DNA from: Gammaproteobacteria bacterium
Lineage (GTDB): Bacteria; Pseudomonadota; Gammaproteobacteria; Eutrophobiales; Eutrophobiaceae
Direction of reading: 5' to 3'
Assembly (NCBI GenBank): GCA_965116585.1
Contig: OZ220714.1
Location: 2,309,247 to 2,373,246 of the forward strand
Length of the DNA: 64,000 nucleotides
Positions 1-64,000 of the stretch are shown here, one piece after another. The notes below the pieces were generated by a model, which saw nothing but the letters and a program-made list of their open reading frames with translations, did no database searches and was not told the origin of the DNA. Numbering within the stretch: the first letter of the stretch is position 1; each line of letters begins with the position of its first letter. The translations under genes and the position numbers were made by a program.

Positions 1-294
1 GCCCTGACTGAGGAGATGCTGTGGGACAACGGCCGTATGCTCAACCCGACCATGATGGATTACAAGATACCCGGCATGGCGGACGTGCCACTGAAGATTC
101 ATCCCCTGCTCATCGAGATACCGGAAGACTCGGCCCCCTTTGGCGCCAAGGGCGTCGCCGAGATCTGCGCAGTCGGCCCCGCGCCCGCGGTGACCAACGC
201 GATAAAAAACGCCACCGGCGCGCGTATCAACGAAATCCCCGCAACACCGGAGCGGGTGTTGCGGGCTTTGCAAAATTTATCTGCGGATAATTAA
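1..294 (+). CDS. C-terminal fragment (gene starts upstream of window) of a xanthine dehydrogenase/aldehyde oxidase family molybdopterin-binding subunit
   Basis: Frame-1 ORF 16..294 is open to position 1. The translation ends ...IPEDSAPFGAKGVAEICAVGPAPAVTNAIKNATGARINEIP, the typical C-terminus of Mo-hydroxylase large subunits. It is a paralog of the CoxL-like gene at 5238..7592. Confidence 0.75.
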   Translation, partial: ALTEEMLWDNGRMLNPTMMDYKIPGMADVPLKIHPLLIEIPEDSAPFGAKGVAEICAVGPAPAVTNAIKNATGARINEIPATPERVLRALQNLSADN

Positions 295-306
295 CACAGA
301 TAGATG

Positions 307-3044
307 TTACGGAACTGTTACCTGAAGTTGTAAGTAAAGGAAAGTTCCCTGCCAGGGAACGACGGAATCGCTGCGATAGATACGGCCGCAACAGGTTTCG
401 AACTCGCCGCGTTCGGGGTACACGTCGAACAGGTTGTGCGCGCCGGCTTTCACGGAAAAGCGATCGCCGAAATGCAGGGTCGCTTCTGCGTCAACCATAA
501 ACCTGGCGCCGAAACTCTGGATCACGGCCAGGTCCGCCGTGCTGGTATTTTCATAATCGCCGTAGTAGCGCCCCCGCAGCAGCAGGTCAATACGCTCCCG
601 CGTATGATGCAGGGATGCCACGCCGCGCAGGTGCGGCGCGCCGTTTTCAGAGTCAAACTGCGCTTCTGCGTTAACGAAACGACCGCGCTCGACAAGCCGG
701 GTTTTATTGTAGTTGCCGGCCAGGTGCAGTATGTTACTGCCGCCGAAACCGTCAAACTCGAAATTGGCTGACAGGTCAACGCCGCGGGTTTTCGAATCCA
801 CGTCGTTGGTGAAAAAGCGCACGTGGGCAATGCTGTTGGCGCCCGGCACACCCAGCGCTGCCAGTTGTGCGACCTGTTCGGGCGCGACGGCAAACTGTGA
901 TGACAACACGATGCGATCATCAAGCCGGATGTGGTAGTAATCAAGGCTCAGGGTGAGGCCGTCCAGCGGTTCTGCGGCGAAACCGAGACTGTAAGAGGTC
1001 GAGTCCTCGGCGTCCAGCGGACGGCCGCCGAACAAGGCTGAAGCCGGGTGTTCGGCAGGGTAGATCCCTTCTGCCTGGGGCAGGCCGTTCGGGTTGACCC
1101 GGGTGGAGACGTTGGTGGTCGAGATCTGGCCTGGTGTCGGCGCGCGAAAACCCGTGCCGACGGAACCGCGCAGGTTGAGATAATCCGTGAGACGGTAACG
1201 CGCGGCCAGTTTCCAGGTGACTACGTCACCGAAATCGGAGAAATGGTCGAAGCGCAGCAGGCCGTTAAGCAGTAATTCATCCGTCAAATCCATCTGCAGG
1301 TCGATATACCCGGCGTAGTTGCTGCGGCTGAGACTGCCGGCGAACTCCGGTGCGTAACCGGGAAAACCGTTCGAGCCGACCGGTACCGTGTTATGGCTCG
1401 GGTCACCGGCCGGGCACAGCGAACCGACCGCTTCCAGACCGGGAATCCGGCACTCTATAACGTTCAGATCATCGTCCGGGTGCGCATCAACCTCAGCCTG
1501 GGTAATCTCGAAATTAAACGGATCAGCGCCGGCATAGGGTCCGATGGCATAGGATAGCGGGTCACCGGCTTCGATCCGGTAACGCTCGCGCCGGTATTCA
1601 AAACCAAACGCGGCATTCATGGGGGCGGCAAAACCCAGTTCCACGGGCAAACTGAAATCGGCATTCACGGCCAGTTCGTCATTGATCAGGTTGCCGGGCC
1701 GGAAGCGTGTCGGCGTCTCCGGCCCCAGCGACGGATTGAGTGTGTTGGCGATCCGGTAACGGATCTCGTCAGAGCCGTAACTCAGCGAAAGATCCAGGTT
1801 GAAACCGTTGTTCAATTCCCCGCGCAGGCCGCCGGCCATGCTGTAATCGATCACTTCCCCGAAAAATTGCGGCGTGAACCCCGCGGGATACAGACCGGCG
1901 CGCGGGTCATGGATCGAGCCGTCTGCCAGTCGTAACGGCAATAACTGGCTGACACCGGGGCGCCGGTAGAAGAAACCGCCATTCTGGTCCTTCCAGGAGT
2001 AACTGCCGAAACCATACAGCTCGAACAGTTCCGAAACCGGCAGCGCCGCATTGGCAAAGAACAGCGCTTGTTCACGCTCCGGCTGCCCCCAGATCTGCGC
2101 CGGGCTGTCGAATTTACGTTCGCCACCGACGCTGGTGAAATTGTCGGCGAAGCGTGTGTCCGGGTCGTCCGGTATGCCGTCGCTGCCGGGCAACACCTGT
2201 TCAATCGTGCCGTCGGGCCGGTAGGTATAGGTAAACGCATCCGGCCCGTAATACGTCACCCCGTCCACCGTTAACCGGTTTTGCGTGGCCTGCAACGGCG
2301 TCTGTCCCGAACTGCCGATGGCAAGATCATAAGGCTGCGAGCGGCTGCTTGGTCGGGCATTCGAATATTGCCCGCTGATGTTGATAAAACCGTCACTGCC
2401 CAGGCCGAAACCGGCGTTGGCTTCAACGGTAAGTTCCTCGCCATCGCCTTCCGTATAGCTGCCGTATTTACTGCGCAACTCGAAGCCGGTGCGATTCTCC
2501 CTGAGGTTGAAGTTGATGACACCGGCAATGGCGTCGGAACCGTACTGGGCGGCGGCGCTGTCCCGGAGCGTTTCCACGGATTGCAAGGCAATGGAAGGAA
2601 TACTGCCCACGTCGGGGCCATGCGCGCCAAAGCCGCCGAGTTGCATCAGCGCGGCGCGATGGCGGCGTTTGCCGTTCACAAGAACCAGGGAATGGTGCGA
2701 ATCCAGACCACGCAGGCTGACCGGGCGGATAAAGGTGGAGCCGTCGGAGATGGGCTGACGGGTAACGTTAAACGAGGGGACGATGGTATTGATGACATCC
2801 ACCATGTCCGATGAATTGACGCTCTCAAGATCGTGCAGTGAGAAGACGTCAACCGGCACGGCGGCATCGCGTGCGGCGCGTGGTGAGGCCCGCGTGCCGA
2901 TGGTGACGACTTCTTCAATCTCCGCGTGCGAGTGTTTTTCTTCGCCCTGGGCCGCTGCCGGGATAGTTACGATAAATCCGAGGCCAAGCCACAGTGACAA
3001 AAAACCGGGACGGGCGTTCAGGGTTGCAAAAAATTTATCCATGG
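307..3044 (-). CDS. TonB-dependent outer-membrane receptor
   Basis: 918-aa ORF with a signal peptide (FLSLWLGLGFIVTIPAAAQ), a plug domain (VVTIGTRAS...VPVDVFSL...), and a long beta-barrel region rich in G/Y/F/N/R/D. The likely start is the ATG at 3042..3044 (MDKFF...). Confidence 0.85.
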
Positions 3045-3139
3045 CACAAACACAGATTAGCACAGATTATTTTGGTCTTTTCGAGTAAAACCTTGCGCAG
3101 AATGACCAGGAAATTTATGCGTCATTTGCGAACCTCTTC

Positions 3140-3170
3140 CGTCATTCCCGCGCAGGCGGGAATCCAGTGA
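3140..3170. repeat. REP-like palindrome (same family as 29911, 37493, 62669)
   Basis: CGTCATTCCCGCGCAGGCGGGAATCCAGTGA. Confidence 0.6.
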
Positions 3171-3259
3171 AAAAAACACCCCGAAGGGATACTTTGTAAT
3201 GTGTGGCAACTATCAAAAATAATCTGTGTTAATCTGTGTTTGCGCTGTGGATAATCCTT

Positions 3260-3712
3260 ATGAAAGTTGAAAAAACCTTTACCGTGCAGACCTCCCCGCA
3301 AGTGGTGTGGGATTTTGCCAAAGACCCGGAGAAGATGGCGCCGTGCATTCCCGGTTGCACGGCGATCAGTGTGGTCGATGACACCCGTTACCGGGCGCGG
3401 GTGGCGGTGAAGGTAGGTCCGATCTCGGCGAAGTTCAACCTGGACCTGGAGATCATCGAGGAAACGCCGCCCGTGGAGATCATTTCCAAGACTCGCGGCG
3501 AGGAAGGCACCCGCGCCAGTATGTTGACGGCAGACAACGTCGTGCGTCTCACAGCCAATGACGATGGTTCCACCGAGGTCTATTGCAGTTCGGAATCCTC
3601 CATCACCGGGCGCCTGGGCAAATATGGCGCCGGCATGATGATGAAAAAAGCCGACGCCATCTGGGACAAGCTGGCCGGGAACGTATGCAAGGCAATAGAA
3701 GCAAGCGTCTGA
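3260..3712 (+). CDS. coxG: CoxG-like SRPBCC family protein (carbon monoxide dehydrogenase subunit G family)
   Basis: MKVEKTFTVQTSPQVVWDFAKDPEKMAPCIPGC... matches the CoxG/SRPBCC pattern. It sits immediately upstream of the CoxM/S/L-like genes. Confidence 0.8.
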   Translation: MKVEKTFTVQTSPQVVWDFAKDPEKMAPCIPGCTAISVVDDTRYRARVAVKVGPISAKFNLDLEIIEETPPVEIISKTRGEEGTRASMLTADNVVRLTANDDGSTEVYCSSESSITGRLGKYGAGMMMKKADAIWDKLAGNVCKAIEASV

Positions 3713-3868
3713 AAGTAACCTCTAAAAATGCCATCCTTGGCATTTTTAGAGACGGAAACGAAAAATGTCGATTTTCCGTTTCCTTCATTTTCAATCACTT
3801 ACGTGATTAAAAATGGCAGCACATCCTTATGCTGCACGGCCACCTCTAATTTTTAGAGGTGCCCTGAA

Positions 3869-4756
3869 TTGAAACCGGCAAACTTCAATTACACCCGAGC
3901 GGAGTCCGTAGACCAGGCCCTTGACCTGCTTGAGCGGCACGCGGGCGCCGCCAAAATCCTGGCAGGCGGGCAGAGCCTGAACCCCACCCTGAACATGCGC
4001 CTGTCGGCGCCGGACCTGCTTATCGACATCAATGACCTGGATGAACTCAAGGGAATAGCACTGGCGGAGGGTATGCTTCACGTCGGCGCCCTGACCCGGC
4101 ACGCGCAACTCGAGCAATCCGAACTGGTCGCCACCCACGCCCCCCTGCTGAAAAAAGCCATCGGACACGTGGCCCATGCAGCCATACGCAACCGCGGCAC
4201 AATCGGTGGCAACGTAGCCCTGGCCGACCCCGCTTCGGAACTGCCGGCCTGCTGCGTCGCCCTGGATGCGCGCATGACCATCCGCAACAGGCAGGGTTTC
4301 AGGATTACGCCGGCCCGTGATTATTTCCGGGACCTGTACGAGACGGACTTGCAGGAAAATGAGTTGCTGACGTCGATCGCCTTTCCTGTTGCCGGGGATA
4401 CGACTGTCTGCGCGTTCCGTGAATTTGTCAGGCGCAAAGGGGATTTCGCTTCGACCGGCCTGGCGGTCAATGCCGAGTTTGAAAACGGCATGTTCACTTC
4501 CTTCAGCCCGGTATTCTTTGCCGTTGCCAATACTCCTGTCCTGGCTACCGGTGTTGCGCAACGACTGGTGCATAAAAGCCTGACCGCGGAACAGGTCGGC
4601 CAGGCGCTCGACGCCGTTGCCGGGATTGAAATAACCGGTGACACTTATATGAGCACGGAGATGAAACAACACCTGGCAAGGCATTACCTGGGCGAGGTGA
4701 TAGAGGAACTGTATAAGGAAGATTGTGCTACTGGATTCCCGCCTGCGCGGGAATGA
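3869..4756 (+). CDS. FAD-binding medium subunit of a xanthine dehydrogenase/CO dehydrogenase family enzyme (CoxM-like)
   Basis: TTG start preceded by a GAGGTG ribosome-binding site. ...AKILAGGQSLNPTLNMRLSAPDLLIDINDL...GALTRHAQL...AIRNRGTIGGN... are molybdopterin-dehydrogenase FAD-binding motifs. Confidence 0.85.
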   Translation: MKPANFNYTRAESVDQALDLLERHAGAAKILAGGQSLNPTLNMRLSAPDLLIDINDLDELKGIALAEGMLHVGALTRHAQLEQSELVATHAPLLKKAIGHVAHAAIRNRGTIGGNVALADPASELPACCVALDARMTIRNRQGFRITPARDYFRDLYETDLQENELLTSIAFPVAGDTTVCAFREFVRRKGDFASTGLAVNAEFENGMFTSFSPVFFAVANTPVLATGVAQRLVHKSLTAEQVGQALDAVAGIEITGDTYMSTEMKQHLARHYLGEVIEELYKEDCATGFPPARE

Positions 4757-4765
4757 CGAGTGAAA

Positions 4766-5245
4766 ATGCAAGGCAAAAATGAACAATATATCTCCGTTGC
4801 GATAACGGTCAACGGAGCGCTCATAGAGGCGGACATCCCCGCGCGGGAAAGCCTGGCGGATTTTCTGCGCCAGCAGGTGGGATTGACCGGCACCCACGTC
4901 GGCTGCGAACAAGGCGTCTGCGGCGCCTGCACGGTCAGGTTTGACGGTCGCATCGCCCGTTCCTGCCTGACCCTGGCGGCGCAAGCGCACGGCCACCGCG
5001 TCGACACCATCGAGGGGATGACCGACAGCGGCGAACTGGCCGCCTTGCAAGCGGCCTTCCTCAAACATAACGCCGCACAGTGCGGGTTCTGCACGCCCGG
5101 CATGTTGATTAGCGCAGCGGAATACCTGGCCGCCTCCGGCAGCGCCGAGCGGCACTTGATCCGGGAATTCCTGTCCGGCAATTACTGCCGCTGTACGGGC
5201 TACCATGCCATCGTCGATGCCATTGCAGAGGTTGCCGATGCCTGA
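4766..5245 (+). CDS. (2Fe-2S)-binding small subunit (CoxS-like)
   Basis: GCEQGVCGACTV...CGFCTPGM... are the two [2Fe-2S] cysteine clusters of Mo-hydroxylase small subunits. Confidence 0.9.
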   Translation: MQGKNEQYISVAITVNGALIEADIPARESLADFLRQQVGLTGTHVGCEQGVCGACTVRFDGRIARSCLTLAAQAHGHRVDTIEGMTDSGELAALQAAFLKHNAAQCGFCTPGMLISAAEYLAASGSAERHLIREFLSGNYCRCTGYHAIVDAIAEVADA

Positions 5246-7592
5246 TCCATTCATCGACGATTCGGGTCTTGCCAGACCGGACGCCGGTAGATTCATACAC
5301 GGCCGGGGTCGTTATCTTGATGATATCTCGCTCACCGGCATGCTCCACGTGGTTTATGTACGCAGCCCCTATGCCCATGCAAAAATCGACGGCGTTGATA
5401 CTTCAAAAGCACGGGAAGTCTGTGACGTCAGCCACGTTTTCACCGGACAGGACCTGGCCGCGGTCTGCCAACCCTGGACTGCGCAACTGACCAACCTGGG
5501 TGAGATGAAGACCGCGCCGCAGGCGGCCATGCCTACGGACATCGTCAGGTGGCAGGGTGAGCCGGTTGCCGCGGTGGTGGCGAATTCCAGGGCTATCGCC
5601 GAGGACGCGGCGGAACTGGTCGAGGTGGATTACACAGAATTACCGGCAGTCACGGATCCGGAGGCGGCGCGCAGCACAGATGCGCCCCTGGTCCATCCGC
5701 AACTGGGGACTAACGTTGCCTGGTCGATCAACATCGATACGGGTGAGGTGGAGGAAGCCATGGCCGCGGCCGACCTGGTGATAGAGAGGATGTTCGAGGT
5801 CAACCGGCAGACCGGCGTCACGCTGGAACCACGCGGCGCCATCGCCGACTACGATCCGTCCCGGCGTTACCTGACCCTGTACCTGACCAGTCAGGTGCCC
5901 CATATCCAGCGCTATATCTACGCCCGGCAACTGGGGCTGAAGGAAGCGAACGTGCGCATCATCTGTCCGGATATCGGTGGCGGCTTCGGGCTGAAACTGC
6001 ACGTGTATTCCGACGAGATCGCCACTGCCGCGATCAGCATGCTGATACGGCGGCCGGTAAAATTCGTCGCCGACAGGCTGGAATCGTTTGTGTCCGACAT
6101 CCATGCCCGCGGGCACCGGGTAAAAGCCCGCATGGGAGTTAATCGCGACGGGACCATCCAGGCCCTGGAAGTGGACGACCTGGCCGGCGCCGGGCCGTAT
6201 CTTATCCATCCCCGCACCAGTGTAATCGAACCCCTGCTGGTCGCCATCTGTACGCCGCTGGCCTACGACCTCAAGCACTACCGCGCGGTTGCCTCGCTGG
6301 TGTACCAGAACAAGGTCAGCACCGGCCAGTACCGCGGCGTGGGTATGCCCGTTGCCAGCCTGGTGGCGGAAGGGATGGTCGATGCGGCTGCCAGGGCGAT
6401 CGGTCTGGACCAGGTCGAGATCAGGAAACGCAACCTGTACCGGGACGACGCCTACCCCGTTACCGCTATCTCCGGTGAATATCTCGAATGCCTGTCCCAG
6501 CAGGCCTCCCTGGACAAGTTGTTGGGAATGATGGACTACGACGGGTTGCGCGAGGAACGTGACGCGAGGCGCAATCAAGACGCCTACAGGGGTATCGGTC
6601 TGGCCACCGTGGTGGAGGGAACGTCGCCCAGTCCCGCGCTGTATGCCGCGGGTGGCGCGCCGATCAGTTCCCGGGACGCCTGTACCCTGCGCCTGGAAGC
6701 GGACGGCAACATCTCCTGCGCCACCGGCCTGACCGACCAGGGCCAGGGCGGCGAGGCCGTGGTGACGTCCATCATCTCCGCGGTGCTGGGTGTGGCGCGG
6801 GACGAGATCAACGTCGTCATGGGCGATACCGCCACCACACCGTTCGGTGGCGGCACCTGGGCATCCAGGGGCACGGCCATCGCCGGCGAGGCGTGCCTGC
6901 TGGCGGCGAGGGAGATGCGGGAAAAGATACTGGAAGTGGCCGCCGTAGCTCACGAACAACCCGCGGACATACTCACCATTCGGGCCGGCAACATCATCAA
7001 CCTGGAGACGGACGAGCAGGTCTCATCTCTGGCGGCAATCGGCAACACCGTCCATTTCAACACCCACACCCTGCCCAGGGACCTGGAACCGGAACTGATT
7101 GTCACCCGCCATTACAGCCAGCGCGAACAACTCATGGTGTATGCCAACTGCGCGCTCGGCGTTTCCCTGGAAGTGGACGTGAACACCGGCCTGGTGACGC
7201 TGCACAAAGTCTGGGCAGTGGATGACTGCGGCCGCATCATCAACGAAAAACTGGTAGTGGAACAACTGCGCGGCAGCATCGTCCAGGGCATCGGTTCCAG
7301 CCTGTATGAAGAGTGCATCTACGACGCAGCCGGCCAGTTGCTGAACGGCAACATGTTCGAGTACCTGCTACCCATGGCCGGCGAAATGCCCGACATCGAG
7401 GTAGAACACATCGAAACCCCCACCAAAGCCACCCAACTAGGCGCCAAAGGCTGCGGCGAAGCCGGCATCATCGCCATCTGCGGCGCCATCATGAACGGGA
7501 TTAACGACGCGCTGGAGCCTTTCGGGGTGGAGGTGACTTCACAGCCGTTTACGCCGGAGAAGATATTGAGGGTGTTGGGGAGGGTTGGTTAA
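5238..7592 (+). CDS. Molybdopterin-binding large subunit of a xanthine dehydrogenase family enzyme (CoxL-like; probably not a form I CO dehydrogenase)
   Basis: ~785 aa with aldehyde oxidase/xanthine DH a/b hammerhead and Mo-binding regions. The start overlaps the coxS-like stop (ATGCCTGA). The form I CODH active-site signature AYRCSFR is not visible; GQYRGVG is found instead. The last 214 bp are duplicated at 20783..20996. Confidence 0.85.
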   Translation: MPDPFIDDSGLARPDAGRFIHGRGRYLDDISLTGMLHVVYVRSPYAHAKIDGVDTSKAREVCDVSHVFTGQDLAAVCQPWTAQLTNLGEMKTAPQAAMPTDIVRWQGEPVAAVVANSRAIAEDAAELVEVDYTELPAVTDPEAARSTDAPLVHPQLGTNVAWSINIDTGEVEEAMAAADLVIERMFEVNRQTGVTLEPRGAIADYDPSRRYLTLYLTSQVPHIQRYIYARQLGLKEANVRIICPDIGGGFGLKLHVYSDEIATAAISMLIRRPVKFVADRLESFVSDIHARGHRVKARMGVNRDGTIQALEVDDLAGAGPYLIHPRTSVIEPLLVAICTPLAYDLKHYRAVASLVYQNKVSTGQYRGVGMPVASLVAEGMVDAAARAIGLDQVEIRKRNLYRDDAYPVTAISGEYLECLSQQASLDKLLGMMDYDGLREERDARRNQDAYRGIGLATVVEGTSPSPALYAAGGAPISSRDACTLRLEADGNISCATGLTDQGQGGEAVVTSIISAVLGVARDEINVVMGDTATTPFGGGTWASRGTAIAGEACLLAAREMREKILEVAAVAHEQPADILTIRAGNIINLETDEQVSSLAAIGNTVHFNTHTLPRDLEPELIVTRHYSQREQLMVYANCALGVSLEVDVNTGLVTLHKVWAVDDCGRIINEKLVVEQLRGSIVQGIGSSLYEECIYDAAGQLLNGNMFEYLLPMAGEMPDIEVEHIETPTKATQLGAKGCGEAGIIAICGAIMNGINDALEPFGVEVTSQPFTPEKILRVLGRVG
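7379..7592 (+). repeat. Left copy of a 214-bp direct repeat (3' end of the CoxL-like gene); putative attL of the inserted island
   Basis: 97% identical to 20783..20996; the first ~130 bp are identical and about 6 mismatches cluster in the last 80 bp. Confidence 0.85.
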
Positions 7593-7733
7593 GCCGGGGG
7601 GTGATTAACCACGACTTGGCAGCGTTATCCTGGGAACTGGTAGTGAAGGCGGGACATTAGCGGCCGATACGAGAAGATTAGACCCGATGAATATTGTCCG
7701 TACGTAGGACAGCAAGATATATTGTGATGACGG

Positions 7734-8108
7734 CTACCATTCGCCCTTCAGAGTTGGTGATTGTCTGGTGTTGTCGTGGTTAACGGCCATTTCCAACTGT
7801 TCGACCAGATCAGGCAGATCGTTCTGTATAGTGTCCCAGAGAATATCGTCGTCGATATTGTGGTAACCATGAACAAGACGATGTCGCATGCCTATGATGT
7901 TATCGAAATCGATATACGCCAGTTCATGTCGTTTTGCTTTTGACACCTGATAGGCCGCTTCACACAGAATTTCTACAAGCCTTACCATTGCCAGCGAATA
8001 CATACGGTCGGAATCCAGATCCTCCCGAGTTTTCCCCTCGCTTAGCTCAATGGCTTCCTGCGCAGCATCCAGCATGTGCAATAGCCGGGTATTATCATCA
8101 ATGAACAT
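7734..8108 (-). CDS. hepT: HepT-like (DUF86) toxin of a HepT/MNT type II toxin-antitoxin pair
   Basis: RX4HXY motif (GMRHRLVHGYHNID), ~124 aa, immediately downstream of an MNT nucleotidyltransferase. Confidence 0.8.
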   Translation of the reverse strand: MFIDDNTRLLHMLDAAQEAIELSEGKTREDLDSDRMYSLAMVRLVEILCEAAYQVSKAKRHELAYIDFDNIIGMRHRLVHGYHNIDDDILWDTIQNDLPDLVEQLEMAVNHDNTRQSPTLKGEW

Positions 8109-8153
8109 AAGTTGTCACGACAGATTCTATCAGGCGGTTAGCAATTCAAGGTT

Positions 8154-8468
8154 TTATGGCGTGGACAAATCGACCAGAATATGTGCATCTTTCACCACCC
8201 TGTCCTGAATATATGGACTCAGATCCCCCATTGTGCGTAAATCAATTTTGCGTTGTCCAAAAAAGAATGACAGGGCTTTTTCCAACCCAACTACTCTGAA
8301 TAGTCCGACTCGAGCGCCAGGTCTGAACTTGACCAACAGATCAATGTCGCTGTCAGGACCGAAATCATTACGCAGCGCTGACCCATACACAGCCAGTTTA
8401 AGGATATCGTTGTTCCGGCAGAACGTTGTAATTTGTTTACTGTCTGGAAGAATCACTTGCGGGTTCAT
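8154..8468 (-). CDS. mnt: MNT nucleotidyltransferase antitoxin (cognate of HepT)
   Basis: GSX10DXD nucleotidyltransferase motif (YGSALRNDFGPDSDIDLLV), 104 aa, upstream of hepT in the same operon. Confidence 0.8.
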   Translation of the reverse strand: MNPQVILPDSKQITTFCRNNDILKLAVYGSALRNDFGPDSDIDLLVKFRPGARVGLFRVVGLEKALSFFFGQRKIDLRTMGDLSPYIQDRVVKDAHILVDLSTP

Positions 8469-8537
8469 GCCTTGCCTGTTTTCGGAATAGTAATATAAGG
8501 ATTTTAACCACGGAGTATTTTATTCGCAATGGACACC

Positions 8538-8656
8538 CTTGGATACCGCTGAGATCTGCTACCATTAACTCCACAAAAAAGAACAGCCGCGTTAGCGGCG
8601 GCTGTCGGGCCGTGGCTCCCTTCCTGTTATGACAAGGTATGGGCATACCAACGGTG
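8538..8656. repeat. Copy 1 of a ~120-170-bp intergenic repeat family (hairpin ACAGCCGC-GTTAGCG-GCGGCTGT preceded by an A-run, plus a TGTCATGACA-like palindrome)
   Basis: Near-identical to 26986..27157 and 13600..13729. Copy 1 diverges after ...CCAACGGTG and abuts the IS66-like insertion. Confidence 0.7.
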
Positions 8657-8794
8657 TTGTTACTTATAACTCAGTATAAGATTTAGCGCCGTGTCAAGGA
8701 AAAAACAGGAAAAATTGTAACTACTCACCCCCTCCCCACTAATTCTACCTGAATTTGCAACAAGGGGTGCTTGACATCATAGTTTTCTGGCGCT

Positions 8795-9472
8795 ATGGTA
8801 GGCGCCATGGGGCATGCGTATCTCGGTTCGAAAGCGACGACGGGGCTGTGCCAACCGTTGATTGCCATGATGCCGCCGCACAGTGTGTACATTGAGACAC
8901 ACTTGGGCGGCGGGGCGATTATGCGGCGCAAGCCGGCGGCGCTGCGCAACATTGGCATTGACATGGATGGGCGGGCGCTGTCGGCGTTCGAGTGTGCGTA
9001 TCCGGTGGAGCTGGTGCAGGGGTGTTGCCACCGGTTTTTAGCGGACTTTCCGTTCGACGGCACGGAGCTGGTGTACAGCGACCCGCCGTATTTGCAGCGT
9101 GCCCGCAAGTCGGGGCGGGGTTATCGGCACGACTACGAGGAGGGCGACCACGAGGCCTTGCTGGCGCTGCTCACGGGGTTGCCGTGTGCGGTGATGCTAT
9201 CGGGGTATCCCTCGGCGTTGTATGACGAGCGGTTGTGTGGCTGGCGCTGCGTGTCGCTGCAGGTGATGAATCAGGCCGGGGTGGTCACGGAGAAGGTATG
9301 GTTCAACTTTGCCCCGGACCGGGTGCACTGGGTGCGTTATGCGGGGCGCAACTTCACGCACCGCCAGCAGGTCAAGCGCAAGGCGGCGAGCTGGGGCCGG
9401 CGGTATCGGGAGTTGCCGCCGGCGGAGCGCCTGGCGGTGCTGGCGGCGATGATGGCGGTGGAGGCGGAGTGA
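8795..9472 (+). CDS. Dam-family N6-adenine DNA methyltransferase (cargo of the IS66-like element)
   Basis: HLGGGAIM (AdoMet-binding FxGxG) followed by the YSDPPY catalytic motif, the D12-class order. The stop lies 4 bp before the transposase start. Confidence 0.75.
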   Translation: MVGAMGHAYLGSKATTGLCQPLIAMMPPHSVYIETHLGGGAIMRRKPAALRNIGIDMDGRALSAFECAYPVELVQGCCHRFLADFPFDGTELVYSDPPYLQRARKSGRGYRHDYEEGDHEALLALLTGLPCAVMLSGYPSALYDERLCGWRCVSLQVMNQAGVVTEKVWFNFAPDRVHWVRYAGRNFTHRQQVKRKAASWGRRYRELPPAERLAVLAAMMAVEAE

Positions 9473-9476
9473 GGGC

Positions 9477-10976
9477 ATGGCGAGCGTGAACAAGACCTCG
9501 CTGCGCACGGAGTTCGAGGCCATCAAGACGCGCTTTGCGGCGCTGTGTGCGGAGGGCAAGCTGAGTCCCGAGGGCCGCGCCCTGTTCGAGGCGATGCTGC
9601 TGCTGTTCGAGTTGCTGCTGGCGGTGTTGATGGAGAAGGCCACGCCGAAGGGAACGCATAACTCGGGCCTGCCGAGTTCCCAAACCGGGCCGGACGAGAC
9701 CGCACGCCGGCAGACCGGCGCCAAGGGCAAGGGGCCGGACCACCGTGCCGCACGGGGCGAGTCAACCCGCGTGGTGGTCGAGACCCGCACCGCCGCGGTC
9801 ACCGAGTGCCGGGCCTGCGGGCGCGACCTCAAGGACCTCCACCCCAGCGGCCACGAGCGGCGCGTGAAGGTCGATATCGTCTTCGAGACAACCGAACTGA
9901 CCGTGAAGGCCGACATCAAGACCTGCCCGCGCTGCCGTACCGAGACCCGCGGGCCGTTTCCGGACACGATGCCGGGCCCCTTGCAGTACGGCCACGGCAT
10001 CGTGGCCTTCGCCACGCACCTGCTCACCGCACAGATGCTCTCACTGCGGCGCGCCGCTCAGACCCTCAAGGCGCTGACCGGGCGCACCATCGCCGAGGCG
10101 ACCTTGCTGGCTTGGCTCTCACGCCTGCACGAGGCCCTGGCCGAGTGGGAGGGGGCCGCCATTGAGCGCCTGCTCGCCGAGCCGGTGCTGCACGCCGATG
10201 AAACCGGCCTGCGCATCGACCGTAAGACCCACTGGCTGCACAGCGTCAGCGCCGGGAACCTGACCGTAAAGCGCGGCCACCGCAAACGGGGCCGCGAGGC
10301 CCTCAAGGACATCGGCATCGTCCCCCGCTATGGCGGTATCCTCGTCCACGACCGCTGGGCCAGCTACTTCGCCTGGGAGAACTGTGAACACGCCCTGTGC
10401 GGCAGCCACCTGCTGCGCGACCTGGCCTTCATCGAAGAGGCCCACGGCCATACCTGGGCAACACGTCTGGGCAACCTCCTGCTCACTACCTGCCGCACCG
10501 TGCGTGACCACCCGAACAAAGCGCTCAGCGACCCCGACTACAAAGCCCTGCGCACACGCTACCGCACCCTCCTCACACAGGCCAGACGGGAACTCCCCAC
10601 ACCCCCTCAGCGTCTCACCGGACAACGCGGACGTATCGCCAAATCCGATGCGCAAAACCTGCATGAAGCCCTCGTCAAGTATGAAACCGACGTGCTGCGC
10701 TTCGCCCGCAACCCCCAGGTCCCGTTCACCAATAACCGCGCCGAGCGCGACCTCCGCATGGCCAAGGTCAAGCAGAAAGTCGCCGGGTGCTTCCGTACCC
10801 CCCACTACGCCGCCGCCTACTGCCGCATCTCCAGCTACTTGCAGTCCATGGCGCTGCAGGGCTACAATCCCCTCACCGCCATCGAGATAGCGCTCAACGG
10901 CAATGCCGCCTCCATGGTAGAGAAACCACCCCAGAATAACCCGGACGACCAGGACCAGGATAAGGGGGGCGAGTAG
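9477..10976 (+). CDS. IS66 family transposase (TnpC-like: zinc ribbon plus DDE domain)
   Basis: CRACGRDL...CPRCRT zinc-finger; ...HADETGLRI...WLHSV... and ...FTNNRAERDLRMAKVKQKVAGCFRT... are IS66 TnpC signature blocks. Confidence 0.9.
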   Translation: MASVNKTSLRTEFEAIKTRFAALCAEGKLSPEGRALFEAMLLLFELLLAVLMEKATPKGTHNSGLPSSQTGPDETARRQTGAKGKGPDHRAARGESTRVVVETRTAAVTECRACGRDLKDLHPSGHERRVKVDIVFETTELTVKADIKTCPRCRTETRGPFPDTMPGPLQYGHGIVAFATHLLTAQMLSLRRAAQTLKALTGRTIAEATLLAWLSRLHEALAEWEGAAIERLLAEPVLHADETGLRIDRKTHWLHSVSAGNLTVKRGHRKRGREALKDIGIVPRYGGILVHDRWASYFAWENCEHALCGSHLLRDLAFIEEAHGHTWATRLGNLLLTTCRTVRDHPNKALSDPDYKALRTRYRTLLTQARRELPTPPQRLTGQRGRIAKSDAQNLHEALVKYETDVLRFARNPQVPFTNNRAERDLRMAKVKQKVAGCFRTPHYAAAYCRISSYLQSMALQGYNPLTAIEIALNGNAASMVEKPPQNNPDDQDQDKGGE

Positions 10977-11036
10977 TTACGAAAAATTTTAATTTGAGTA
11001 GTAATTTAGCTTCACCATGTAGCGCGAGGTGCAACT

Positions 11037-11297
11037 ATGGTAGCCTTTGAAAATCTCTTAAAAACAGAGTCCGATTTCTATGAACGTGAGCAACACAATC
11101 TTTTGGTAAAGTACCCCAACAGGGTTTTGTTAATACACGGTGATCATGTTGAAGGGGATTTTGATTCCGGGAATGCGGCCATATCAGAAGGAGTTCGCAA
11201 GTTTGGTACAGGTCCGTTTTTAGCCAGGAGAGCCGGGGAAGAAGAGCCTGTTTTTTTCAGTGCCAGCATTAACGTTGAGTCTGTAAAATGTCGGTAA
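11037..11297 (+). CDS. 86-aa conserved hypothetical protein (paralog A of the 23007..23267 protein)
   Basis: ~80% aa identity with the ORF at 23007..23267. The ~30 bp upstream (…GTAGCGCGAGGTGCAACTATGG) is also conserved in both copies. No recognisable domain. Confidence 0.6.
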   Translation: MVAFENLLKTESDFYEREQHNLLVKYPNRVLLIHGDHVEGDFDSGNAAISEGVRKFGTGPFLARRAGEEEPVFFSASINVESVKCR

Positions 11298-11352
11298 GAG
11301 TGCAACGGACAGCATTAATCTGGCGATACAGGAAGAATTGGCTGCCAGGTAC

Positions 11353-12447
11353 TTATTTGTTGGATTTCCTGCGATTGCAACCCTTGCATAGCATCTGACA
11401 GTTATCCTCGTTTGTCTTGCCACCCTCCGACCAAGGGGTGATGTGGTCAGCCTCCATGTCCACGATCTCAAACACCTTTGCGCATACCTTGCATATCCCC
11501 TTTTGAATCTCGAACGTCCTCTGCTTCATGGCATCGGAGAAGGCTCGGATGTTGAGATGTTTTTCCTCGCCAGTGAGGAGATACGGGTAGATACCCGCCT
11601 TCTTCGTCACATCGTCGTCGATCATCAGGCGGCCAACCTCGACTTCCAGTCTTTCGGGATCCAGTTTCTCGTTCTTGAGTTGCTTGTAAAGCCCACCCCA
11701 ATCCACTCCCTTCATTTGTGTGCGGTAGTTCGGAAAAACCGCCTCCACCCGGTTGATCACCGCCTGGAAGTGACTCCACAAAGCAGTTGCGGTCTTGTCG
11801 TGCTGATGCACGGCCATATACTGCTCGACCGCCTGGTCCTCGTCCTTGATCCATTGGATTGCGGTTTCGAGGTACTCCTGGCGGTCCGCCCTCCCATTCA
11901 CATAACGGCTGCCGATTGCATAAGCCGGGCAGGTGGCCCCCTTCCTGCTGAAATGCCGCTTTGCATCGGATACCCACGGGCCAGCATAAACCGCGTTCCG
12001 CAACTCCTGGTCGGTCAGCCGCTCGCCTGCAATATTGATGATCCTGAACCAAGCCAGCTTTTCGCTGGCGCTTCCCTCGCAGACATAAACCTGCAACGTG
12101 TAGTTAAGAATCCGATCCTGCTCGTCATCTTGCAGGTTATGGAAATACCGCCCGTCAAGGGAGTAGTCGCCTTCCACATACTGTGCGACTGAGATCGTGC
12201 GCTGCTGGCCGTCGATGACCTCATATGTTCCGTCTTCGCGTAGTGCCCAATACATCACATTGAGCGGAAAGCCCTTGTTGATCGTCTCGATCACAGCATC
12301 GCGTTGCTTGTCCTTATAGACGAACTCGCGCTGAAACGGCGGGCGGATGTCGAGTTTACCGCCATAGCCGCGCACCCCGCCTTCGCCGTCGTCGATGTAG
12401 CCCTTCACAAGGTCGCGGACAGTGACTTTCGTCAGAGCAATTTTCAT
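11353..12447 (-). CDS. DUF262 (ParB-like, DGQQR) N-terminal domain fused to a C-terminal HNH endonuclease
   Basis: EVIDGQQRT is the DUF262 motif. The C-terminus HITPWSEGGKTNEDNCQMLCKGCNRRKSN is an HNH motif. A 4-bp overlap with the upstream MTase gene indicates co-transcription. Confidence 0.75.
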   Translation of the reverse strand: MKIALTKVTVRDLVKGYIDDGEGGVRGYGGKLDIRPPFQREFVYKDKQRDAVIETINKGFPLNVMYWALREDGTYEVIDGQQRTISVAQYVEGDYSLDGRYFHNLQDDEQDRILNYTLQVYVCEGSASEKLAWFRIINIAGERLTDQELRNAVYAGPWVSDAKRHFSRKGATCPAYAIGSRYVNGRADRQEYLETAIQWIKDEDQAVEQYMAVHQHDKTATALWSHFQAVINRVEAVFPNYRTQMKGVDWGGLYKQLKNEKLDPERLEVEVGRLMIDDDVTKKAGIYPYLLTGEEKHLNIRAFSDAMKQRTFEIQKGICKVCAKVFEIVDMEADHITPWSEGGKTNEDNCQMLCKGCNRRKSNK

Positions 12448-13505
12448 CGCGACGGCATTCTCTTAATCAGAATGCGTCTATAGGTGCGTTTGTATTGGCC
12501 TCCCACCTTGATAACCCCTCCTTCCCCGTTCAGGTCGTTATAGTTAGTCGCATCTGCGGACGTGTATTTTTTCGTTTTCAGGCCGTAGCGGTCGTCCCTG
12601 TCTGTTATCCCCATGACTTCAAACTGCCCCGGGTTGTGCTTATCCAGAAACGTAATCGGCACCCCCATCGCCCCGTCCCAATCTATCGGGATTTCGGCGG
12701 TCTTGTCCACGTTGATCGCGTCGTAGTTGTCGTAGGCCGGGTATTCCTCCGGCGAGTAGAGCTTGTAGAGGATCAACTCCTCGTGGCGCTTGGCATGGTC
12801 GAGATTGGTGAACCAGGCCGCGTTGCCCAATCGTCCTTTGATAACTCCCTCGACAACTCTGTAGGCGCTCCCCTCCTTTGCGGTCGCCTCCAATTCCCGC
12901 GCGTATCCCTCCGGCACATCGAACAGCATGTCTTGGCCCTTCGGGGTGACGCCAAGCCACATCGTGCCGTCCTTGATTAGGGGGAAAATCTCCTTGTAGG
13001 TGACGGCGTTCTGACTCCCGACGATCAGGAACTTCTTGCCGTACTGCACCAGTTGGGCGACGTATTCGCGGAACAGCGAAAACGGCGGATTGGTCACCAC
13101 GATGTCCGCCTGCTTCAGAAGCTCAATGCACTCCGCGCTGCGGAAATCGCCGTCCCCCTCAAACTCCCGAATTCCGATATCCCCGACTTCTGGCACCCTG
13201 CCGCCCTTCGCGTTCCCCTTGTATTCGAGCCATATCGCCCGCTCCGAATCGTGACGGCTGAACAAGTCACGTTCCTGGTTCCTGTAGCACGCGGTGATGA
13301 GCGTCTTCAGACCCAGGCGCTCAAAGTTGTATGAGAAATAATGAAAGAAGTTGGAGACGCGGGGGTCGTCGCAGTTACAGTACACAACCTTGTCCCGGAA
13401 ATGTCCAGTGTAGTGGCGCAGCTCGTTTTCGATATCGGAAAGCTGCGTGTAGAACTCGTCGTTCTTTTGCCGTTTGGCGTTGCGTAAGTTTTCATTCAGA
13501 GACAT
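12444..13505 (-). CDS. Adenine-specific DNA methyltransferase, EcoRI-methylase-like family
   Basis: N-terminal ...NDEFYTQLSDIENEL...VVYCNCDDPRVSNFFHYF... block and NPPF catalytic motif (VVTNPPFSL). The family assignment is from memory of M.EcoRI-like sequences. Confidence 0.65.
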   Translation of the reverse strand: MSLNENLRNAKRQKNDEFYTQLSDIENELRHYTGHFRDKVVYCNCDDPRVSNFFHYFSYNFERLGLKTLITACYRNQERDLFSRHDSERAIWLEYKGNAKGGRVPEVGDIGIREFEGDGDFRSAECIELLKQADIVVTNPPFSLFREYVAQLVQYGKKFLIVGSQNAVTYKEIFPLIKDGTMWLGVTPKGQDMLFDVPEGYARELEATAKEGSAYRVVEGVIKGRLGNAAWFTNLDHAKRHEELILYKLYSPEEYPAYDNYDAINVDKTAEIPIDWDGAMGVPITFLDKHNPGQFEVMGITDRDDRYGLKTKKYTSADATNYNDLNGEGGVIKVGGQYKRTYRRILIKRMPSR

Positions 13506-13599
13506 GGGTTTGCTCCCGAACCAAGCCCGTTGTCGACGACTAGCTCCCGAGATTTATACCGCCCCAAACTTCGATACTCTACTACACAATTCCCCAAAA

Positions 13600-13729
13600 A
13601 AAGAACAGCCGCGTTAGCGGCGGCTGTCGGGCCGTGGCTCCCTCCTGTCATGACAAGGCATGGGCACACCAACGGTGAGGTTGAGCAAAGTCTATTATAA
13701 CACCCGACACTGTGTCAATGATTTGAATC
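13600..13729. repeat. Copy 2 of the intergenic repeat family
   Basis: ...CCCCAAAAAAAGAACAGCCGCGTTAGCGGCGGCTGTCGGGCCGTGGCTCCC...GTCAATGATTTGAATC is almost identical to 27020..27157. Confidence 0.7.
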
Positions 13730-13832
13730 GGCCTTGCGGTTGCTTTGTTTCCTCTCTCATCTTCCCTCATCTGCTGTTATTAACTTGTAAATCACGGTAT
13801 AATCTATTGTAATCCTTTTCTGGAATCTGTAT

Positions 13833-14837
13833 ATGTACTCAAATCGAATTTCATTCTACAAACAACTGGAGGATGCCAGACAGTCTAAGGTGCTGGCGTA
13901 TATCACAGGTGACCGGCGCCAATTAGAGACAAAAATGGCTGCGGAGGTTCTAGACTTCTTTGTCCATCATCTTGACAAGATTGGTGTTGTTGGAAAGCTT
14001 TCTCTATTTCTTTATACCCGTGGTGGGGATACTTTATCAGCTTGGAGCCTCGTTAATTTGTTACGTGCTTTTTGCGATAAGCTAGAGATTATCATTCCTT
14101 CAAAAAGCCATAGTGCCGGAACGTTAGTTTGTCTGGGAGCGGATATATTAGTTATGACTAAACAAGCCACTTTGGGTCCTATTGATCCAAGTGTAAATAC
14201 ACCTCTGAATCCTCAAGTTCCGGGTGGACAACCTATGGCAAATGTACCAGTGAGTGTTGAAGATATTAACGCTTTCCTTGAGCATGCCCGAGAAACAGTT
14301 GGTGTGGGCACTCAACCAAACATCGGTACTGTCTTTGATAGACTTGCGCAAAATGTTCATCCTCTCGTTCTTGGAAGCGCCTTTCGAGCGCGCTCACAGA
14401 TTCGCATGTTGGGAAGCAGGCTCCTTGCTAACCACATGGATAATGAAGATGGTATGAATAAAATCCTGGATTTTTTGTGCAGCGAATCTGGCAGCCATGA
14501 CTACACAATAAACAGAAGAGAAGCTCGAGATGATCTATCCTTACCTATTGAGAAACCAAGCTGGGAACTTTACGAAATAATCAAAACTCTGTATGACGAT
14601 ATTGCCTCAGAATTAGAACTGACTACCGCCTATGATCCAAACTTGGTCTTGGGAGGTTCACAAACTAAGAATTATTCATTTACGCGAGCACTGATTGAGA
14701 GCGCGGGGGGTGGTTCAGATGCTTTCTTAAGTGAGGGGGTTCTCAGTCGCCAACAGATTCAAATTCAGCCAGGTGTTGTAGGAGATGCTATCAACGACCA
14801 ACGTCAGTTTGAAGGATGGAGACATCGTGATGCCTAA
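13833..14837 (+). CDS. SDH-family / ClpP-fold (S49-like) serine protease homolog
   Basis: ...LSLFLYTRGGDTLSAWSLVNLLRAF...PSKSHSAGTLVCLGADILVMTKQATLGPIDP... is a ClpP/crotonase-fold protease core with a Ser nucleophile context. Confidence 0.55.
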   Translation: MYSNRISFYKQLEDARQSKVLAYITGDRRQLETKMAAEVLDFFVHHLDKIGVVGKLSLFLYTRGGDTLSAWSLVNLLRAFCDKLEIIIPSKSHSAGTLVCLGADILVMTKQATLGPIDPSVNTPLNPQVPGGQPMANVPVSVEDINAFLEHARETVGVGTQPNIGTVFDRLAQNVHPLVLGSAFRARSQIRMLGSRLLANHMDNEDGMNKILDFLCSESGSHDYTINRREARDDLSLPIEKPSWELYEIIKTLYDDIASELELTTAYDPNLVLGGSQTKNYSFTRALIESAGGGSDAFLSEGVLSRQQIQIQPGVVGDAINDQRQFEGWRHRDA

Positions 14838-15075
14838 CATCGATAATCCACATCTATCTGTCAAATTAACCCAAGCTAGCGGTATGACCCCGAGCATAGC
14901 AGAAGACACAATCGCGACCGATAACCTTTCTGCTATGATGAAAAATGCTATTGTCATTTTTCAGTCAACACTTACTTTAATTGACTCTCCTTCCCAATAT
15001 CAGAGTGAAGATGGGACTGCTGAAAGGGCTAAAGATTTCGATACAAGTACAAAGCCTCAGATATCAGAGGGGTAG
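14830..15075 (+). CDS. Small hypothetical protein (81 aa), start overlapping the protease stop
   Basis: ORF only; ATG at 14830 overlaps 14837. No known domain; it may be spurious. Confidence 0.25.
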   Translation: MPNIDNPHLSVKLTQASGMTPSIAEDTIATDNLSAMMKNAIVIFQSTLTLIDSPSQYQSEDGTAERAKDFDTSTKPQISEG

Positions 15076-15085
15076 GTATCTCTGA

Positions 15086-15299
15086 CTAGTACTCTTTCAA
15101 TTTAATTCTGACCGGTTAGCTTGTCATAAGCGGTTCACTCCAACGATACTGACCAGCCCAAAGAAACGGTACCAGATGTAAAGTGAGGGATCAGCATTAT
15201 GCCGCCTTTTTTCTTTCTTTTCGATATCTGTCAGCAAACGCCACCACTCGATTAATCTTGACCCGTCGATCAATCAGAATTAAATTGAAAGAGTACTAG
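15086..15299. mobile_element. MITE-like element: 25-bp perfect terminal inverted repeats flanking ~164 bp
   Basis: CTAGTACTCTTTCAATTTAATTCTG (15086..15110) is the exact reverse complement of 15275..15299. It sits between two convergent gene ends; the right inverted repeat overlaps the stop codon of the NACHT gene. Confidence 0.5.
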
Positions 15300-18200
15300 T
15301 GTGGCAAACGAATCTCGCGGAATGCCTCACCGAGCTGAAGTGCCACACTTCGCCGGTCACCCATGTCGACAAGTATGTCGAGGATATGTAAGAACTTCTG
15401 AGCCAAAGCCAGCGCCATTGGCGCGTCACGATGTACAAAGTGTTGTATCATCTCCGCTATGCGCTCCGGGATGAACGTTCCATACCAACCCTTTAGGTTG
15501 TCGGGTCCATCGCCGATAATTGCGAGCACCTGATCCGCGAAGGCTTCGGCTGGGTAGTCGGCCCTGGCTCGCTCACAGAGCGTCAAGAACGGGTCCATAA
15601 CGGAAGCTGCCCATCCGCCAGCGCGAACGAAACGATCAATCAGCGGCAGGATGCGGCTGATTTCGGACCAGTCGCCGTTGACGTAGCGAGTGGCCAGGTC
15701 CGCGCGTTCGACTGAGACAAACATTAACGTGCGAACAAGTTTGGGCAGATCGAAGCCATAGAGATTTCCTCTCCGGTAGCCGTTTTTCTGTAAGGCTGGG
15801 GCTTGCAGAAGCCGGTCAAGACAAAGGTCCAGCGTCGCGACTGCATCCTCTGGGACTACCGGCGCATCGTACACGTAGGAGCAGATGTAAGTATCTACGA
15901 ATGGAGAGAGAAGATCCCAGCAATTGTCACCCTCGATCCCCAATATTGGGTCGAGGAAACGGGCCTGAAAATCACTAAGAGGTAGAAGGCCGACCACCTG
16001 GCCGAGTGCCGACCCGAGGGCGTGGGTCCATTCAAAGCTCTCGGTTGCCGAACGATCTCGACGTCCGGGCTTCATCCAAGGCGGCACATTCTTCTGATTG
16101 GTCCAGTCGAGAACCCCTGTCAGAAAGTTGAGGAGTGCGCTTTTTGCGCTACTGCTTAGGGCCCCGTCGAAGGGGATGCGCTCCAAAATTTCCGCCGCCC
16201 GCTTTGAGTACCAATAGACATCCGGTTCACCCCATACTTCATCTGCGTCGACCGTATCATCTGCATCGTACTCTACAAATCTTTGACACCCACTTCGACC
16301 CTTCCCGGGTTTGACCTTCATCCAGGCCGGAGGCGGTAGCGGAAGGGGCACCCATCCGCTACCGTTTTGATAGAACGCAACCGCCACATCGACCGCCGCT
16401 TGCGCTTCACTTGACGAGTGGAGCGCTTCATTGTGTTGCCTAAGTTGGCCACGCGGCCGCGGAGGAATATGACAGAGCGAAAATGCCAAGATCAGCGCGG
16501 CCCAAGTGAGCTTGGGGTCCTTAGACCAAAGCCTGCACGCTTCTTCGAGCGCAGCTAACGAAACGGCTTCGAGTGGATGCGCAATCAGCCCAAGGAGGTC
16601 GTGAGCTGTGCCCTGTTCGGCTGTGCCTTCGTGGAGGTCCGCTGCGAAGCCTCGCGCTACGTAGATCGCGTGGTGCCATGGGATGACGGAACCAGGCGGC
16701 CACGTCTGACCAGGCTTTTCTGGTAAACGGATAGCGCGTGCCAGGACATCTCGAGACCACTCAAGGTTTTCTTGTGTGCATCGCTCGCGAAAGTTAAGCG
16801 TGATTGCCGCGGTAGCGGCGACTGCGCCACGACGCATACCCGATAGTTCTTCTTCGTCCTCGTCGTCCAGGTGCCTGAACAAGTCGCGGGAGTCCGCTTC
16901 CTTGGCCAATGCTATGGCCCCTTCGACCGTGTAGGTATCGCTCAGTGTCTTCTTCTCGAATGACTTGGAGGCCCAAGTCCAAAGGTTTGTCTGGGCAAGA
17001 CGCTTAGACGCCCCTTCGGCTCTGGTAACGTTTTCAGGCTTAGCAGCAGAAGGACTAACATGGACAACCGCAACCTGGTCCGAATCCTCTTTGGTGCGGT
17101 AAACCTGATAGTTTTCCGGGTCAACTAACTCTGCATATTCCAAGGCCTGAGATGTAAGGTCCTCGCGTGCCTCCAGAATGTCGCGGTGCTCTTCGTACTG
17201 GTAGGGCAAATCGTTCTTAAAATTGAGGACCGCTTCGCGGACCCGGTGGCGGAGCGGTGCCGTCCCAAAGAAAAACATAGGTACCATCCAGCTAAGCTGT
17301 TTGTTACGGACTGGTCTGGCATTTGCTGCTTGGATCGCCTCAATGTGGTGATTATCGTTGCTATTCGTAAAACCGATCAGGTTATTCGTTGACGAAAAGT
17401 CTTGTACCATTCGGTTACGGTCTGCAGTCAACAGTCGTTGTGAGGTAACGAGGGGAAAAGTCGCTTCGCACACCGTCTCGGTATCGAGCGCAAGCATCGA
17501 CGCGATGCCCAGGATGGCGATGCATTCATTCCCTTCTACGATTTGCTGGATCAGTTCATCTACGGCGCGGTTACGCTCAAGCTCGGTGAAGCACCACTCT
17601 TCAAGCGCCATAAACCCGCAACCGATGGCTGCCGGCGCCCACGTTGAACGAAACCAAAGATATTCCCGATCAGTGCCCCAGAACTTTTGGGTGTCCCAGG
17701 GAAACGTCAGTTCGAGTGGTACGGGGGTGCCGCGACGGTCGGGTGAGTGACGATGCAGTTGTCGCCACGCAATCATCGCGTGATTGCAGAGCTCTCGAAG
17801 AAGCCGCAGTGCGTCGTTGGGCGATGATTGGAAAAGCGAGTGAAAGGGCTCTCGAAGCGGTGAAGCATTCGGGAAGCATCGGTGGTCGTCGTGGACCGAC
17901 AGCCTGTTCCAGTCGTGGTGGCTGAAATTGCCGACGGTTCGTAGGGAAAGCGCCCCCGAAAGCGCGATTTCATCTTGACGCGAGCGCTCGGCGTCCGGCT
18001 TGGCAAGAGCTGCTTTGCGCCAGTCAGCCGCATCATGTTGTTCCTGCTTCTCGCGGGCAACTCGCTCGTCCGGAAGCTCCCTTCGCAGGAACGCCAGTGA
18101 AAGCTTAACCACCGGCTGGGGTAATGACTGGGCGAGGACGGGTGAGAAGGTGATGATGTCATGAAATACCTCGTCGCGGATTTGCTTTGAGCTGATTGCT

Positions 18201-20680
18201 CGCTGCAAATAGTTGGCTGCAAGGGCAGGCTCGGCTCTCGATGATCTCAGTAGAAGCTGTCCAAGAGATTTTCGGAAAGCATCCAGGTCGGATACCTTCG
18301 CCCAGTAAGCAGAGTTCTCATCAGGCCCATCGGCGGTACTGATCGCGTCGATGGCGGCGAGCCAGGTAGCGCACTGTTGCAGAAGAGCGCGGGACGTTGG
18401 GTTGCGAATGTCGGCCAGGATATTCTGCCAGACATCGAAGACAGCCACGATCTCCGGATAAAGCCTCTGCGGAATGCCTGAAATGCGTCGAAGGATAAAG
18501 TCGATTAGGCGACGCCACGCGGAGAGGTCGGAAGGCCATCCGAGAAAATAGGCAATCCGTTGTCGTTGCTCTAGTGGATACTCCCCAGAAAGGATCATTT
18601 CATTCGGGGTAGTCTTCTCAGCCTGAAACCAGACGAGCGTCTTCCTGAAAAGGTAGAAGTCATTGGCAAAGACGGCCATCGCGAATTGATCCTCATCAAC
18701 TTCAAACCTCGCAGTTCCGAAAGGACCCACCAGCCAGGCTCGCAACCATTGTGATCTTAGACCTGAATCCCCAGCTTGGGCGAGGTACACTGGCCAGTCT
18801 GCTCCATGTGCATACTCCCATTGGGAAGCGAGTTCGACGACGCGCGCGACCGCTGGTGGTTCGCCGCAGTCCTTGATCACTTCTATCCATTGTGGCCCGC
18901 GATCGGCAAGGACGTGGAAGAAGGCCCATTCAAAGAAGATATCGTGGGCGAAACGGACGGAGATCCCTTCGCGGACATTCAGGAGTATGCCGTCCGATCT
19001 CAGGTCATTGATGTATGTAACGGAGTTGAGTTGGCCAAGGCCAATCGGTTGGCTAAGTTGACGGGCATGAACACGCGCTAAGTTGAGCAGCGCGCGTTGG
19101 CGTTCAATTGCGCGTTGGCCTGTTTCATTGTAGCCGCCCCGTCGCCACCAATTCTCGATCAGATCGATTTCAGATTGTGGAGCGAATGTCGAAGTGCTGG
19201 GGTCGGCTACGTAACCCTGGTTCAGCACCTTCGCGAAAAAGGGTCGTCGGACAATCTCTATCACCTGCGCTGGTCCAAACAGAAGTGGCTTGAGGTGTGG
19301 TTTGGCTTTTGCAAGCGTGTCTGCTTCGTCGTCGCTCAGCTGACCAACGACAAGCGTCTCGACCTTCAGCGCATCAAGGAAGTTACCCAACCAATTACGA
19401 AGCATTTCAATGCCGGTGTCGCGAAGGGAGACAACGACGCGCCAGTTATCGAGTAACGGTGACTCCACGATGGTGCGGACCACATCAATGATGATGGGCT
19501 GGTGCTCATTATTGATGCGATCAATTGCATCAATGAAGAGTATGGGAGTACCGGCAGCCGCAATCTCCAGGAGAAGGTGCTCCAAGGAGGTACCCGAAAG
19601 ACCCTGCGAGGCAGCGTAGCTGGTCCAGCTGGTGCCTTCGAGTTGTTCGGCTTTGAGGAAGAGGACCGGTCCGTGTTCTAACGCGCGCTGTAATGTCCGC
19701 TTTACTACAACTGATTTACCGCTTCCGGGTAGACCGCGCACCTGGACGACACGAGCAGTTGTGAGTTTTGCGTCCAGTTCCTCAAGGAGTGAGGCTCGGT
19801 CGAGCTTCATGCCTCCGATATCATCCGGGATGAGGGTTGCATAGCTCATTGCAAGCTCTGTCAGCTTGTCGAGGTCGGGGCGCAATGAGATCGAGCCGCA
19901 AAGGCGTGCGATTGGTGAAATCAAGCGCACAAGCCGCGCGCGATCAAATTGGCCTGACTTGCCTGCTGATGCGCGGGCTAGTTGAACGAACCGCGACCAG
20001 ATGAGAGGCGCCTTGGCTGTATCATCGGGCGCAAGGCAATCTCGAATGCGATTAATGGCATTAGGGGGATCCGTGGCGCCTTCACGAAGGAAGTCGAACT
20101 GAATGAGCACGAAGTGCGCGAGAAAATGATGCACTTCCTCAGATGTGCATGGTGTCCCCTTCGATTCTTCCAGTAAGGCAACGATGTCATTTTTGACGGC
20201 TTTGATGCCGCCCCTGGCATTGCCCCCCTTTGCAAAGCGAGCGTCGAAATGGTCTGCCGTCAGACTTTCACGAGCCCAATCACAAAGGGTCTTGAGCGCT
20301 CGCTCTTTGGCAGGGGAGATCGTGCCAACTGCAGCGCCGTAACGGTCGGCACTGACGCGGAAGTCAGACTTTCCAAGAGTAGCCCAACTGTCGAGAATGA
20401 TGCCGCGAAAGTGTTTGTTCGTTATTGCATTGCTGATCGTGAGCGAACGCTTTACTTGTAGGCTGAGGCGGGCAGGCTTTTTTTCGGCGTCTTCAAAGTC
20501 AATAATTACATCATCGAGAGGTTCGCCGAAGTCGCGCTGCTGAACTGACACACTGACAACGGTTCGATCATCCATGCCGGGGGCATACTCTTCGGCAAGA
20601 AGCGCGGTGAGATAAAACGCAGCCACATCTCCTTCAAAGGTGAAACCCTCGCCGCCAGCGAGTTCAGGTGATTGTTTCAT
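15296..20680 (-). CDS. 1794-aa NACHT/STAND-type P-loop NTPase with an N-terminal PD-(D/E)xK-like nuclease domain and a long helical C-terminal region (Avs / bacterial-NACHT-like antiphage protein)
   Basis: Walker A VRGLPGSGKSVVV. NACHT-type Walker B PILFIDAIDRI (hhhhDxhD). N-terminal GFTFEGDVAAFYL...VIIDFED...LSLQVKRS resembles Cap4/Mrr-like D...(E/Q)xK nucleases. About 1300 aa of the C-terminus is alpha-helical and W/L-rich. Confidence 0.6.
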   Translation of the reverse strand: MKQSPELAGGEGFTFEGDVAAFYLTALLAEEYAPGMDDRTVVSVSVQQRDFGEPLDDVIIDFEDAEKKPARLSLQVKRSLTISNAITNKHFRGIILDSWATLGKSDFRVSADRYGAAVGTISPAKERALKTLCDWARESLTADHFDARFAKGGNARGGIKAVKNDIVALLEESKGTPCTSEEVHHFLAHFVLIQFDFLREGATDPPNAINRIRDCLAPDDTAKAPLIWSRFVQLARASAGKSGQFDRARLVRLISPIARLCGSISLRPDLDKLTELAMSYATLIPDDIGGMKLDRASLLEELDAKLTTARVVQVRGLPGSGKSVVVKRTLQRALEHGPVLFLKAEQLEGTSWTSYAASQGLSGTSLEHLLLEIAAAGTPILFIDAIDRINNEHQPIIIDVVRTIVESPLLDNWRVVVSLRDTGIEMLRNWLGNFLDALKVETLVVGQLSDDEADTLAKAKPHLKPLLFGPAQVIEIVRRPFFAKVLNQGYVADPSTSTFAPQSEIDLIENWWRRGGYNETGQRAIERQRALLNLARVHARQLSQPIGLGQLNSVTYINDLRSDGILLNVREGISVRFAHDIFFEWAFFHVLADRGPQWIEVIKDCGEPPAVARVVELASQWEYAHGADWPVYLAQAGDSGLRSQWLRAWLVGPFGTARFEVDEDQFAMAVFANDFYLFRKTLVWFQAEKTTPNEMILSGEYPLEQRQRIAYFLGWPSDLSAWRRLIDFILRRISGIPQRLYPEIVAVFDVWQNILADIRNPTSRALLQQCATWLAAIDAISTADGPDENSAYWAKVSDLDAFRKSLGQLLLRSSRAEPALAANYLQRAISSKQIRDEVFHDIITFSPVLAQSLPQPVVKLSLAFLRRELPDERVAREKQEQHDAADWRKAALAKPDAERSRQDEIALSGALSLRTVGNFSHHDWNRLSVHDDHRCFPNASPLREPFHSLFQSSPNDALRLLRELCNHAMIAWRQLHRHSPDRRGTPVPLELTFPWDTQKFWGTDREYLWFRSTWAPAAIGCGFMALEEWCFTELERNRAVDELIQQIVEGNECIAILGIASMLALDTETVCEATFPLVTSQRLLTADRNRMVQDFSSTNNLIGFTNSNDNHHIEAIQAANARPVRNKQLSWMVPMFFFGTAPLRHRVREAVLNFKNDLPYQYEEHRDILEAREDLTSQALEYAELVDPENYQVYRTKEDSDQVAVVHVSPSAAKPENVTRAEGASKRLAQTNLWTWASKSFEKKTLSDTYTVEGAIALAKEADSRDLFRHLDDEDEEELSGMRRGAVAATAAITLNFRERCTQENLEWSRDVLARAIRLPEKPGQTWPPGSVIPWHHAIYVARGFAADLHEGTAEQGTAHDLLGLIAHPLEAVSLAALEEACRLWSKDPKLTWAALILAFSLCHIPPRPRGQLRQHNEALHSSSEAQAAVDVAVAFYQNGSGWVPLPLPPPAWMKVKPGKGRSGCQRFVEYDADDTVDADEVWGEPDVYWYSKRAAEILERIPFDGALSSSAKSALLNFLTGVLDWTNQKNVPPWMKPGRRDRSATESFEWTHALGSALGQVVGLLPLSDFQARFLDPILGIEGDNCWDLLSPFVDTYICSYVYDAPVVPEDAVATLDLCLDRLLQAPALQKNGYRRGNLYGFDLPKLVRTLMFVSVERADLATRYVNGDWSEISRILPLIDRFVRAGGWAASVMDPFLTLCERARADYPAEAFADQVLAIIGDGPDNLKGWYGTFIPERIAEMIQHFVHRDAPMALALAQKFLHILDILVDMGDRRSVALQLGEAFREIRLPH

Positions 20681-20782
20681 CGCTAGCTTGAGTCTCGTGA
20701 GTAAACATCAGTCGTGGGAGCGATTGAGATAGATTATGCGCCGAGAATGGACTGCGGGCAATGAAGGATTAAATTCATAACT

Positions 20783-20996
20783 CGGCGAAATGCCCGACAT
20801 CGAGGTAGAACACATCGAAACCCCCACCAAAGCCACCCAACTAGGCGCCAAAGGCTGCGGCGAAGCCGGCATCATCGCCATCTGCGGCGCCATCATGAAC
20901 GGGATTAACGATGCGCTGGAACCGTTCGGGGCGGAGGTGACTTCACAGCCGTTTACGCCGGAGAAGATATTGAGGGTGTTGGGGAAGGTTGGTTAG
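20783..20996 (+). repeat. Right copy of the 214-bp direct repeat; orphan 3' fragment of the CoxL-like gene; putative attR
   Basis: Encodes MPDIEVEHIETPTKATQLGAKGCGEAGIIAICGAIMNGINDALEPFGAEVTSQPFTPEKILRVLGKVG, the last 68 aa of the CoxL-like protein with 3 substitutions. Confidence 0.85.
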
Positions 20997-21122
20997 TTCC
21001 CGGGTTTGCTTACCTGCTCCTTTTGCTGCCTAACCTTCTGGGTGCGGCACAACGTGTTGATTTTTCCTGGCCATTTTGGACTCCATGAGTTTATTTTAGT
21101 TGAATAACCACAATTTTTTGCT

Positions 21123-21149
21123 AATATTTCAACCATAGATTGAAATATT
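21123..21149. promoter_or_regulatory. Inverted repeat (AATATTTCAA-N-TTGAAATATT) in the promoter region of the HTH-ImmA gene; putative operator
   Basis: Perfect 9-10-bp arms in an AT-rich region ~45 bp upstream of a GGAGG ribosome-binding site and the ATG at 21197. Confidence 0.35.
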
Positions 21150-21196
21150 GCATTAATTATTGTGAATATCAACCACATTAATAAAGGAGGAAAACC

Positions 21197-22276
21197 ATGT
21201 TTGGACAAAGACTCAGATTAGCGCGAAAGAAGGCTGGGTTATCAATGCAGGCCCTTGCAAACAGCGTTATACCCAAAGTTAGCGCACAAGCAATCAGCAA
21301 ATATGAGGCGGAAAAGATGATGCCTTCTTCAGCGGTGCTGGTCGGACTAAGCAAAACGCTTGGCGTGTCCATTGACTTCCTCATGGGAGGGCAAGTCGAA
21401 ACCCTGAAAGGTGTCGAGTTCCGCAAACATTCCGGCACCTCGGCACGAGATCGCGCCCGCGTCGAAGCAATTGTGACTGAAAAGGTCGAAGACTATCTGG
21501 CAATTGAAGACATTCTGGAACTGGTTCCGCTTGCCAATCCCTTTGGCGATCTGGTGACCGATGAGATTGAGAGTATCGAGTACGTTGATGACATGGCCCG
21601 GGCTTTGCGGGAGAAATGGCTGCTGGGACTGGATCCAATTCCCAGCATGTCTGCGCTGCTGGAAGATAAGGGGATTAAAGTTATCGAAGCGGATCTACCG
21701 GATCGTTTCGACGGAATGGCTTGTGATGTAAAGCGTAGTGAGGGCAGACCTGACACGGCAGTCGTCGTTGTGTCCAATCGTACTAATATTGAACGCAAAC
21801 GATTTACTCTCGCCCATGAACTCGCACACAGAGTCATTCGCTCGACTGGTAATCCAGGTATCAATCTTGAAAAAGCCATGAACCGCTTCGCAGGTGCATT
21901 TCTTGTACCAAGCGAACATTTAGTCAAGGAAGCCGGGGCACATCGGCACGGCATGACTTATCACGAGTTGGTTCGGCTAAAACATCTTTATGGCGTTTCG
22001 GCGGTGGCACTGTTGATGCGGCTTATGCAGGTAGATATTTTGTCAAAAGCGGCGACCGAATATGCCTTCCGCAGCTATGCACGCACTTGGCGAGTTGAAG
22101 AACCTGAGCCGATCCGTAATGATGAGGGCTTTGGCACCTTTGAACGGCCACAGCGTTTCGAGCGACTGGTTTGGTGGGCCTTGGGAGAACACCTGATTTC
22201 GTCTGTACGCGCAGCGCAGTTCTTACGTTTGCCGGTTTCGACTATCGAACAGGAAATTCGAGGGCCACAAGACTGA
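21197..22276 (+). CDS. XRE-family HTH domain fused to an ImmA/IrrE-family (COG2856) zinc metallopeptidase
   Basis: N-terminal HTH (FGQRLRLARKKAGLSMQALANSV...SKYE) and a HEXXH motif (LAHELAHRV). Confidence 0.8.
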   Translation: MFGQRLRLARKKAGLSMQALANSVIPKVSAQAISKYEAEKMMPSSAVLVGLSKTLGVSIDFLMGGQVETLKGVEFRKHSGTSARDRARVEAIVTEKVEDYLAIEDILELVPLANPFGDLVTDEIESIEYVDDMARALREKWLLGLDPIPSMSALLEDKGIKVIEADLPDRFDGMACDVKRSEGRPDTAVVVVSNRTNIERKRFTLAHELAHRVIRSTGNPGINLEKAMNRFAGAFLVPSEHLVKEAGAHRHGMTYHELVRLKHLYGVSAVALLMRLMQVDILSKAATEYAFRSYARTWRVEEPEPIRNDEGFGTFERPQRFERLVWWALGEHLISSVRAAQFLRLPVSTIEQEIRGPQD

Positions 22277-22786
22277 TGACCTGTGTCGCTGTCAATGATG
22301 CGTCTTGTCTGATAGACCTTCGAAAAGGGCAGCTTCTGCATGTTTTGTCGCGCCTGCCTTATCGTTTCATCGTACCGCTACCAATACGTGTGTCAGAATT
22401 ACTTGACTTCACGCCCCAGGAATGGGCAATTCTCGATGGTGGAGGTATGGAAACCTACCGACCTTCCTCCAAAACGGATGGTGGATGTATTCGCACTAAA
22501 GAGGCAACACGGGAGGCTAACAGCTAACGACTGCTTTTGCTTGGTGGCCACACAATGTCACGAGGGAGGAATTCTTCTGACCGGTGATAGTCTTCTGCGC
22601 AAAGTCGCGTCCGAGGTCGGTATTGAAGTCCATGGTGTGCTCTGGGTCATCAAAGAATTTATAGCAGCCGATGTCTGTGATAAGGCGCTTCTGATAAGAG
22701 CTTTAAATATTTGGAAAGACGATGCAACAGTTTTCCTTCCTAAGTCTGAGATCGAACAGCAGTTAAGCGTCCTTCTTTCCTCATGA
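22276..22786 (+). pseudogene. PIN/DUF4411-like nuclease gene interrupted by a +1 frameshift (two overlapping ORFs, 22276..22527 and ~22450..22786)
   Basis: ATG overlaps the upstream stop (TGATG). N-terminal part MTCVAVNDASCLIDL... is in frame 1; C-terminal part ...RLTANDCFCLVATQ...GILLTGDSLL... (PIN-like acidic motif) is in frame 2. The total ~170 codons fit a single PIN gene. Confidence 0.55.
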
Positions 22787-23006
22787 ATGCATTGATTCTG
22801 TCTATCGACAAATAAAACGATTAAAAAGCGACCTTAGGTGATGGCTTCTCTCAGAGGTAAAATAAATTACATAGGGCAATTTAATTCAAAGCAGGTGGCC
22901 CGCTTGGAAAAATTTTTCCTGATTGCTGATTCCGATTTCAACGTGAACGCGGATTCCGGGAAAGTGAACACCGATTTAGCTTGACCACGTAACGCGAGGT
23001 GCAACT

Positions 23007-23267
23007 ATGGCAGCTTTTGAAAATCTCTTAAAAACAGAGTCCGATTTCTACGGACGCGAGCAACACAATCTATTGGCGAAGTACCCCAACAGGGTTTTGT
23101 TGATACACGGTGATCGTGTTGAAGGAGATTTTGATTCCGAGGAAGCGGCAATTACAGAAGGGGTACGCAAGTTTGGCGTAGGTCCGTTTTTAGTCAGGAG
23201 AGCCGGAGAACAAGAACCTGTTTTTTTCAGCGCCAGCATTAGCGTTGGGCCTGTAAAATGTTGGTAA
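23007..23267 (+). CDS. 86-aa conserved hypothetical protein (paralog B)
   Basis: MAAFENLLKTESDFYGREQHNLLAKYPNRVLLIHGDRVEGDFDS... is ~80% identical to the 11037..11297 product. Confidence 0.6.
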   Translation: MAAFENLLKTESDFYGREQHNLLAKYPNRVLLIHGDRVEGDFDSEEAAITEGVRKFGVGPFLVRRAGEQEPVFFSASISVGPVKCW

Positions 23268-23360
23268 GGTGCGACAAGGATCGTTATTGTACACAGAACT
23301 GGATGAACCTAGGTTCAAGGATTATTTACATTATTTTTTTGTCGAAGGAATCTACATAAC

Positions 23361-25322
23361 GTGCAAATTTCAACAATTCTTGATTATATCGATTATGGTC
23401 ACATAGCTCTTCCAGAGTTTCAGCGAGGGTATGTTTGGAATCGGGACCAAGTACGGAGGCTGTTTGATTCTCTTTATTACCGGCATCCGATAGGTGGGCT
23501 TCTAGTCTGGGCAACTGACGCACGCACCGCAGCATTTCGGGGAGATGGGCCAATAGCCCCAGGAGTTGTCAAACTCCTACTAGATGGCCAGCAACGAATG
23601 ACCTCTCTTTACGGCGTCATTCGTGGCCATGCCCCAAAATTCTTCGATGGGAACGATTACACTTTTACAGGTCTTAGCTTTCACTTAGATACTCAAACTT
23701 TTGCCTTTTATCAGCCGATAAAGATGAAAGATGATCCCCTATGGATTGATGTCTCTCAACTCATGAAGGCTGGTACAGATGGTATTGACGGATTTACCTC
23801 CAAGCTCAGTGAGAATCTGGAATTGTCCCAGAAAGGAGTTGGAATGTATGCAGGGCGATTGATTCGTTTACTTGGTATAAGAGATATTGATCTTCATATT
23901 GAGGAGTTAACAGGTGCAGATAAAACCATTGATGTCGTAGTCGATATTTTCAACCGGGTTAACAGCGGCGGCACAAAGCTTTCCAAGGGTGACCTCGCCC
24001 TTGCCAAGATATGTGCTGATTGGCCCGAAGCGAGAGATGCGATGAAAACGACACTCAAGGGGTGGTCTGACGCAGGATATGGCTTCAATATAGACTGGTT
24101 GTTGCGTTCGGTAAACACTGTGCTCACCGGCGAAGCCAAATTTCAGTATTTGCATGATAAAGATGCTATTGAAATACAAGATGGTTTAAACCGCGCTGTT
24201 AAACATATTAATAATTGTCTCAATATGATTGCCGGACGACTGGGGCTTGACCATGATCGAGTTTTCTTTGGTCGGTTTGCAGTACCAGTGATTGTGAGAT
24301 ATCTGGATCGAAGAGGTGGAATGCTCAATGAACAAGAGAGGGATAAGCTTCTATTCTGGTTTGCGCAGGCAGGGATGTGGGGCCGTTTCTCAGGCTCAAC
24401 TGAATCCTACATTGATCAAGACCTTGAAGCTCTCGAAGGCGAGCATGGTGGGCTTAATCAGCTTATAGAACAGCTTCGTCTTTGGCACGGGGGACTGCGT
24501 GTCGAACCGGGACATTTCACAGGCTGGAGTATGGGAGCCCGGTTTTATCCGGTGCTCTACATGCTAACAAGGATGGGGGAAGCCCTCGACTGGGGAACCG
24601 GTTTGCCTCTTAAAGCAAGCCTTTTAGGAAAAATGAACAGTCTTGAAGTCCATCATATCTTCCCAAAATCACAACTATATGATCGAGACTTTTCCAGACA
24701 AGATGTGAATGCGCTCGCAAATTTCTGTTTTTTGACCAAGGATACAAATCTGGTTATAGGTAACAAATTACCGGAAATTTACTTCCCAAAAATTGAGGAG
24801 GCCCATCCGGGCGCACTGAAATCACAATGGATACCCGATGATCCTGTCCTCTGGAATGTAAGTAATTTCCTTGAATTCCTTGAGGCCAGAAAAGCTCTTC
24901 TTGCAGATGAGGTAAATCACCGCATGGAAGAGTTGCTTCATGGTGATAAAAGTTGGCTCACTGGACCGTCTACACCAATGCCAGTGCTTGAACCAATATC
25001 TGTTCCTGGCAGTATAGAAAGTGAGGATGAGGAAAAAGAACTTGAAGATGTCAATAGCTGGATTTCTAAAAATGGACTCCCTCGCGGTACCTTGTCCTAT
25101 GATTTTTCCGACCCTGTAACTGGACAGCAAAAGGCTTTGTTTGATTTGGCTTGGCCGAATGGCATCCAGGAGGAATTAAGCCAGCCGGTTGCCCTGCTGT
25201 TGAATGAAAGTAGTGAGGTTTTAGCCATCGCAAGTCAGGCAGGGTATCGGTGTTTTCTGAGCACTGCTGACCTGCGACGATATATTCAATCAGAGGTGTT
25301 GATTGAAGAAGTCGTTTCTTGA
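23361..25322 (+). CDS. GmrSD-family (DUF262 + DUF1524/His-Me) type IV restriction-like endonuclease
   Basis: GTG start. N-terminal ...LLDGQQRMTSL is the DUF262 motif. ...LEVHHIFPKSQL...NALANFCFLTKDTN is the DUF1524 HNH-like motif. There is a ~150-aa C-terminal extension. Confidence 0.75.
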   Translation: MQISTILDYIDYGHIALPEFQRGYVWNRDQVRRLFDSLYYRHPIGGLLVWATDARTAAFRGDGPIAPGVVKLLLDGQQRMTSLYGVIRGHAPKFFDGNDYTFTGLSFHLDTQTFAFYQPIKMKDDPLWIDVSQLMKAGTDGIDGFTSKLSENLELSQKGVGMYAGRLIRLLGIRDIDLHIEELTGADKTIDVVVDIFNRVNSGGTKLSKGDLALAKICADWPEARDAMKTTLKGWSDAGYGFNIDWLLRSVNTVLTGEAKFQYLHDKDAIEIQDGLNRAVKHINNCLNMIAGRLGLDHDRVFFGRFAVPVIVRYLDRRGGMLNEQERDKLLFWFAQAGMWGRFSGSTESYIDQDLEALEGEHGGLNQLIEQLRLWHGGLRVEPGHFTGWSMGARFYPVLYMLTRMGEALDWGTGLPLKASLLGKMNSLEVHHIFPKSQLYDRDFSRQDVNALANFCFLTKDTNLVIGNKLPEIYFPKIEEAHPGALKSQWIPDDPVLWNVSNFLEFLEARKALLADEVNHRMEELLHGDKSWLTGPSTPMPVLEPISVPGSIESEDEEKELEDVNSWISKNGLPRGTLSYDFSDPVTGQQKALFDLAWPNGIQEELSQPVALLLNESSEVLAIASQAGYRCFLSTADLRRYIQSEVLIEEVVS

Positions 25323-25639
25323 GGTGAGTAGCATCAGTTGGCTGGCTGCTTTTACGCATCTTTAACCGGGTCGGTGGCAGTTTAGAATGAGGAGGTGCGG
25401 TATATTATGGGTCGTCTATCAGGTAGACGTTGAGGCGGATGCCAGCCAGAGGGATTCCGCCAGTCTGGAGAAAAAGTACAGAACGATGGATGTTGGAAGT
25501 GTCGTGTGAAAAGTGTGCAACCGAAAGTCGAGTGGCGTGTTAATATTATTGCAGACACGGCTGGTAATATTTGTGAACGTTCAAAATACTAAGTGATAGC
25601 TCCACGACGGCGTTCCGAACTGAGAGAGAAGAGGCAAAC

Positions 25640-25864
25640 ATGATCACACAACAGAAAAGACCAGAAAAAACTGGAAATTGTTGGTGTGGGTGTGATGAAG
25701 CTACAGATAGTTACTTCATCCCAGGGCATGACGCAATCGCTCGAAACGCACTATTGGAAATCGTCTATGGGAAACGAAAAACAGCTGAAATCCTTGAGAT
25801 GCTCGGTTTTAGCCCATCGAACAGCGTTAGTGCGGCGAGAGATAGAGTACAAAACAAGAAGTAG
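25640..25864 (+). CDS. Small Cys-rich hypothetical protein (74 aa)
   Basis: GNCWCGCDE cysteine cluster; no known domain; low-GC region. Confidence 0.35.
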   Translation: MITQQKRPEKTGNCWCGCDEATDSYFIPGHDAIARNALLEIVYGKRKTAEILEMLGFSPSNSVSAARDRVQNKK

Positions 25865-25897
25865 TACATTCAGCGTATGACAAAGGCTTAGCTGATT

Positions 25898-26560
25898 ATG
25901 CAACAACTTGTAATAGCTGCCATCCTGATTGCGGCGATGTCTACATTTAGCCGAGATATCAGTAGCCAAAACACCCCGCCAGATAGTCAAGAAGGCGCCG
26001 CTATTGTACAAACGGCCCAGATAGAAGGGCAAGAGACCGCAGAACAACCCCTCGGAATGAAAAACGATGCAAACCTCATTCAGGATCAGGATATTATGGA
26101 ACAGACGTCTCAACCACAGGAACAGGACAGCGTCAAAGAGGTCCCCCAACTGGATGAACAGGATAGCACCACAGAAACTGCCCAGCCAAAGGATAAAGAT
26201 GGGGACCCACAAGCTCTGACTTGGTGCTCACCATTGGTTATAGTCCAATGCTTATGGATGGCGCTGATCGCCATAGGCGCTCCGTTATATTCAAAATGTG
26301 CAGCCCCGGGTAAAAATGAAAAAGAACTCAGGGGCCTGAATTTGCCCAGAGGTTCAATCCGGGCGATACTGGCCCTCTTGGCAGTGGGTTCCTTTGTGAA
26401 TGTGTTGGTATTAGGCGCACCTGCGCTAGGGGAGCGTTTTGATAGTATTCTTGCTGCCTTCGGCACTTTGACGGGAGCCATGACGGGTTTCTATTTTGCT
26501 AATCGCTCTGCGACAACCCATCCTAATTTAAATTCAAATACGGAGTCGCAGACTTCATGA
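25898..26560 (+). CDS. Hypothetical membrane protein (N-terminal TM, acidic/Gln-rich linker, C-terminal TM helices)
   Basis: ORF with hydrophobic N-terminus (LVIAAILIAAM), a Q/E/D-rich low-complexity middle, and two C-terminal hydrophobic helices. Confidence 0.4.
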   Translation: MQQLVIAAILIAAMSTFSRDISSQNTPPDSQEGAAIVQTAQIEGQETAEQPLGMKNDANLIQDQDIMEQTSQPQEQDSVKEVPQLDEQDSTTETAQPKDKDGDPQALTWCSPLVIVQCLWMALIAIGAPLYSKCAAPGKNEKELRGLNLPRGSIRAILALLAVGSFVNVLVLGAPALGERFDSILAAFGTLTGAMTGFYFANRSATTHPNLNSNTESQTS

Positions 26561-26632
26561 ATGGACTGACAGAGGATAACCCGGAAGAGGATAGGTCGAA
26601 ATCTATGAAAAGCCCACCCCAAGACGGTCCTT

Positions 26633-26755
26633 ATCCTGGGAATCAGTAGTGAAGGTGGGACATTCGCAGCTGATATGGGAAGATTGGACCAGATGAATAT
26701 TGCCCGTATGCAGGGCAACAAGGTGTATTGCGATGGCAGCTACTAACTTTGATAT
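26633..26755. repeat. ~80% identical copy of the island-internal left-border segment 7612..7740 (the HepT 3' flank)
   Basis: TATCCTGGGAATCAGTAGTGAAGGTGGGACATTCGCAGC...GATGAATATTGCCCGTATGCAGG aligns with 7612..7740. Confidence 0.6.
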
Positions 26756-26985
26756 CATCGAAATCAATATGCGCCTGTTCCTTGACATTTACAACTTATG
26801 AACTAAATTCGAAATTGAAAATTGGGGTATTCCCGGTCGACATTGGGGTTCTGGAGTTTTCCGGAGCCTCTTTTGTTTTTTGCTGTATGGAAACACTTTC
26901 TTTTCTGTCAGTTTGGACCTGATAATCTCATATGCTCGGTTGGGTTGTCCCGACTAAAGACGTTCAGAGCAACGGGCTTAGGTAT

Positions 26986-27157
26986 CCTTGGATATCGCTG
27001 AGATATGCTACCATTAGCTCCACAAAAAAGAACAGCCGCGTTAGCGGCGGCTGTCGGGCCGTGGCTCCCTTCCTGTCATGACAAGGCATGGGCACACCAA
27101 CGGTGAGGTTGAGCAAAGTCTATTATAACACCCGACACTGTGTCAATGATTTGAATC
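26986..27157. repeat. Copy 3 (longest) of the intergenic repeat family
   Basis: CCTTGGATATCGCTGAGATATGCTACCATTAGCTCCACAAAAAAGAACAGCCGCGTTAGCGGCGGCTGTCGGG...GATTTGAATCA. Confidence 0.7.
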
Positions 27158-27341
27158 ACAAGCCAGGTACCCTCATCCGGCATCGAAAGCGTTACATCAA
27201 GATAAATCCACTTTATGGTGGTATTTCAGACAGAATATGTTGTTTATTACCTTGTATTTTTGACAATTACTGTTAATAATAACCTTGTATTTTTGACATT
27301 TCTGTATTATAGTGCCTTCTTATTTGCCGGAGGTACCAACC

Positions 27342-28670
27342 ATGAAGCGTTCTATTGATGCCGTGCTGCGAGCCTGGAAGGATTCTTCCGGGCGCAAGCC
27401 GTTATTGATCCGGGGGGCGCGTCAGGTAGGCAAATCCTGGTCCGTGCAGCGCTTTGGCAAGCAGGAATTCGCTGATATGGCAGTCATCAATCTTGAATCG
27501 GAGCCGCATGTTGCGGAGTTGTTCCGGAGCATGAACCCCAGGGAGATACTGAACAAGATCGAAATACTGACCGGGCAAAAGGTGGTTCCCGGCAGAACAC
27601 TGTTGTTTATCGACGAGATTCAGGCGTTTCCCAAGGCTGTTTCGGCGTTGCGTTACTTCTATGAGGAAGCCCCGGAACTGCACGTGATCGCGGCAGGTTC
27701 GTTGCTGGAATTAACCCTGCATGCAAGCGGTATTTCCATGCCGGTGGGGCGTGTTCAATACCTGTATATGAAGCCCATGAGTTTTGAAGAATTTCTCATT
27801 GCGCAGGGGCAGGAAACGGTAGTTGAAGCGCTCAGACACAATCGGAGTTTGTTCGAAGAACCGGTGGTTCACGACACCCTGCTTGACCGGGTAAGACAAT
27901 ACCTGCTCATCGGCGGCATGCCCGAAGTGGTGGCAGAATACCGGGAATCCGGGAACTACGAACATTGCCGCCAGATCCAGACCTCCCTGCTACAGACCTA
28001 CCGGGACGATTTCAACAAATATGTAAAATCCGGACGACATGAAAACGTCGGCAAGGTATTCCAGTCCGCCGTGCAACAGGTGGGAAACAAGTTCAAATAT
28101 GCCAGGGTTGACCCTGACGAACTCTCCAGAAATATAAAAACTGCCCTGGAATTACTAACGCTGGCCGGTGTGTATCACAAAGTCGTCAAGTCATCTGCTG
28201 AGGGTTTGCCCCTGGGAGCAAATATCAATGAGCATTTTTTCAAGGTGCTGTTTCTTGACGTCGGCCTGATGCAAAATCTCTGTGGTCTGGCGACGGATAT
28301 TATCCGGGAAAAGGACTTGATGGCGATCTACCACGGCGCGTTAATGGAACAATTTGTCGGGCAGGAACTGATTGCCTGTCAGGACTGTTTCACCAGGCCG
28401 GCGCTGTATTACTGGGCCAGGGAAGCCAGAAACAGCAGTGCGGAGATTGATTTTGTCTGCCAGTCCGGTACCAACCTGGTCCCGATAGAGGTAAAAGCCG
28501 GGAAAACCGGGCGGCTCAGAAGCCTGCACCAGTATCTCGCAGAAAAACAACAAGGATGGGGAGTTAAAATATCGACCGCGCCGCTGCAATATGAAAAGCC
28601 GGTGTTATCCATTCCCTTTTATATGGTCAACCATTGGCAGGCATTGTGGGAGGTCCGGGAGAGGGATTAA
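27342..28670 (+). CDS. ATPase with AAA (PF13173-like) and DUF4143 domains
   Basis: Walker A RGARQVGKS and Walker B LLFIDEIQ; a GGAGG ribosome-binding site before the ATG at 27342. Confidence 0.75.
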   Translation: MKRSIDAVLRAWKDSSGRKPLLIRGARQVGKSWSVQRFGKQEFADMAVINLESEPHVAELFRSMNPREILNKIEILTGQKVVPGRTLLFIDEIQAFPKAVSALRYFYEEAPELHVIAAGSLLELTLHASGISMPVGRVQYLYMKPMSFEEFLIAQGQETVVEALRHNRSLFEEPVVHDTLLDRVRQYLLIGGMPEVVAEYRESGNYEHCRQIQTSLLQTYRDDFNKYVKSGRHENVGKVFQSAVQQVGNKFKYARVDPDELSRNIKTALELLTLAGVYHKVVKSSAEGLPLGANINEHFFKVLFLDVGLMQNLCGLATDIIREKDLMAIYHGALMEQFVGQELIACQDCFTRPALYYWAREARNSSAEIDFVCQSGTNLVPIEVKAGKTGRLRSLHQYLAEKQQGWGVKISTAPLQYEKPVLSIPFYMVNHWQALWEVRERD

Positions 28671-28677
28671 TTTCTTT

Positions 28678-29808
28678 CTACCCTCTTGATGGTTGCACCG
28701 CTACTCTTACGATGAACAGGAAGGACAGCAGCATGACGCTGATGCCCATCCAGAGGACGGGGGTGAAACTGTCTGAGGTCTGCAACAGGGCGGCGCAGGC
28801 GGGTCCGGTTGAGGTGCCGACCGCGGCTACGAGGTTGGACAGGATCAGCAACCTGCCCGTGGTATCCACGTTGGCGATGGATGCCATGATGTAGGGCAGG
28901 GTGAAATACCAGGCAAAGGTGAACAGCCCTACACTGATTACGTAGCTGGTGGTAGAGAAATCCGTCAGCAACAGTGCCGTGCAGAAGACTGCCAGCGCGG
29001 TGCCCAGCGCAACCGGAAGGAGGCGACTGAAACGGGTGGACAGCGCGGCCGTGGCCATGGAACCCAGGAAACCGAGAAACAGGCTGGCGGACAGCGCATA
29101 ACCGATAGTATGGGGCGCGATGCCGCCGGCATTACCGATGCGTTCGTAGTAAGTCCAGACGCCCATGATGCCGGCTTCGAACAGAAACAGGCCGATAAAA
29201 CCGAGCCCTACCAGGATGGGCACCGAACCTGTGGCTTTGACCTCCTGGGCTTGTTCAATTTCCCCGTGGTCGGGGATATAGCGGATGAACACCAGCAACA
29301 GGGCATGCAGTCCTGCCAGCAGCAGGAATACCGCGCCGACCCCGTAATCCGCGATCAGGTCAGGAAGAAATATCACTCCCAGTGAACCTGCCAGTAATTG
29401 CAGGCCGAACCAGTAGCCGAGACTGCGGTCCGGGTCCGGGGTGCGGTGAATGACGGCCATACAGACGGCCAGCAGTATGCCGGCCGCAAATCCGCACATG
29501 AAGCGGGTGGCCAGGTAGGGAGTAAAATCCGTGAGTGAACCGGTAACCAGGTTCATCAGGATGATCACACCCACGGAGCAATACAACGCCAGGCGCCAAC
29601 TGACCTTTCTTACCCAGATTGCGGCAGGGATGGGCGCCAGGGCAAAACCGGCCAGCTCCACAGAGATGATGTAGCCACCCTGCTGGTTGCTGAACCCCAG
29701 TTGCGTCACGTATCCGCCTACCAGCAAGGGCGCGATAAAATATATCGCCGCACCGAAGGTGTTCAACAACGACAGGATGGTGAGGGTGCGATAGGGTACG
29801 GAGGCCAT
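28678..29808 (-). CDS. MFS-type membrane transporter
   Basis: 12-helix-like hydrophobic pattern, 376 aa. Confidence 0.6.
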   Translation of the reverse strand: MASVPYRTLTILSLLNTFGAAIYFIAPLLVGGYVTQLGFSNQQGGYIISVELAGFALAPIPAAIWVRKVSWRLALYCSVGVIILMNLVTGSLTDFTPYLATRFMCGFAAGILLAVCMAVIHRTPDPDRSLGYWFGLQLLAGSLGVIFLPDLIADYGVGAVFLLLAGLHALLLVFIRYIPDHGEIEQAQEVKATGSVPILVGLGFIGLFLFEAGIMGVWTYYERIGNAGGIAPHTIGYALSASLFLGFLGSMATAALSTRFSRLLPVALGTALAVFCTALLLTDFSTTSYVISVGLFTFAWYFTLPYIMASIANVDTTGRLLILSNLVAAVGTSTGPACAALLQTSDSFTPVLWMGISVMLLSFLFIVRVAVQPSRG

Positions 29809-29910
29809 TAGCGGGATACTAACATGGATGGACGGGACAGAATCATACTTTCAGTTTCCATTGATGAAAATGGCCAGCTTGCCAATAAACCTTGTTCATT
29901 CTGGCTTCAT

Positions 29911-30018
29911 TCGTCATTCCGGGCTTGACCCGGAATCCAGTCAAACAAGCAACTCCTCATAAAGTGCGCAAACAACGCGGGGGGTTCTACTGGATTCCTG
30001 CTTTCGCAAATGACGAAC
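29911..30018. repeat. Pair of inverted REP-like palindromes (CGTCATTCC-hairpin-GGAATCCAGT family)
   Basis: 29911..29945 TCGTCATTCCGGGCTTGACCCGGAATCCAGT, with the inverse orientation at 29988..30018. The same family occurs at 3140..3170, 37493..37588 and 62669..62703. Confidence 0.7.
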
Positions 30019-30104
30019 ACGGCGCTATTTATGTCGTTACGAATAGACTTGAATAACGAGGTAATTGCTGTTGTTATACCCGTATCTTACCCAGGAAATA
30101 CAAA

Positions 30105-30956
30105 ATGAATTGGCGAGACTATCCGCTGGAGGAACTGCGCCGTCAGTATCTTACCAACCTGACGCCCGGCATGGGCGACCACGTACGCCGCTACGAGGAA
30201 CTCAGTGAGGAACTTGTGCGCACGATGCCCGGTGAGCTGGACGTGGCTTACGGCCCTGCCGGGCCGCGCCAGACCCTGGACATCTTCACTCCTGAAGCAG
30301 ACCGTGCGCCCATCCTGGTCTTCATCCACGGCGGCTACTGGTTCTTCAACAGCAAGGATCCGCGACGTTTTCCGGCGCGGGAGTTCATCCCCCGCGGCAT
30401 TGCCTGGGTTCCCATCAATTACCGGCTGGCGCCCACCGTGCCCATGGGCGACATCGTGGCCGACGTTAGAAACACGGTGCAGTGGTTGTACCACCATGCG
30501 GAGGATTACGGTTGTGACCCCGACCGGATTTACGTGAGCGGCAACTCCGCCGGCGGTCACCTTACCGCGGAATTGCTCAGCGATGACTGGACGGAGCAGT
30601 ACGGCCTGCCCGCGGACGTGGTAAAAGGCGCCTGCGCTATCAGCGGCCTGTACGACCTGGAACCGCTGCTGCAATGCGAACCCAATGAAAAACTGCGGCT
30701 GGATCTTGAATCCGCCAGACGCTACAGCCCGATTTACCACCTGTCCGGACAGCCCACGCCTGCCGTCATTGCTTGCGGTGGAAATGAGTCCGCCGAATTC
30801 CGCCGCCAGACTGCAACCTATGCGGACACTCTCAAAGAGGCTGGGTATCCCGTCACCCACATGGAGGTTGCCGGTCACGACCACTTTTCCATTATCGGTG
30901 AACTGGCCAACCCGGAAAGCCCGCTGTTCCAGGCCGTCATCAAGATGATTGTGTAA
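30105..30956 (+). CDS. Alpha/beta-hydrolase fold esterase (arylformamidase/carboxylesterase-like)
   Basis: HGGYW oxyanion motif and GNSAGGH nucleophile elbow. Confidence 0.75.
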   Translation: MNWRDYPLEELRRQYLTNLTPGMGDHVRRYEELSEELVRTMPGELDVAYGPAGPRQTLDIFTPEADRAPILVFIHGGYWFFNSKDPRRFPAREFIPRGIAWVPINYRLAPTVPMGDIVADVRNTVQWLYHHAEDYGCDPDRIYVSGNSAGGHLTAELLSDDWTEQYGLPADVVKGACAISGLYDLEPLLQCEPNEKLRLDLESARRYSPIYHLSGQPTPAVIACGGNESAEFRRQTATYADTLKEAGYPVTHMEVAGHDHFSIIGELANPESPLFQAVIKMIV

Positions 30957-31046
30957 GCCGCCTGGAGTATTATCATCTTGAATATCTGATAACGGAGAGA
31001 CGACTGTGGAGTTCAACCTGACCCTGCAAGAAAATAGAGAACCATA

Positions 31047-31422
31047 ATGGGTAACCAGGCAGACATGCAGGAGATGATCGAACTGTTCGAAGCGGAGTTG
31101 CGGCTCTGCGGGCTGGATTCCAGCCAGAAGCTCGCGGTGCTTTCGGAAGGCGAAAACCTGCAGGATTACGCTGAAGCATTTCGGCTGGGGTCTGAACGAG
31201 GACGCAAAGTGGGACGTGACGTTACCGGGGATCTGTATGGACGGGCGCGCCTATTACGGCAACGTTCTGTTTTCCACCGGCCCCAACACCGAGTTCGGCG
31301 GCGACAACGACACCGCTTGCCACCTGGACCTGCCCATGAAAAACTGCTCACTGTGGCTGGACAACGACATCATCGTAAAAGACGGCCAGGTAATCCCTGA
31401 AGACTTACAAGCACGAGGATAA
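31047..31422 (+). pseudogene. Remnant of an aminopeptidase-T/M29-like gene with an internal deletion or frameshift
   Basis: Frame-3 ORF has a credible ~50-aa N-terminus and then Arg-rich junk. Frame 1 carries a credible C-terminus ...GNVLFSTGPNTEFGGDNDTACHLDLPMKNCSLWLDNDIIVKDGQVI. Confidence 0.35.
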
Positions 31423-31427
31423 TATCA

Positions 31428-31811
31428 ATGATTGAAGCACTGAGTTCAAACAACCTGCCGGCGCCCCGGTTCCGCTACAGCCCGCTGGTCAAGGCGGGGC
31501 CGTTCTACAAAACCGCCGGCATGATCGCCCTGAACAAGGAAACTGGCCAACTGGAACCAGGCGGCGCCGGCCCGGAGACAGCCAGGATCCTCAGCAACCT
31601 GCTGGAAGCCCTGCCCGATTTCGGTCTGACCCTGGACGACCTGGTCAGCGCAACCATCTTCACCACGCAAATGGACCGGTTCCCGGATATCAACAAGGCA
31701 TGGGAAGCGGTATTCAGCGCCGACATGCGCCTGCCCGCCCGCACGGCCGTCGGCGCCACGGCATTGCCCATCAATGCCGCGGTGGAGATGGAGTTCTGGT
31801 TTTATAAATAA
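31428..31811 (+). CDS. ridA: RidA/YjgF/L-PSP family protein
   Basis: 127 aa; ...APRFRYSPLVKAGPFYKTAG...PARTAVGATALPINAAVEMEF are family signatures. Confidence 0.8.
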   Translation: MIEALSSNNLPAPRFRYSPLVKAGPFYKTAGMIALNKETGQLEPGGAGPETARILSNLLEALPDFGLTLDDLVSATIFTTQMDRFPDINKAWEAVFSADMRLPARTAVGATALPINAAVEMEFWFYK

Positions 31812-31844
31812 AATCAGATTATTGGTACAGAGCGAATAAATACT

Positions 31845-31892
31845 TGTTACTTCCCATTTTGGGAATGATAATTCCCAAAATGGGAAGTAACA
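31845..31892. terminator. 48-bp near-perfect palindrome (22-bp arms, 4-bp spacer) between ridA and the redoxin gene; likely a bidirectional terminator or regulatory hairpin
   Basis: TGTTACTTCCCATTTTGGGAAT-GATA-ATTCCCAAAATGGGAAGTAACA. Confidence 0.45.
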
Positions 31893-31926
31893 TAACAGAC
31901 TCTGTATCTAAACTAAGGAGTGTAAC

Positions 31927-32592
31927 TTGAAAAAAATCCTTAAAGGTTTTGTAGCGGTCGCGATTATCCTGGGCCTGCCCTTTGCGGCTGTCATGCTGGA
32001 TACCCCGCCCATCAAACTTTTCGGCGGCAAGGTCATTGGACTCCTTGAAGGCCCCGTTACCGGCGGTATGTTCGTTTCCGAAGATACGGATGGTTTCAGC
32101 CCGGGCCTGCCAATCGGCGCCAGGTTCCCTGCTATCCGGGCACTTTATATGGGGCAGGAGATCACCAGCATCGAACAGTTTATGGGCGCGCGCGGGGCAG
32201 TCTTTGTTGCGGTACGTTCGGCGGACTGGTGACCCTACTGCAGAAGGCAGCTCGTGCAGTTGCAGGAACAGGAAGCGGACTTCGAGGAGGCCGGTATCGG
32301 CATTGTTGCGATTACTTATGATGCGCCGGAGCTGCAACAGGTGTTCATTGATGCTGCTTCCATTACCTACCCGCTCCTCTCGGATGTCGATGCGGTAACT
32401 ATTAAGACTCTTGGCATCCTGAACGAGCAGTACGAACGGGGGGATACAGCATACGGGATCCCTCACCCAGGAGTATTCGTAATTGATCCGGAGATGAATA
32501 TCGCCGGCAAGATATTCGTTGAGGATTATCAGGTGCGGGTGGACGGCGAGGGCACACTCGCTTACGCGCTGGAAGTCCTGAACGCGCTTTAA
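31927..32592 (+). CDS. Secreted AhpC/TSA-family redoxin (thiol:disulfide oxidoreductase/peroxiredoxin-like); candidate selenoprotein with in-frame TGA (Sec) at 32230..32232
   Basis: Two same-frame ORFs (31927..32232 and 32254..32592) are separated only by a TGA. Read-through gives ...FVAVRSADW-U-PYCRRQLVQLQEQEADFEEAGIGIVAITYDAPEL...PLLSD...GVFVIDP, with Sec at the first Cys of the CxxC motif. A CTGCAG...TGCAG stem-loop follows the TGA. TTG start with an AAGGAG ribosome-binding site; signal peptide. Confidence 0.55.
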
Positions 32593-33947
32593 TCCTCCCC
32601 CATCAGCGCTTTGGTAACCCCGTCGTGGAGCGAAGCGTCGATCATCTCCGGCAGGTGGATGGTGCGCAGGTCGGCTACATCATCCATGCCCTGGACCGGC
32701 GCTGTGGGTGGGTTTTCCGGTTCACCCAGTTGTGCGGCGCGCTCGGCGTTGGTGGTTCCGATCTTCTGCTCCTCCCGCAAGTATTCCGGTTTGCCGTCCG
32801 CCGCGCGGAACAGCGGCATGACTTCCTCGGCGAACATCTGCATGTTTTTCTGGGCCATCCAGTTGGGCATGGGGCCGGAGGGTGAACCGGCGCAGAGCAC
32901 CCCGCCGGCGCCGAGTTCATCGCAGTACTGTGCGTAACCTTCCGCCACGGTCTGGGGTGAACCGACGATGATGTACCCCTGCTTGATCAGGTCGTCGTAG
33001 CTCAGGTCCTTGGGCGCTTTGGCGCCTTTATCGAGCACGGCCGACCAGTAACCGCGGAAGGACCGATCGCTCAGGTAGCCGGGCGGGAAATAATGGGTGG
33101 GCTTGATCTTGAGGCCGGTGTTGAACAGCCATTGCATGTGCGCCTTGGCTTCCCGGTGCGCCTGCTTGTCGGTTTCCGCGACATAAGTGGGGATGGCCGC
33201 CATGCACTGGTCCCTGGGCAACTCGTAACCGCACAATTCCGCTTCTTCCTTCAGCTTGTCGAAGGCCCATTTGCACATCCAGGTGGGTGCGAAAATCATC
33301 ATGTAGGTGTAACGGTTCCGGGCGCATTCACGCAGGGTCTCCAGGGAGCCCATGCCCGGCAACCATACCGGCGGGTGGGGTTTCTGGATGGGGCGCGGCC
33401 ACAGGTTGACGTTGGGGATGTAATAGTGCTTGCCCTGCCAGGTGAACGGCCCGGGTTCGGTCCAGGCCTTGAGAATAAGTTCATTCGCCTCCCAGAAGCG
33501 CTCCACGGAATCCGTGGGAGAGACGGGATTGTTGAAGTATTCGCAACCAATGCCGCGTACGAAGCCGGAAATAATGCGCCCGCCGGAGATCACGTCCAGC
33601 ATGGCAATCTCCTCGGCGACCCGCACCGGGTTGCCATGCAACGGGATGGCGTTGCCGACGATGCCGACCGGCATGCGCTGCGTGCGGGTGACCACCATGG
33701 CGGCAATCAGGTTGGGAGAGGGCATGGTGCCGTAGGCATTGGCGTGGTGTTCGTTCACGATGGCGCCGTCATAGCCGTATTTTTCCGCCGCCACCAGCAG
33801 GTCGATATACTCGTTGTAGAGTTGATGCCCGCGTACCGGGTCATAATGGGTATTGGAAAGCGTCACCCAGGACGAATCGAACTCACTGGATTTGGGTACG
33901 TAGCCGTAGGGCATCAGGTGGAAAAAGTAGAATTTCAGCTTGTTCAT
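32589..33947 (-). CDS. LLM-class (luciferase-like) flavin-dependent oxidoreductase
   Basis: 452 aa; ...FYFFHLMPYGYVP...IVNEHHANAYGTMPSPNLIAA... is typical of the family. Confidence 0.7.
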   Translation of the reverse strand: MNKLKFYFFHLMPYGYVPKSSEFDSSWVTLSNTHYDPVRGHQLYNEYIDLLVAAEKYGYDGAIVNEHHANAYGTMPSPNLIAAMVVTRTQRMPVGIVGNAIPLHGNPVRVAEEIAMLDVISGGRIISGFVRGIGCEYFNNPVSPTDSVERFWEANELILKAWTEPGPFTWQGKHYYIPNVNLWPRPIQKPHPPVWLPGMGSLETLRECARNRYTYMMIFAPTWMCKWAFDKLKEEAELCGYELPRDQCMAAIPTYVAETDKQAHREAKAHMQWLFNTGLKIKPTHYFPPGYLSDRSFRGYWSAVLDKGAKAPKDLSYDDLIKQGYIIVGSPQTVAEGYAQYCDELGAGGVLCAGSPSGPMPNWMAQKNMQMFAEEVMPLFRAADGKPEYLREEQKIGTTNAERAAQLGEPENPPTAPVQGMDDVADLRTIHLPEMIDASLHDGVTKALMGED

Positions 33948-34747
33948 CAGGCGTTCTCCTCAATGAACTTCAACAGGGCAGCGGCGGTCTCGCCGGGGCG
34001 TTCGACGCACAGCACGTGACCGGTCTCCGGGATGGTGACGGTTGTTGCGCCGGGTATTACTTCGGCATAACGGTCGGCCATCTCGTTGGGTATGAGCCGA
34101 TCATCTTCAGCTTTGACCACCAGGCCTGGGCATTGCAGCCTCTGCAAGCGGCGCTCCAGGGCCAGATTATAACGTGGCGACCAGACCAGCTTGGCAAAGG
34201 TGGAGGACTCAAAGTGGGAGTGGCAGAGCTCATCAAAATCATTCGGGTCTTCAGCAACGGCTAACATCGTACTTTTGTCGTTGAAGCCCAGGCCGGCCAT
34301 TTCTTCCGGCGACAGTTGGAAATAGTCAACGCCGGGATTATCCGGCAGGCGCAGCCCTATGGGCACGATCAGGGTCAGCGACTTCAAGCGTCGGGGATAG
34401 TAGGAGGCAAACTCTGCCGCAGTCCAGCCTCCCAGGGACCAGCCGATCAGGTGTACGGTATCAATATCCAGTTCAGCCAGGAATTGATCGTAATGGATGA
34501 CCAGATCGTTGAAACTCTCCAGCCAGTCCGGGCGCGGGGTTTCACCAAAGCCCGGATGTTCCGGCGCGATAAAATCGACTTTCTCCGCAAGCAGTTCATA
34601 CATGGGCAACCACCTGCGCGTCAGTCCTGCGCCGTGCAGGAACAGCACCGGTTCACCCCGACCCTTGCGCCGGTAGGCCGTGCGCAGGCCGTTTACGTCG
34701 ATAAACTCGGGTTGCGTGTAATAGTTACGCGGTTTGGGGACAGTCAT
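33947..34747 (-). CDS. Alpha/beta hydrolase
   Basis: VLFLHGAG and GWSLGG nucleophile motifs. Confidence 0.75.
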   Translation of the reverse strand: MTVPKPRNYYTQPEFIDVNGLRTAYRRKGRGEPVLFLHGAGLTRRWLPMYELLAEKVDFIAPEHPGFGETPRPDWLESFNDLVIHYDQFLAELDIDTVHLIGWSLGGWTAAEFASYYPRRLKSLTLIVPIGLRLPDNPGVDYFQLSPEEMAGLGFNDKSTMLAVAEDPNDFDELCHSHFESSTFAKLVWSPRYNLALERRLQRLQCPGLVVKAEDDRLIPNEMADRYAEVIPGATTVTIPETGHVLCVERPGETAAALLKFIEENA

Positions 34748-34759
34748 ATCTGTTTCCTC

Positions 34760-35968
34760 TCAGGAACCCAGCTTCAACTTGAAATGCGTCGGCGGATTGT
34801 TATGCAATAGTCTGCTGACGGCCAGCATCGCGACAATGCTGATGATCGCAGCTATGGAAAAGAGCATAAATGCCGGGTCGTAGTGTCCTGTCTGTTCCAG
34901 CAGGTAACCACCCGAATAACTCCCCAGGATAGACCCAGCGTAACCGAATGTGAATATCACACCCAACGCTTTGCCTGAGCTGTGTGTAGGCACGATCATC
35001 GCGGCAATACTCATAATGGTAACGATGACCTGTGAATGCCCCCAGGTAATCATGGTAATGACGGCGACAGTTGCCCACAACGGCAGTTGCGGGGCAAGCA
35101 GCAGGATGAGAATACCGGCGCAGGCCAGGATGCCGCCCGAGACACACAGGATGATTATCCGGCGCAGGTTCGAGCACAGGAAACCGGTGAGCAACGATGC
35201 CGGGATTGCCGCGATGCCAAACATGACGGCGCCGACGCCGATTTCAGCCGGCGAGTATTGGTAGACCTCACCCAGGAAGACCGGGACCCAGGTAAGCACG
35301 CCGTAGAGTTCGACAAACAGGACGCAGGCGCCAAATGCCAGCAGCATGACACAGGGGTTGCGCAGCAAGGCGCCGATGGTGGTGGAGCCTTCATTGTCCG
35401 CGGGTTTGTCAGGTCCGGCCGTTGGCGGCGGATTTCTCAACAGCGGCAGGGAAATAATGAAGAGCAGCAAAAAGGACAGCGAGAAAATACGCGCCGTCCA
35501 GCGCCAGCCCAGCGCATCGGCCAGGATCGGTGTCATGAACATCGCCAGGGCAATACCGATGTTGAGCGAACCGTTGATATAACCAATCCCCTTCCCCACC
35601 TGCTCCGGCGGCATGTACTTGGGAATGGAATCCACTGCCGCGATAAAGATGATGGAGATACCGATGGCGACCAGCACTCTCAGCGCCAGCAACACATAAT
35701 AGTTGTCGCCCACCGTGCCCAGGATACCCAGCAGTCCGACGCCAAGCAGGCAAACACAAATCACCGGCGCCGCGCCCAGCCTGTCCGTCACGGAACCGGC
35801 CGGCAGACTCGCCAGACACCTGACCACGGTATAAGCCGTCATGAACAAACCTGCCTGGGCATAACTGATGTGCAGTTCGTCAACCAGCAGCGGGATCATC
35901 GAAGGTATTTCGAATACCTTGATGAAGGCAAAAAGAATCGCGAGATTAACCAGCCAGATGACTTTCAT
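34760..35968 (-). CDS. MFS transporter
   Basis: 402 aa, 12 predicted hydrophobic helices, a DRLG-like motif (VTDRLGAAP). Confidence 0.7.
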   Translation of the reverse strand: MKVIWLVNLAILFAFIKVFEIPSMIPLLVDELHISYAQAGLFMTAYTVVRCLASLPAGSVTDRLGAAPVICVCLLGVGLLGILGTVGDNYYVLLALRVLVAIGISIIFIAAVDSIPKYMPPEQVGKGIGYINGSLNIGIALAMFMTPILADALGWRWTARIFSLSFLLLFIISLPLLRNPPPTAGPDKPADNEGSTTIGALLRNPCVMLLAFGACVLFVELYGVLTWVPVFLGEVYQYSPAEIGVGAVMFGIAAIPASLLTGFLCSNLRRIIILCVSGGILACAGILILLLAPQLPLWATVAVITMITWGHSQVIVTIMSIAAMIVPTHSSGKALGVIFTFGYAGSILGSYSGGYLLEQTGHYDPAFMLFSIAAIISIVAMLAVSRLLHNNPPTHFKLKLGS

Positions 35969-36229
35969 GGAGATACCGTGTATTTGTTCTGAGTCCGTGA
36001 GTCCGGACTCTCCTTAAAGTTTTGTTTTATCCTGTGAAAACCGTAGCTTAAGCCCATAATAGCACATCTTTTGAAAAAGTTTCTCTTTATTATCAGTAGG
36101 TTTCACCAGTTTAGACTGGTCCGACCCTAATCAAATTCATGCTCAAAAAAACGGGGCTGTGATAAACTGCACGGTATTTCTTATTTTACACTCAACCCAC
36201 GCGCAAGGCAGGGGACAGGGAGACCACAG

Positions 36230-37477
36230 ATGACATCGGCAAACACGTCTTCACTGAGAATAGCAGGAGATCGGCTCTGGTCGTCTCTTATGGAAATGGC
36301 GGAGATCGGCAAAACTGTACGCGGGGGTTGTAACCGCCAGGCCCTGACCGATGAGGACAAACAGGGAAGGGATTTATTTGTTGCCTGGTGCGAGTCAGCC
36401 GGTTGTACAGTCAGCACCGACGCCATGGGCAACCTCTTTGCCCGCCGTGCCGGTATTGATAATTCCCTGCCGCCGGTCATCTGCGGTTCGCACCTGGACA
36501 CCCAGCCCACCGGTGGGAAATTTGATGGTGTGTATGGCGTGCTTGCCGGCCTGGAAGTGATCCGTACCCTGAACGACCATGGCGTGCAGACCCGGCATCC
36601 GTTTGAAGTGGTCTGCTGGACTAACGAGGAAGGCGCGCGTTTCTCACCGGCGATGCTGGGTTCCGGCGTCTGGGCCGGCGCGTTCGACCTGGAATACGGG
36701 CACAACCGTACCGACAAGGAAGGGAAAACCGTACAACAGGAACTGCAACGGATTGGCTACCTGGGAGCTGCCGAATGCCGGCCAAGACCGCTCAGGGCCG
36801 CATTCGAGGCGCATATCGAGCAAGGCCCCATCCTGGAACAGGAGGGCATCCGGATCGGCATCGTGAAAGGCGTACAGGCGATTGGCTGGTATGACCTGAT
36901 CATCGAGGGCGTACCCTGCCATGCGGGCACTACGCCGATGGAAGTGCGCCGGGACCCGTTTATGGCCTTGTATGGGATCCTGGACAAGCTCTACCAGCTT
37001 GCCGACGATTTCAAACCCTGGGCAAGAATGACGTTCGGCGATATCAGGGCTGAACCCGGCGCCCGCAATACCGTGCCGGAGCGCCTGCTCGTGACCGTGG
37101 ATATGCGTCATCCCGACCGCCGGCAGCTAGGTAATATGGAGCAGGCAATGCAGGCCATCGTCAGTAACGAGTGCGGCAAATTCGGACTGGACTGGGAAGT
37201 AAAACAGGAGTTCGATGCACCCGCCATCAGTTTCGACCAGGATTGCATTAACGCAGTGCGTAACGCGACGGACGCGCTGGGCTATTCCAGCAAGGAGATG
37301 GTCAGCGGCGCCGGGCATGATTCTGTTTACGTATCCGGGGTGGCGCCGACCAGTATGATCTTCATCCCCTGCGAAGGGGGGTTAAGCCACAATGAGGCTG
37401 AAAACACCGGCAAGGAAGACGTGGAAGCCGGTTGCAACGTGTTGTTGCATGCCATGCTCGGAATAGACGTGGGTTAG
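36230..37477 (+). CDS. M20-family Zn-dependent amidohydrolase (N-carbamoyl-amino-acid/allantoate amidohydrolase-like)
   Basis: ...ICGSHLDTQPTGGKFDGVYGVLAGLEV...CWTNEEGARFSP... are M20/AmaB motifs. Confidence 0.75.
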   Translation: MTSANTSSLRIAGDRLWSSLMEMAEIGKTVRGGCNRQALTDEDKQGRDLFVAWCESAGCTVSTDAMGNLFARRAGIDNSLPPVICGSHLDTQPTGGKFDGVYGVLAGLEVIRTLNDHGVQTRHPFEVVCWTNEEGARFSPAMLGSGVWAGAFDLEYGHNRTDKEGKTVQQELQRIGYLGAAECRPRPLRAAFEAHIEQGPILEQEGIRIGIVKGVQAIGWYDLIIEGVPCHAGTTPMEVRRDPFMALYGILDKLYQLADDFKPWARMTFGDIRAEPGARNTVPERLLVTVDMRHPDRRQLGNMEQAMQAIVSNECGKFGLDWEVKQEFDAPAISFDQDCINAVRNATDALGYSSKEMVSGAGHDSVYVSGVAPTSMIFIPCEGGLSHNEAENTGKEDVEAGCNVLLHAMLGIDVG

Positions 37478-37492
37478 TTATCCAGCGCCACG

Positions 37493-37588
37493 TTCGTCAT
37501 TCCTGCGAATGCAGGAATCCAGTGAAAAAACATTCCTTATAAGGAATTTGGCTGTCTACTGGATTCCTGTATTCACGGGAATGACGAA
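37493..37588. repeat. Pair of inverted REP-like palindromes with a central perfect palindrome ATTCCTTATAAGGAAT
   Basis: CGTCATTCCTGCGAATGCAGGAATCCAGTGA ... CTACTGGATTCCTGTATTCACGGGAATGACG. Confidence 0.7.
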
Positions 37589-37631
37589 TTATGATGCGGC
37601 ATGAATTACGTCGCTTTGTATGAAACGAAGA

Positions 37632-38300
37632 TCAACCCGGCTGTTCGGTGAAAAACGTCCTGATCTGGTTGGCCAGGGATTTGCAGGCGTTTTCCTGGAC
37701 GCGGGCCAGCAGCGGCACCGGGATGATGATCGCCGGCATGAACGAGGTGCCCTTGGTTTCCGCATTGATCTTGCCGGATAAGGCCAGTTCCTTGAAGTCC
37801 CAGATGCTGGCTTCGTAGTTAGCCTCGTCCTTCCAGTAGGCAAAACCGAAACAACCGCCACCACCCGGTCCCACCGCACAGGACACGGAGCCGGATTTGT
37901 CCGTTCTTTCGGTGGTGCCGTCTATCCAGACGAAATAACGCAGGTTGAACTCATTGAATTTCGAGGCAATAGCCGGGACTTGCGCCAATTTGCCCAGGTT
38001 TTTTACGTCCATGGGCGCGGTGCTGGTTTCAAAGTAGGGGTACATGCTGTCGATAAATTCCTGCTCCGGAATCACGTTGATGTCGGACTGTCCCTGCCGC
38101 AGCGATTTGCCCACACAACTGATGAAGTCATTTTCGGTCTCATAGCCGGAACTGTGACGCCGCCCCAGCACCACGATGGCCTCACCCCCGGCTATCAGCG
38201 CGGTCGGCGCCTCCCGGTACTCGTCGATCACCGTCGTGCTCTTGCACCCCGCCAGCAGGGCTGCAGCAAACAGGACAATGAGGGTTGTCAGGATTTTCAC
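37632..38300 (-). CDS. Lipoprotein, unknown function
   Basis: Signal peptide plus lipobox LLAGC. Confidence 0.55.
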   Translation of the reverse strand: MKILTTLIVLFAAALLAGCKSTTVIDEYREAPTALIAGGEAIVVLGRRHSSGYETENDFISCVGKSLRQGQSDINVIPEQEFIDSMYPYFETSTAPMDVKNLGKLAQVPAIASKFNEFNLRYFVWIDGTTERTDKSGSVSCAVGPGGGGCFGFAYWKDEANYEASIWDFKELALSGKINAETKGTSFMPAIIIPVPLLARVQENACKSLANQIRTFFTEQPG

Positions 38301-38342
38301 GCTTGCAGGCTACTTATGTTAATTATCCGCAGATTTGTTGAT

Positions 38343-38966
38343 TCATCTGCGGATATCAAACTGCTCCAGCCAGGCGCCGACGTCCGCTATTTTGGGGAAA
38401 CCCAGCGCAAACCGGGCGCCGGCGTCGCGCAGGGCCTGGTTGACGGCGGCGTTAAGGCCCTTGTCGCGGCTTTTCATGAACTCGGTGGATGATTTGCCGT
38501 AGCCGGTCACCGACCAGTTTGCGATGGTGTTGCCGTCCCGGTCGTAGAGTTCCATGTTGTACTTGACCCAGGCTTCGTAGAAGTCCGTTTTGGTTTCCGC
38601 AGGCAGGGCAAACTGCATCTCTGCAACGCTGGGCAGCAGCACTGCATCGACACCGGCATCCGTGTCCGTTGTTGTAACCTCCGTTGTTTCCTCGAACATG
38701 GAAGTGAAGATTTGCTGGAACAGGGCCAGGTGGGACGCGCCGCTGTCTATCTTCCACTCAGGCCGATCTTCTGAATCTTCCTCGTAAATGTAATTCCGCA
38801 ACTCATCACTATAGACCACGCCCATCTTCACCGGCATGCGGGAGACCACCGGACTGGGAATCTCGCTGTCCACCTTGAGTGACATGGACTGCTGGCAGGC
38901 AGTCAGGAACAATGCCAGGCCGATTGGGAAAATGAGTTTGCCAGTTATCTGCATTCGCATATTCAC
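38343..38966 (-). CDS. Lipoprotein, unknown function
   Basis: Signal peptide plus lipobox LTAC. Confidence 0.55.
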   Translation of the reverse strand: MNMRMQITGKLIFPIGLALFLTACQQSMSLKVDSEIPSPVVSRMPVKMGVVYSDELRNYIYEEDSEDRPEWKIDSGASHLALFQQIFTSMFEETTEVTTTDTDAGVDAVLLPSVAEMQFALPAETKTDFYEAWVKYNMELYDRDGNTIANWSVTGYGKSSTEFMKSRDKGLNAAVNQALRDAGARFALGFPKIADVGAWLEQFDIRR

Positions 38967-39005
38967 AGATTAACACAAATATAATCCGTACATTACGCAG
39001 TGGAC

Positions 39006-40010
39006 TTAAAACGCCCGGCCCGGTTCATTCAAACCTACATACGCCCCGCCGTTTTCGTGGGTGAGTTGGCGCATGAGCGCGGCGTAGTGTCTGTTGGTCA
39101 TCTGGAAATGTTCAGGGGCGCTGGACGGGACCGGGAAACCGACGGCGTGGATGCGTACTTTGGTTTTGCCGTCCCTGTCTTTCGGGTTGATGCGTTCTAC
39201 CGCATCCAGCACCTGCTTGATTGAACCGGAGAATTCGTCGCCGTACACGTAGATGCTGATCTTTTTTCCAGAGTCATAAAACGTGCGGATCGCCTGGGTA
39301 ATCCCTTCTACCGGGCTGCTGTTGCTGAAGGTGCGCCAACTGCGCAAGGTCCTGATGATAACCCGGCGCCGGCCTTCCGTATCGGGTATCCATTTGCGCC
39401 GGTACTGGGAAAACAGGTATTCACCCATATCGCTCATGATCTGTATGCCCTTCAGGCGGGGATAGACGTCCAGCGTGGTGATCAACTGCTTGATCATGTT
39501 TTCCCAGTGGCTGTTGACCATGCTGCCGGAGGTGTCGATGATGAAGATAACGTACTCGCTGTCCACCGGTATGCCGCCGATCAGGCCGGTCTGCACCCGG
39601 CCTGTCTGGGCCAGCAGGCGTTTCATCTCTTCCGTCAGGGTTTGCAGGGCCAGTTCAAACTCACCCCTCATGATCTCGCCCACGGCCGAATCGTCGCGCA
39701 CGCTGTTATAGCGCAACTCCTCCTGCACCAGTTCCGCCTCCAGGCGCGCCACCCGCTGTTCCCATTCGGAACGCTGCTCGTGTTTGGCGTTCAGTTCCCG
39801 GTCCAGGATTTTTGCCTCGCCGCGGATTTCAAACAACTGGATCTGCAATTCCCTCACGATACCGTGCAGGGATTCCTCGGCGCGTTCCAGAATGGGACTG
39901 TCCCCGGTTTTGGCAATCAGCAACAACAGGATGATGGCGCCGAAGCCGCAGGTTATGACGTCCAGGAAGGAAATGCTGAACGCTTCGTTTTCCCGCCGCT
40001 TTTTCCTCAT
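39006..40010 (-). CDS. Membrane protein: ExbD/TolR-like N-terminal anchor, coiled coil, C-terminal VWA domain
   Basis: N-terminus FSISFLDVITCGFGAIILLLLI resembles the ExbD/TolR TM segment and keeps the conserved Asp. DxSxS MIDAS-like motif (IIDTSGSM). It is a paralog of the upstream gene. Confidence 0.55.
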   Translation of the reverse strand: MRKKRRENEAFSISFLDVITCGFGAIILLLLIAKTGDSPILERAEESLHGIVRELQIQLFEIRGEAKILDRELNAKHEQRSEWEQRVARLEAELVQEELRYNSVRDDSAVGEIMRGEFELALQTLTEEMKRLLAQTGRVQTGLIGGIPVDSEYVIFIIDTSGSMVNSHWENMIKQLITTLDVYPRLKGIQIMSDMGEYLFSQYRRKWIPDTEGRRRVIIRTLRSWRTFSNSSPVEGITQAIRTFYDSGKKISIYVYGDEFSGSIKQVLDAVERINPKDRDGKTKVRIHAVGFPVPSSAPEHFQMTNRHYAALMRQLTHENGGAYVGLNEPGRAF

Positions 40011-41092
40011 GGCCAGTCCTTGCTGGGGATCAGGAACGCGCCGTTGGTACTCATGGCCAGACGCCAGTAGGCGAAGGCTGCGTCTCGGTCGCCTTCCAGC
40101 GGCGTCAGTATCACGTTAAGCGGCACACCGCCGGGCACTTGTGCCACCGCCCGGGTAAACAGGTCCAGACGTTGTTTGCCGGTGATGGTCGCCCCCCTGA
40201 TCCGCTTTGAGCCCTGGGTGGGCAAGCCGTCGGTAATCAGGTACACGTTGTCGGGCCTGGGCCGCAGTTTGCTGATGGCTGCAAACGCTCGCTCCAGGTT
40301 GGTACCGCCTTCCGGCACGACCTTGGCCAGCGCTTCTATCATCGAGTTCAACTCCGCCTTGTTGTTGACGTCCAGCCACTTACCGGCCAGGCCCGGCAGC
40401 AATGCGCGGGTTTCCGTGTTGAACACGTAGATCTGGTATTGGCTGCCCCGGGGAAACCGGGCCGTGAGCCAGTCTACCGTTCTCAGGGTCTGCACCCATT
40501 TTTCCGCTCGACGCCTCACGCCATCACGTTCATTGCGAAGGATGATGACATTTGTAATGCTCTTATGCATCATACTGGCAGAAACATCCAGCAATAACAG
40601 GATGCGTTTACCGTCCAGTTTCAGCCCGGTCAGGTACTCGCGGTTGCCCTCGCCGACCAGGCGTCGCACATCGTTGCCGCGGTCCTTCAGGTCTTCCTGC
40701 AACTGCTTCTTCTGTTCTTCCAGTTGCTTGATATTGAGCTTCAATTGGTCCAGTTCCACGGTGCTGGTGGTTTCCGACAGTTGTTCGATCAGGGAGCGTG
40801 TCTCCTCAATTTTCGCCATGATGCGCCGTGCCATGCCCTGCGCCACGACCAGTTCTTCATCAAGTTCCGAGATGGTGTTGCGGGTTTTGGCCAGGTTCTG
40901 CCTGCCTGCCAGTATTTCCTCCTCCAGCAACATCACTTCGGAGGTCTGGTCCCGGTTATCCACGGGTATGGGTGCGTTGGTGTCAACGTTGTGCTTGATG
41001 ATGAGGAACAACAGCACTACCGAGCCGAAGCCGCAGGACATGATGTCCAGGAAGGACAGGCTGAAAGGGGTGAGCAGTCTGCGATTGCGCAT
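40007..41092 (-). CDS. Membrane protein: ExbD/TolR-like N-terminal anchor, long coiled coil, C-terminal VWA domain (paralog)
   Basis: N-terminus FSLSFLDIMSCGFGSVVLLFLI; LLLDVSASM MIDAS-like motif; 4-bp overlap with the downstream gene. Confidence 0.55.
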   Translation of the reverse strand: MRNRRLLTPFSLSFLDIMSCGFGSVVLLFLIIKHNVDTNAPIPVDNRDQTSEVMLLEEEILAGRQNLAKTRNTISELDEELVVAQGMARRIMAKIEETRSLIEQLSETTSTVELDQLKLNIKQLEEQKKQLQEDLKDRGNDVRRLVGEGNREYLTGLKLDGKRILLLLDVSASMMHKSITNVIILRNERDGVRRRAEKWVQTLRTVDWLTARFPRGSQYQIYVFNTETRALLPGLAGKWLDVNNKAELNSMIEALAKVVPEGGTNLERAFAAISKLRPRPDNVYLITDGLPTQGSKRIRGATITGKQRLDLFTRAVAQVPGGVPLNVILTPLEGDRDAAFAYWRLAMSTNGAFLIPSKDWP

Positions 41093-42405
41093 TAGCGCAA
41101 CACCTTGATCAGGGCAAATTCACGCTCCGAGTGAGCGAAACTGATAATGTCGCCTGGCTTTAGCGCCGCGCCGCGCTCACTGGCCTGTCCGTTGATATAA
41201 ACAACACCATTGGCAACCAGGGACAGGATTGCCGCGGCGCCGTTCAGGGACACCGAGCAAAGCGCATCCTGTGTGCCGGGTTGCGCCGGCGCGCCGTGCG
41301 CGCACAGGTATAAGGGTTCCGGCCCCAGCGGGTACGCCTCGGCGCCGGCCAGGACATGGGTTGGCCCGGCTTCAGGTTGTTGTGTCAGGCTTGCCGGCGC
41401 ACTGAAGCCGATGGCGGGGTCGGCGGCGGCCTCAAGCCGGGTAACAAAATACACCTCTTCTTCCGCATCACTGCCTTCCCGCACATAGCCCATACAGCCG
41501 GCGCAGGCGGCGCGCGGGTCCAGAACCTCGACCTGCCGGTGCGCGCTTGCCAGGTGCTCGGTGAACGCGGGCAGTCCGGCCAGACGCGGGTGCAACAGTG
41601 CCATCCGGTCGGCATCAACGGCAGCGCTGATTTTGCCATACAAGGGTCGCAGTGCTTCCACCAGCCGCTCCCGGCTTACCCGGGCCTGGTAACGGGCCTG
41701 CTCGAACTCAATATCGACCCGCGCATCGGCCGCCCGTGCCAGGTCGTGCAGGCATTGCGCCATGCGGTTGCATAGTGCCTGTTCCGTTACCGCGTGGTGC
41801 AGGGGGTCGAAACGGGACTGCTGTATGAACAGATCGGCGACGTGGTTCACGCATTTATCCTGAATTTCCAGCAGACCGACCTCGTTGATGACCTTCACTG
41901 CCGTGCGTTGCACCGTATCAGAGACGTCCAGGGAAGTGATCACGGTGTGATGCAGGTGGATGTCCAGGTGCTCATACCTCCCGGCGCCGGCCGTTGCTGC
42001 GGTGGCCGCCACCGCACTGTCCACCAGGCCCACCGGGGTAAACGGAGAGGCCTCCATCAGCCCGAGCAGCAATGCCAGTTGCTCCGTGGTAAAGCTGCCG
42101 GGCACCGCCATGGCCACCTGCTCCACCCCATCCGCCAATTCATGCAGGGACAGCAAATGCGCATAAGCCAGGTCGGCATTATGCCGGGCCAGTTTTGAGC
42201 GGTGTTTGAAATTATCCTGGTTCAGGCCGCTCCAGAAGCGGCTGAAAGTGTTGCGCGGGTCAAGATGGGTAGATTCCAGCGCTGCCTGCCCCAGCTCGAT
42301 CCGATCTTCCCTGAGCACGGCAATGCCGGGACTGCTCGCCACGACCTCACCGGCCTGGAAGATCTTTAATTCGGCATCGTTGAGTTCTATGACCGCGGCA
42401 TTCAT
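41092..42405 (-). CDS. Hsp70/actin-like (ASKHA-fold) N-terminal domain fused to a C-terminal FHA domain
   Basis: N-terminus AVIELNDAELKIF...IAVLREDRIELGQAAL...DPRNTFSRF resembles the DnaK N-terminal phosphate-1 region. C-terminus ...VYINGQASERGAALKPGDIISFAHSEREFALI is FHA-like. Confidence 0.5.
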   Translation of the reverse strand: MNAAVIELNDAELKIFQAGEVVASSPGIAVLREDRIELGQAALESTHLDPRNTFSRFWSGLNQDNFKHRSKLARHNADLAYAHLLSLHELADGVEQVAMAVPGSFTTEQLALLLGLMEASPFTPVGLVDSAVAATAATAGAGRYEHLDIHLHHTVITSLDVSDTVQRTAVKVINEVGLLEIQDKCVNHVADLFIQQSRFDPLHHAVTEQALCNRMAQCLHDLARAADARVDIEFEQARYQARVSRERLVEALRPLYGKISAAVDADRMALLHPRLAGLPAFTEHLASAHRQVEVLDPRAACAGCMGYVREGSDAEEEVYFVTRLEAAADPAIGFSAPASLTQQPEAGPTHVLAGAEAYPLGPEPLYLCAHGAPAQPGTQDALCSVSLNGAAAILSLVANGVVYINGQASERGAALKPGDIISFAHSEREFALIKVLR

Positions 42406-42413
42406 TTACCCGC

Positions 42414-43211
42414 CTACCTTACCTGCAAATGCCGTAACAGGTTGACGTCGCAGTAGTGTTGCGTGTCCAGCACCAGTCGTTCCTGGAGCAACTGTAACTG
42501 GTGCATCAGGAACATGATGAAAATACTGATGATCAAGGCAATGAAGGTGGAGTTGAAAGCCACCCCCAGGCTGACGGTGACCCCCACGATATCGCCTTCC
42601 ACCGCGCGGTGGGCCTGCCCCAGGGCCTCGCCGATACCGCGCACCGTGCCGATAAAGCCGATGGAAGGGATGGCCCAGATGATGTACCTGATCATGGAAA
42701 GTTCGGAGTCCAGCCGGTCCGATTCGGTCTCGCAGACCTCCCTGATGGCCGAGGACACGTCCTGGATATCCGCAGTGGAACCGAAGCGTTGCAACGCCGC
42801 CTGCAGGGCGCGCGGCAACAGGTATTCGCGTTCATCCTGCGCCAGCGCCTGTAACGGCCGGACGTACTGCCGGGTGTCCTCCGGCAGAATAGTGGCGCCG
42901 GGCGGCAACTCCAGCAGGGAACGGCCCAGCAAACGTCTTTCAGCCAGCGCCACCCTGGCCTTCAGGCCGATAATGGCCACGACCCACAAGGCCAGGATAA
43001 AACAGGCCTCCTGCTCGAAGTCCTTGATCACGATGAAAACCGAACGTTGCACCTCGTAGCTTTCCCCGGCCTCCTGTTGCAGGCGCTGCTCCTCCAGCAA
43101 CGCATCCGCATTGGGGCGCACCACCGCCACATACAGCGCGTGTACGATGATCATCGCGGCGATCAGCGTGAACAACTGGTAGAAAAAATCTGTGGTCTGG
43201 TTGAATTTCAC
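42414..43211 (-). CDS. MotA/TolQ/ExbB-family proton channel protein
   Basis: 265 aa with three TM helices. ...IIWAIPSIGFIGTVRGIGEALG...VTVSLGVAFNSTFIALIISIFIMF matches the ExbB/TolQ C-terminal TM pair. Confidence 0.7.
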   Translation of the reverse strand: MKFNQTTDFFYQLFTLIAAMIIVHALYVAVVRPNADALLEEQRLQQEAGESYEVQRSVFIVIKDFEQEACFILALWVVAIIGLKARVALAERRLLGRSLLELPPGATILPEDTRQYVRPLQALAQDEREYLLPRALQAALQRFGSTADIQDVSSAIREVCETESDRLDSELSMIRYIIWAIPSIGFIGTVRGIGEALGQAHRAVEGDIVGVTVSLGVAFNSTFIALIISIFIMFLMHQLQLLQERLVLDTQHYCDVNLLRHLQVR

Positions 43212-43426
43212 TATATGTCCACCGGGAACTCGATAGGATAATCTTCAGAAACCTCCTCCGTCGGATCAAAGGTTTCCGGTGCGCCGTCCGCTATCTCCTC
43301 TTCTGCCTGCTGTGCACCCGTTTCCTGCGACCCCTGCACAGCCTCGGGTTCGGCAACCACAGGGGCCTCCTGCGCCGCCACCGTAACAGCAGCAAAGATG
43401 ACAAGAAAAAAGGCTATTCTATACAT
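43211..43426 (-). CDS. Small secreted acidic protein (71 aa)
   Basis: Signal peptide MYRIAFFLVIFAAVTVAAQ followed by an E/D-rich stretch; stop overlaps the motA-like start. Confidence 0.4.
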   Translation of the reverse strand: MYRIAFFLVIFAAVTVAAQEAPVVAEPEAVQGSQETGAQQAEEEIADGAPETFDPTEEVSEDYPIEFPVDI

Positions 43427-43456
43427 GCGGAAGTTTGTATTGTATCACTGCCCCCT

Positions 43457-45529
43457 TCAATCCGCATACCGGGCAATCCTGAAGCCCAGGTCATTCCTGG
43501 CTTCGCTGTCGTAGTCGCGGTAGGACAGGCGTAGTTCGGTGACGCTGCTGTGTCTCCAGCTTGCGCCGCGGATGACGTGCAGGTCACCGCGGTCCGGCCC
43601 CATGGGGTCCAGCTCGGTTTTTTTATCGGCACTGACTACCACGTCGTAAACGTCATTGACCCATTCTGCCACGTTGCCGCCCAGGTCGAAGAGGCCCTTG
43701 TCGTTCGGCGCGAAGCTTCCCACTGGTGCGCTTACGACATGGCCGTCATCGTACTCGCCGATGATGCGCCCCAGGAGGCTTGCGGCTTTGCGGTCGGCGT
43801 AGTTGCCGCTGTTGTTGGCGGGCGGCATCTCTGCGCCCCAGGGGAACTTGAGGGGCTCGCCTGTCCTGCCGGTGCGCGCGGCCCAGGCCCATTCTGCCTC
43901 GGTGGGCAGGCGGTAACCGTCTGCTGTTTTATCAAATCCCGTTATTTTGCCGTTCTCCTCGATATAGAACGGCGCCAGGGATGCCTCCCTGCTCAACCAG
44001 TTGCAATAACTCGCGGCCTGCTCCCAGGTCAGGTTCACCGCGGGCTGGTTGTCTCCGTTCAGGCTGTTGCCCTGTACCGTACCGGAGGAAAAATCCTTGT
44101 TGAACAAACGATACTCCCGGTTTGTGACTTCCTTCAAACCCAGGTAGAACGGGCGCGTGAGTTGCACGTTACGGATAGTCTCGTTGGCCCGGCGCCCCGG
44201 TTCCCGGCGCGAGGCGCCCATGGTGACTGTGCCCGGGTAAAACAACTTTAACGCCTGTCCACCCGGGGCGCTGCTAACCGGTTTCAGGGCTTCCAGTTTT
44301 GCCTGTTTGACGGTCTTCAGGGTCACGTTCAACTGCTGTTCCACGCCGGGCAGGGGCGTGAGGGTGGTCTTGTGTTCCACGTAGCCCTGTTTGCGCACCT
44401 CGATCCGGTGCTCACGGGTGGATAACAGCAGTGCGCCGTCAGTGACCGCGGCCAGTGCCCCGTCAACGTACACCGAGGCGTCGGCCGGTTCGAGCTTCAC
44501 TGCCACGCGCACCAACTCAGGCTCCAGGTTGATGGATAACCTCTTCTGCTCACCCGAGCGTGCCTGCGCCGACCTGGATGCCGGCTGGTAGCCCTGTTTG
44601 AACAGGCGGATTTGCGCGCGCACACCCGGCGTCAGGGGAACTTCCAGCGGCGTCAGTCCCAGGAAATTGCCATTCAGGGTGGCATTCGCCCGCGCCGGGT
44701 CGGAGACCAGGAACAAAGTGGCATCCGCCGGTTCCAGCTTGACGTCATCAATGGTCTGCGGCTCTCCCGCGACCACAGTAATAGTGTCCTGCCAGGCCTT
44801 GTAGCCGTTTGCCCTCACCCTGATCTCATGTTTGCCTTGCAGCAGGTCCACCGTGAGCGGGGTTGTGCCGAGCAGGTCAGCGCCGCTGAATACCTGCGCG
44901 TGCGCCGGTGTCGAGGCCAGGCTGAGCGCCGCCCAGGCCGGTTTCAGTTCGGCATCGAGGATTTGTTCCTGGCCCAGTCCTTCCAGTATTACTTGTTCAC
45001 GCCAGGGTAAATAACGCGCCGCCTTGATCTCCACAAGATATTCTCCCGGAGGGAGGTCCCTGAGCGTCAGCGGCGTTTCCCCCCTGGCGACGCCGTCCAC
45101 GAACACCGGCGCGCCCGTGATGACGCCGCTGCCTATGCGCAGGTGTCCGGGCAGCTTCTCCAGCCGGTAAATATAGTGCTGGGCCGCGGTATCGGTGACG
45201 AGCAGGGTTTCCTGCAGTGGCTGGTACCCCTGGGCAGTCAGCGTCAGGTCATAAGCCCCTGGGCGGACCAGGTGGCGATTGCCCAGCTTCAGTTGCAGCA
45301 CACCGGAGATATCGACTGTGGCGGATAACGGTTCCGTTTCAATATACACTGCCCTGGCAGTCAGCATGAACCAGGCACAGAACGCGCCGAGGGCGAGTAA
45401 TGCGAAAACCAGGCACAGGCGCAGATTGATCTTGATTGACCAACCTGGTTTTGTTGACGAAAGCGGCTCGAATCTTGCCGCTTCAATCCTGGCTGCCGTG
45501 TTGGTCGGATGATTTATCTTTTCTGCCAA
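43457..45529 (-). CDS. Membrane-anchored protein with multiple PEGA domains and a C-terminal formylglycine-generating-enzyme (FGE/SUMF1)-type domain
   Basis: Repeated ...GxYxLxxxKxGY...R blocks are PEGA-like. The C-terminus GGNVAEWV...RGASWR...GFRIARY carries FGE-sulfatase motifs. Confidence 0.65.
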   Translation of the reverse strand: MAEKINHPTNTAARIEAARFEPLSSTKPGWSIKINLRLCLVFALLALGAFCAWFMLTARAVYIETEPLSATVDISGVLQLKLGNRHLVRPGAYDLTLTAQGYQPLQETLLVTDTAAQHYIYRLEKLPGHLRIGSGVITGAPVFVDGVARGETPLTLRDLPPGEYLVEIKAARYLPWREQVILEGLGQEQILDAELKPAWAALSLASTPAHAQVFSGADLLGTTPLTVDLLQGKHEIRVRANGYKAWQDTITVVAGEPQTIDDVKLEPADATLFLVSDPARANATLNGNFLGLTPLEVPLTPGVRAQIRLFKQGYQPASRSAQARSGEQKRLSINLEPELVRVAVKLEPADASVYVDGALAAVTDGALLLSTREHRIEVRKQGYVEHKTTLTPLPGVEQQLNVTLKTVKQAKLEALKPVSSAPGGQALKLFYPGTVTMGASRREPGRRANETIRNVQLTRPFYLGLKEVTNREYRLFNKDFSSGTVQGNSLNGDNQPAVNLTWEQAASYCNWLSREASLAPFYIEENGKITGFDKTADGYRLPTEAEWAWAARTGRTGEPLKFPWGAEMPPANNSGNYADRKAASLLGRIIGEYDDGHVVSAPVGSFAPNDKGLFDLGGNVAEWVNDVYDVVVSADKKTELDPMGPDRGDLHVIRGASWRHSSVTELRLSYRDYDSEARNDLGFRIARYAD

Positions 45530-45548
45530 GATACACCGCCTGTGGATG

Positions 45549-47117
45549 TCAGTTCCCCAGCGCTATCCGTTCACCGCTGCTGACCACTACCGGTTCCATG
45601 GCTTTATCCGGGTCAACAAAAAACTCCACGCGCACATCGCGATAGCCGTCACGGTGGCCGACTGCCACGTAACGGCCGGGACGCAGCGACAGGACTTTAC
45701 TGGTGAAAGAGCCTAGTTCGCCCACCTTGTACAGGGTGACCCGGGTCTGGTTGTCGGAGCGCAGCTCTACCGTGACCGGGGTTGCAGCCAGGGTGAGCAG
45801 GCGCACGAGTTGTTCCAGTTGTGCGGATAAAATCGGACCCGGATCCGGCAAGCTCTGGATTGTATTGAGAAAACTGGTCACGTCATCGTATACGGCCCGG
45901 TCAAACAGGCGCTCCGGCTGTGCCAGTATCTCTTCCAGCCGGGTGTGTATCTGCGCGCGCAATGCCGCGCGTTGCTTACCTTCCAGGGCATTGCCCAGGC
46001 TGCTGTTCAGTTTCAGGGCGGCTTCATAAGCAGCGACGGCGCCGCGCCAGTCTTCCTGGTGCTCTGCGCTCTGCGCCTGCTTGAGCGCGCTATTGATCTG
46101 CGTTGAGGTGATACGATGTGTGGCCTGCTCGATGCCGTCACGGGCCGAGCGTGAGCGGGGCTTCAGCTTGAGCGCCTGCTTGAACGCTTCCCGCGCCTGT
46201 TCGTGGCGTTCCTGTTCCAGCAACCGGAAGCCGGAAGACATGGCCAGGTTGAAGGCGTTATCGTTGATGCGGGCTTTGCTCAGCTCAAGCTGTTGCCGGG
46301 CGCGCGCCGCATGCGAGTCGATATCCAGGGCCTGTTGATATACGTCCCGGGCCTGTTCGGGCTTGCCGTCCCGCAACAAGGCATCACCCTGCTCGATCAG
46401 CGCCATCACCTCGGTGAGGCGCCCCGCCCGTTCCATGCCCAGCAGGGCATCCCGGTCAATGGAGTCGATGGCGAGGGCGATACTGAACGCGCTACCGGCC
46501 GCATCGGCATCACCGGCATCCAGGGCCGCGTGGCCGGCTTCCATGGTATCGGCAAACAACTGTTCCACACCTTCCAGCAATCCGTTCAGGATGTCCAGGG
46601 CGGCGGCATAGTGGTCGTGCGCCTGGGAAAAATTCTGGCGGCTGTACTCCGCGTCTCCCGACCGGGCGTGTTCCAGCGCTTGCTCGTACTCCTTCCTGCC
46701 CCATACGCTTACTCCCCGTTCCTCCAGGGCTTTCTGTGCGTCCAGCAATTCCTGCAGGATTGCCTGGCTGTCCTTACGCACGGAGAACTGCTGCGCCTTG
46801 CTCCAGGGGGCAGCGTCCGGCGCGGTTGCGCGCGGCGCGGAGGGTGGCGTTGTCCCTGCGGCCCGCGGCGGCCTGGTAGCGGGCGTAGCGGGGTCGTTCT
46901 GGCTCGTGTTACCGCCGGATTCGATGACCGGGGACGGAATCCAGCGGGGGAGCAAGAGGAAGACAACGCTCACGGCGCACAGCACTGCAGCGCCGCCCAA
47001 CCATAACCCTGGTCGCCCAGGCAAACGCCTGCGTTTCGACTCCTTGCCGCCGGTAGCGGCAGTGAGGTCAACCTCAGCCGGCTTTATCGGGACAAAACCA
47101 GGCTCTTTGGATCGCAT
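45549..47117 (-). CDS. TM-anchored TPR-repeat protein with a C-terminal PEGA-like domain
   Basis: Pro/Ala-rich linker, multiple A...Y..AL...P TPR-like helices, C-terminal ...VTLYKVGELG...LRPGRYVAVGHRDGYRD. Confidence 0.55.
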   Translation of the reverse strand: MRSKEPGFVPIKPAEVDLTAATGGKESKRRRLPGRPGLWLGGAAVLCAVSVVFLLLPRWIPSPVIESGGNTSQNDPATPATRPPRAAGTTPPSAPRATAPDAAPWSKAQQFSVRKDSQAILQELLDAQKALEERGVSVWGRKEYEQALEHARSGDAEYSRQNFSQAHDHYAAALDILNGLLEGVEQLFADTMEAGHAALDAGDADAAGSAFSIALAIDSIDRDALLGMERAGRLTEVMALIEQGDALLRDGKPEQARDVYQQALDIDSHAARARQQLELSKARINDNAFNLAMSSGFRLLEQERHEQAREAFKQALKLKPRSRSARDGIEQATHRITSTQINSALKQAQSAEHQEDWRGAVAAYEAALKLNSSLGNALEGKQRAALRAQIHTRLEEILAQPERLFDRAVYDDVTSFLNTIQSLPDPGPILSAQLEQLVRLLTLAATPVTVELRSDNQTRVTLYKVGELGSFTSKVLSLRPGRYVAVGHRDGYRDVRVEFFVDPDKAMEPVVVSSGERIALGN

Positions 47118-47187
47118 TTCTCACCGGCCAGCGCAATCATCACGCAGGTCTCTTCCAGCGACCTGATGAAACATGCCCACCGGCCTG

Positions 47188-48381
47188 TCATTGTCCGGTG
47201 TCAACAGCCGACCCGGTTTCCGTCGCATGGATCTCTTTCAGGATCCGGCGCCATTGACCGTATTGCTCATTCACCGTACCCGACAGGGTGACCGTGCGGT
47301 CTTCCAGTTCTATGGAGTGTGGTTGTATTTCCGAATCCAGCGATGCGGAAATTTCTTCCAGGGCTTCCACGTGGATTTTCGCTTCCTCGCGCTTTTGCAG
47401 GCCGCTCTGGATCGCCGTGGCGCCGGCGCCGATGCCTACCCAGCCGGCCGTGCGCGCAGTCCTGCTGTCAACCCCTTGCGCCAGGATGCCGGCCAGCACC
47501 GCCAAGGCGCCGCCGATCAGGCGGGTATTGGCTTCGGACTTGACTTCCCGCAATGCTTGGCTCTCCAGGTAAAAGGCTTCACGCCACTCCCGGTACGGCG
47601 CCTCCATCTGGTTGACGAAAGAGGCGTAATACTGTTGCAGCGTATCGACAAAGATATAGTCTCGCTCCCGGATCTGGCGCATCTGTTGCATGGCCGGGTC
47701 ACCCTTGGCGGGCAGGCGCTTGACCGCGTAGCGTCCCTTCTCATTCACGGTCAGGTAGTCGTGGAATAATTCGGGTGAGAAGTCCCGGGCAAATTTCAAT
47801 TCGGCGACGGTTCTTATCGTCCTGATCTCAGTGGCGCTGAGCAGGCTGCGATAAGCCAGCATATCGTTCGCGATCTGGTTATAGATCTTCTGAAACGGTT
47901 CGCGGTTGTTGGAGGTGCGGTCGTCGTATGAATACTTGCCGGCCACTTCCGTGTATTTCTTGCTGAACCAGCGCTTACCCGTGGCATCCTCCACGGTCAC
48001 GCGCAACCACAGGTTCTCGCCGTCAGATTTCAGGATCTCACCGTCCGCCCACACGTCCATTTCGCTGAGCCGGTCCGGTATCACCCGTACCACGCCCCAG
48101 TTGCCGGTGTGTTGCAGGGTTTCCATCAGTTGGTATGGGACGAAGCGCGCCTCCGCGGCGCGGATTTCGGGAAATACACCCTCTTCCTCGACGCTGATGG
48201 CGTCGGTGCCGGGATTGAAGATGCCGACCCCCACGTCCAGCAATAACTCTTCCGGTGTTGCCTCCGTTTCCAGGGCCACCTGCTCGTAACTGGACGTTTT
48301 TACGGTGGTGGTGTTACAACCGGCCAGACTGAAACACAGCGCCACAACCACCGCAATCGACTTGATATGGCTTGTTCTCAT
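47188..48381 (-). CDS. Lipoprotein, unknown function
   Basis: Signal peptide plus lipobox LAGC; 397 aa. Confidence 0.5.
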   Translation of the reverse strand: MRTSHIKSIAVVVALCFSLAGCNTTTVKTSSYEQVALETEATPEELLLDVGVGIFNPGTDAISVEEEGVFPEIRAAEARFVPYQLMETLQHTGNWGVVRVIPDRLSEMDVWADGEILKSDGENLWLRVTVEDATGKRWFSKKYTEVAGKYSYDDRTSNNREPFQKIYNQIANDMLAYRSLLSATEIRTIRTVAELKFARDFSPELFHDYLTVNEKGRYAVKRLPAKGDPAMQQMRQIRERDYIFVDTLQQYYASFVNQMEAPYREWREAFYLESQALREVKSEANTRLIGGALAVLAGILAQGVDSRTARTAGWVGIGAGATAIQSGLQKREEAKIHVEALEEISASLDSEIQPHSIELEDRTVTLSGTVNEQYGQWRRILKEIHATETGSAVDTGQ

Positions 48382-49310
48382 CTTAAGTCTCGTTTGTATT
48401 TACGATATTCGTCCCACAGTTTTTCCCTTAGCTCGGGGTCTTGTTCCTTCATGGCGGCCTCACGCAACTGGCGCGCGATGATATCGTCATTCCGGGCATC
48501 GGCCAGGTCAGGCGGCACCTGGCTGTGGCTGGGGGTTGGGATGTTCCCCTCTCCCTGCACGGATATGGGGTCGCTGTCAACCAGTGCGGTTTGCATGGGT
48601 TCGTTGGCTGCCCCGTCCAGGGAGTCGCTGGCTGCGGGAAAAGCATCCTGTTCGGCAAATCCGCCCCCGCCCTGCTGGTCTGCCCGTTCACTGTTGGCCT
48701 GCTGCTCACTCAGCATCACCCGGTCAAATTCGGCAAAACCCTGTTCCAGTTCCTCGTCCAGAACCTGCTTCTTCTCGGCCGCGGTTACTGCCGGAGCGCC
48801 GGCGCCGGTCCCAGTCGCTGAGGGCGCAGCGCCGGACCCGGCCGCATCTGCTCCCTGCTCTCCGGCCGCGGGCCTGCTCTCCAATGCCTCCAAGGCTGCA
48901 GCCAGTATTTCATCCTCGGTTTGCTCCCGTCCGCCGGCGCCGACTGGTGTTGCCCCACCGGGTTGTTGCCGGGCGCCGGCCTGGGCCGGTGCGGAAGCGC
49001 CGGCGCCGCCGGCAGAAGTTGTACCGGATTGCGGCGCCGGCAGGGAGACCGTGCCCGGAGTGGGGGCAGGCGTGCCCGGCATATCGCCTGAACCTGACCC
49101 GGAGGACGGCAACCCGGGCATGCCCGGCGCCTCCACTTGAACGGACGGGCCTGATGATCCCGGTGAACCCGGCGCTCCGGGTGACCCTGCCGGTGGCGGA
49201 GAACCGGGGGCGCCCGGCGCCCCTGAGGAACGGGTGACCGGCGTGGTATTGCAGCCGACCACCAACGCCAGGACGAAGATCACGACCGGAAATTGTAACG
49301 GCCTTGCCAT
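48378..49310 (-). CDS. Lipoprotein with collagen-like G-A/S-P-G low-complexity repeats
   Basis: MARPLQFPVVIFVLALVVGC lipobox; GAPGAPGSPPPAGSPGAPGSPGSSGP repeats. The start is assigned to the ATG at 49310; the longer ORF runs to 49412. Confidence 0.5.
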   Translation of the reverse strand: MARPLQFPVVIFVLALVVGCNTTPVTRSSGAPGAPGSPPPAGSPGAPGSPGSSGPSVQVEAPGMPGLPSSGSGSGDMPGTPAPTPGTVSLPAPQSGTTSAGGAGASAPAQAGARQQPGGATPVGAGGREQTEDEILAAALEALESRPAAGEQGADAAGSGAAPSATGTGAGAPAVTAAEKKQVLDEELEQGFAEFDRVMLSEQQANSERADQQGGGGFAEQDAFPAASDSLDGAANEPMQTALVDSDPISVQGEGNIPTPSHSQVPPDLADARNDDIIARQLREAAMKEQDPELREKLWDEYRKYKRDLR

Positions 49311-49408
49311 GATAGTCGCCATTATAGCACAGGGTCTGGTTGGCAGGCCAACTACTGCCGAGGGAATCTCCATGATCCTGGCGCAATTGTTTTCGCTTCC
49401 CTCACTCA

Positions 49409-50326
49409 TCAATATTCAGAGGCGAGGCGTAACTCATGCAGCCTTTTTCTCCTTCTCTGTGCCGTCTCACCCAGTGCGTCCGCCACACCGGCGACCAGGA
49501 GTTCCATCAGCGCCGCGATACTCACGACAGAAGTAACCATGGCGGGGCCTTCTACTTCCACCGGTAATACGCAGTCTGCAACGGCCGCAATGGGAGACAG
49601 GCGGGGATCGGTAATCAGGATTATCTCCGCCCCGTTACGGTTTGCCTGCCTGGTAAAATCGGCGGTGTCAGCTTGATACGGCCTGATATCAATGACTACC
49701 ACCACGTCCCTGCTATTGATGTCCAGCACGTATTCGCTGCTCCAGGTATGGACAGGTCTGCCGAACCCGATGCCCGGCCTCAGTTCGTGCAAGCGTAGCG
49801 CAAGATATTGCGCCAGGAAATCCGTAGACCGGCCACCTGTGCCGGTGACTCTTGACTTCCGGTTGGAGAGCAGCCCAATGGCATGCTCAAATTCGGACAC
49901 AGGCAGCCGGGCCAGGCTGTCAAGTAATTTATCCTGGCACATCCTGGCAAAACCCTGTGCCAGTCCTTCATCCCTGACCTCGCCAGCCCTGTCTTTATGC
50001 AAATCATAAGCATGGTTTTTTCGTTGGCTGATCTCCCCCAGCAGGCGCTCCTGAAAATCCATGTAACTGGTAAAACCCAACCGTTTGATAAACCGTAATA
50101 CAGTAGGACCACTGACATCGCTCAGTGCTGCCAGCCTGGCAACGGATAACAATCCGGCACAGGGATAATCGGACAGGACTATTCTCGCGACGCGCTTTTC
50201 TGCACGCGTCATGACTGATAGTTCTGTAGCTATGTAATGACTTAACAACTTCTCAACCATGATACTTCTGGTAGGGGCGAAAGCACCTACCGGAATTAGT
50301 CCCGTGGCATTCCTCAAAGTTCCCAC
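49409..50326 (-). CDS. RpiR/MurR-family transcriptional regulator (HTH + SIS domain)
   Basis: ...AEKRVARIVLSDYPCAGLLSVARLAALSDVSGPTVLRFIKRLGF... is an RpiR HTH; a SIS domain follows. The true start may be the internal MVEKLL. Confidence 0.7.
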   Translation of the reverse strand: MGTLRNATGLIPVGAFAPTRSIMVEKLLSHYIATELSVMTRAEKRVARIVLSDYPCAGLLSVARLAALSDVSGPTVLRFIKRLGFTSYMDFQERLLGEISQRKNHAYDLHKDRAGEVRDEGLAQGFARMCQDKLLDSLARLPVSEFEHAIGLLSNRKSRVTGTGGRSTDFLAQYLALRLHELRPGIGFGRPVHTWSSEYVLDINSRDVVVVIDIRPYQADTADFTRQANRNGAEIILITDPRLSPIAAVADCVLPVEVEGPAMVTSVVSIAALMELLVAGVADALGETAQRRRKRLHELRLASEY

Positions 50327-50414
50327 GCGGCTGCAGAAATGACGACAAACTTCACATAAAATCGCCGAACGGTTTATACTTTAACGGTGTCCTGTTTCCG
50401 CCAACACAAGGTTC

Positions 50415-51194
50415 ATGATTAAACAGTTCCCGGCGCTATGCCTGCTGCTGATGCTCACGTTCAGCCACAGTTTTGCCGCGCCGTTCAGTTATACCTGGCG
50501 CATTGAAGATATTGCCAAAACGAATACCGGCACTGTCGAGCTGCGCGACAAGAACGGCCGTCTGTTGAAGCGCATCGACTCAAAACAGATGATCTACCTG
50601 TACTCGGTGATGCAGGCCCTGGAGGAAGTCTCGGAGCTGCGCTCGGAACTGCTCATCACCGACGGCAAGCAACCCAATGCGTTTGCCACCAAAGGCATGG
50701 CGGAACTGGTGCCCACAGAAGCAAGCGACAAGGATCAAGCGGAGGCCGGGGCGCAGGCGGCCAGCAGGCAGGGCAAGGCGCTTGCAGACGCCAAGCCGAT
50801 AGACGAGGACAATGCGGTGGAAATCAATATTGTCGGCATCAATTTTGCCATGCTGGACCTGCTCGGCCTGGACGTGCACATGGCCGCCGCCCTCATCGGC
50901 CATGAACTGGGGCATTTGAAGCTGAACCACGGCGAGGACCATAAAGCCCAGCGCCGAACCGACATCCGCACTGCCAGCAACACCCGCTACAGCCGTGATA
51001 ATGAGCGCGAGGCGGACTACCTGGGCGCTATCTGGGCGGTGGAGGCCGGTTATGACCCGGCAGGGGCGGTGCGCCTGCAGGAGTTGCTGTACAAGAAGAC
51101 CAAACACCTGTCAGGAGGCTTTTCCGGTTCACACCCGTCGTCGATTGAACGCGTCACGAAACTGAAGTCCCTGGCCCGCCGGCTGTCTCAGTAG
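50415..51194 (+). CDS. M48-family zinc metalloprotease (secreted)
   Basis: Signal peptide; HEXXH motif (IGHELGHLKLNH); downstream EREADYLG. Confidence 0.75.
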   Translation: MIKQFPALCLLLMLTFSHSFAAPFSYTWRIEDIAKTNTGTVELRDKNGRLLKRIDSKQMIYLYSVMQALEEVSELRSELLITDGKQPNAFATKGMAELVPTEASDKDQAEAGAQAASRQGKALADAKPIDEDNAVEINIVGINFAMLDLLGLDVHMAAALIGHELGHLKLNHGEDHKAQRRTDIRTASNTRYSRDNEREADYLGAIWAVEAGYDPAGAVRLQELLYKKTKHLSGGFSGSHPSSIERVTKLKSLARRLSQ

Positions 51195-53908
51195 TGCTGG
51201 TTGAGCCTGCACAGACTGTTATCTGCGCCAACACGCGCCTTGCGCGCCGGTTGCGCCTGCGCCACGCACAGGAACAGCTACGCCGGGGTAACCACGCCTG
51301 GGAGAGCCCGGATATCCTGCCCTGGCAGGCCTGGCTGCGGCGCTGCCGGGACGCTCTCAGTGAGCACAACGGCATACTGTTGAGTGCGGAGCAGGAAAGT
51401 GTTTTGTGGCAGCAGATCATCGAGGGTTCCGCGCAGCAGGACAAGCTGTTGCAGAGTTCGTCGGTCGCCGCGCAGGCGGCCGCGGCCTGGCAGGACCTGA
51501 GAGCATACCGGATCCCGATCTTTCCCGCAGGCGTTCCCTTGAATGAGGATGCCGGCGCATTCAAACTCTGGGCCGATGAGTTCCGCGCGCAATGCCAGCG
51601 CAACCACTGGACTGACAGCGCGGCGCTGGCGGATGAATTACTGCATATCTCCCCCGTCGCTGTGCACGTGTTCGGCAGTGAACTGACGCTGGTCGGATTT
51701 GACCGGCTGACCCCGCAACAGCAGACCTTGTTTGACACACTCAGGGCCGGTGGTGTGTCCGTGCGAGAACACCGGGGAGAGCGCCGGAACGAGACCGTGC
51801 GGGTAATGGATTTCAATGACGTGGATGCGGAGATCCAGGCCGCGGCGCTCTGGGCACGCCGCTGTGTCGAAACAGACGGGGAGCAGACAGTCGGCATCAT
51901 CACGCCACAGTTGCGCAACCTGCGTACCCGCATCCGTTACATCCTTGAGGACGTATTGGCGCCGGCACACCTGCGTTACCGGGATGGGGCCGAACGCCCA
52001 CCCTTCAGCATTTCCGTGGGACAGCCGCTGGCGGATTATCCATTGGTGCACGTGATCTTTCCCCTGCTTGAGTTGAGCAAGGCGCCGTTGCCCCTGGACG
52101 CGCTGGGCCTGCTGCTGCGCTCGCCGTTTATCCGTGGTTATGCGCGTGAGCGATCAGGACGCGCGCTGCTGGACCAGAAATTACGTTCCCGCAAGCAACC
52201 GGCGCTGAGCTGGAACGACCTGTTTTACCTGGCTGAGGACAGTAGCGAGTGCGCTCAGGCCGTCCCGGTTCTGGTGCGCATATTGCGTGACATCCGCACC
52301 CTGCTGGACGGATTGCCGGCGCGCCAGTCACCGGAGGCCTGGGCGGACACTTTCACCCGCGTGCTGGAAGTCCTGGGCTGGCCGGGTGAGCGCACGCCGG
52401 ACAGTGCAGAGCACCAACTGATCCGGGCCTGGCACAAGGCGCTGGACGGGCTGGTGTCCCTGCGCGTGGTGAAGGCGCAAATGACCCGGCGCGAGGCGCT
52501 CGCACAATTACGACGCAGTGCCGGGAATACCGGCTTCCAGCCGGAAACCGCGGAGACGCCGATCCAGGTCCTCGACCCCCAGGGCGCCGCCGCCATGGCT
52601 TTTGACCGCACCTGGATGCTGGGGCTGAACGAGGAATCCTGGCCGTCACGACCGCACCCCAATCCTTTCATTCCGATCCCGTTACAGAAGCAGTACGGGA
52701 TACCGGGCGCCGACGCCGGCGCGGCATTGGAACAAACCAGGGCCTTGCAGGCCGCGTTAGTGCGTTCTACCAGGCATATCATCCTGAGTCATGCCCGCCT
52801 TGATGAGGACCGGCCGTTGTTGGCCAGCCCCTTGTTGCAAGGCCTGATGCACGGCCCCGAGCCAGGCTCCCCGGACTCCCCGGGCACACCGGAGCAGGGC
52901 GCAGCAGAACAAGACAGCAACCCGGACACAACGGCTGTATTCAACGCCGGCAACCTGGAAACCATCGAAGACACCCATGCGCCGCCGGTAACCGGCCGTT
53001 ACGGCGCCGGCGGCGCGCAACTGTTCCAGGATCAATCCAAGTGTCCGTTTCGCGCCTTCGCTCGACACCGCCTGGATTCCAGGGGGCTGGACCACGCCGA
53101 CATAGGCACGGATGCCATGGAGCGAGGCAACCTGCTGCATGATCTCATGCAAAGTGTCTGGACGGAACTGCGCAGCCGGGAACGCCTCATGACTATGACT
53201 GAAACGGAACTCGAAGCATTCATTCAGGCCAAGACAGGCGCCATGTTGCAGGAGTATCGCAAACGTCGTCCCCTGGTTTATACAGCGCGCTTCGCTGAGA
53301 TAGAGGCTGAACGACTGGCGCACATCCTGAAGGAATGGCTGGCGCTGGAACTGGAACGGGCGCCGTTCACTGTAGTTGACGTGGAAGTGCGTACCCGTGC
53401 GACTATCGGCGAGGTGGAGTTTTCCACACGCCTGGATCGCGTGGATGCGCTGGAGGACGGCCGGCGCGTGATCATCGATTACAAAAGTGGCTCGGGTCTT
53501 GTCAAGAACTGGGCCGGTGAACGTCCCGAGGAACCGCAACTGCCGCTGTACGCCGTCACCCACCCGAAACCCGTGGCCGCACTCACGTTTGCCAGTCTCA
53601 AGCGGGGTGATAAATTCGGTTATGAAGGTCTGGCCGCAGACGCTGGCTTGTTGCCGAACACCGAGGAATTTACCAGTGACAAGCGGGCAAGAAATGTGCT
53701 GGCCGAATTGAAAACCCTGATCGGCGAGGATACACCGGAGTGGGCGAAGCTGTTCGACTACTGGCGCTCAGTGCTGGAGAACCTGGCGCAGGAATTCCGC
53801 CGGGGGGTAGCCACGGTAACACCCAAGGCGCGCGCCTGTGACTGGTGCGACCAGCACCCGCTGTGCCGCATCCATGAAGTCAACCAGGATATCAATAACG
53901 ATGGCTAA
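51194..53908 (+). CDS. addB: AddB-like PD-(D/E)xK nuclease subunit (double-strand break repair)
   Basis: 904 aa. C-terminal ...RVIIDYKSGSG... nuclease motif and a CDWCDQHPLCR Fe-S cysteine cluster. Translationally coupled to the downstream UvrD-like gene. Confidence 0.65.
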   Translation: MLVEPAQTVICANTRLARRLRLRHAQEQLRRGNHAWESPDILPWQAWLRRCRDALSEHNGILLSAEQESVLWQQIIEGSAQQDKLLQSSSVAAQAAAAWQDLRAYRIPIFPAGVPLNEDAGAFKLWADEFRAQCQRNHWTDSAALADELLHISPVAVHVFGSELTLVGFDRLTPQQQTLFDTLRAGGVSVREHRGERRNETVRVMDFNDVDAEIQAAALWARRCVETDGEQTVGIITPQLRNLRTRIRYILEDVLAPAHLRYRDGAERPPFSISVGQPLADYPLVHVIFPLLELSKAPLPLDALGLLLRSPFIRGYARERSGRALLDQKLRSRKQPALSWNDLFYLAEDSSECAQAVPVLVRILRDIRTLLDGLPARQSPEAWADTFTRVLEVLGWPGERTPDSAEHQLIRAWHKALDGLVSLRVVKAQMTRREALAQLRRSAGNTGFQPETAETPIQVLDPQGAAAMAFDRTWMLGLNEESWPSRPHPNPFIPIPLQKQYGIPGADAGAALEQTRALQAALVRSTRHIILSHARLDEDRPLLASPLLQGLMHGPEPGSPDSPGTPEQGAAEQDSNPDTTAVFNAGNLETIEDTHAPPVTGRYGAGGAQLFQDQSKCPFRAFARHRLDSRGLDHADIGTDAMERGNLLHDLMQSVWTELRSRERLMTMTETELEAFIQAKTGAMLQEYRKRRPLVYTARFAEIEAERLAHILKEWLALELERAPFTVVDVEVRTRATIGEVEFSTRLDRVDALEDGRRVIIDYKSGSGLVKNWAGERPEEPQLPLYAVTHPKPVAALTFASLKRGDKFGYEGLAADAGLLPNTEEFTSDKRARNVLAELKTLIGEDTPEWAKLFDYWRSVLENLAQEFRRGVATVTPKARACDWCDQHPLCRIHEVNQDINNDG

Positions 53909-56900
53909 GTCTCCTGTCGACCAGGACGTCCGGGAACGGGTATTACACCCGGAGCAGTCCTTTATCGTGCAGGCGCCGGCGGGGTCGGGCAAGACCGAGT
54001 TGCTGGTGAGGCGTTTCCTGCGTTTACTGACGGTGGTGGAAGCGCCGGAAGAGATTGTCGCCATCACCTTCACGCGCAAGGCGGCCGCGGAGATGCGCGA
54101 ACGCATTATCGTCAAGGCATTACAGCGCGCCGCGGCGCTGAGCAATGCCGCGCGGGAGGCAAACAGTACAGACCCGTTATTGAGACTGGCCTGTGAGGTA
54201 TTGGCAAGAGATGAGCAGCTTGGCTGGCAACTGCTGCAGAACCCGGCGCGCCTGAAAATCCAGACCATCGATTCCTTTTGTGCGGCGCTGACGCGGCAGA
54301 TGCCGCTGCTGGCGCAACTGGGCGGACAACCGGAGCTTGCCGAACACCCCGCCAACCTGTACCGGGAAGCGGCGACGAACACCCTGAAACTGCTGGATGA
54401 GACCACCGCGCAGGACGGAGCACAGTCCGGCGCCAGCGTCGCCGCCGAACTCCTGTTGCAGCGCCTGGACAACGACTTGCCCAAGGCCAGGGACATGCTC
54501 ATCAAGATGCTGCAGAAGCGGGATCAGTGGCTGCGCCACCTGGTCGGGCAACGGCCAGACCGGGCCGCCATGGAGAATGCACTCAAGCATATTGTGGAGG
54601 CTTCATTGGCTGACGTCCTGGATGCCTTGTCCGATAGCGATGCGCAGGAGCTGGCTGACAGCGCCGCTTATGCGGCAGACAACCTGCTGGGTGATTGTCC
54701 CTGGCCGGGCGGGGAATTACCCGAGCCCCGCGCAGAGTGCCGGCAGGACTGGCAGTTTATTGCCAACCGGTGCCTGACCCAACAGGGCGATTGGCGCAAA
54801 AGTGTGGACAAGAGGAACGGATTTCCGGCGGGCAAGGACGGCAAATATATGAAAGAGAAATTTACCGGCCTGCTGAACCGGTTCTCCGAACAACCGCACT
54901 TGCTGGAGTTGTTCCGGGAAGTGAAGATGCTCCCGCCCACTGAATACCAGGATGCCGAATGGGAGGTGCTCAGGGCGCTGTACGTGTTGCTGGTGCGGGC
55001 GAATGAGCAATTGCGCCGCTTGTGCGCGGCGCACAACCAGGTGGATTTCATCAGCCTGACCGAGGCCGCCATTCAGGCGCTGGGGGATGAGGACAGTCCT
55101 ACCGACCTGGCGCTGTACCTGGATTACCACATCCGCCACGTACTCGTGGATGAGTACCAGGACGTGTCCATCAACCAGCAGGAGTTACTGGAAAAGCTGA
55201 CTGCGGGCTGGTCCATGGAAGACGGCCACAGCCTGTTCCTGGTGGGCGACCCCATGCAATCCATCTACCGTTTCCGCAAGGCGGAAGTGGGGGTGTTCCT
55301 GAACACCTGGGAAGAACAACGGCTGGGACAGGTGCCTGTCGAGGCGGTGAAAATCGAGGTTAACTTCCGCTCCGACCCGACCCTGGTGAACTGGGTCAAT
55401 CGGGTCTTTCCCGAGATAATGCCCGGCGTGCCGGACAGCGCGCGCGGTGCGGTTGATTTCGCACCGGCACAGGCGTTCCGTGAATTTACGGGCACGACCG
55501 GCGTACACGTGCATCCCGTATTGATACCTAAAACGAACTATGAGCAGCGGGCCGCAGCGCAGGCACAGGGGGAAGCACGGGAGGCGCAACTGGTGTTGCA
55601 GCAGATCGGCAGCATCCGGGCAGAATTTCCATCCGACAGCATCGCCATACTGGTGCGCGCCCGCACTCGGCTTAATGCCATCACGCCATTACTGGCACAA
55701 CAGAAAATACCTTTTCGCGCGAAGGATATTGAACAACTCGACGCCCGCCCGGTGATCCAGGACCTGCTGACCCTGACCCGTGCCCTGCGCCACCCGGCCG
55801 ACCGCGTCGCCTGGCTGGCGTTGCTGCGCGCGCCCTGGTGTGGTTTGTGCCTGGCGGACCTGCTGGCGCTGAGTGAAAACAGCAAGCACAACACCATCTG
55901 GCAATGCCTGCAGGATGAGGAGAGACGTGCGGCGCTCAGCGCGGAAGGTCGGAGCCGGGCAGAACGCGTGTGTGCAATCCTCTCCCAGGCGTTGGCGCGG
56001 CAAGGCCGGCTGCCGTTCCGGCGCTGGGTGGAAGGGCTGTGGCTGAACCTGGGCGGTCCGGCAACCCTGGAGACTGATACCGATTTGCGCGACGCCCGGC
56101 GCTATTTTGAACTGCTGGATGGACTGGAGCAGGGCGGCGGCCTGCCCAGCCAGGAAGAACTGGAGACGCGCATGGAAGAGCTGTATGCCGGCGCTGATAC
56201 TCGGGCCGATGACAGTTTACAGGTAATGACCGTACACGGCGCCAAGGGACTGGAGTTTGACCACGTCATCCTGCCCGGCCTGTCCCGAACAATCCCAACT
56301 GCCAGGCAGGAATTACTGGCGTGGTCTGAAAACCCCTATCCCACCAGACCCGACCTGCTCCTGGCGCCGGTCAAGGCCAGCGAGGAGGCGGTGGCGCCGA
56401 TCTACGAGTTTATTACCAGCCTGGAAAAAAGAAAGCAACGCTACGAGGAAGGGCGTCTGTTATACGTGGCGGCTACCCGGGCGCGCAAACAACTGCACCT
56501 GATCGGTATTGCTGAGGTGGATGAGGGGGAGCACGGGTTGGCAACCAAAGAGCCATCCGACAACAAGCCGTTGGGGCAACTGTGGCCGGTGGTGGGAAAA
56601 GCGTTCCAGACCGGCATTTCCAGGGAACTGCTGCAAATCGACCCGAAAAATTCACCAGCCATGCGCCGGCGCGCGCCGCTGCGCCGCTTGCCCGCTGACT
56701 GGCAGTTGCCCGAGCCGCCAGCGGGCCTGCACTGGACCTCACCCCTGGCAGCAGATGCTACCCGGGAAGATGCCGGCGCGCAAAGCGGGCCCATCGAATA
56801 CCAGTGGGCCGGACGCGCCATCAAGCACGTGGGCAGTATTGTGCACCAGTATTTGCAGCGGATGAGCATTGAGGGAGCCGAACACTGGAACGCGGATAAA

Positions 56901-57335
56901 ATCCGCGCACACCGTCCCCGTTACCGGGATGCCTTGTACGCTCTCGGCGTGCCTGAAGCGGAACTGGATAACGCCTGTGCCTGGGTGGAACAGGCGCTGA
57001 ATGGGATCCTGGCAGACCCCAGGGGGCGCTGGTTGCTGGCCGCCCACGAGGAACAACAGAGCGAATACGCGCTGAGCGGCATCCACGGGGGCGACGTTGT
57101 GAATATCATCATCGACAGGACCTTCATTGACGCGGACGGCACACGCTGGATCGTCGATTACAAGGCCTCGCGCCATGAATCCGGCGACATTGAACAATTC
57201 CTGGATTTACAACAGGAACGCTACCGCGCACAACTGGAAAAATACGCGGCGGTGATGTCCGCCCTGGATGATCGGTCTGTGCGCCTGGGTCTGTATTTTC
57301 CACTCCTGCGCGGCTGGCGCGAGTGGGCATTATGA
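53904..57335 (+). CDS. addA: AddA-like UvrD-family helicase-nuclease subunit
   Basis: Walker A APAGSGKTELLV and UvrD helicase motifs. C-terminal ...RWIVDYKASR PD-(D/E)xK motif. ATG at 53904 overlaps the addB-like stop. Confidence 0.7.
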   Translation, partial: AKSPVDQDVRERVLHPEQSFIVQAPAGSGKTELLVRRFLRLLTVVEAPEEIVAITFTRKAAAEMRERIIVKALQRAAALSNAAREANSTDPLLRLACEVLARDEQLGWQLLQNPARLKIQTIDSFCAALTRQMPLLAQLGGQPELAEHPANLYREAATNTLKLLDETTAQDGAQSGASVAAELLLQRLDNDLPKARDMLIKMLQKRDQWLRHLVGQRPDRAAMENALKHIVEASLADVLDALSDSDAQELADSAAYAADNLLGDCPWPGGELPEPRAECRQDWQFIANRCLTQQGDWRKSVDKRNGFPAGKDGKYMKEKFTGLLNRFSEQPHLLELFREVKMLPPTEYQDAEWEVLRALYVLLVRANEQLRRLCAAHNQVDFISLTEAAIQALGDEDSPTDLALYLDYHIRHVLVDEYQDVSINQQELLEKLTAGWSMEDGHSLFLVGDPMQSIYRFRKAEVGVFLNTWEEQRLGQVPVEAVKIEVNFRSDPTLVNWVNRVFPEIMPGVPDSARGAVDFAPAQAFREFTGTTGVHVHPVLIPKTNYEQRAAAQAQGEAREAQLVLQQIGSIRAEFPSDSIAILVRARTRLNAITPLLAQQKIPFRAKDIEQLDARPVIQDLLTLTRALRHPADRVAWLALLRAPWCGLCLADLLALSENSKHNTIWQCLQDEERRAALSAEGRSRAERVCAILSQALARQGRLPFRRWVEGLWLNLGGPATLETDTDLRDARRYFELLDGLEQGGGLPSQEELETRMEELYAGADTRADDSLQVMTVHGAKGLEFDHVILPGLSRTIPTARQELLAWSENPYPTRPDLLLAPVKASEEAVAPIYEFITSLEKRKQRYEEGRLLYVAATRARKQLHLIGIAEVDEGEHGLATKEPSDNKPLGQLWPVVGKAFQTGISRELLQIDPKNSPAMRRRAPLRRLPADWQLPEPPAGLHWTSPLAADATREDAGAQSGPIEYQWAGRAIKHVGSIVHQYLQRMSIEGAEHWNADKIRAHRPRYRDALYALGVPEAELDNACAWVEQALNGILADPRGRWLLAAHEEQQSEYALSGIHGGDVVNIIIDRTFIDADGTRWIVDYKASRHESGDIEQFLDLQQERYRAQLEKYAAVMSALDDRSVRLGLYFPLLRGWREWAL

Positions 57336-57336
57336 G

Positions 57337-58428
57337 TCAAACATTGAACCGGAACAGTATCACGTCCCCGTCCTGCACTATGTAGTCTTTTCCTTCCAGG
57401 CGCCATTTGCCGGCGGTTTTGGCGCCTTGTTCGCCCTGGTACTCGATGAAGTCGTCATAGCCGATGACCTCGGCGCGGATGAAGCCCTTCTCGAAATCAG
57501 TGTGGATGACCCCCCCGGCCCGGGGGGCGGTGGCTCCGGTTTTGACGGTCCAGGCGCGTACCTCGCTGGGGCCGGCGGTGAAGAAGGTGTGCGTGTTCAG
57601 CAGTTCGTAACCGGCCCGGATCAGCCGGTGCAAACCCGGTTCGGCCAGCCCCAGTTCGTGCAGGAACTCCGTTTTACTGTGCTCGTCAAGTTGACCCAGT
57701 TCCGTCTCAATGGCAGCGGAGATGACGATCAGCCCGGCCGCGTCGGCTTTGGCGCGCCGGGCCAACGGCGCCAGCCATGCATTGGAGCTGATGCCGGTTT
57801 CTTCCACGTTGGCCACGTACAGCACCGGTTTTTCCGTTAGCAGGCCCAACTCCCGGGCCAGTGCGCGTGCGCCGCCGCTCGCAGGCAAGGCCCTGGCAAC
57901 CGCGTCGTCATCGATATGCCCGGTCAGGTCGGCCAGCAGGCGGACGCGCGTCAATGCCTCTTTGTCCCCGGTTTTCGCCGCTTTTTCCGCCTTCTGCACG
58001 GCGCGTTGCAAGGTTTGCAGGTCGGCCAGGCACAGTTCAGTATTGATGGTGTCCAGGTCCGCAAGCGGATCTATCCTGCCGCCGACATGGGTAACGTTGT
58101 CATCATCGAAGCAACGCAATACCTGGGCGAGGGCGTGGGTTTCCCGAATGTGGCCCAGGAATTTGTTGCCGAGACCTTCTCCCTTTGAGGCGCCGGCTAC
58201 CAGGCCGGCGATATCGACAAACTCCACGTGGGTGGGCACGACCCGTTGCGGCCGGACGATGCCGGCGACTGCCTGTAAGCGGGGATCGGGCACCGGCACT
58301 ACGCCGGTATTGGGCTCAATGGTGCAGAACGGATAATTCGCCGCGTCAATCCCGGCGTTGGTCAAGGCATTGAACAAGGTGGACTTGCCCACGTTGGGCA
58401 AGCCGACGATCCCGCATTTGAAACCCAT
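57337..58428 (-). CDS. ychF: Ribosome-binding ATPase YchF
   Basis: MGFKCGIVGLPNVGKSTLFNALT...; 363 aa. Confidence 0.9.
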   Translation of the reverse strand: MGFKCGIVGLPNVGKSTLFNALTNAGIDAANYPFCTIEPNTGVVPVPDPRLQAVAGIVRPQRVVPTHVEFVDIAGLVAGASKGEGLGNKFLGHIRETHALAQVLRCFDDDNVTHVGGRIDPLADLDTINTELCLADLQTLQRAVQKAEKAAKTGDKEALTRVRLLADLTGHIDDDAVARALPASGGARALARELGLLTEKPVLYVANVEETGISSNAWLAPLARRAKADAAGLIVISAAIETELGQLDEHSKTEFLHELGLAEPGLHRLIRAGYELLNTHTFFTAGPSEVRAWTVKTGATAPRAGGVIHTDFEKGFIRAEVIGYDDFIEYQGEQGAKTAGKWRLEGKDYIVQDGDVILFRFNV

Positions 58429-58463
58429 GGTTCGTATTGGTTCCCTTGGAGCTTCCCTAAGTA

Positions 58464-59057
58464 CTAAGGTTGTTCCCTGCTGTGCAAACGATGCATGGCT
58501 TTTTCCAGTGCGCCGGCGTATAGCAGGGGCATGACTTCCAGGCCACTTTGTATTGCCTGCCCGATCAGCGCGCTATCGTCGCTATCGGGCCGGCCCAGCA
58601 CGTGCGCTAACACCCTGGACTTGTCTCCCGGATGGCTGACGCCTATGCGCAGCCTCAGGTAGTCGTTGTCGCCGAGTTTTTCACTGATGTCGATCAAGCC
58701 CTTGTGACCGCCATGGCCGCCGTTTTTTTTCAGGCGTATTACGCCGGAGTCCAGGTCTATCTCATCGTGAACAACCAGTATGCGGGACGGTTCAATACGG
58801 TAATAGTCGGTAACGGCCCGCAGCGCCCGCCCGCTGTCGTTCATGAAAGTAGTGGGTTTGAACAGCAGACAATCCAGTGCGGGGGTGTTGATCCGGGCAA
58901 GCTCGCCAAAGAATTTTTTTTCGGGCGCAAAACGGACCTGGTGTTCATCTGCCAGCCCGTCTACGAACCAGAAACCGGCATTATGACGCGTAGCCGAATA
59001 GTCCGCGCCGGGATTACCCAGGCCCGCAATGAGTTTCAATCCGGTTGTATCGCTCAC
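58464..59057 (-). CDS. pth: Peptidyl-tRNA hydrolase
   Basis: LIAGLGNPG...YSATRHNAGF...; 197 aa. Confidence 0.9.
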   Translation of the reverse strand: MSDTTGLKLIAGLGNPGADYSATRHNAGFWFVDGLADEHQVRFAPEKKFFGELARINTPALDCLLFKPTTFMNDSGRALRAVTDYYRIEPSRILVVHDEIDLDSGVIRLKKNGGHGGHKGLIDISEKLGDNDYLRLRIGVSHPGDKSRVLAHVLGRPDSDDSALIGQAIQSGLEVMPLLYAGALEKAMHRLHSREQP

Positions 59058-59111
59058 CCGGAAAGGAGATGATTATATTGGGCAGTAACCGGTAACGTTC
59101 CGTTGCAGATC

Positions 59112-59780
59112 CTATTCTTCCTCTGCCTCTGTCTCTGCCTCTGTCTCTGTTCCCTCCATCTCCTCCAGCGCTTCTTCCATTTCCTCTTCTTCTTCCAGAG
59201 TGCCTTTTGGCAGGCTCACGGTCGCCACCGAAGCCGACGCATCACCGCCGGACAGCAGCGCATAAATTTCCACTCCTTCGGGCAGGACGATGTCGCTGAG
59301 ATGCACGGATTCGCCCACGTGCACGTTCGCCATGTCCACGTCGATGTATTCCGGCAGGTTCCCGGGCAGGCAGCTTATTTCCAGTTCGGTCATGATGTGG
59401 CCGACCACGCCGCCGTCCGTCTTCACGCCCACACACTGGTCTTCATTCACAAAATGCAGCGGCACCCGCATGGTAATTTTCTGTTTCTCGTCAATCCGTT
59501 GAAAATCGATATGCAGGATATCGGGCTTGTAGGGATGCCTCTGTAAATCCTTTACCACTACCTGCTCACTCTGCGCATCGAGGTTAAGCGTCAGGATGCT
59601 GGAGTAAAACGCCTCCTGGTCGAGGCGGTGCAACACATCGTCATGCACTAACGCGATAGACTGCGGCTCTTTGCCGGCGCCGTAAACAATGCCGGGTATC
59701 CGGCCCGAACGGCGCAGGCGGCGACTCGCGCTTTTCCCCAGGTCATTGCGGGTTTCTGCTTTTAATTCACTAACTTGCAT
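59112..59780 (-). CDS. rplY: 50S ribosomal protein L25 / general stress protein Ctc
   Basis: L25/Ctc fold sequence with an acidic C-terminal tail. Confidence 0.85.
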   Translation of the reverse strand: MQVSELKAETRNDLGKSASRRLRRSGRIPGIVYGAGKEPQSIALVHDDVLHRLDQEAFYSSILTLNLDAQSEQVVVKDLQRHPYKPDILHIDFQRIDEKQKITMRVPLHFVNEDQCVGVKTDGGVVGHIMTELEISCLPGNLPEYIDVDMANVHVGESVHLSDIVLPEGVEIYALLSGGDASASVATVSLPKGTLEEEEEMEEALEEMEGTETEAETEAEEE

Positions 59781-59790
59781 TTTACAAATC

Positions 59791-60744
59791 TCAATCGATA
59801 AACATGGAACTCAGCGATTCTCCCTCGGAAATCCGCCGGATGCTCTCTGCCAGCATGGTGGCAACACTGAGCTGGCGAATTTTAGCACAATTCTCAGCGC
59901 TTTCGCGCAACGGGATAGTATCCGTTACCACCAGTTCATCCAGTTGCGACGCGTTGATGTTGCTTAGCGCCTTGCCGGACAGCACCGGGTGAGTACAATA
60001 GGCGACCACCCGGGCCGCGCCGAAATCCTTCAGCGCATTGGAGGCATTGCATAACGTTCCCGCCGTATCCACCATGTCATCCACGATGATGCAGGTCCGA
60101 TCTTTCACGTCGCCGATGATGTTCATAATCTCCGACTCATTTGCCTTGGGCCGGCGCTTGTCGATAATGGCCAGGTCAGTATCATCCAGTCGCTTGGCAA
60201 TGGCGCGTGCCCTGACTACGCCGCCCACGTCTGGCGATACCACCATCAGTTGTTCATACCTGTGCTTCCATATATCACCCAGTAATACCGGGGACGCATA
60301 GACATTGTCCAGCGGCATATCAAAAAACCCCTGGATCTGGTCGGCATGCAGGTCCACTGTCAGCACCTTGGAGATGCCCGTGGTTCCAATCATATCCGCC
60401 ACCACCTTGGCCGTGATGGGCACCCTGGCCGACCTTGTTCTGCGGTCCTGGCGGGCATAGCCCATGTAGGGAATCACCGCGGTAATGCGCCCTGCCGATG
60501 CTCTCTTCAGGGCATCGGCAATGATCAGTAATTCCATCAGGTTGTCATTGGCCGGCGAACACAGGGATTGCAGGATAAATACGTCACGCCCGCGCACGTT
60601 TTCCGCAATTTCCACCATGATCTCGCCATCGCTGAAACGACCTACACTGATTTTACCCAGGGGCATATTCAGGTTGCGCGCTATGGCAGACGCCAGGGCC
60701 GGATTGGCGTTTCCGGAAAACAGCATCATATCTACTAACGACAT
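59791..60744 (-). CDS. prs: Ribose-phosphate pyrophosphokinase
   Basis: ...[12 protein letters not shown]...GRFSDGE...; conserved PRPP synthetase motifs. The real start is probably the internal MMLF. Confidence 0.9.
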
Positions 60745-60770
60745 TCATTGCCCCTGTGGATAGGCTCAAC

Positions 60771-60845
60771 TGGCTGGGGCGCCAGGATTCGAACCTGGGA
60801 ATGCAGGGATCAAAACCCTGTGCCTTACCACTTGGCCACGCCCCA
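60771..60845 (-). tRNA. tRNA-Gln: tRNA-Gln (anticodon UUG)
   Basis: The reverse complement reads TGGGGCGTGGCCAAGTGGTAAGGCACAGGGTTTTGATCCCTGCATTCCCAGGTTCGAATCCTGGCGCCCCAGCCA. It folds as a cloverleaf with anticodon loop TTTTGAT and ends in CCA. Confidence 0.85.
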
Positions 60846-60988
60846 TCAATGCCCGCCACTCCGGCATGTCTTTGCCCAACACGATATTCAATGAAATTTC
60901 AACGGAGAACGGCGGTGAACTGTATAGTATCACATAATCAACCCGGTTTGCGCAAAAGGACAACCGTACATGTACCGGCGCGCGTGCA

Positions 60989-62644
60989 ATGAATAACCCG
61001 AAAACGACGATACACAGCGCGGCGCAGCGGCGCCATTACCGGGCCGCGGGGTTCTGGCAGGATCAGACCATTTACCAGGTTGTCCGGGATCATGCCGAAC
61101 GCGCGCCCGGCCGTTTTGCCGTGCGCGACCGCCACCGCCGCCTGACCTACCGGCAACTGGTTGTTGCCGCGGACAGGCTGGCGGCATACCTGTCCGGGGC
61201 CGGGGTCGAACCGGGGCAGCAGGTCGCGCTGTGGTTGCCGAACCGGCTGGAAACGGTGGTTGTGTTGCTGGCCTGCTCAAAAAATCGCCTGGTCTGTTGC
61301 CCATCATTGCAGCGCAATCACACGCCCGGCGAAGTCCTGCGGTTGCTGCAGCGTTTTCGTCCCGCGCTGTTGATTACTGAAGCAGGTTACGGCGCCGGCA
61401 GGGAGGCGCGGGATATCGACCGCGCCCTGGCGCGGCTGCCATTTCCTCTCGTGCATCATGTCCTGCCTCCTGTCAGCCGTGATGACGTCGATAACCCGGT
61501 GTTCGACAACTTCAATGACCTGCCGGAAATGTCCCAACGGCCCGCGCCCGCTGATCCCGACGGCCTGGTTTACCTGGCCCTGACCTCCGGCACGACCGCT
61601 GAGCCGAAGGGTGTGATGCACAGCGACAATACGTTGCTGGCCAATGCCCGCGCACTGGCTGCGGACTGGGGCTTCGATCATGCCTCGGTCATCCAGACCC
61701 TGGGGCCGCTAAGCCACAACCTGGGGTTCGGCGCCATGGTTACTGCGCTGAACGCAGGTGGCGAGATCGTCCTGGGCGGACTCAAGCGGGGCGCATCCCT
61801 GCTCGATGACCTGACCCGCACGGGGGCAACGTTCATCTACGGTGTCCCCGCCCACGCGCTGGACCTGGTAAAGGAACTGAGACGACCCGGCGCCGTGGCG
61901 CCCGGCGCCATCACGGGCTTTCGTATTTCCGGCGCCCAGGCGCCCGGCGAGGTGGTCAGGGAATTACTGGGTTACGGCATCAAGGTACAGACCGGCTACG
62001 GCATGACGGAAGCACATTCCCATAACTATACCCTGCCTGGTGACGACTGCGCGCGCATCATCGGCAGCGCGGGCCGGGCCGGGCCCGGCTACGAGGTAAC
62101 AATCTGGTCCCTGCAGGATCGCGACGTTGCCTCCGGCCCCGGTGAGGTCGGCCAGGTCGGCGGGCGCGGGGCCAGCCTGATGTTGGGGTATTACCAGGAT
62201 GAAACTGCGACCGCAAAGTCGTTCAATGCCCACGGCTGGTTTATGACCGGAGACCTGGGCAGCCTGGACGAGGACGGTTATCTTTACCTGAAAGGCCGCC
62301 TGAAGGACATGATTATCCGCGGCGGCCATAACATCTACCCGGCCCGGATAGAGCAGCTTGCCATACGCCATCCTGCCGTCGACAGCGCCGCGGCCGTCCC
62401 GTTTCCCGATGCGCGGTTGGGAGAAAAAGTGTGCCTGGTAGTCGTCCCCGCGGACGGTGCGGCGCCGGATGGAGGCGAGGTGCTGGAGTTTCTGCAGGCA
62501 CAGGGTCTGTCCAAATACGACCTGCCGGAGTACTATGCCGAAATAGATAGCATGCCCCTGACTCCCGGCGGCAAGGTGTTGAAGCGGGAGGTGCTCGATA
62601 TGATCGAAACAGGCCGGCTTGTTCCACACAGCCTGACGCAATAA
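60989..62644 (+). CDS. AMP-binding (class I adenylate-forming) enzyme, acyl-CoA synthetase-like
   Basis: LTSGTTAEPKGVMHS (A3 motif), GYGMTE, and TGDLG...GYLYLKGRLKDMIIRGGHNIYPARIE. Confidence 0.8.
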   Translation: MNNPKTTIHSAAQRRHYRAAGFWQDQTIYQVVRDHAERAPGRFAVRDRHRRLTYRQLVVAADRLAAYLSGAGVEPGQQVALWLPNRLETVVVLLACSKNRLVCCPSLQRNHTPGEVLRLLQRFRPALLITEAGYGAGREARDIDRALARLPFPLVHHVLPPVSRDDVDNPVFDNFNDLPEMSQRPAPADPDGLVYLALTSGTTAEPKGVMHSDNTLLANARALAADWGFDHASVIQTLGPLSHNLGFGAMVTALNAGGEIVLGGLKRGASLLDDLTRTGATFIYGVPAHALDLVKELRRPGAVAPGAITGFRISGAQAPGEVVRELLGYGIKVQTGYGMTEAHSHNYTLPGDDCARIIGSAGRAGPGYEVTIWSLQDRDVASGPGEVGQVGGRGASLMLGYYQDETATAKSFNAHGWFMTGDLGSLDEDGYLYLKGRLKDMIIRGGHNIYPARIEQLAIRHPAVDSAAAVPFPDARLGEKVCLVVVPADGAAPDGGEVLEFLQAQGLSKYDLPEYYAEIDSMPLTPGGKVLKREVLDMIETGRLVPHSLTQ

Positions 62645-62668
62645 TGTGTCGCGTGCGACAAGTTAATC

Positions 62669-62703
62669 GACTGGGTTCCTGCATACGCAGGAACGACGAA
62701 CGG
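62669..62703. repeat. REP-like palindrome (same family)
   Basis: GACTGGGTTCCTGCATACGCAGGAACGACGAACG. Confidence 0.5.
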
Positions 62704-62748
62704 GGAGGAACCCCTGATTAAGTCGGAGCTTCTTAGATAGCAACCGTC

Positions 62749-63756
62749 ATGAAGAAAAAAACCATGCAAGCCGTGATCGTGGATAAGCCCGGAGACGTGC
62801 GCGCAACCCGACTCGGCAATATGCCGGCGCCGTCCCCCGCTGCGGATGAGGTGGTCGTCGATATCCGGGCGACCGCGCTGAACTACGTGGACCTGCTCGT
62901 CATCGCCGGGAAATACCAGTTCCGCAGCGAATACCCGTTCATTCCCGGCAAGGCCCCGGCAGGGGTAGTGCGGGCAACGGGTGAACGGGTAACCGGGCTC
63001 AGGGTCGGCGACCGGGTGCTTGCCATGGCGGAACTGGGCGGGTATGCGGAACAGGTGGCAGTGGCTGCCGACCAGTGTTACCTCTTGCCCGCATCCATGT
63101 CTTATCGCGACGCTGCGGGCATGGCGCTGGCCTTTGACACGGCCTGGATGGCGTTGCGGGAACGGGCGCGTATCCAGGCGGGCGAAGTGGCGCTGGTTCT
63201 CGGCGCATCGGGCGCGGTAGGGCATGCCGCCTTGCAGCTTGCCCGCGCCCTGGGCGTCAGGACACTGGCGGGTATAACCAGGCCGGAAAAAGCGGCACCG
63301 GCGCTGGCCGCCGGCGCCGAAGCGGCCATCGACCTCAGCGTTCCGGACCTGCATGAAAGCCTGCGCCGACAAGTCCATGCGGCCAACCAGGGACGTGGCG
63401 TCGACGTTATTCTCGACCCCCTGGGCGGCGATTATTTTGCTGCGGCGCTGCGCGCGCTGGCCTGGCGCGGCAGATTGGTGGTCATCGGGTTTGCCGGCGG
63501 TCGCATCCCCGCGCTCAAGGCCAATTACCTGCTGCTGAAAAATATCGAGGTGAGCGGGTTGCAGGTAAGCGATTACCGCAAGCGCATGCCGGAACTGATG
63601 CGGGAATGTTTCCAGGAGATCTTTGCGCTGTACCAGGCCGGCAAAATCAGCCCCGCGCCGATTACCCGCTTCCCCCTGCAGGACTACCAGGCCGCGCTCA
63701 CGCGGTTACAGAAGCGGGAGGCGCAGGGCCGGATTATTCTGGAGATAAATGCTTGA
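62749..63756 (+). CDS. NADPH:quinone oxidoreductase / zinc-type alcohol dehydrogenase superfamily (MDR)
   Basis: ...LGASGAVGHAALQLARALG... Rossmann motif; 335 aa. Confidence 0.8.
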   Translation: MKKKTMQAVIVDKPGDVRATRLGNMPAPSPAADEVVVDIRATALNYVDLLVIAGKYQFRSEYPFIPGKAPAGVVRATGERVTGLRVGDRVLAMAELGGYAEQVAVAADQCYLLPASMSYRDAAGMALAFDTAWMALRERARIQAGEVALVLGASGAVGHAALQLARALGVRTLAGITRPEKAAPALAAGAEAAIDLSVPDLHESLRRQVHAANQGRGVDVILDPLGGDYFAAALRALAWRGRLVVIGFAGGRIPALKANYLLLKNIEVSGLQVSDYRKRMPELMRECFQEIFALYQAGKISPAPITRFPLQDYQAALTRLQKREAQGRIILEINA

Positions 63757-64000
63757 TTGCCCGTTCCAGGTCTTCAAGAAACCGGGCAATGTGTTCCTCG
63801 GTGGTATCCCATGAGCACATCAGACGCGCGCCCTGTTCGCCACTGACTATGTGATAAGCCCAGCCGTTATCCCGCATAGTGCGGTGCACAGCCTGGGGCA
63901 GGTTCACGAATACGGCGTTGCTTTGCACCGGCGCCAGCAGTTCGGCTTCGGCAAACCGTTCCAGTCCCGCGGCCAGTAAGGCCGCACAGCGGTTGGCGTG
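63734..64000 (-). CDS. C-terminal part of a threonine aldolase-family protein (gene start lies beyond the window end)
   Basis: ...NAVFVNLPQAVHRTMRDNGWAYHIVSGEQGARLMCSWDTTEEHIARFLEDLERA... is the typical LtaE C-terminus. The ORF is open to the window edge. Confidence 0.5.
   Translation of the reverse strand, partial: HANRCAALLAAGLERFAEAELLAPVQSNAVFVNLPQAVHRTMRDNGWAYHIVSGEQGARLMCSWDTTEEHIARFLEDLERAIKHLSPE

Follow-up and report, generated by a model that had tools for sequence, protein, structure and literature searches.

What a stand-alone ClpP-like protease gene does in a bacterial defence island, and which of its neighbours it works with, are the questions raised by the locus described here. 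In the analysed stretch of 64,000 nt (the window), the protease gene is followed by a small ORF whose start overlaps the protease stop, and the two genes converge on a large NACHT gene beyond a short repeat element. A first-pass annotation had left two options for this arrangement: an independent two-gene system, or a component that works with the NACHT protein. To choose between them, we compared homologous loci across bacteria, archaea and viruses, modelled the protease, and weighed the neighbouring genes; the features of the locus are collected in Table 1.

Table 1. Coordinates of the features of the locus (positions of the window)
Feature	Position	Strand	Description
Protease ORF	13833..14837	+	334 aa, ATG start; SDH-type ClpP-fold serine protease
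Ser94 codon, predicted nucleophile	14112..14114	+	motif HSAGT; invariant in 97 sequences; aligns with Ser97 of the solved 1510-N protease
Asp118 codon, predicted triad Asp	14184..14186	+	motif GPIDP; invariant in 97 sequences; retained in divergent viral members
His222 codon, predicted triad His	14496..14498	+	motif SGSHDYTI; invariant in 97 sequences
Translational-coupling junction	14818..14837	+	GGAG in protease Trp-Arg codons; ATG 14830; TAA 14835-14837; ATGCCTAA
Small partner ORF	14830..15075	+	81 aa; no Pfam, NCBIfam or PADLOC family
Conserved core ('tag'), residues 9-44	14854..14961	+	LSVKLTQASGMTPSIAEDTIATDNLSAMMKNAIVIF; column frequencies from 83 distinct sequences
NACHT/Avs4-like gene	15296..20680	-	1794 aa; convergent with the pair

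The protease gene and its overlapping partner

The initial identification of the upstream gene as an SDH/ClpP-fold protease is upheld by a match to Pfam family PF01972 (SDH_protease; 46.9 bits, E 2.4e-12, above the gathering cut-off of 31.3 bits) that is confined to residues 57–122 and covers 66 of the 286 Pfam positions. The score against the equivalog model NF047768 (Clp_like_SDH) is 59.8 bits, below its cut-off of 250, and the protein is judged from its sequence scores to be a distant relative, not an equivalog, of the 'SDH family Clp fold serine proteinase' of that model, the name under which RefSeq lists the E. coli homologues. Because of this partial coverage and sub-cut-off score, the protease is placed in a separate subfamily of ~332 aa (phrog_11747), distinguished by a C-terminal domain and a small partner of its own. 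By eye, neither a signal peptide nor a hydrophobic span was seen, and the protein is cytoplasmic by sequence.

Structure prediction gave a ClpP/crotonase fold, in which residues 219–221, immediately before His222, are the only segment with pLDDT below 50. The closest solved structures are the NfeD (1510-N) protease and SppA; these are membrane-anchored and use a Ser-Lys dyad, whereas the window protease is soluble, conserves Ser-Asp-His, and carries ~150 additional C-terminal residues that form helices and a long three-stranded sheet. The operon partner of NfeD is stomatin, an SPFH-domain protein, which the small partner here is not; in addition, the NfeD1b_N score reaches 12.5 bits against a cut-off of 40, and no SPFH domain occurs among the scanned neighbours. 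Ser94, Asp118 and His222 are retained, in that order, in viral members with 33–44% identity, and this is the order that we take the Pfam description of PF01972 to give for the family's triad. Ser97 of 1510-N, the counterpart of Ser94, is the nucleophile of that enzyme. An intact Ser/Lys dyad, the lack of which the first-pass annotation had named as a ground for refuting its reading, proves to be the wrong yardstick, since the three triad residues are invariant and Lys110 is replaced by Asn in divergent members. From the predicted fold, the invariant residues and the alignment of Ser94 with the 1510-N nucleophile, it follows that the enzyme is probably active. Its identity across phyla, 50–77%, is unusually high for a conflict gene.

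The longest form of the small ORF spans 14785..15075; the 81-aa form starts at the internal ATG, 8 nt downstream of the GGAG at 14818–14821. A comparable junction recurs elsewhere: among 85 tag-positive loci, 65 have their first ATG no later than the protease stop, and 19 more have it at most 45 nt beyond. The encoded protein has two parts, an N-terminal segment (~40 residues) that is conserved and a tail that varies. In the column frequencies of the 83 distinct sequences, the tag begins with [ST][ST]-S(0.63)/T(0.27)-[AGS], continues for ~20 residues, and ends with [TS](0.98)-A(0.59)-x-x-D(0.55)-[NS](0.80)-L(0.81)-x-x-[IML]-[MIL]-[KR](0.89)-N(0.87)-x-hydrophobic x3. A pN/pS of 0.30–0.59, obtained for the non-overlapping part of the Caldilineaceae copies, indicates that the ORF is under purifying selection, and an 81-aa protein with 99% identity (P0121) had already been called in an NCBI assembly. 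Together with the profile matches given below, these data identify what had been entered as a possible ORF as a real, conserved gene and not a chance open frame. Its profile found only 19 matches among 5.8 billion proteins, because gene callers seldom report ORFs of this size and short queries are restricted by the word index. Pfam, NCBIfam and PHROG gave no domain, DNA-binding or other, for the 81-aa protein and ten longer variants, and the tails of the two-gene form are short, variable, hydrophilic and of low complexity, with no recognisable binding domain. Mimicry of the protease GG-helix region by the small protein, suggested by a MAFFT overlay on the protease N-terminus, was considered and rejected (profile-profile homology probability 0.2%).

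The pair across genomes, with and without third genes

A tag profile trained on 40 downstream ORFs and applied at E<0.01 matched immediately behind the protease gene in 139 of 233 loci (100 of 194 with the training loci removed); a six-frame translation of 2.17 Mb gave no match at any other place. Where protease identity is at least 60%, the match is present in 25 of 26 loci. Copies too divergent for the profile, including those in prophages, carry an overlapping ORF of 55–75 aa with the motif Y..N/D...[ST][ST]SAP, and all-against-all clustering of the neighbours at 87 loci left the small ORF as the sole cluster common to distant taxa. An exception is L052, in which an intact protease gene is followed by an SbcD-like gene in place of the small ORF. 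The conserved adjacency that the first-pass annotation had asked to see is therefore found for the protease and the small ORF; for the NACHT gene it is not, as described below.

The family counts 4213 homologues. Matches to the protease numbered 340 in 185,579 species genomes (50–69% identity), with hosts in more than 15 bacterial phyla and in the archaea Methanothrix and Methanofastidiosum, and the family occurs on 79 viral or prophage contigs. Neighbourhoods are variable: many loci lie amid housekeeping genes, at L001 the cassette sits between fragments of a TPP-enzyme gene, and two divergent viral homologues (42% identity) are immediately followed by a portal gene. Of 5426 complete E. coli genomes, 47 have a homologue. 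In the E. coli record inspected, the gene is part of a lambdoid element; it occupies the opposite strand, flanked by antiterminator Q and the lysis genes and apart from the head genes, and Q stands beside the homologue in all 12 of the E. coli genomes listed. The Q–lysis interval is a well-known location of morons. For the E. coli prophage homologue WP_044064371.1, the partner is an unannotated ORF of 59 aa (NZ_CP081704.1, positions 3217–3396). No near-identical DNA was found in E. coli genomes and plasmids. The sporadic distribution argues for horizontal transfer, and on the comparative sequence evidence the protease and small ORF form an autonomous, horizontally mobile two-gene cassette, which bears out the option of an independent system. 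In layout the pair looks like a toxin–antitoxin locus: as in type II systems, the genes are small, co-oriented and overlapping or abutting, are inherited together, and are patchily and horizontally spread, often on mobile elements. No PADLOC model matched the protease or the small ORF, full-text literature searches turned up no account of the pair, and the two-gene unit appears to be undescribed.

Some loci extend the pair by a third gene. Among 48 dereplicated loci that have a third, co-oriented gene abutting the small ORF, this gene encodes PemK/MazF in 10 loci, PIN in 6 loci, Fic/Doc in 3 loci and YafQ in one; L022 (MazF) and L023 (PIN) are examples. The small ORF of toxin-bearing three-gene loci is 86–144 aa long, versus a median of 70, and its extra C-terminal part resembles the toxin-binding end of an antitoxin (e.g. 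...EDFDDALPDEFW before PIN); a longer tail with a following MazF, PIN, Doc or YafQ toxin gene characterizes ~9% of loci. The same tag/toxin architectures recur in the database proteins P0122 and P0126–P0138. Pfam returned no matches for the antitoxin-like tails or for third genes of other type (those of L018, L019 and L177, of 183–186 aa; L027 and L186, of ~215 aa; L021; and L063).

In a further variant (L005/L006), the tag is fused to a SocA/Panacea antitoxin domain; here the protease is the only co-oriented neighbour within ~230 bp, and a 62-aa ORF lies ~235 bp upstream. P0096 joins protease, tag and Panacea domain in a single chain. Its protease–tag fusion was rejected, as the canonical protease C-terminus (...DERKFEGWRHRND, then stop) is intact in another frame and a 1-nt frame change merged the ORFs; in this protein the tag–Panacea fusion alone is taken as real. 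An AlphaFold2 model of the P0096 chain, built with 97 protease homologues, reproduced the protease well, and residues 330–399 and most of the Panacea part had pLDDT below 50. Judged by the proteins that carry it, the tag is a portable module.

Possible modes of action

We consider it evenly balanced whether the pair is a protease-controlled toxin–antitoxin-like module in which the small protein serves as cognate substrate or inhibitor of the protease. Such a cassette would act as a toxin–antitoxin or abortive-infection unit with a built-in protease, an ATP-independent serine protease of SDH type and ClpP fold, and with an 81-aa partner whose translation is coupled to that of the enzyme; the ~40-residue N-terminal segment of the partner would be the protease recognition element, mediating binding and probably cleavage, while the tail would be exchangeable. 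The partner would be made continuously, and would occupy or block the protease while being turned over by it; once expression stops, for instance when a phage shuts it off or the element is lost, the partner would vanish and a harmful activity would be released. The two-gene form, which is that of the window, would set free the protease as the harmful agent, and the three-gene forms would set free a toxin (MazF, VapC, Doc or YafQ) until then neutralised by the partner's tail. With a protease of its own, the module would not need host Lon or ClpXP, which fits its spread over bacterial phyla, archaea and prophages. In favour of the model stand the conservation of the pair and of no other neighbour, its sporadic spread, the portability of the tag, the probable activity of the protease, the precedents of IetAS and TAC systems, and the defence-island setting of the window pair and of other loci. 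The elements of the model that we infer are binding between the two proteins, cleavage, a toxic effect of the protease and a role in defence or addiction.

Several observations count against the model. A ClpP-fold protease that acts without an unfoldase need not be generally toxic; the protease is highly conserved, many copies stand in housekeeping contexts, and L052 has no small ORF after the protease. The tails are of low complexity, the partner has no recognisable DNA-binding domain, and no PADLOC model matches either protein. Two divergent viral copies precede a portal gene, and the P0096 model gives docking of the tag no structural support.

The fusion of the tag to a Panacea domain would also suit an adaptor of the type VI toxin–antitoxin kind: the small protein would not be consumed but would tether targets through the tag, its tail or fused domain capturing a toxin, phage or host protein for degradation, and the protease would belong to the neutralising arm instead of being the toxin. 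SocA, the founding Panacea member, brings SocB to ClpXP as a proteolytic adaptor (PMC8832971); furthermore, the tag stands in for the N-terminal half of antitoxins, whose toxin-binding tails remain, and high protease conservation fits a housekeeping-like enzymatic role. However, most loci have the two-gene form, whose short, variable, low-complexity tail leaves an adaptor nothing obvious to deliver, PanA antitoxins generally act by direct binding and not via proteases (PMC8832971), and the P0096 structure model points neither way. An adaptor role therefore seems unlikely to us.

Alternatively, the enzyme could cleave a phage or cellular target directly, as an anti-phage or regulatory protease, with the small protein as an activating, assembly or sensing subunit and no self-toxicity. 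Its occurrence in defence islands and at prophage moron positions is consistent with this, translational coupling suggests a stoichiometric complex, and the low-confidence modelling of the His222 loop is as would be expected if the partner ordered it. This scheme leaves the presence of the tag on antitoxin tails before MazF, PIN, Doc and YafQ unexplained, however, and finds no PADLOC family match; we rate it as quite improbable. Very improbable, in our estimate, is a peptide maturation system, in which the small protein would be a precursor from which the protease frees a variable C-terminal peptide of a signalling, bacteriocin-like or regulatory kind. The layout is like that of a precursor, with a conserved 'leader' at the N-terminus, hypervariable sequence after it and a dedicated protease gene alongside, but an export signal, transporter, modification enzyme and immunity gene are absent among the recurrent neighbours, and the tails are hydrophilic and of low complexity, or antitoxin-like in ~9% of loci.

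The other option left by the first-pass annotation, a partnership with the NACHT gene, rested on the arrangement of the locus, and this arrangement is confirmed. The pair does converge on the 3′ end of the NACHT gene, and the intervening MITE-like element is real: it has perfect 27-nt inverted repeats at 15085–15111 and 15274–15300, and the empty site at L087 defines an insertion of 210 bp flanked by duplicated ACTAGT. L087 is a 1.9-kb fragment of a close relative, ~95–99% identical to the window and hence not independent evidence. In the ancestral, MITE-less arrangement, the stop codons of the small ORF and the NACHT gene are 10 nt apart. The NACHT gene product has no Pfam match at E 1e-3, and PADLOC matches its residues 291–587 to Avs4 (E 5e-21). 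Besides this Avs4-like gene, the defence island of the window holds a HEPN/MNT-like pair (recognised by eye), type II restriction–modification, HTH-ImmA/IrrE and GmrSD; other loci of the family adjoin type I restriction–modification, GajA, HmaC, AbiEi or mad5.

The closely spaced convergent ends and the shared island would favour the pair as an accessory or effector component of the NACHT/Avs4-like STAND protein, but the comparative data speak against it. When 166 other protease-bearing loci were searched by tblastn, a NACHT homologue was found at L087 only and at 0 of the remaining 165; no NTPase recurs among 142 neighbours (74 downstream, 68 upstream; Pfam and PADLOC); and no fusion to a STAND NTPase occurs in the best 150 of 355 family clusters (E<=1e-30), where the longest protein has 501 aa. 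The convergent orientation excludes a shared operon, and GC content differs by about 12 points (0.41–0.45, or 43%, for the pair versus 0.52–0.59, or 56%, for the NACHT gene). A functional partnership is thus extremely improbable, and the adjacency is co-location in a defence island, not functional coupling; the NACHT/Avs4-like gene of the window should be analysed on its own.

Just as hard to credit is a phage head-maturation protease with a small scaffold-like partner in a prophage remnant: S49/ClpP-like proteases are the usual prohead proteases, the two divergent viral homologues precede a portal gene and the family is found on viral contigs, but the NCBIfam match to Clp_rel_HeadMat (NF045542) is weak at 25.1 bits against a cut-off of 120, capsid, portal and terminase genes are absent near the pair in the window, most loci are non-viral, archaeal and housekeeping contexts included, and the inspected E. 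coli prophage copy lies apart from the head genes, between Q and lysis.

Relation to known systems and implications

The protease-controlled toxin–antitoxin-like module, which we prefer, can be set beside several described systems. In TAC systems, a ChAD extension is shared by antitoxins of several families and linked to a dedicated proteostasis partner, with a role in phage defence (PMC5105189, PMC6377645). The resemblance lies in unrelated antitoxin families that share one short extension tied to a co-encoded proteostasis protein, and in tripartite forms of a two-gene theme; here, one extension is found on antitoxins paired with different toxin families and on Panacea. The third component of TAC is a SecB-like chaperone, whereas here it is a ClpP-fold protease, and ChAD is C-terminal, whereas the tag is N-terminal and replaces the DNA-binding half. 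Unlike TAC, the commonest form here is without a separate toxin. SocAB offers another likeness, in that SocA links an antitoxin-like protein to a Clp protease and the tag of L005/L006 is fused to Panacea (PMC8832971); SocA uses the host's ATP-dependent ClpXP (PMC8832971), whereas the present module would encode its own ATP-independent protease. Neither the Panacea paper (PMC8832971) nor the NetFlax paper mentions ClpP-like/SDH proteases as partners.

Classical type II systems share with the pair small, overlapping, co-transcribed genes, sporadic horizontal spread and a presumed labile partner, and MazF, VapC, Doc or YafQ is attached in some of our loci. Antitoxins of those systems are degraded by Lon or ClpXP, whereas here the protease is module-encoded; the partner lacks the DNA-binding autoregulatory domain of type II antitoxins, and the gene order is protease, then partner. 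IetS, another serine protease, is subtilisin-like and of a fold other than that of ClpP. IetAS, as cited in PMC13069673, combines a serine-protease toxin with an AAA ATPase antitoxin, and so shows that in a two-gene module for stability and defence the toxic component can be a serine protease. Its partner protein is a large ATPase, and neither in sequence nor in fold is it related to the pair described here.

The conserved small gene is one that annotation systematically misses, since RefSeq names only the protease in E. coli prophages and leaves its small partner unannotated. Tentatively, as a possibility about which we remain doubtful, we suggest that these loci may represent a new class of conflict module, 'toxin–antitoxin–protease', in which a dedicated, ATP-independent ClpP-fold protease would govern a small protein via a portable N-terminal tag, grafted onto antitoxin parts paired with MazF, VapC, Doc and YafQ toxins and onto Panacea, and would itself be the effector in the two-gene form. 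Such toxin–antitoxin or abortive-infection switches would need neither Lon nor ClpXP of the host and could therefore function in bacteria, archaea and phages. If the model holds, the instability of an antitoxin, by which toxin–antitoxin and abortive-infection systems are armed, would be encoded within the module, by a small self-compartmentalised protease and a ~40-residue tag, which would account for the passage of such modules between very distant hosts. The tag and its cognate protease would then constitute a natural portable degradation system, usable as a tool, and the family would provide a protease-based counterpart to the chaperone-based TAC systems.

The protease and its overlapping small ORF

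The protease of the window matches Pfam PF01972 (SDH_protease) above threshold through residues 57–122 only; it scored 59.8 bits vs 250 required for the NCBIfam family equivalog and 25 vs 120 for the prohead-protease model, and had no match in PADLOC. PHROGs returned a full-length relative (phrog_11747, E 4.6e-53) to which no function is assigned there. The family is large and highly uniform: among 4213 homologues, the best 120 are 59–77% identical across the full ~332 aa, and clustering at 50% gave 355 clusters at E<=1e-30; the 150 listed are nearly all 320–370 aa with a maximum of 501 aa, and thus hold no large fusions. An alignment of 97 sequences shows no variation at four residues: S94 (HSAGT), K110, D118 (GPIDP) and H222 (SGSHDYTI). 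Viral members at 42–44% identity keep S94, D118 and H222 and replace K110 with Asn, which fits the Ser-Asp-His order after which PF01972 is named. Two such viral contigs (L153 and L156; protease 42% identical, Lys110 to Asn) carry the protease and small ORF directly 5′ of a phage portal gene; a part in morphogenesis is conceivable for distant branches of the family. In the confident AlphaFold2 model of the window protease (pLDDT 86.7, pTM 0.83), ~160–180 residues superpose; the rest comprises a family-specific helical region and a long three-stranded sheet (residues 278–332). By sequence, 1510-N chains were the only solved relatives (E 0.004), and Ser94 aligns with their nucleophile, Ser97. 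The sole segment with pLDDT below 50, the SGS loop just before invariant His222, may be a mobile catalytic loop.

Coordinates of the gene pair, its surroundings and selected homologous loci
Feature	Sequence	Position	Strand	Remark
HEPN/MNT-like ORFs	window	7734-8468	-	two small, overlapping neighbour ORFs
High-GC block	window	8795-10976		GC 0.64-0.70
Type II restriction enzyme (DUF262/HNH type) and its methyltransferase	window	11353-13505	-	part of island
Strong terminator-like hairpin	window	13604-13628	-	9 pairs, then T-run
Protease ORF	window	13833..14837	+	334 aa
SGS loop	window	14487-14495	+	protease residues 219-221
Small ORF	window	14830..15075	+	81-aa form from ATG 14830; frame next to protease's
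Inverted repeat	window	15085-15111 and 15274-15300		perfect, 27 nt
Inserted segment	window	15091-15300		210 bp
Large convergent gene	window	15296..20680	-	1794 aa
HTH + Peptidase_M78 (ImmA/IrrE) protein	window	21197-22276	+	part of island
GmrSD-type restriction enzyme	window	23361-25322	+	part of island
AAA_14/DUF4143 ATPase	window	27312-28670	+	part of island
Cassette and 87-aa ORF	L001	4618-8116
Apparent protease-Panacea fusion	L005	634-2334		P0096, 566 aa
Apparent protease-Panacea fusion	L006	31-1731		P0096, 566 aa
Protease	L052	1943-2908		catalytic residues all present
Protease and small ORF	L167	2229-3396		E. coli, NZ_CP081704.1
59-aa ORF overlapping protease	L167	3217-3396		unannotated in RefSeq

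In the window, the small-ORF start overlaps the protease stop (ATGCCTAA), with GGAG 8 nt 5′ of the ATG, inside the protease Trp-Arg codons. The first four contigs with close protease homologues carry a 62–73-aa ORF overlapping or abutting the protease stop, and these ORFs have the motif GTAATDNLSAMMKN-VV in common with the window. Loci were then fetched from species genomes (80), viral contigs (79) and metagenomes (80); nearly all have an ORF of 55–130 aa starting at –40 to +70 relative to the protease stop. At 139 of 233 loci, or 100 of 194 once 39 training loci are set aside, a profile built from 40 downstream ORFs matched directly 3′ of the protease, and it had no match at E<0.01 elsewhere in the 2.17 Mb six-frame translation. 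The protease and possible small ORF of the first-pass annotation are confirmed on firmer ground than was proposed. Match rates follow protease identity: 25/26 at >=60%, 79/111 at 54–60%, 34/76 at 48–54% and 1/20 below 48%. Loci missed by the profile retain an overlapping small ORF with the first motif half, Y..N/D...[ST][ST]SAP. Of 85 loci positive for the conserved N-terminal segment (hereafter the tag; ~40 residues, residues 9–44 of the 81-aa protein), 65 have their first ATG no later than the protease stop, and pN/pS in the non-overlapping part of Caldilineaceae copies is 0.30–0.59.

The consensus of 83 distinct sequences begins hydrophobic-N-Y-x-D, followed by [ST][ST]-S/T-[AGS] and, after ~20 residues, by [TS]-A-x-x-D-[NS]-L-x-x-[IML]-[MIL]-[KR]-N-x and three hydrophobic residues; the tail is variable and mainly hydrophilic. 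Pfam, NCBIfam and PADLOC hold no family for the small protein, and PHROGs gave one marginal match (E 0.098). Its profile found 19 unnamed proteins among 5.8 billion, including one (P0121) 99% identical to that of the window. A suggestive MAFFT placement of the small proteins on the protease N-terminus was ruled out as homology.

Distribution, neighbours and the convergent gene

The protease was matched 340 times in 185,579 species-representative genomes, a lower bound as the scan relies on two peptide patterns. The best 80 matches (50–69% identity) span Chloroflexota, Bacteroidota, Pseudomonadota, Desulfobacterota, Bdellovibrionota, Spirochaetota, Bacillota, Synergistota, Verrucomicrobiota, Planctomycetota, Gemmatimonadota, Nitrospirota, Ignavibacteriota, Fibrobacterota, Myxococcota and others, together with the archaea Methanothrix and Methanofastidiosum. 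Its contexts include phage replication and packaging genes (L004) and, in L001, flanking TPP-enzyme gene fragments (TPP_enzyme_N and TPP_enzyme_C domains on the 5′ side, TPP_enzyme_C on the 3′ side), as if the cassette had entered such a gene or landed between two copies of it. A 53%-identical homologue occurs in 47 of 5426 complete E. coli genomes and lies beside the antiterminator Q gene in 12 of 12 listed records; the one record inspected (L167) is a 43.7-kb circular lambdoid element, in which Q and the holin-lysis genes flank the homologue, itself encoded on the opposite strand. RefSeq annotates this protease and omits the ORF behind it. The spread across taxa and contexts is that of a mobile accessory cassette.

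Two roles had been suggested for the pair at the outset, an independent two-gene system or a partner of the convergent NACHT gene. All-against-all clustering of ORFs within 6 kb at 87 loci favours the former: the small ORF formed the one cross-taxon cluster, and all others were Caldilineaceae-internal synteny. Among 74 downstream and 68 upstream immediate neighbours, Pfam matches were spread over housekeeping, mobile-element and defence genes and no family occurred at more than three loci; PADLOC found scattered type I restriction-modification, GajA, HmaC, HKD+Snf2, mad5, DUF499 and AbiEi, nothing being recurrent. The only clear case of a different downstream partner is L052, where an overlapping 419-aa SbcD/Mre11-like gene replaces the small ORF behind an intact protease. 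Partnership with the NACHT gene is unsupported, since tblastn with the 1794-aa protein against all loci had its only hit in L087. This 1.9-kb contig, from an NCBI assembly, has a small ORF and a NACHT C-terminus 99% and 95.5% identical to those of the window, so that it represents the same lineage and not independent evidence. The 1794-aa protein matches PADLOC Avs4 (E 5e-21, residues 291–587) and, at its N-terminus, DUF626_VIII, and has no Pfam match at E 1e-3, so that "Avs4-like STAND NTPase" is a better name for it than "NACHT".

The inverted repeat between the two gene ends, whose 27 nt count in the palindromic ACTAGT target duplication, has no second copy in the window. L087 presents the empty site, and its alignment reveals the window insertion flanked by duplicated ACTAGT, which identifies the element as a MITE that inserted recently. 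Ancestrally, the stop codons of the small ORF and the NACHT gene were 10 nt apart. Because the stop codon of the Avs4-like gene falls within the ACTAGT target, the insertion left its protein unchanged.

The pair region has a GC content of 0.41–0.45, vs 0.52–0.59 in the flanking restriction-modification genes and large convergent gene. The surrounding island is bordered by housekeeping genes (TonB-dependent receptor, molybdopterin oxidoreductase). The hairpin sits between the methyltransferase start and the protease, with no minus-strand gene ending there. The two ORFs at the left probably form a HEPN/MNT toxin-antitoxin pair, judged by eye from HEPN (RHRLVHGY) and nucleotidyltransferase (GS..R.......SD.D) motifs. 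Between them and the restriction-modification genes, the high-GC block appears to be a foreign insertion; it contains a 225-aa ORF that carries a methyltransferase-like SDPPY motif and has no Pfam match, and a 499-aa ORF resembling, by eye, an IS66-family transposase.

Extended small ORFs and a possible protease-controlled switch

Some loci have a longer small ORF (86–144 aa) whose stop is overlapped or abutted by a third gene in the same orientation. Checked one by one with Pfam, this gene is PemK/MazF in L022, L061 and L077, PIN in L023, L036 and L068, Fic/Doc in L031 and L049, and YafQ in L071. Dereplication across 229 usable loci left 48 third genes, among them PemK (10), PIN (6), Fic (3), YafQ (1) and HEPN_RiboL-PSP (1); a canonical type II toxin thus follows an extended small ORF in at least 20 loci (~9%). 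The extensions, such as ...GLHPGAIWTSEDFDDALPDEFW before PIN and the helical ...ELIALYAEAVEEDLELVDLGLAHYAEILKQE before MazF, look like toxin-binding ends of antitoxins, although Pfam does not recognise them. Other recurrent third genes behind extended small ORFs have no Pfam family (L018, L019, L177 and L178, 183–186 aa; L027 and L186, ~215 aa; L021 and L181, 99 aa); they may encode new toxins, each with a tagged antitoxin-like protein as its partner.

A SocA/Panacea domain follows the tag in L005 and L006. The protease-Panacea fusion of these loci (P0096), identical in two independent assemblies, merges frames across a 1-nt frame change and is only apparent, as another frame retains the canonical protease C-terminus (DERKFEGWRHRND*) intact; the genuine partner is the tag plus SocA/Panacea domain. 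When this natural single chain was folded with AlphaFold2 to see the tag dock onto the protease, the tag was not modelled with confidence. The tag, always immediately behind the protease gene, takes the place usual for an antitoxin DNA-binding domain and, on sequence grounds, is a portable module N-terminal to at least five unrelated neutralising moieties.

In the simplest reading, the protease would recognise the tag and control the fate of the tagged protein. Since the majority two-gene form has no other effector, the harmful activity is probably that of the protease itself, which the small protein would inhibit or occupy as a pseudo-substrate. As long as coupled synthesis continued, the system would stay silent; once host gene expression was blocked or the element lost, the partner would run out, and in three-gene forms the same switch would free MazF, VapC, Doc or YafQ. 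The strongest rival holds that the partner is an adaptor delivering targets to the protease; the computation does not separate it from the toxin-antitoxin-like switch. Whatever goes further than gene content, conservation, fold and catalytic residues is inferred: we give this protease-controlled switch about an even chance, and hold with much greater confidence that the pair is an autonomous, widespread cassette of protease and small partner.

Known systems offer partial likenesses: a shared antitoxin extension under a dedicated chaperone in TAC systems (PMC5105189, PMC6377645), a protease toxin in IetAS (PMC13069673), and an antitoxin-like adaptor acting with a Clp protease in SocA/ClpXP (PMC8832971). 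However, the cassette has the defining features of none of the three. Full-text literature searches yielded no description of the pair, and neither the Panacea paper (PMC8832971) nor the NetFlax paper lists a ClpP-like partner. The cassette, with its toxin-antitoxin-like anatomy, appears undescribed; its protease family being known, it is best grouped with two-part and tripartite toxin-antitoxin modules, and its E. coli prophage homologue provides a tractable and convenient experimental model.

Follow-up and report, generated by a model that had tools for sequence, protein, structure and literature searches.

EcAvs4 (AVAST type 4), the structure of which was solved together with the portal protein of phage PhiV-1 (8DGF), joins a nuclease and a STAND NTPase to a very large helical sensor within one polypeptide. 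Effector and trigger vary among the described Avs proteins: EcAvs4 combines an Mrr effector with recognition of the portal, SeAvs3 (8DGC) a Cap4 effector with recognition of the terminase, and SeAvs7 (9N00) a Cap4 effector with recognition of the major capsid protein. Avs3 and Avs4, once activated by phage, act as endonucleases that cut DNA non-specifically, and the related KpAvs2 recognises several unrelated phage proteins (PMC11564622). In a 2026 survey of STAND proteins (Lee et al., PMC13581612) a single sensor type prevails in most of the defence clades, and the families put to the test each proved specific for one protein fold. The survey also reported that the distinct folds of Avs4 and Avs11 converge on the portal, that sensors with a common fold can acquire new targets and that clades of STAND proteins move between roles inside and outside defence.

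Other nucleases of the Cap4 type act in different settings. Cap4 (CBASS), LmuA (Lamassu), HamA (Hachiman) and DUF4297-HerA are triggered by cyclic nucleotides, SMC-like or helicase partners and not by a fused STAND sensor. In the Cap4-type LmuA the DNA-cleaving site forms only on oligomerisation, and its catalytic lysine K68 is essential. The accessory protein of type VIII retrons, annotated as a putative serine esterase (Mestre et al. 2020, PMC7736814), has about 470 aa, lacks a STAND NTPase and a sensor, and partners a reverse transcriptase.

Here we describe a gene for a 1794-aa protein in a window of 64,000 nucleotides (the whole stretch of DNA that was analysed) from a gammaproteobacterial contig. 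The protein has three domains, like EcAvs4, which is by far its closest solved relative and is about 200 aa shorter. We consider it probable that it is a stand-alone Avs4-type STAND protein that carries a Cap4-type PD-(D/E)xK nuclease instead of an Mrr-like one and that would act by abortive infection.

Gene and protein family

The gene and the sequence upstream of it comprise the following features.

15296..20680, minus strand: complete gene of 1794 aa with a predicted Cap4-type nuclease, an Avs4-like STAND NTPase and an Avs4-like helical sensor (ORF, translation and full-length homologues)
20733..20761, minus strand: promoter-like site TTGCCC-17-CATAAT, about 50 nt upstream of the ATG; weak, a consensus match only

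The ORF listing gives a single ORF, the ATG of which is the first possible start. The listed homologues (at least 120) are full-length, mostly of 1775-1823 aa, and 73-87% identical to the 1794-aa protein. Since N-terminus and length agree with those of the full-length homologues, this is not a chance ORF but an intact gene that is under selection. All motif strings quoted in an earlier, sequence-only reading of this DNA are present in the translation of the ORF it had named, at positions verified by script.

The family is large and full-length, with relatives in at least 302 species genomes from many phyla, among them environmental Proteobacteria, Verrucomicrobiota, Acidobacteriota and Nitrospirota; its N-terminal domain is carried by at least 1361 clusters at 50% identity. 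Public records name the family proteins 'ATP-binding protein' or 'hypothetical'. Pfam leaves the protein unannotated, and NCBIfam and PADLOC recognise only the NTPase, through their Avs4 models.

The STAND NTPase

The central module contains the following elements, with invariance judged across 61 homologues.

18881..19813, minus strand: STAND NTPase module, aa ~290-600, with nucleotide-binding, helical and winged-helix domains (NCBIfam, PADLOC and profile alignment with 8DGF)
19712..19735, minus strand: Walker A, GLPGSGKS, aa 316-323; G316, G319, G321 and K322 invariant; aligns to GEGGVGKT of EcAvs4
19514..19540, minus strand: Walker B, LFIDAIDRI, aa 381-389; D384 and D387 invariant; aligns to VIVVDSAEK of EcAvs4
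19418..19432, minus strand: VSLRD, aa 417-421; R420 invariant, predicted sensor-1 arginine; aligns to FTTRN of EcAvs4
18926..18952, minus strand: FAHDIFFEW, aa 577-585; H579-D580 invariant, putative MHD-like winged-helix histidine motif; aligns to THDIYEEW of EcAvs4

Profile comparisons point to a clear and specific homology of this module with EcAvs4. The NCBIfam Avs4 model (NF041815) matches aa 291-590 only, with E=8e-28 and 96.2 bits, far below the full-length equivalog cut-off of 1500, and the PADLOC Avs4 model likewise covers only the NTPase (E=5e-21). The family profile was aligned to EcAvs4 (8DGF) with E=1.8e-25, positions 265-777 to Avs4 178-670, and the alignment with EcAvs4 takes in the NTPase, the winged-helix region and some 400 residues of the sensor. 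Other solved Avs proteins were far weaker in this search (Avs7, 2e-4; Avs2, 8.5e-3), and Avs3 was not found. The NTPases and sensors of SeAvs3 and SeAvs7 belong to other Avs families. A further motif of the helical domain, RRPFF with an invariant P480, resembles the 'GxP' type and aligns to KNPFY of EcAvs4. The roles assigned to R420, P480 and H579-D580 are those suggested by the HMM alignment with EcAvs4.

The protein had been read as a NACHT/STAND NTPase, and the two halves of that label fared differently. Membership of the STAND superfamily is borne out by the relation to EcAvs4, by a P-loop with a Walker A of the form GxxxxGK[ST], by a Walker B (hhhhD) with a second acidic residue and by the tripartite arrangement of effector, NTPase and C-terminal repeat sensor, seen in both the domain models and the fold matches. 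The NACHT label is marginal. The hhhhDxxD-type Walker B and the overall STAND layout are shared with the bNACHT proteins and Pfam NACHT (PF05729), but the isolated NTPase region scores only 15.0 bits (E=0.023) against a gathering threshold of 26.7, and the whole protein gave no NACHT match at E<=1. Within the family 20 of 21 members match PF05729 at sub-threshold to weak levels (best E=2.4e-9), and two fragments pass with 27.8 and 31.0 bits. As nSTAND1, nSTAND3, NPHP3_N and AAA_16 score similarly on the NTPase, it cannot be assigned to the NACHT clade with confidence. A KAP or AAA+ transposition ATPase, named in the same reading as the outcome that would overturn its proposal, was rejected, considering that no more than 5 of 21 members give a KAP_NTPase match, with E>=0.005, as opposed to the strong homology with Avs4.

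The C-terminal sensor

15299..18880, minus strand: sensor, aa 601-1794, a mostly alpha-helical repeat scaffold with the predicted fold of the EcAvs4 sensor (AF2, Foldseek and profile)

In line with the more than 1200 aa of helical repeats expected from the sequence, the AF2 model of the region after the NTPase (pLDDT 90.7, pTM 0.86) is almost entirely alpha-helical. The model supports an Avs4 fold: Foldseek aligned it to portal-bound EcAvs4 (8dgf_A/B) with E=9e-18 and a TM of 0.60-0.61 over ~1260 columns, whereas the runner-up reached E=6e-5 and TM 0.20, which leaves generic solenoids 13 orders of magnitude behind EcAvs4. The sequence profile aligned the stretch 918-1319 to Avs4 765-1178 (E=4e-9). 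A conserved motif is located at the C-terminus (aa 1764-1787). Thus the Avs architecture proposed from the sequence is supported and can be sharpened, in that not only the NTPase but the whole sensor is Avs4-like.

The similarity in fold leaves some room for a different trigger. With architecture and output unchanged, the sensor might respond to some different phage protein in place of the portal, to a number of proteins unrelated to each other, or to a perturbation of the host. The structural alignment with the EcAvs4 sensor shows only 14% identity, and the sensor stretch of aa ~1100-1550 is more variable in the family than any other region. Moreover, KpAvs2 binds multiple unrelated phage proteins (PMC11564622), shared folds can switch target, and Avs4 and Avs11 meet on the portal with distinct folds. 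On the other hand, the superposition with portal-bound EcAvs4 takes in the entire sensor (TM 0.60) and has no rival among the matches, and the clades of the 2026 survey mostly have one sensor type, with each tested family specific for one protein fold. On balance we regard a re-targeted sensor as rather unlikely. For the Avs4-type protein that we favour, the chances that the portal is the trigger appear about even, by analogy with EcAvs4. Conservation of the portal-binding surface is unproven, given the 14% identity and an NCBIfam Avs4 score of 96 against 1500 bits.

The N-terminal effector

19886..20680, minus strand: effector, aa 1-~265, with a predicted Cap4-type PD-(D/E)xK core (aa ~13-125) and a helical extension (aa ~126-265)
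20507..20521, minus strand: PLDDV, aa 54-58, directly before strand beta-2 (58-63); P54, D56 and D57 invariant; predicted metal-binding acidic residues
20450..20461, minus strand: LQVK, aa 74-77, inside strand beta-3 (69-80); Q75-x-K77 invariant; (D/E/Q)xK element with K77 as predicted catalytic lysine

The effector had been proposed to be a PD-(D/E)xK DNase, either Cap4/DUF4297-like or Mrr-like. Pfam searches with the full protein and 26 diverse N-terminal domains (E<=10) placed the domain in none of the Pfam families, DUF4297/Cap4 and Mrr included, and the profile of the domain family found nothing meaningful among all PDB sequences, the best hits being a dynein and a designed protein (E>0.08). 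The nuclease domains of SeAvs3 and SeAvs7 do not match it in sequence either, save for one weak stretch of SeAvs7. The nuclease assignment therefore rests on predicted structure and motif conservation. The AF2 model of the domain (pLDDT 91) contains the alpha-beta-beta-beta-alpha-beta core of restriction-endonuclease-like proteins, alpha1(15-29)-beta(40-46)-beta(58-63)-beta(69-80)-alpha(89-102)-beta(113-121), followed by a helical extension of the Cap4 type, and its best structural neighbours are Cap4-type nucleases. In this model D56, D57, Q75, K77 and E16 (the last in FTFEGD, aa 13-18), the putative active-site residues, occupy the expected secondary-structure positions, with Q75 where D/E is expected. 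None of 61 diverse homologues, down to 25% identity, departs from P54, D56, D57, Q75 or K77, and E16 is kept in at least 90%. By fold, though not by sequence, the model thus supports a Cap4-type PD-(D/E)xK nuclease, the substrate of which, by analogy, would be dsDNA.

The Mrr option was rejected: EcAvs4, which carries an Mrr effector, is absent from the fold matches of the domain, and the profile alignment begins only at Avs4 residue 178, past its Mrr domain. Matches of 400-730 aa to the N-terminal domain were considered as alternative architectures and also rejected, as all ten that were tested are contig-truncated fragments with the same STAND NTPase.

The only sequence relatives of the domain are the PADLOC models of the retron type VIII accessory protein and of PDC-M54A. 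The former ('DUF626_VIII') is the closest, with aa 1-245 aligned to profile positions 1-228 (E=6e-24), and is matched by 26 of 26 diverse family members (best 7e-32). This relation enters into a second, equally unlikely alternative, in which the protein may represent a functionally distinct Avs family, with an Avs4-shaped but only 14% identical sensor that is re-targeted (to a non-portal protein or to a very wide variety of portals) and a separate Cap4-like nuclease subfamily that is shared only with the retron type VIII effectors and has a QxK site, possibly with a different substrate or mode of cleavage.

It is very unlikely that the nuclease of this intact ORF is catalytically dead through Q75 and serves as an oligomerisation platform only, or that it targets RNA instead of DNA. 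The glutamine at the (D/E) position and the lack of sequence-level matches to characterised Cap4/DUF4297 families would fit such a domain, but the nuclease core is the best-conserved region of the whole protein, and the invariance of Q75, D56, D57 and K77, with E16 nearly so, argues for selection on an active site and not for decay. QxK is an accepted variant of the PD-(D/E)xK motif, for instance in Mrr-type enzymes.

Genomic context

The gene is located in a defence island with mobile elements, which also contains an IS66 transposase. The window annotation confirmed the toxin-antitoxin, R-M-like and protease genes that had been noted as neighbours.

7734-8468: HepT/MNT toxin-antitoxin pair
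11353-13505: type II REase and MTase
13833-14837: SDH/ClpP-like protease
21197-22276: RmrA-like HTH-IrrE
23361-25322: HEC-05/GmrSD-like
27312-28670: PDC-S01

RosmerTA-like genes are counted among the defence content of the island as well, together with R-M, HEC-05, PDC-S01 and HepT/MNT. The GC content across 7.7-28.7 kb is 0.52, versus 0.59 in the remaining window.

The gene is organised as a single-gene system. No conserved neighbour emerged when 894 flanking ORFs of 84 loci were clustered; only P4-type integrases recur, in 13 of the 84. A multi-gene system, considered in view of the PADLOC PDC-M54A match and the adjoining SDH protease and HTH-IrrE genes, was rejected on this basis. Type I R-M, CBASS, TA modules and IS elements are among the neighbours of the homologues, and the set of neighbours differs between loci.

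That the protein is a non-defence STAND NTPase (for instance a regulator, or a factor for maintenance of or addiction to the mobile island) with a DNA-binding or scaffolding module at its N-terminus is also very unlikely: the gene does travel with integrases and IS elements, and STAND clades are known to change roles, but the catalytic-type residues are invariant over deep divergence, immune proteins are the nearest relatives of all three modules, the neighbours are repeatedly defence systems that differ by locus, and Pfam detects no DNA-binding HTH or regulator-type output domain in the full protein.

Proposed mode of action

For the Avs4-type protein with a Cap4-type nuclease, the described Avs systems suggest the following course of events. 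By analogy with EcAvs4, SeAvs3 and SeAvs7, the protein would be an autoinhibited, ADP-bound monomer in the uninfected cell. A newly made structural protein of the phage, most probably the portal, would bind the large helical sensor and open the NTPase, and ATP binding would then lead to oligomerisation, probably into a tetramer. The juxtaposed Cap4-type domains could form active dimers that cut dsDNA indiscriminately, and the infection would be aborted. Antiphage activity as such is likewise suggested by analogy. The points that weigh against this reading are the negative Pfam and PDB sequence searches with the effector domain, Q75 in the place of D/E, the low identity to EcAvs4, the variability of aa 1100-1550 and the multi-target sensing of KpAvs2.

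Implications

The protein introduces no new concept. Cap4 nucleases in Avs proteins, as in SeAvs3 and SeAvs7, have been characterised before, as have sensors of the Avs4 type, and the swapping of effectors among Avs families is established. The new subfamily suggested by the sequence-only reading therefore holds only in a modest sense, namely as a divergent lineage of the Avs4 type, which the models of NCBIfam, PADLOC and Pfam recognise at best in part. Nevertheless, the protein marks a widespread and highly mobile Avs4-type lineage that has been left mostly unannotated, and it connects the accessory nuclease module of type VIII retrons to the Cap4 fold. Moreover, at 14% identity it is a remote relative in which one could ask whether specificity for the portal persists together with the Avs4 sensor fold.

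The gene and its NTPase

The gene studied here (15296..20680, minus strand; the Avs gene) is real and intact. In the ORF listing of the window it forms a single unbroken ORF of 1794 aa, the first possible start of which is an ATG, and a search of 5.8 billion proteins gave 755 matches; of the best 120, almost every one spans the whole protein (1775-1823 aa), at 73-87% identity. The ORF proposed in the sequence-only reading was confirmed, and every string quoted from it is present in the translation, at positions confirmed by script:

aa 13-18, minus strand: FTFEGD
aa 54-58, minus strand: PLDDV
aa 74-77, minus strand: LQVK
aa 316-323, minus strand: Walker A, GLPGSGKS
aa 381-389, minus strand: Walker B, LFIDAIDRI

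Pfam returned only weak generic P-loop matches for the protein (AAA_16, E=1e-3; nSTAND5 and nSTAND6, about 0.1-0.2). Models made for Avs4 do much better. The NCBIfam one (NF041815) matches aa 291-590 with E=8e-28, its 96 bits falling far below the equivalog cut-off of 1500 bits, and the PADLOC model of Avs4 matches the NTPase with E=5e-21. EcAvs4 (8DGF) was the only match in a single-sequence search of the PDB. With the family profile this match improved to E=1.8e-25; the other solved Avs proteins trailed by a wide margin (SeAvs7, 2e-4; Avs2, 8.5e-3), and Avs3 was not detected. In the profile alignment, Walker A pairs with GEGGVGKT of EcAvs4, Walker B with VVDSAEK, VSLRD (R420) with FTTRN, RRPFF (P480) with KNPFY, and FAHDIFFEW (H579-D580) with THDIYEEW. 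All five motifs are invariant in the family, and as read from the sequence they make up the STAND signature of P-loop, sensor-1 arginine, helical-domain proline motif and MHD-like winged-helix histidine. All sequence tests applied for STAND membership place the protein among the STAND NTPases. The earlier label of a NACHT/STAND NTPase holds for STAND, on Avs4 homology and invariant motifs. Assignment to NACHT is marginal. On its own, the NTPase region reaches 15 bits where Pfam sets a threshold of 26.7, NACHT matches are found in 20 of 21 family members (best 2.4e-9) with two fragments exceeding the threshold, and nSTAND1, nSTAND3 and NPHP3_N score similarly.

The C-terminal sensor

A second stretch of the profile (918-1319) aligns with residues 765-1178 of EcAvs4 (E=4e-9). 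The AlphaFold2 model of aa 600-1794, made from 61 sequences, is confident (pLDDT 90.7, pTM 0.86) and nearly all helical, in line with the helical repeats proposed earlier. A Foldseek comparison with the PDB returned two EcAvs4 chains bound to the PhiV-1 portal (E=9e-18 and 1.3e-17; TM 0.60-0.61 over about 1260 columns at 14% identity), whereas the next match, importin-13, reached E=6e-5 and a TM of 0.20. Thus, the whole sensor is predicted to have the Avs4 fold.

The most variable stretch of the family is aa 1100-1550 (mean identity 0.25-0.28), and the final 90 residues are conserved again. The motif LDxLVDxGDRRSAxLQxSExF (aa 1764-1787; 15320-15391, minus strand) is strongly conserved and closes an otherwise variable sensor; G1774 and R1777 never vary, and D1775 and R1776 are kept in at least 90%. 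One could speculate, after the C-lobe contacts in apo SeAvs7, that this motif touches the NTPase or the nuclease and so keeps the protein autoinhibited.

The predicted N-terminal nuclease domain

In the N-terminal domain (aa 1 to about 265), roughly the first 90 aa were earlier read as a PD-(D/E)xK nuclease, Cap4/DUF4297- or Mrr-like. The proposed Pfam check found no family in aa 1-290, neither in the window protein nor in 25 diverse homologues (E<=10). By HMM the domain does not belong to Pfam DUF4297, and its profile matched no PDB chain. Its AlphaFold2 model, with 26 sequences in the alignment, is confident (pLDDT 91.0, pTM 0.86) and runs alpha1(15-29), beta(40-46), beta(58-63), beta(69-80), alpha(89-102), beta(113-121) and a helical extension, the predicted order of a PD-(D/E)xK core. 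The top PDB matches in Foldseek are exclusively Cap4-type defence nucleases: LmuA (5e-7), HamA (8e-6), Cap4 (about 1e-5), SeAvs3 (1e-4) and HerA-DUF4297 (3e-4). Across 61 aligned full-length homologues (identity down to 25%), P54, D56, D57, Q75 and K77 never vary, while E16 is conserved in at least 90%. In the model these residues occupy alpha1, the approach to beta2, and beta3, the places expected for the catalytic residues of PD-(D/E)xK enzymes, with QxK replacing (D/E)xK. The nuclease core is the best-conserved stretch of the protein (mean identity 0.50). Fold matches and motif positions together thus predict a Cap4-type nuclease. An Mrr-type effector was rejected because EcAvs4, which has one, is missing among the fold matches.

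The sole sequence relatives of the domain are two PADLOC models, the candidate PDC-M54A and DUF626_VIII; the latter matches aa 1-245 with E=6e-24 and all 26 members tested (best 7e-32). DUF626_VIII (PDLC02918) represents an accessory protein that Mestre et al. 2020 (PMC7736814) described for retron type VIII and that was then annotated as a putative serine esterase. The first 228 or so profile positions of this model are shared with the domain (19886-20680, minus strand). Since the domain has a predicted Cap4-type nuclease fold, effectors of retron type VIII may carry an overlooked nuclease module.

Proposed mechanism

In the solved systems, EcAvs4 (Mrr effector) is triggered by the portal, SeAvs3 (Cap4) by the terminase and SeAvs7 (Cap4) by the major capsid protein. 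In each of them phage protein and sensor bind one-to-one, the ATP-bound NTPase domains build a tetramer, and the united N-terminal nucleases cut dsDNA. In the Cap4-type LmuA the cleavage site forms only on oligomerisation and the catalytic lysine is essential. By analogy, we infer the trigger, oligomeric state, substrate and antiphage activity of the Avs gene product: an autoinhibited monomer would bind a phage protein, most probably the portal, through its Avs4-like sensor; nucleotide exchange and oligomerisation would follow, and the oligomer would activate the Cap4-type DNase and cause abortive infection.

Distribution and genomic context

Clustered at 50% identity, proteins with the N-terminal domain form at least 1361 groups; the best 150 have a length of about 1720-1940 aa or are fragments of this architecture cut off by a contig end. 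A pattern scan limited to one genome for each species detected relatives in at least 302 stretches. The loci retrieved, 79 in number, belong to Gamma-, Beta-, Alpha- and Epsilonproteobacteria, Desulfobacterota, Verrucomicrobiota, Acidobacteriota, Nitrospirota, Nitrospinota, Chlorobiaceae, Actinomycetota and a Negativicute. Protein identity across phyla is 71-80% (e.g. Desulfurispirillum, Acidobacteriota and Nanopelagicaceae MAGs, Nitrosomonas), which is unusually tight for a defence protein of 1800 aa and suggests recent horizontal spread of one allele group between phyla.

Clustering of 894 flanking ORFs from 84 loci revealed no accompanying gene; the only recurrent neighbour was a P4-type integrase (13 loci). 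Individual homologues adjoin type I R-M, a SAVED-type CBASS operon, a PIN gene (likely a TA toxin), IS91 or an integrase. A 60%-identical copy occurs on two IMG/VR contigs. On a viral-classed one (L085, 1-17355) the homologue is flanked by tyrosine integrase, KfrA-like and Zot-type (inovirus assembly) genes, with an AbiGi-like gene on its other side. The Avs gene may ride on, or adjoin, integrated filamentous-phage-like elements.

In the window, the island around the Avs gene has a GC content of 0.52, against 0.59 for the remainder of the window, and lies between ordinary metabolic genes (xanthine-dehydrogenase-like, 5205-7592; MFS transporter, 28678-29808). It contains the TA, R-M-like and protease genes recognised earlier:

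7734-8468, minus strand: HepT/MNT toxin-antitoxin pair
within 8795-10976, plus strand: 225-aa ORF, directly before the IS66 transposase
9477-10976, plus strand: IS66-family transposase
11353-13505, minus strand: type II R-M pair, EcoRI-type adenine methyltransferase (Pfam E=3e-132)
13833-15075, plus strand: SDH-type ClpP-like serine protease (334 aa) and overlapping 96-aa ORF
within 21197-22786, plus strand: RmrA-like HTH + IrrE/M78 peptidase gene, 359 aa (14 PADLOC RmrA models, best E=1.6e-43)
22340-22786, plus strand: 148-aa ORF following the RmrA-like gene
23361-25322, plus strand: 653-aa GmrSD_N protein (HEC-05, E=1e-42)
27312-28670, plus strand: AAA_14/DUF4143 ATPase (PDC-S01, E=8.5e-152)

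In the 225-aa ORF, residues 92-173 align solely with the C-terminal end of a model for type II methyltransferases (positions 203-286 of 295); the ORF may be what is left of a methyltransferase that the IS disrupted. The partner nuclease of the R-M pair is GmrSD_N (DUF262) + HNH rather than an EcoRI-like endonuclease, and matches a PADLOC REase_II model over its whole length (E=4e-138). The protease and the 96-aa ORF, encoded on the other strand, come directly downstream of the Avs gene; they are probably unrelated to it, since they have no PADLOC match and are not conserved beside homologues. The RmrA-like gene, RmrA being the antitoxin-like component of RosmerTA, and the 148-aa ORF are transcribed divergently from the Avs gene; the 148-aa ORF, which has no Pfam or PADLOC match, could be the cognate toxin. 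Considering the missing partner gene, the integrases, the defence neighbours and the lower GC of the island, the Avs gene has the profile of a defence gene that acts on its own and travels as cargo of mobile islands.

Classification

Module anatomy, Avs homology and conserved residues are shown for the 1794-aa protein, and its tripartite Avs-like design of nuclease fold, STAND NTPase and Avs4-fold sensor is supported. The protein shares NTPase homology and sensor fold with Avs4, but does not reach the NCBIfam equivalog threshold, and its effector is of the Cap4 type whereas that of EcAvs4 is Mrr-type. The sensor would probably fall with Avs4 in the clustering of Lee et al. 2026 (Foldseek E<=1e-10, TM>=0.4, 80% coverage). 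Avs11 identity was rejected, Avs11 being described as without similarity to Avs4 (Lee et al. 2026). The suggestion of a new subfamily thus overstated the novelty: an Avs4-type sensor is combined with the effector class already seen in Avs3 and Avs7, in a protein that is unsurprising to the specialist and poorly annotated in public resources.

Follow-up and report, generated by a model that had tools for sequence, protein, structure and literature searches.

Is the DNA that follows the right-hand direct repeat at this locus still part of an island, and if so, was it there before the 13-kb segment on its left? The window, a stretch of 64,000 nucleotides, comes from an uncultured gammaproteobacterium. 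A preliminary description had regarded 20997-28670 as accessory DNA, lower in GC by eye than the flanking core, and had offered two histories for it: adjacent islands with the second left att site degraded, or a 13-kb island inserted into a pre-existing one. Our analysis favours, with a probability of about 0.6, the reading in which 20997-28670 forms the older, GC-poor half of a composite defence island of 21 kb, with the 13.4-kb block recombined in later at the end of the left core gene, MoCo.

Two core genes anchor the junction:

5205..7592, plus strand: MoCo, CoxL-type molybdenum hydroxylase large subunit, 795 aa (Pfam Ald_Xan_dh_C, MoCoBD_1, MoCoBD_2); left core anchor
28678..29808, minus strand: MFS transporter gene (Pfam MFS_1); right core anchor

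Orthologues of MoCo are 84-90% identical in ten related genomes. Comparison with related genomes reveals that the whole 7593-28677 stretch (21 kb) fills a variable junction between MoCo and MFS. The gap is only ~75 nt in two related species (L003 and L005), the block is missing from L006, L007 and L010, and in L004, L006-L009, L021 and L022 other accessory genes sit in the junction or close to it. The sole gene of 20997-28670 recurring at the same site, in L008 and L009, is PDC-S01. The lower GC seen by eye is borne out, at 47.5% for 20997-28670 versus 59.5% in both the left (1-7592) and the right core (28671-64000). In 2-kb windows, the tetranucleotide distance from 20 to 28 kb lies 8-13 sd above the core (40 core windows). 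GC3 is 0.40-0.50 for the genes of this region, 0.62 for PDC-S01 and 0.69-0.80 for core genes. Deviant composition and unconserved synteny thus mark the DNA past the right direct repeat as accessory, as had been proposed. The 7.7 kb of 20997-28670 is horizontally acquired DNA with predicted anti-phage and toxin-antitoxin genes beside a metabolic gene; its final 1.4 kb, the PDC-S01 gene, is semi-conserved and has long been in place, unlike recent cargo. Several modules are more alike between genomes than the flanking core (in L022, 83-93% for restriction-modification, the 86-aa gene and repeats versus 78.5% for MFS), which argues for horizontal exchange and modularity.

The region contains the following features (strand given where assigned):

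20996..21196: remnant flank, with ~10 nt of L030-type post-stop sequence, a truncated DUF2188 and the RmrA upstream region
21006-21074, minus strand: truncated DUF2188 remnant, first ~23 codons (tblastn with L030 DUF2188; Pfam tag on L042)
21197..22276, plus strand: RmrA-type antitoxin/regulator, intact, with XRE helix-turn-helix (HTH_3) and M78 zinc peptidase (Peptidase_M78) domains (Pfam; PADLOC RmrA 1.6e-43)
22276..22786, plus strand: partner toxin gene, PIN-like by motif, split over two reading frames (alignment to orthologues)
22974..23275, plus strand: 86-aa gene, second copy (ORF 23007-23267 plus 33 nt of DNA upstream)
23361..25322, plus strand: GmrSD-like (DUF262) type IV restriction-enzyme candidate, 653 aa (GmrSD_N 5e-26; PADLOC HEC-05 1e-42)
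25640-25864, plus strand: 74-aa ORF (weak PHROGs match)
25898-26560, plus strand: 220-aa predicted membrane protein ORF, no family
26631..27157: non-coding scaffold, common to the newer block and other genomes
26631-26743: D5b, 81% identical to 7625-7737
26744-26985: spacer, also in L042 and L022
26986-27157: intergenic repeat copy 3 (repeat comparison)
27312..28670, plus strand: AAA_14 and DUF4143 ATPase, PADLOC candidate PDC-S01 (Pfam; PADLOC 8.5e-152)

The remnant flank is 875 nt shorter than in L030, and the missing part takes in a lipoprotein gene of 160 aa and the bulk of DUF2188; L030 1-819 and 1695-2079 align on either side of window position 21006/21007. The RmrA module (21019-22773) is 91.6% identical to L023, where its neighbourhood is unrelated, and it is also found in a different context in L024 and at another locus in the L007 genome. 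Its partner toxin carries one extra C at ~22458 compared with the intact orthologues of L023 and L042 (167 and 169 aa, 89% identical in protein), making the gene an apparent pseudogene through a 1-nt insertion; single-base frameshifts may be sequencing or assembly errors. The earlier gene list holds for XRE-HTH/ImmA, the frameshift, the 86-aa copy, GmrSD and AAA/DUF4143. Its PIN/DUF4411 label was not reproduced: no Pfam family was matched by the fragments, the repaired protein or the intact L042 orthologue. The intact orthologues bear the precomputed tag DUF3368, and the sole other match was a weak one to PADLOC PDC-S70 (6e-5).

The 86-aa ORF 23007-23267 shares 84% protein identity and 88% DNA identity with that at 11037-11297, and the 22974-23275 region is 88% identical to 11004-11306. 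All 34 relatives of this family come from metagenomes or MAGs. The second copy is solitary, missing its usual partner gene, which in L019 and L021 encodes a ~159-aa retropepsin-like protein. Pfam did not pick up the C-terminal nuclease domain of GmrSD, which shows only as an 'EVHHIFP...N' motif read by eye. A copy 99% identical is present in L042, proteins 72-86% identical are scattered over unrelated taxa, and L043 and L044 hold a relative at another locus. For the 74-aa and 220-aa ORFs, Pfam, NCBIfam and PADLOC returned no significant family, and none of the fetched loci contained a relative; their sole PHROGs match, of the 74-aa ORF to phrog_5477, a family of unknown function, is weak (E 4e-4). 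By these family matches, through which all defence functions were assigned, the older block is predicted to consist of modules for phage defence and addiction, and at least one appears decayed.

The third intergenic repeat copy noted previously at 26986..27157 was recovered, 95% identical to 8537-8656 and 99% to 13597-13729. Only six copies of this repeat occur in 682 kb, all within the hotspot. The best promoter-like site (27146-27117) and a terminator-like hairpin (27055-27031) of copy 3 are both on the minus strand, and it looks like a small RNA gene on that strand. No resident of the junction is older than PDC-S01: the more distant species L008 and L009 have orthologues, 76% and 82% identical, at the same position, and in L022 a 3' remnant of the gene adjoins MFS.

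To the left lies the newer block, followed here by its modules:

7593..20782: later-added block, 13.2-13.4 kb (Pfam and PADLOC; missing from L030 and L042)
7734-8468, minus strand: HepT/MNT toxin-antitoxin pair (Pfam/PADLOC)
8537-8708: intergenic repeat copy 1 (repeat comparison)
8717-10980: IS66 with 8-bp target duplication (IS ends and duplication)
11037-11297: 86-aa gene, first copy
11353-13505, minus strand: type II restriction-modification pair (Pfam/PADLOC)
13597-13729: intergenic repeat copy 2 (repeat comparison)
13833-14837: SDH-type protease (Pfam/PADLOC)
15296-20680, minus strand: Avs4-like ATPase, 1794 aa (Pfam/PADLOC)

Modules of this block are found again in L022 in a different order. 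IS66 is the sole mobility gene; neither the 64-kb window nor the L021 island yielded an integrase or recombinase. The block is framed by a direct repeat:

7379-7591, plus strand: D2a, left copy, the last 213 nt of MoCo (repeat comparison)
20783..20995, plus strand: D2b, displaced copy of the last 70 codons of MoCo

The two 213-nt copies, 7379-7591 and 20783-20995, are 97.7% identical, their homology ends exactly at the stop codon, and D2b closes with its own (TAG, 20994-20996). The right copy had been called attR; the direct repeat is confirmed but, since an integrase is absent, the copies need not be att sites. D2b forms the border between the newer and older blocks; the right-hand part of this copy, and its flank, carry L030-type sequence.

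The order of events was read from L030 and L042, strain-level contigs of just 2.1 and 5.9 kb that stem from other samples and are of unproven conspecificity, with MoCo DNA 97.1% and 96.7% identical. L030 has one MoCo gene end, then the lipoprotein gene, DUF2188 and RmrA. L042 has one MoCo gene end, then DUF2188, RmrA, the intact PIN-like gene, the 86-aa gene and GmrSD, and matches window 21007-25489 at 96.2%. In these close relatives the older block lies directly against the MoCo stop codon, and neither contig has the ~13.4-kb segment. This single gene end and the absent segment suggest that the block was inserted later, between MoCo and a pre-existing island, so the second of the earlier histories fits best. 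A degraded left att site for a second island is superfluous, because D2b itself is the original MoCo gene end, displaced, which formerly bordered the older block.

The older half is a chain of independently moving modules, namely a RosmerTA-like pair with a frameshifted toxin, an orphan 86-aa gene, the GmrSD/HEC-05 candidate, two ORFs without an assigned function, short non-coding linkers and PDC-S01. The most likely mechanism, we propose, is that DNA arriving from a relative underwent RecA-type homologous recombination, anchored on the left by MoCo and on the right by the gene-end copy that it carried. A crossover inside the last 213 nt of MoCo would join the incoming gene end to MoCo, with 20783-20995, the displaced end, surviving as a fossil. 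A circle inserting via a single crossover in the repeat would be an equivalent route, and no island-borne integrase would be needed. Hotspots devoid of mobile-element genes and diversified by recombination in flanking core genes are documented (PMC5635113; PMC10250203; PMC10121019). L021 carries a similar displaced gene end behind a different 18.7-kb island; its copy shows 84% identity to L030 in the first 148 nt and ~99% in the 854 nt that follow (Fisher p = 3e-9). This sharp switch of origin, together with a repeat that ends exactly at the stop codon, argues for recombination in the gene end. The crossover point in the window is not firmly mapped, since only five sites tell its two repeat copies apart and the haplotypes are reticulate.

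Site-specific tandem accretion is an unlikely alternative that nevertheless accounts for several of these features. Islands bearing a 213-225-nt mimic of the gene end would have inserted successively at an att site in the MoCo end, whose core would be TTCGGGG (7521-7527) or lie close to it, pushing older islands downstream through a tyrosine or serine recombinase acting in trans or since lost; 20783-20995 would be a true attR and the 13.4-kb block an integrase-less, cis-mobilisable island. The direct repeats flanking the block and the MoCo reading frame restored up to the stop codon agree with this, as does the L021 displaced end, which starts within 5 nt of the same position despite its different cargo and switches origin at 7521/7522. 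The five differences that separate the repeat copies of the window would allow a switch lying between 7520 and 7528, and both displaced ends seem to change origin in the same 7-nt stretch. Random homologous crossovers would not predict this shared start and switch, which would be expected from a site-specific enzyme or from one ancient junction. However, the missing recombinase weighs against accretion, the right end of the older block has no third repeat copy, and the sequences just left of the two displaced copies are not clearly related. A single ancient junction passed on by inheritance would explain equally well why the two genomes share the boundary, the alleles at 7508 and 7517, and the right flank, and the most conserved stretch of the repeat (7530-7562) adjoins the apparent switch point, where it would draw homologous crossovers between diverged partners.

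The reverse order, in which the tandem arrangement or the 13.4-kb block is ancestral and 21-28.7 kb is not older, is improbable. The polarity of events rests on parsimony, and L030 and L042 could have lost the block by repeat recombination: deletion between 213-nt repeats so similar is easy and leaves exactly one gene end, and the L030 gene end is a mosaic of the two copies in the window. Against this, the RmrA block adjoins the gene end in L030, L042 and the window, its upstream flank also follows the displaced gene end of L021, and the 13.4-kb block is found in the window only, the same slot being filled by different cargo in L021. The lipoprotein/DUF2188 stretch kept in L030, L021 and L042 is deleted in the window, which is thus derived in that respect, and a single deletion cannot turn the window into L042, where the spacer lies on the opposite side of the block. 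A chimeric assembly of two strain haplotypes, or core DNA of unusual composition, is very improbable: the source is probably a metagenome-assembled genome, strain variants of the locus coexist in public data and sequencing error could account for the single-base indels at 22458 and in T7 runs, but the 20782|20783 junction (the upstream region of the 1794-aa gene against a gene end cut mid-codon) has no simple-haplotype source and a similar one is seen independently in L021, another sample, while absence from five related species and deviant composition rule out core status.

The locus is an ordinary example of well-documented bacterial defence-gene hotspots, such as cDHS1/cDHS2 of P. aeruginosa (PMC10250203) and hotspot #37 of E. 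coli (PMC10121019), for which homologous recombination in the flanks has been proposed as well (PMC10250203; PMC10121019; PMC5635113). Like these, it has a fixed core-gene pair around a variable, lower-GC defence and toxin-antitoxin set that differs among close relatives, with few or no mobility genes. Unlike them, the MoCo/MFS slot belongs to an uncultured gammaproteobacterial lineage and is seen in only about a dozen loci, it is marked by a displaced 213-nt copy of the left flanking gene end, and short conserved non-coding linkers recur at its module junctions. Integrase-borne genomic islands insert in gene 3' ends, and their tandem arrays include integrase-less, cis-mobilisable members ('accretion'). 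The present locus resembles them in its direct repeats from a target gene 3' end, a frame restored by the incoming copy and two accessory blocks side by side with an internal repeat copy between them; it differs in having no integrase, relaxase or excisionase, a long repeat (213-225 nt) and a second block whose outer end is without a copy of the repeat.

Among the modules, RosmerTA (RmrT/RmrA) is a toxin-antitoxin defence system (Millman et al., bioRxiv 10.1101/2022.05.11.491447). The pair described here shares its M78 zinc-peptidase antitoxin adjoining a small toxin gene, but the toxin is PIN-like, DUF3368-tagged and apparently frameshifted, and gave no match to the RmrT profile. The GmrSD candidate agrees with GmrSD type IV enzymes and PADLOC HEC-05 in its N-terminal DUF262 and single-gene organization, and differs from the family in its undetected C-terminal DUF1524 domain and ~130 additional C-terminal residues. 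The ATPase matches the PDC-S01 profile over its full length; PADLOC PDC-S01 is a candidate class only, defined by defence-island association. Here the gene acts like a long-standing resident, and its divergence from the L008 and L009 orthologues resembles that of neighbouring core genes.

The DNA at 20997-28670 stands apart in composition from the chromosome on either side. Its GC content is 47.5%, against 59.5% each in the left (1-7592) and right (28671-64000) core, and a windowed GC and tetranucleotide check agrees with the low GC that the preliminary description had seen by eye: in 2-kb windows between 20 and 28 kb the tetranucleotide distance to the core exceeds that of 40 core windows by 8-13 standard deviations. 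Third-position GC is 0.40-0.50 for genes in this stretch and 0.62 for its PDC-S01 gene (a PADLOC candidate class), compared with 0.69-0.80 for core genes. Together with the variable content of the same interval in relatives, this deviant composition bears out the proposal that the DNA past the right direct repeat is accessory. The defence island, which sits in a chromosomal hotspot, is composite, and 20997-28670 would be its older part.

Features of the variable region and its anchors
5205-7592, plus strand, CoxL-type molybdenum hydroxylase gene (MoCo), left core anchor
7379-7591 and 20783-20995, direct repeat of the MoCo end, 213 nt, 97.7% identical
7593-20782, newer block (13.2 kb): HepT/MNT pair, IS66 element, first 86-aa gene, type II restriction-modification pair, SDH-type protease, 1794-aa Avs4-like ATPase
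8717-10980, IS66-family element, apparently intact, inverted repeats GTAACTACTC... at its ends, 8-bp target duplication GAAAAATT without mismatch
21197-22276, XRE helix-turn-helix and M78 peptidase gene, Pfam HTH_3 and Peptidase_M78, PADLOC RmrA (RosmerTA antitoxin) 1.6e-43
22276-22786, partner toxin gene, overlapping the RmrA stop by one base and split over two frames
23007-23267, second 86-aa ORF, 84% identity with the first (11037-11297)
23361-25322, GmrSD-like gene (candidate type IV restriction enzyme), GmrSD_N 5e-26, HEC-05 (GmrSD-like PADLOC class) 1e-42
25640-25864, 74-aa ORF, one weak PHROGs match to a family of unknown function
25898-26560, 220-aa ORF, no family
27312-28670, AAA_14 and DUF4143 gene, PDC-S01 8.5e-152
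28678-29808, minus strand, MFS transporter gene, right core anchor

A search with the MoCo protein led to ten genomes of related uncultured gammaproteobacteria, with identities of 84-90%. In two of them (loci L003 and L005) the MoCo and MFS stops are about 75 nt apart, so the whole of 7593-28677 is absent there. Other content occupies the interval in L004, L006-L010, L021 and L022: a PD-(D/E)XK nuclease gene follows MoCo in L004, HepT/MNT pairs lie nearby in L006, L007 and L008, and a PDC-S01 orthologue sits between MoCo and MFS in L008 (76% protein identity) and L009 (82%), where the MFS genes have diverged to a similar degree (78% and 70%, respectively). The L009 junction holds four further low-GC genes, one of them with a T5orf172 domain. 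In the more distant genome L022, whose MFS DNA is 78.5% identical to that of the window, a 46-nt MoCo gene-end tail separates a CBASS/AAA_16-TPR block from an MFS-side block that contains a restriction-modification pair, an MNT gene and an 86-aa gene, as in the newer block of the window with the order changed, along with a PDC-S01 remnant. Modules of the island also occur in other genomes or at other loci, RmrA in L023 and L024 and GmrSD in L043 and L044. Since the content between MoCo and MFS differs in this way among relatives, the junction is a hotspot, and the variable region of the window is 7593-28677; PDC-S01 is the oldest resident of the junction and possibly ancestral. The right repeat, previously called attR, is a displaced gene end within this region and does not mark where the island stops. 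Going by bin labels, the relatives of the window genome are presumably sponge-associated. An enrichment of restriction-modification and toxin-antitoxin genes has been reported for metagenome-assembled genomes of sponge symbionts (PMC8163846).

Defence genes are enriched in the older block, with RmrA, HEC-05 and PDC-S01 matches, as well as next door, with the type II restriction-modification pair, the Avs4-like gene and an MNT gene of candidate class PDC-S09; all functions are predicted from family matches. The matches in the list uphold the identities first proposed for the XRE-HTH/ImmA gene, the second 86-aa gene, GmrSD and the AAA/DUF4143 gene. For the supposed frameshifted PIN/DUF4411 gene the frameshift was confirmed, as one surplus base at about 22458 in an alignment to intact 167- and 169-aa orthologues (L023 and the strain-level contig L042), but the label did not hold: no Pfam family, PIN and DUF4411 included, matched the window protein, in fragments or repaired, or its intact orthologue from L042. 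The orthologues carry a precomputed DUF3368 tag; beyond this there is one weak PADLOC match, to PDC-S70 (6e-5). The RmrT profile gave no match, and a sequence search of the PDB with an intact orthologue gave spurious matches only. RosmerTA pairs a zinc-peptidase antitoxin with a toxin whose function is not established (bioRxiv 10.1101/2022.05.11.491447), and here the RmrA-type antitoxin is present and the adjoining toxin gene is not intact. In the L007 genome an RmrA module lies at another locus (L024 10001-11462, L025 4578-6039), with no toxin gene called downstream, and retention of the antitoxin without its toxin may be recurrent. The source is probably a metagenome-assembled genome, and the single-base frameshifts in the window could be errors. 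In the GmrSD-like protein, GmrSD_N (DUF262, PF03235) matches residues 4-217 at 5.3e-26; the DUF1524 His-Me finger has no Pfam match at E <= 0.01 in the C-terminus, where a motif EVHHIFPKS...N can be seen by eye in the translation. The 86-aa, 74-aa and 220-aa ORFs have no usable family in Pfam, NCBIfam, PADLOC or PHROGs apart from the weak match listed.

Two short strain-level contigs, L030 (2.1 kb) and L042 (5.9 kb), bear on the relative age of the two blocks. L030, with 816 nt of MoCo that match the window at 97.1% identity, runs from a single MoCo end and stop through a 160-aa lipoprotein gene and a DUF2188 gene into DNA corresponding to window 21007-21390, the start of RmrA. L042, with a MoCo 96.7% identical to that of the window, has a single MoCo end followed by DUF2188, RmrA, the intact toxin gene, the 86-aa gene and GmrSD (99% identical), and matches window 21007-25489 at 96.2% over 4.5 kb. 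The 13.4-kb block is absent from both contigs. The window lacks 875 nt present in L030, a deletion that truncates DUF2188 (21006-21074). On the simplest reading of these arrangements, the RmrA-to-GmrSD block would have bordered MoCo first and the 13.4-kb block would have come between them later, which supports the earlier suggestion that a 13-kb island was put into a pre-existing one. Presence and absence would also fit a loss of the 13.4-kb block from L030 and L042 through recombination between the repeats. This is less parsimonious, because all four genomes have the RmrA block, or in the L021 locus at least its upstream flank, next to the gene end, and because a different cargo fills the slot in L021. 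In L042, at 499-516, CAA stands where the MoCo stop TAA is expected, and the protein is five residues longer.

The L021 locus, from another sample, has the same architecture around other genes. Its MoCo end is followed by an 18.7-kb island (SNF2/NOV_C, DUF4062-HATPase, Trypsin_2, DUF1156, DUF499, Cap2-like E2/E1/JAB, HTH and M78 genes), a second copy of the MoCo end that starts at ATGGCCGGCG (window 7374), and the lipoprotein/DUF2188 flank seen in L030. Compared with L030, the first 148 nt of this displaced copy have 24 differences, and the 854 nt that follow have no more than nine substitutions and one indel (Fisher p = 3e-9), a pattern that marks a sharp recombination joint at window position 7521/7522. 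Between the two repeat copies of the window there are five differences. The displaced copy has the alleles of L021 and other species at 7508, 7517 and 7520 and those of the L030 type at 7528 and 7573, and the flank beyond is of the L030 type too. A joint in the same TTCGGGG stretch, somewhere within 7520-7528, is only suggested by these five sites, whose haplotypes are reticulate.

In at least two genomes the slot is delimited on its inner side by a displaced target-gene end. The copies are recombinant, modules have been exchanged between genomes and loci, and the islands carry no recombinase. No tyrosine or serine recombinase domain was found in any ORF of the 7.6-28.7 kb region, or in the flanking and other scanned ORFs of the window; the L021 island likewise gave none, and a search for one around the tRNA-Gln gene and in other parts of the window, aimed at an integrase, met housekeeping genes only. 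The IS66 element lies between the first copy of the intergenic repeat described below and the first 86-aa gene, a junction that is uninterrupted in L022; the first ORF of the element (8795-9472) is similar to a DNA methyltransferase in its C-terminal part.

We favour homologous recombination as the mechanism, with a probability of about 0.6. Incoming DNA from a relative would be integrated by the host recombination machinery, with MoCo as the left anchor and the gene-end copy carried by the incoming DNA as the right one; insertion of a circle via one crossover in the repeat would be topologically equivalent. Homologous recombination has been proposed likewise for hotspots without mobile-element genes (PMC5635113; PMC10250203; PMC10121019). 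The main rival, site-specific insertion by a recombinase acting in trans, with a core near TTCGGGG, would fit the coincidence of boundary and switch point in two genomes, but no recombinase was found and one ancient junction inherited by both would explain the coincidences equally well; we consider such insertion unlikely. Tandem accretion of two att-bounded units calls for at least three copies of the 213-nt repeat; the window has two, which flank 7593-20782, and no such pair surrounds 20997-28670. A long target-site duplication formed de novo is rejected because the two copies in L021 differ by about 15% on one side of the sharp breakpoint.

A bolder extension of homologous recombination, which we regard as speculative and rather improbable, is that the defence islands of this lineage move as homology-addressed cassettes without a recombinase of their own. 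If so, the gene-end copy of 213-225 nt would be a portable right homology arm, any genome with MoCo would be a target whatever its downstream content, and the sRNA-like element of about 130 nt and other short linkers at module ends would be joints for the reshuffling of modules. The outcome would be integron-like, driven by the host recombination machinery.

Islands of this kind are already well known. What this analysis adds, for an uncultured lineage, is a defence hotspot resolved down to coordinates, with an old and a new block, a recombination joint and modules that move separately between species, and a small amount of material on how integrase-less defence islands are exchanged. Its main use is in annotation, where the "attR" becomes a displaced gene end and the true variable region 7593-28677. 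The less ordinary elements are the recurrent displaced gene end with its shared joint, the sRNA-like linker and the pairing of the 86-aa gene with a retropepsin-like gene; we flag the island-specific sRNA-like element, this gene pair and PDC-S01 as a putative long-term resident.

The sRNA-like linker is an intergenic repeat whose third copy, reported at 26986-27157, is real: it matches copy 1 at 95% (8537-8656 with 26986-27105) and copy 2 at 99% (13597-13729 with 27024-27157). The element core had no match at all when the window was shuffled, so the repeats are not a chance product. On the minus strand the unit is about 130 nt long and occurs six times, in the window at 8570-8700, 13593-13722 and 27019-27150, in L021 at 5699-5829 and in L022 at 7921-8053 and 9826-9957. 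These are its only matches in 682 kb of fetched DNA, all of them in the MoCo-MFS hotspot and each at the end of a gene module. All six copies have, on the minus strand, TTGACA as a -35, a -10-like hexamer about 18 nt further on, a core of about 85 nt that is the most conserved part, and a GC hairpin with a T-run. Start codons and reading frame are not kept, so the repeat holds no conserved ORF. An Rfam scan of the window gave tRNA-Gln alone at the gathering threshold and chance-level matches at a permissive one, and beyond the terminator there is no fold signal in single-sequence folding (z = 0.3) or in the alignment fold, which has no compensatory pair. A core pattern that fits all six copies had no match in IMG/VR or the JGI metagenomes, which leaves the repeat traced to three genomes only. 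The element resembles a small RNA gene or, alternatively, a terminator-promoter module carried along with the cassettes. Copy 3 agrees with copy 1 on the left and with copy 2 on the right, which makes the repeat copies potential substrates for rearrangement. An integron attC identity was rejected in view of the spacing of the copies (5 and 13 kb) and the lack of any IntI match.

Other short sequences also recur at module ends. The spacer 26744-26985, with a promoter-like site (26782-26809) and a terminator-like hairpin (26845-26870) on the plus strand, is found in L042 (539-724) and L022 (10310-10462); relative to the RmrA-GmrSD block, its position is on the right in the window and on the left in L042. 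An 81%-identical repeat, 7625-7737 and 26609-26743 (26631-26743 aligned), has the look of a decayed gene's 3' end, for which no family was found; in the right copy 45 open codons lead up to a TAA, and the left has a premature stop.

The two 86-aa genes lie in segments that are 88% identical (11004-11306 and 22974-23275). Both have a run of seven T (11247-11260, 23217-23230) where L042 has six, which changes the last 15 or so residues; this reflects either parallel slippage or homopolymer sequencing error. The family has 34 relatives, every one from metagenomes or metagenome-assembled genomes, and its usual downstream partner is a retropepsin-like protein of about 159 aa, which contains the motif FDTGAS and matches Asp_protease_2 below threshold. 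The pair is present in L019 (6001-6728) and L021 (10001-10730), and both window copies (11037-11297, 23007-23267) are without the partner. Exact-sequence look-ups with the MoCo, MFS and 86-aa proteins of the window matched no record.

A REP- or MITE-like palindromic repeat, roughly 100 nt long, occurs at 37488-37588, with shorter pieces at 3140-3178, 4712-4759 and 29910-29961; elsewhere it lies just after MoCo in L004 and L026 and upstream of the RmrA module in L023, and it is also found in L022 and L043. A perfect 27-nt inverted repeat (15085-15111 and 15274-15300, 162 nt between the arms) sits in the interval from the SDH-type protease gene to the 3' end of the gene for the Avs4-like protein of 1794 aa.
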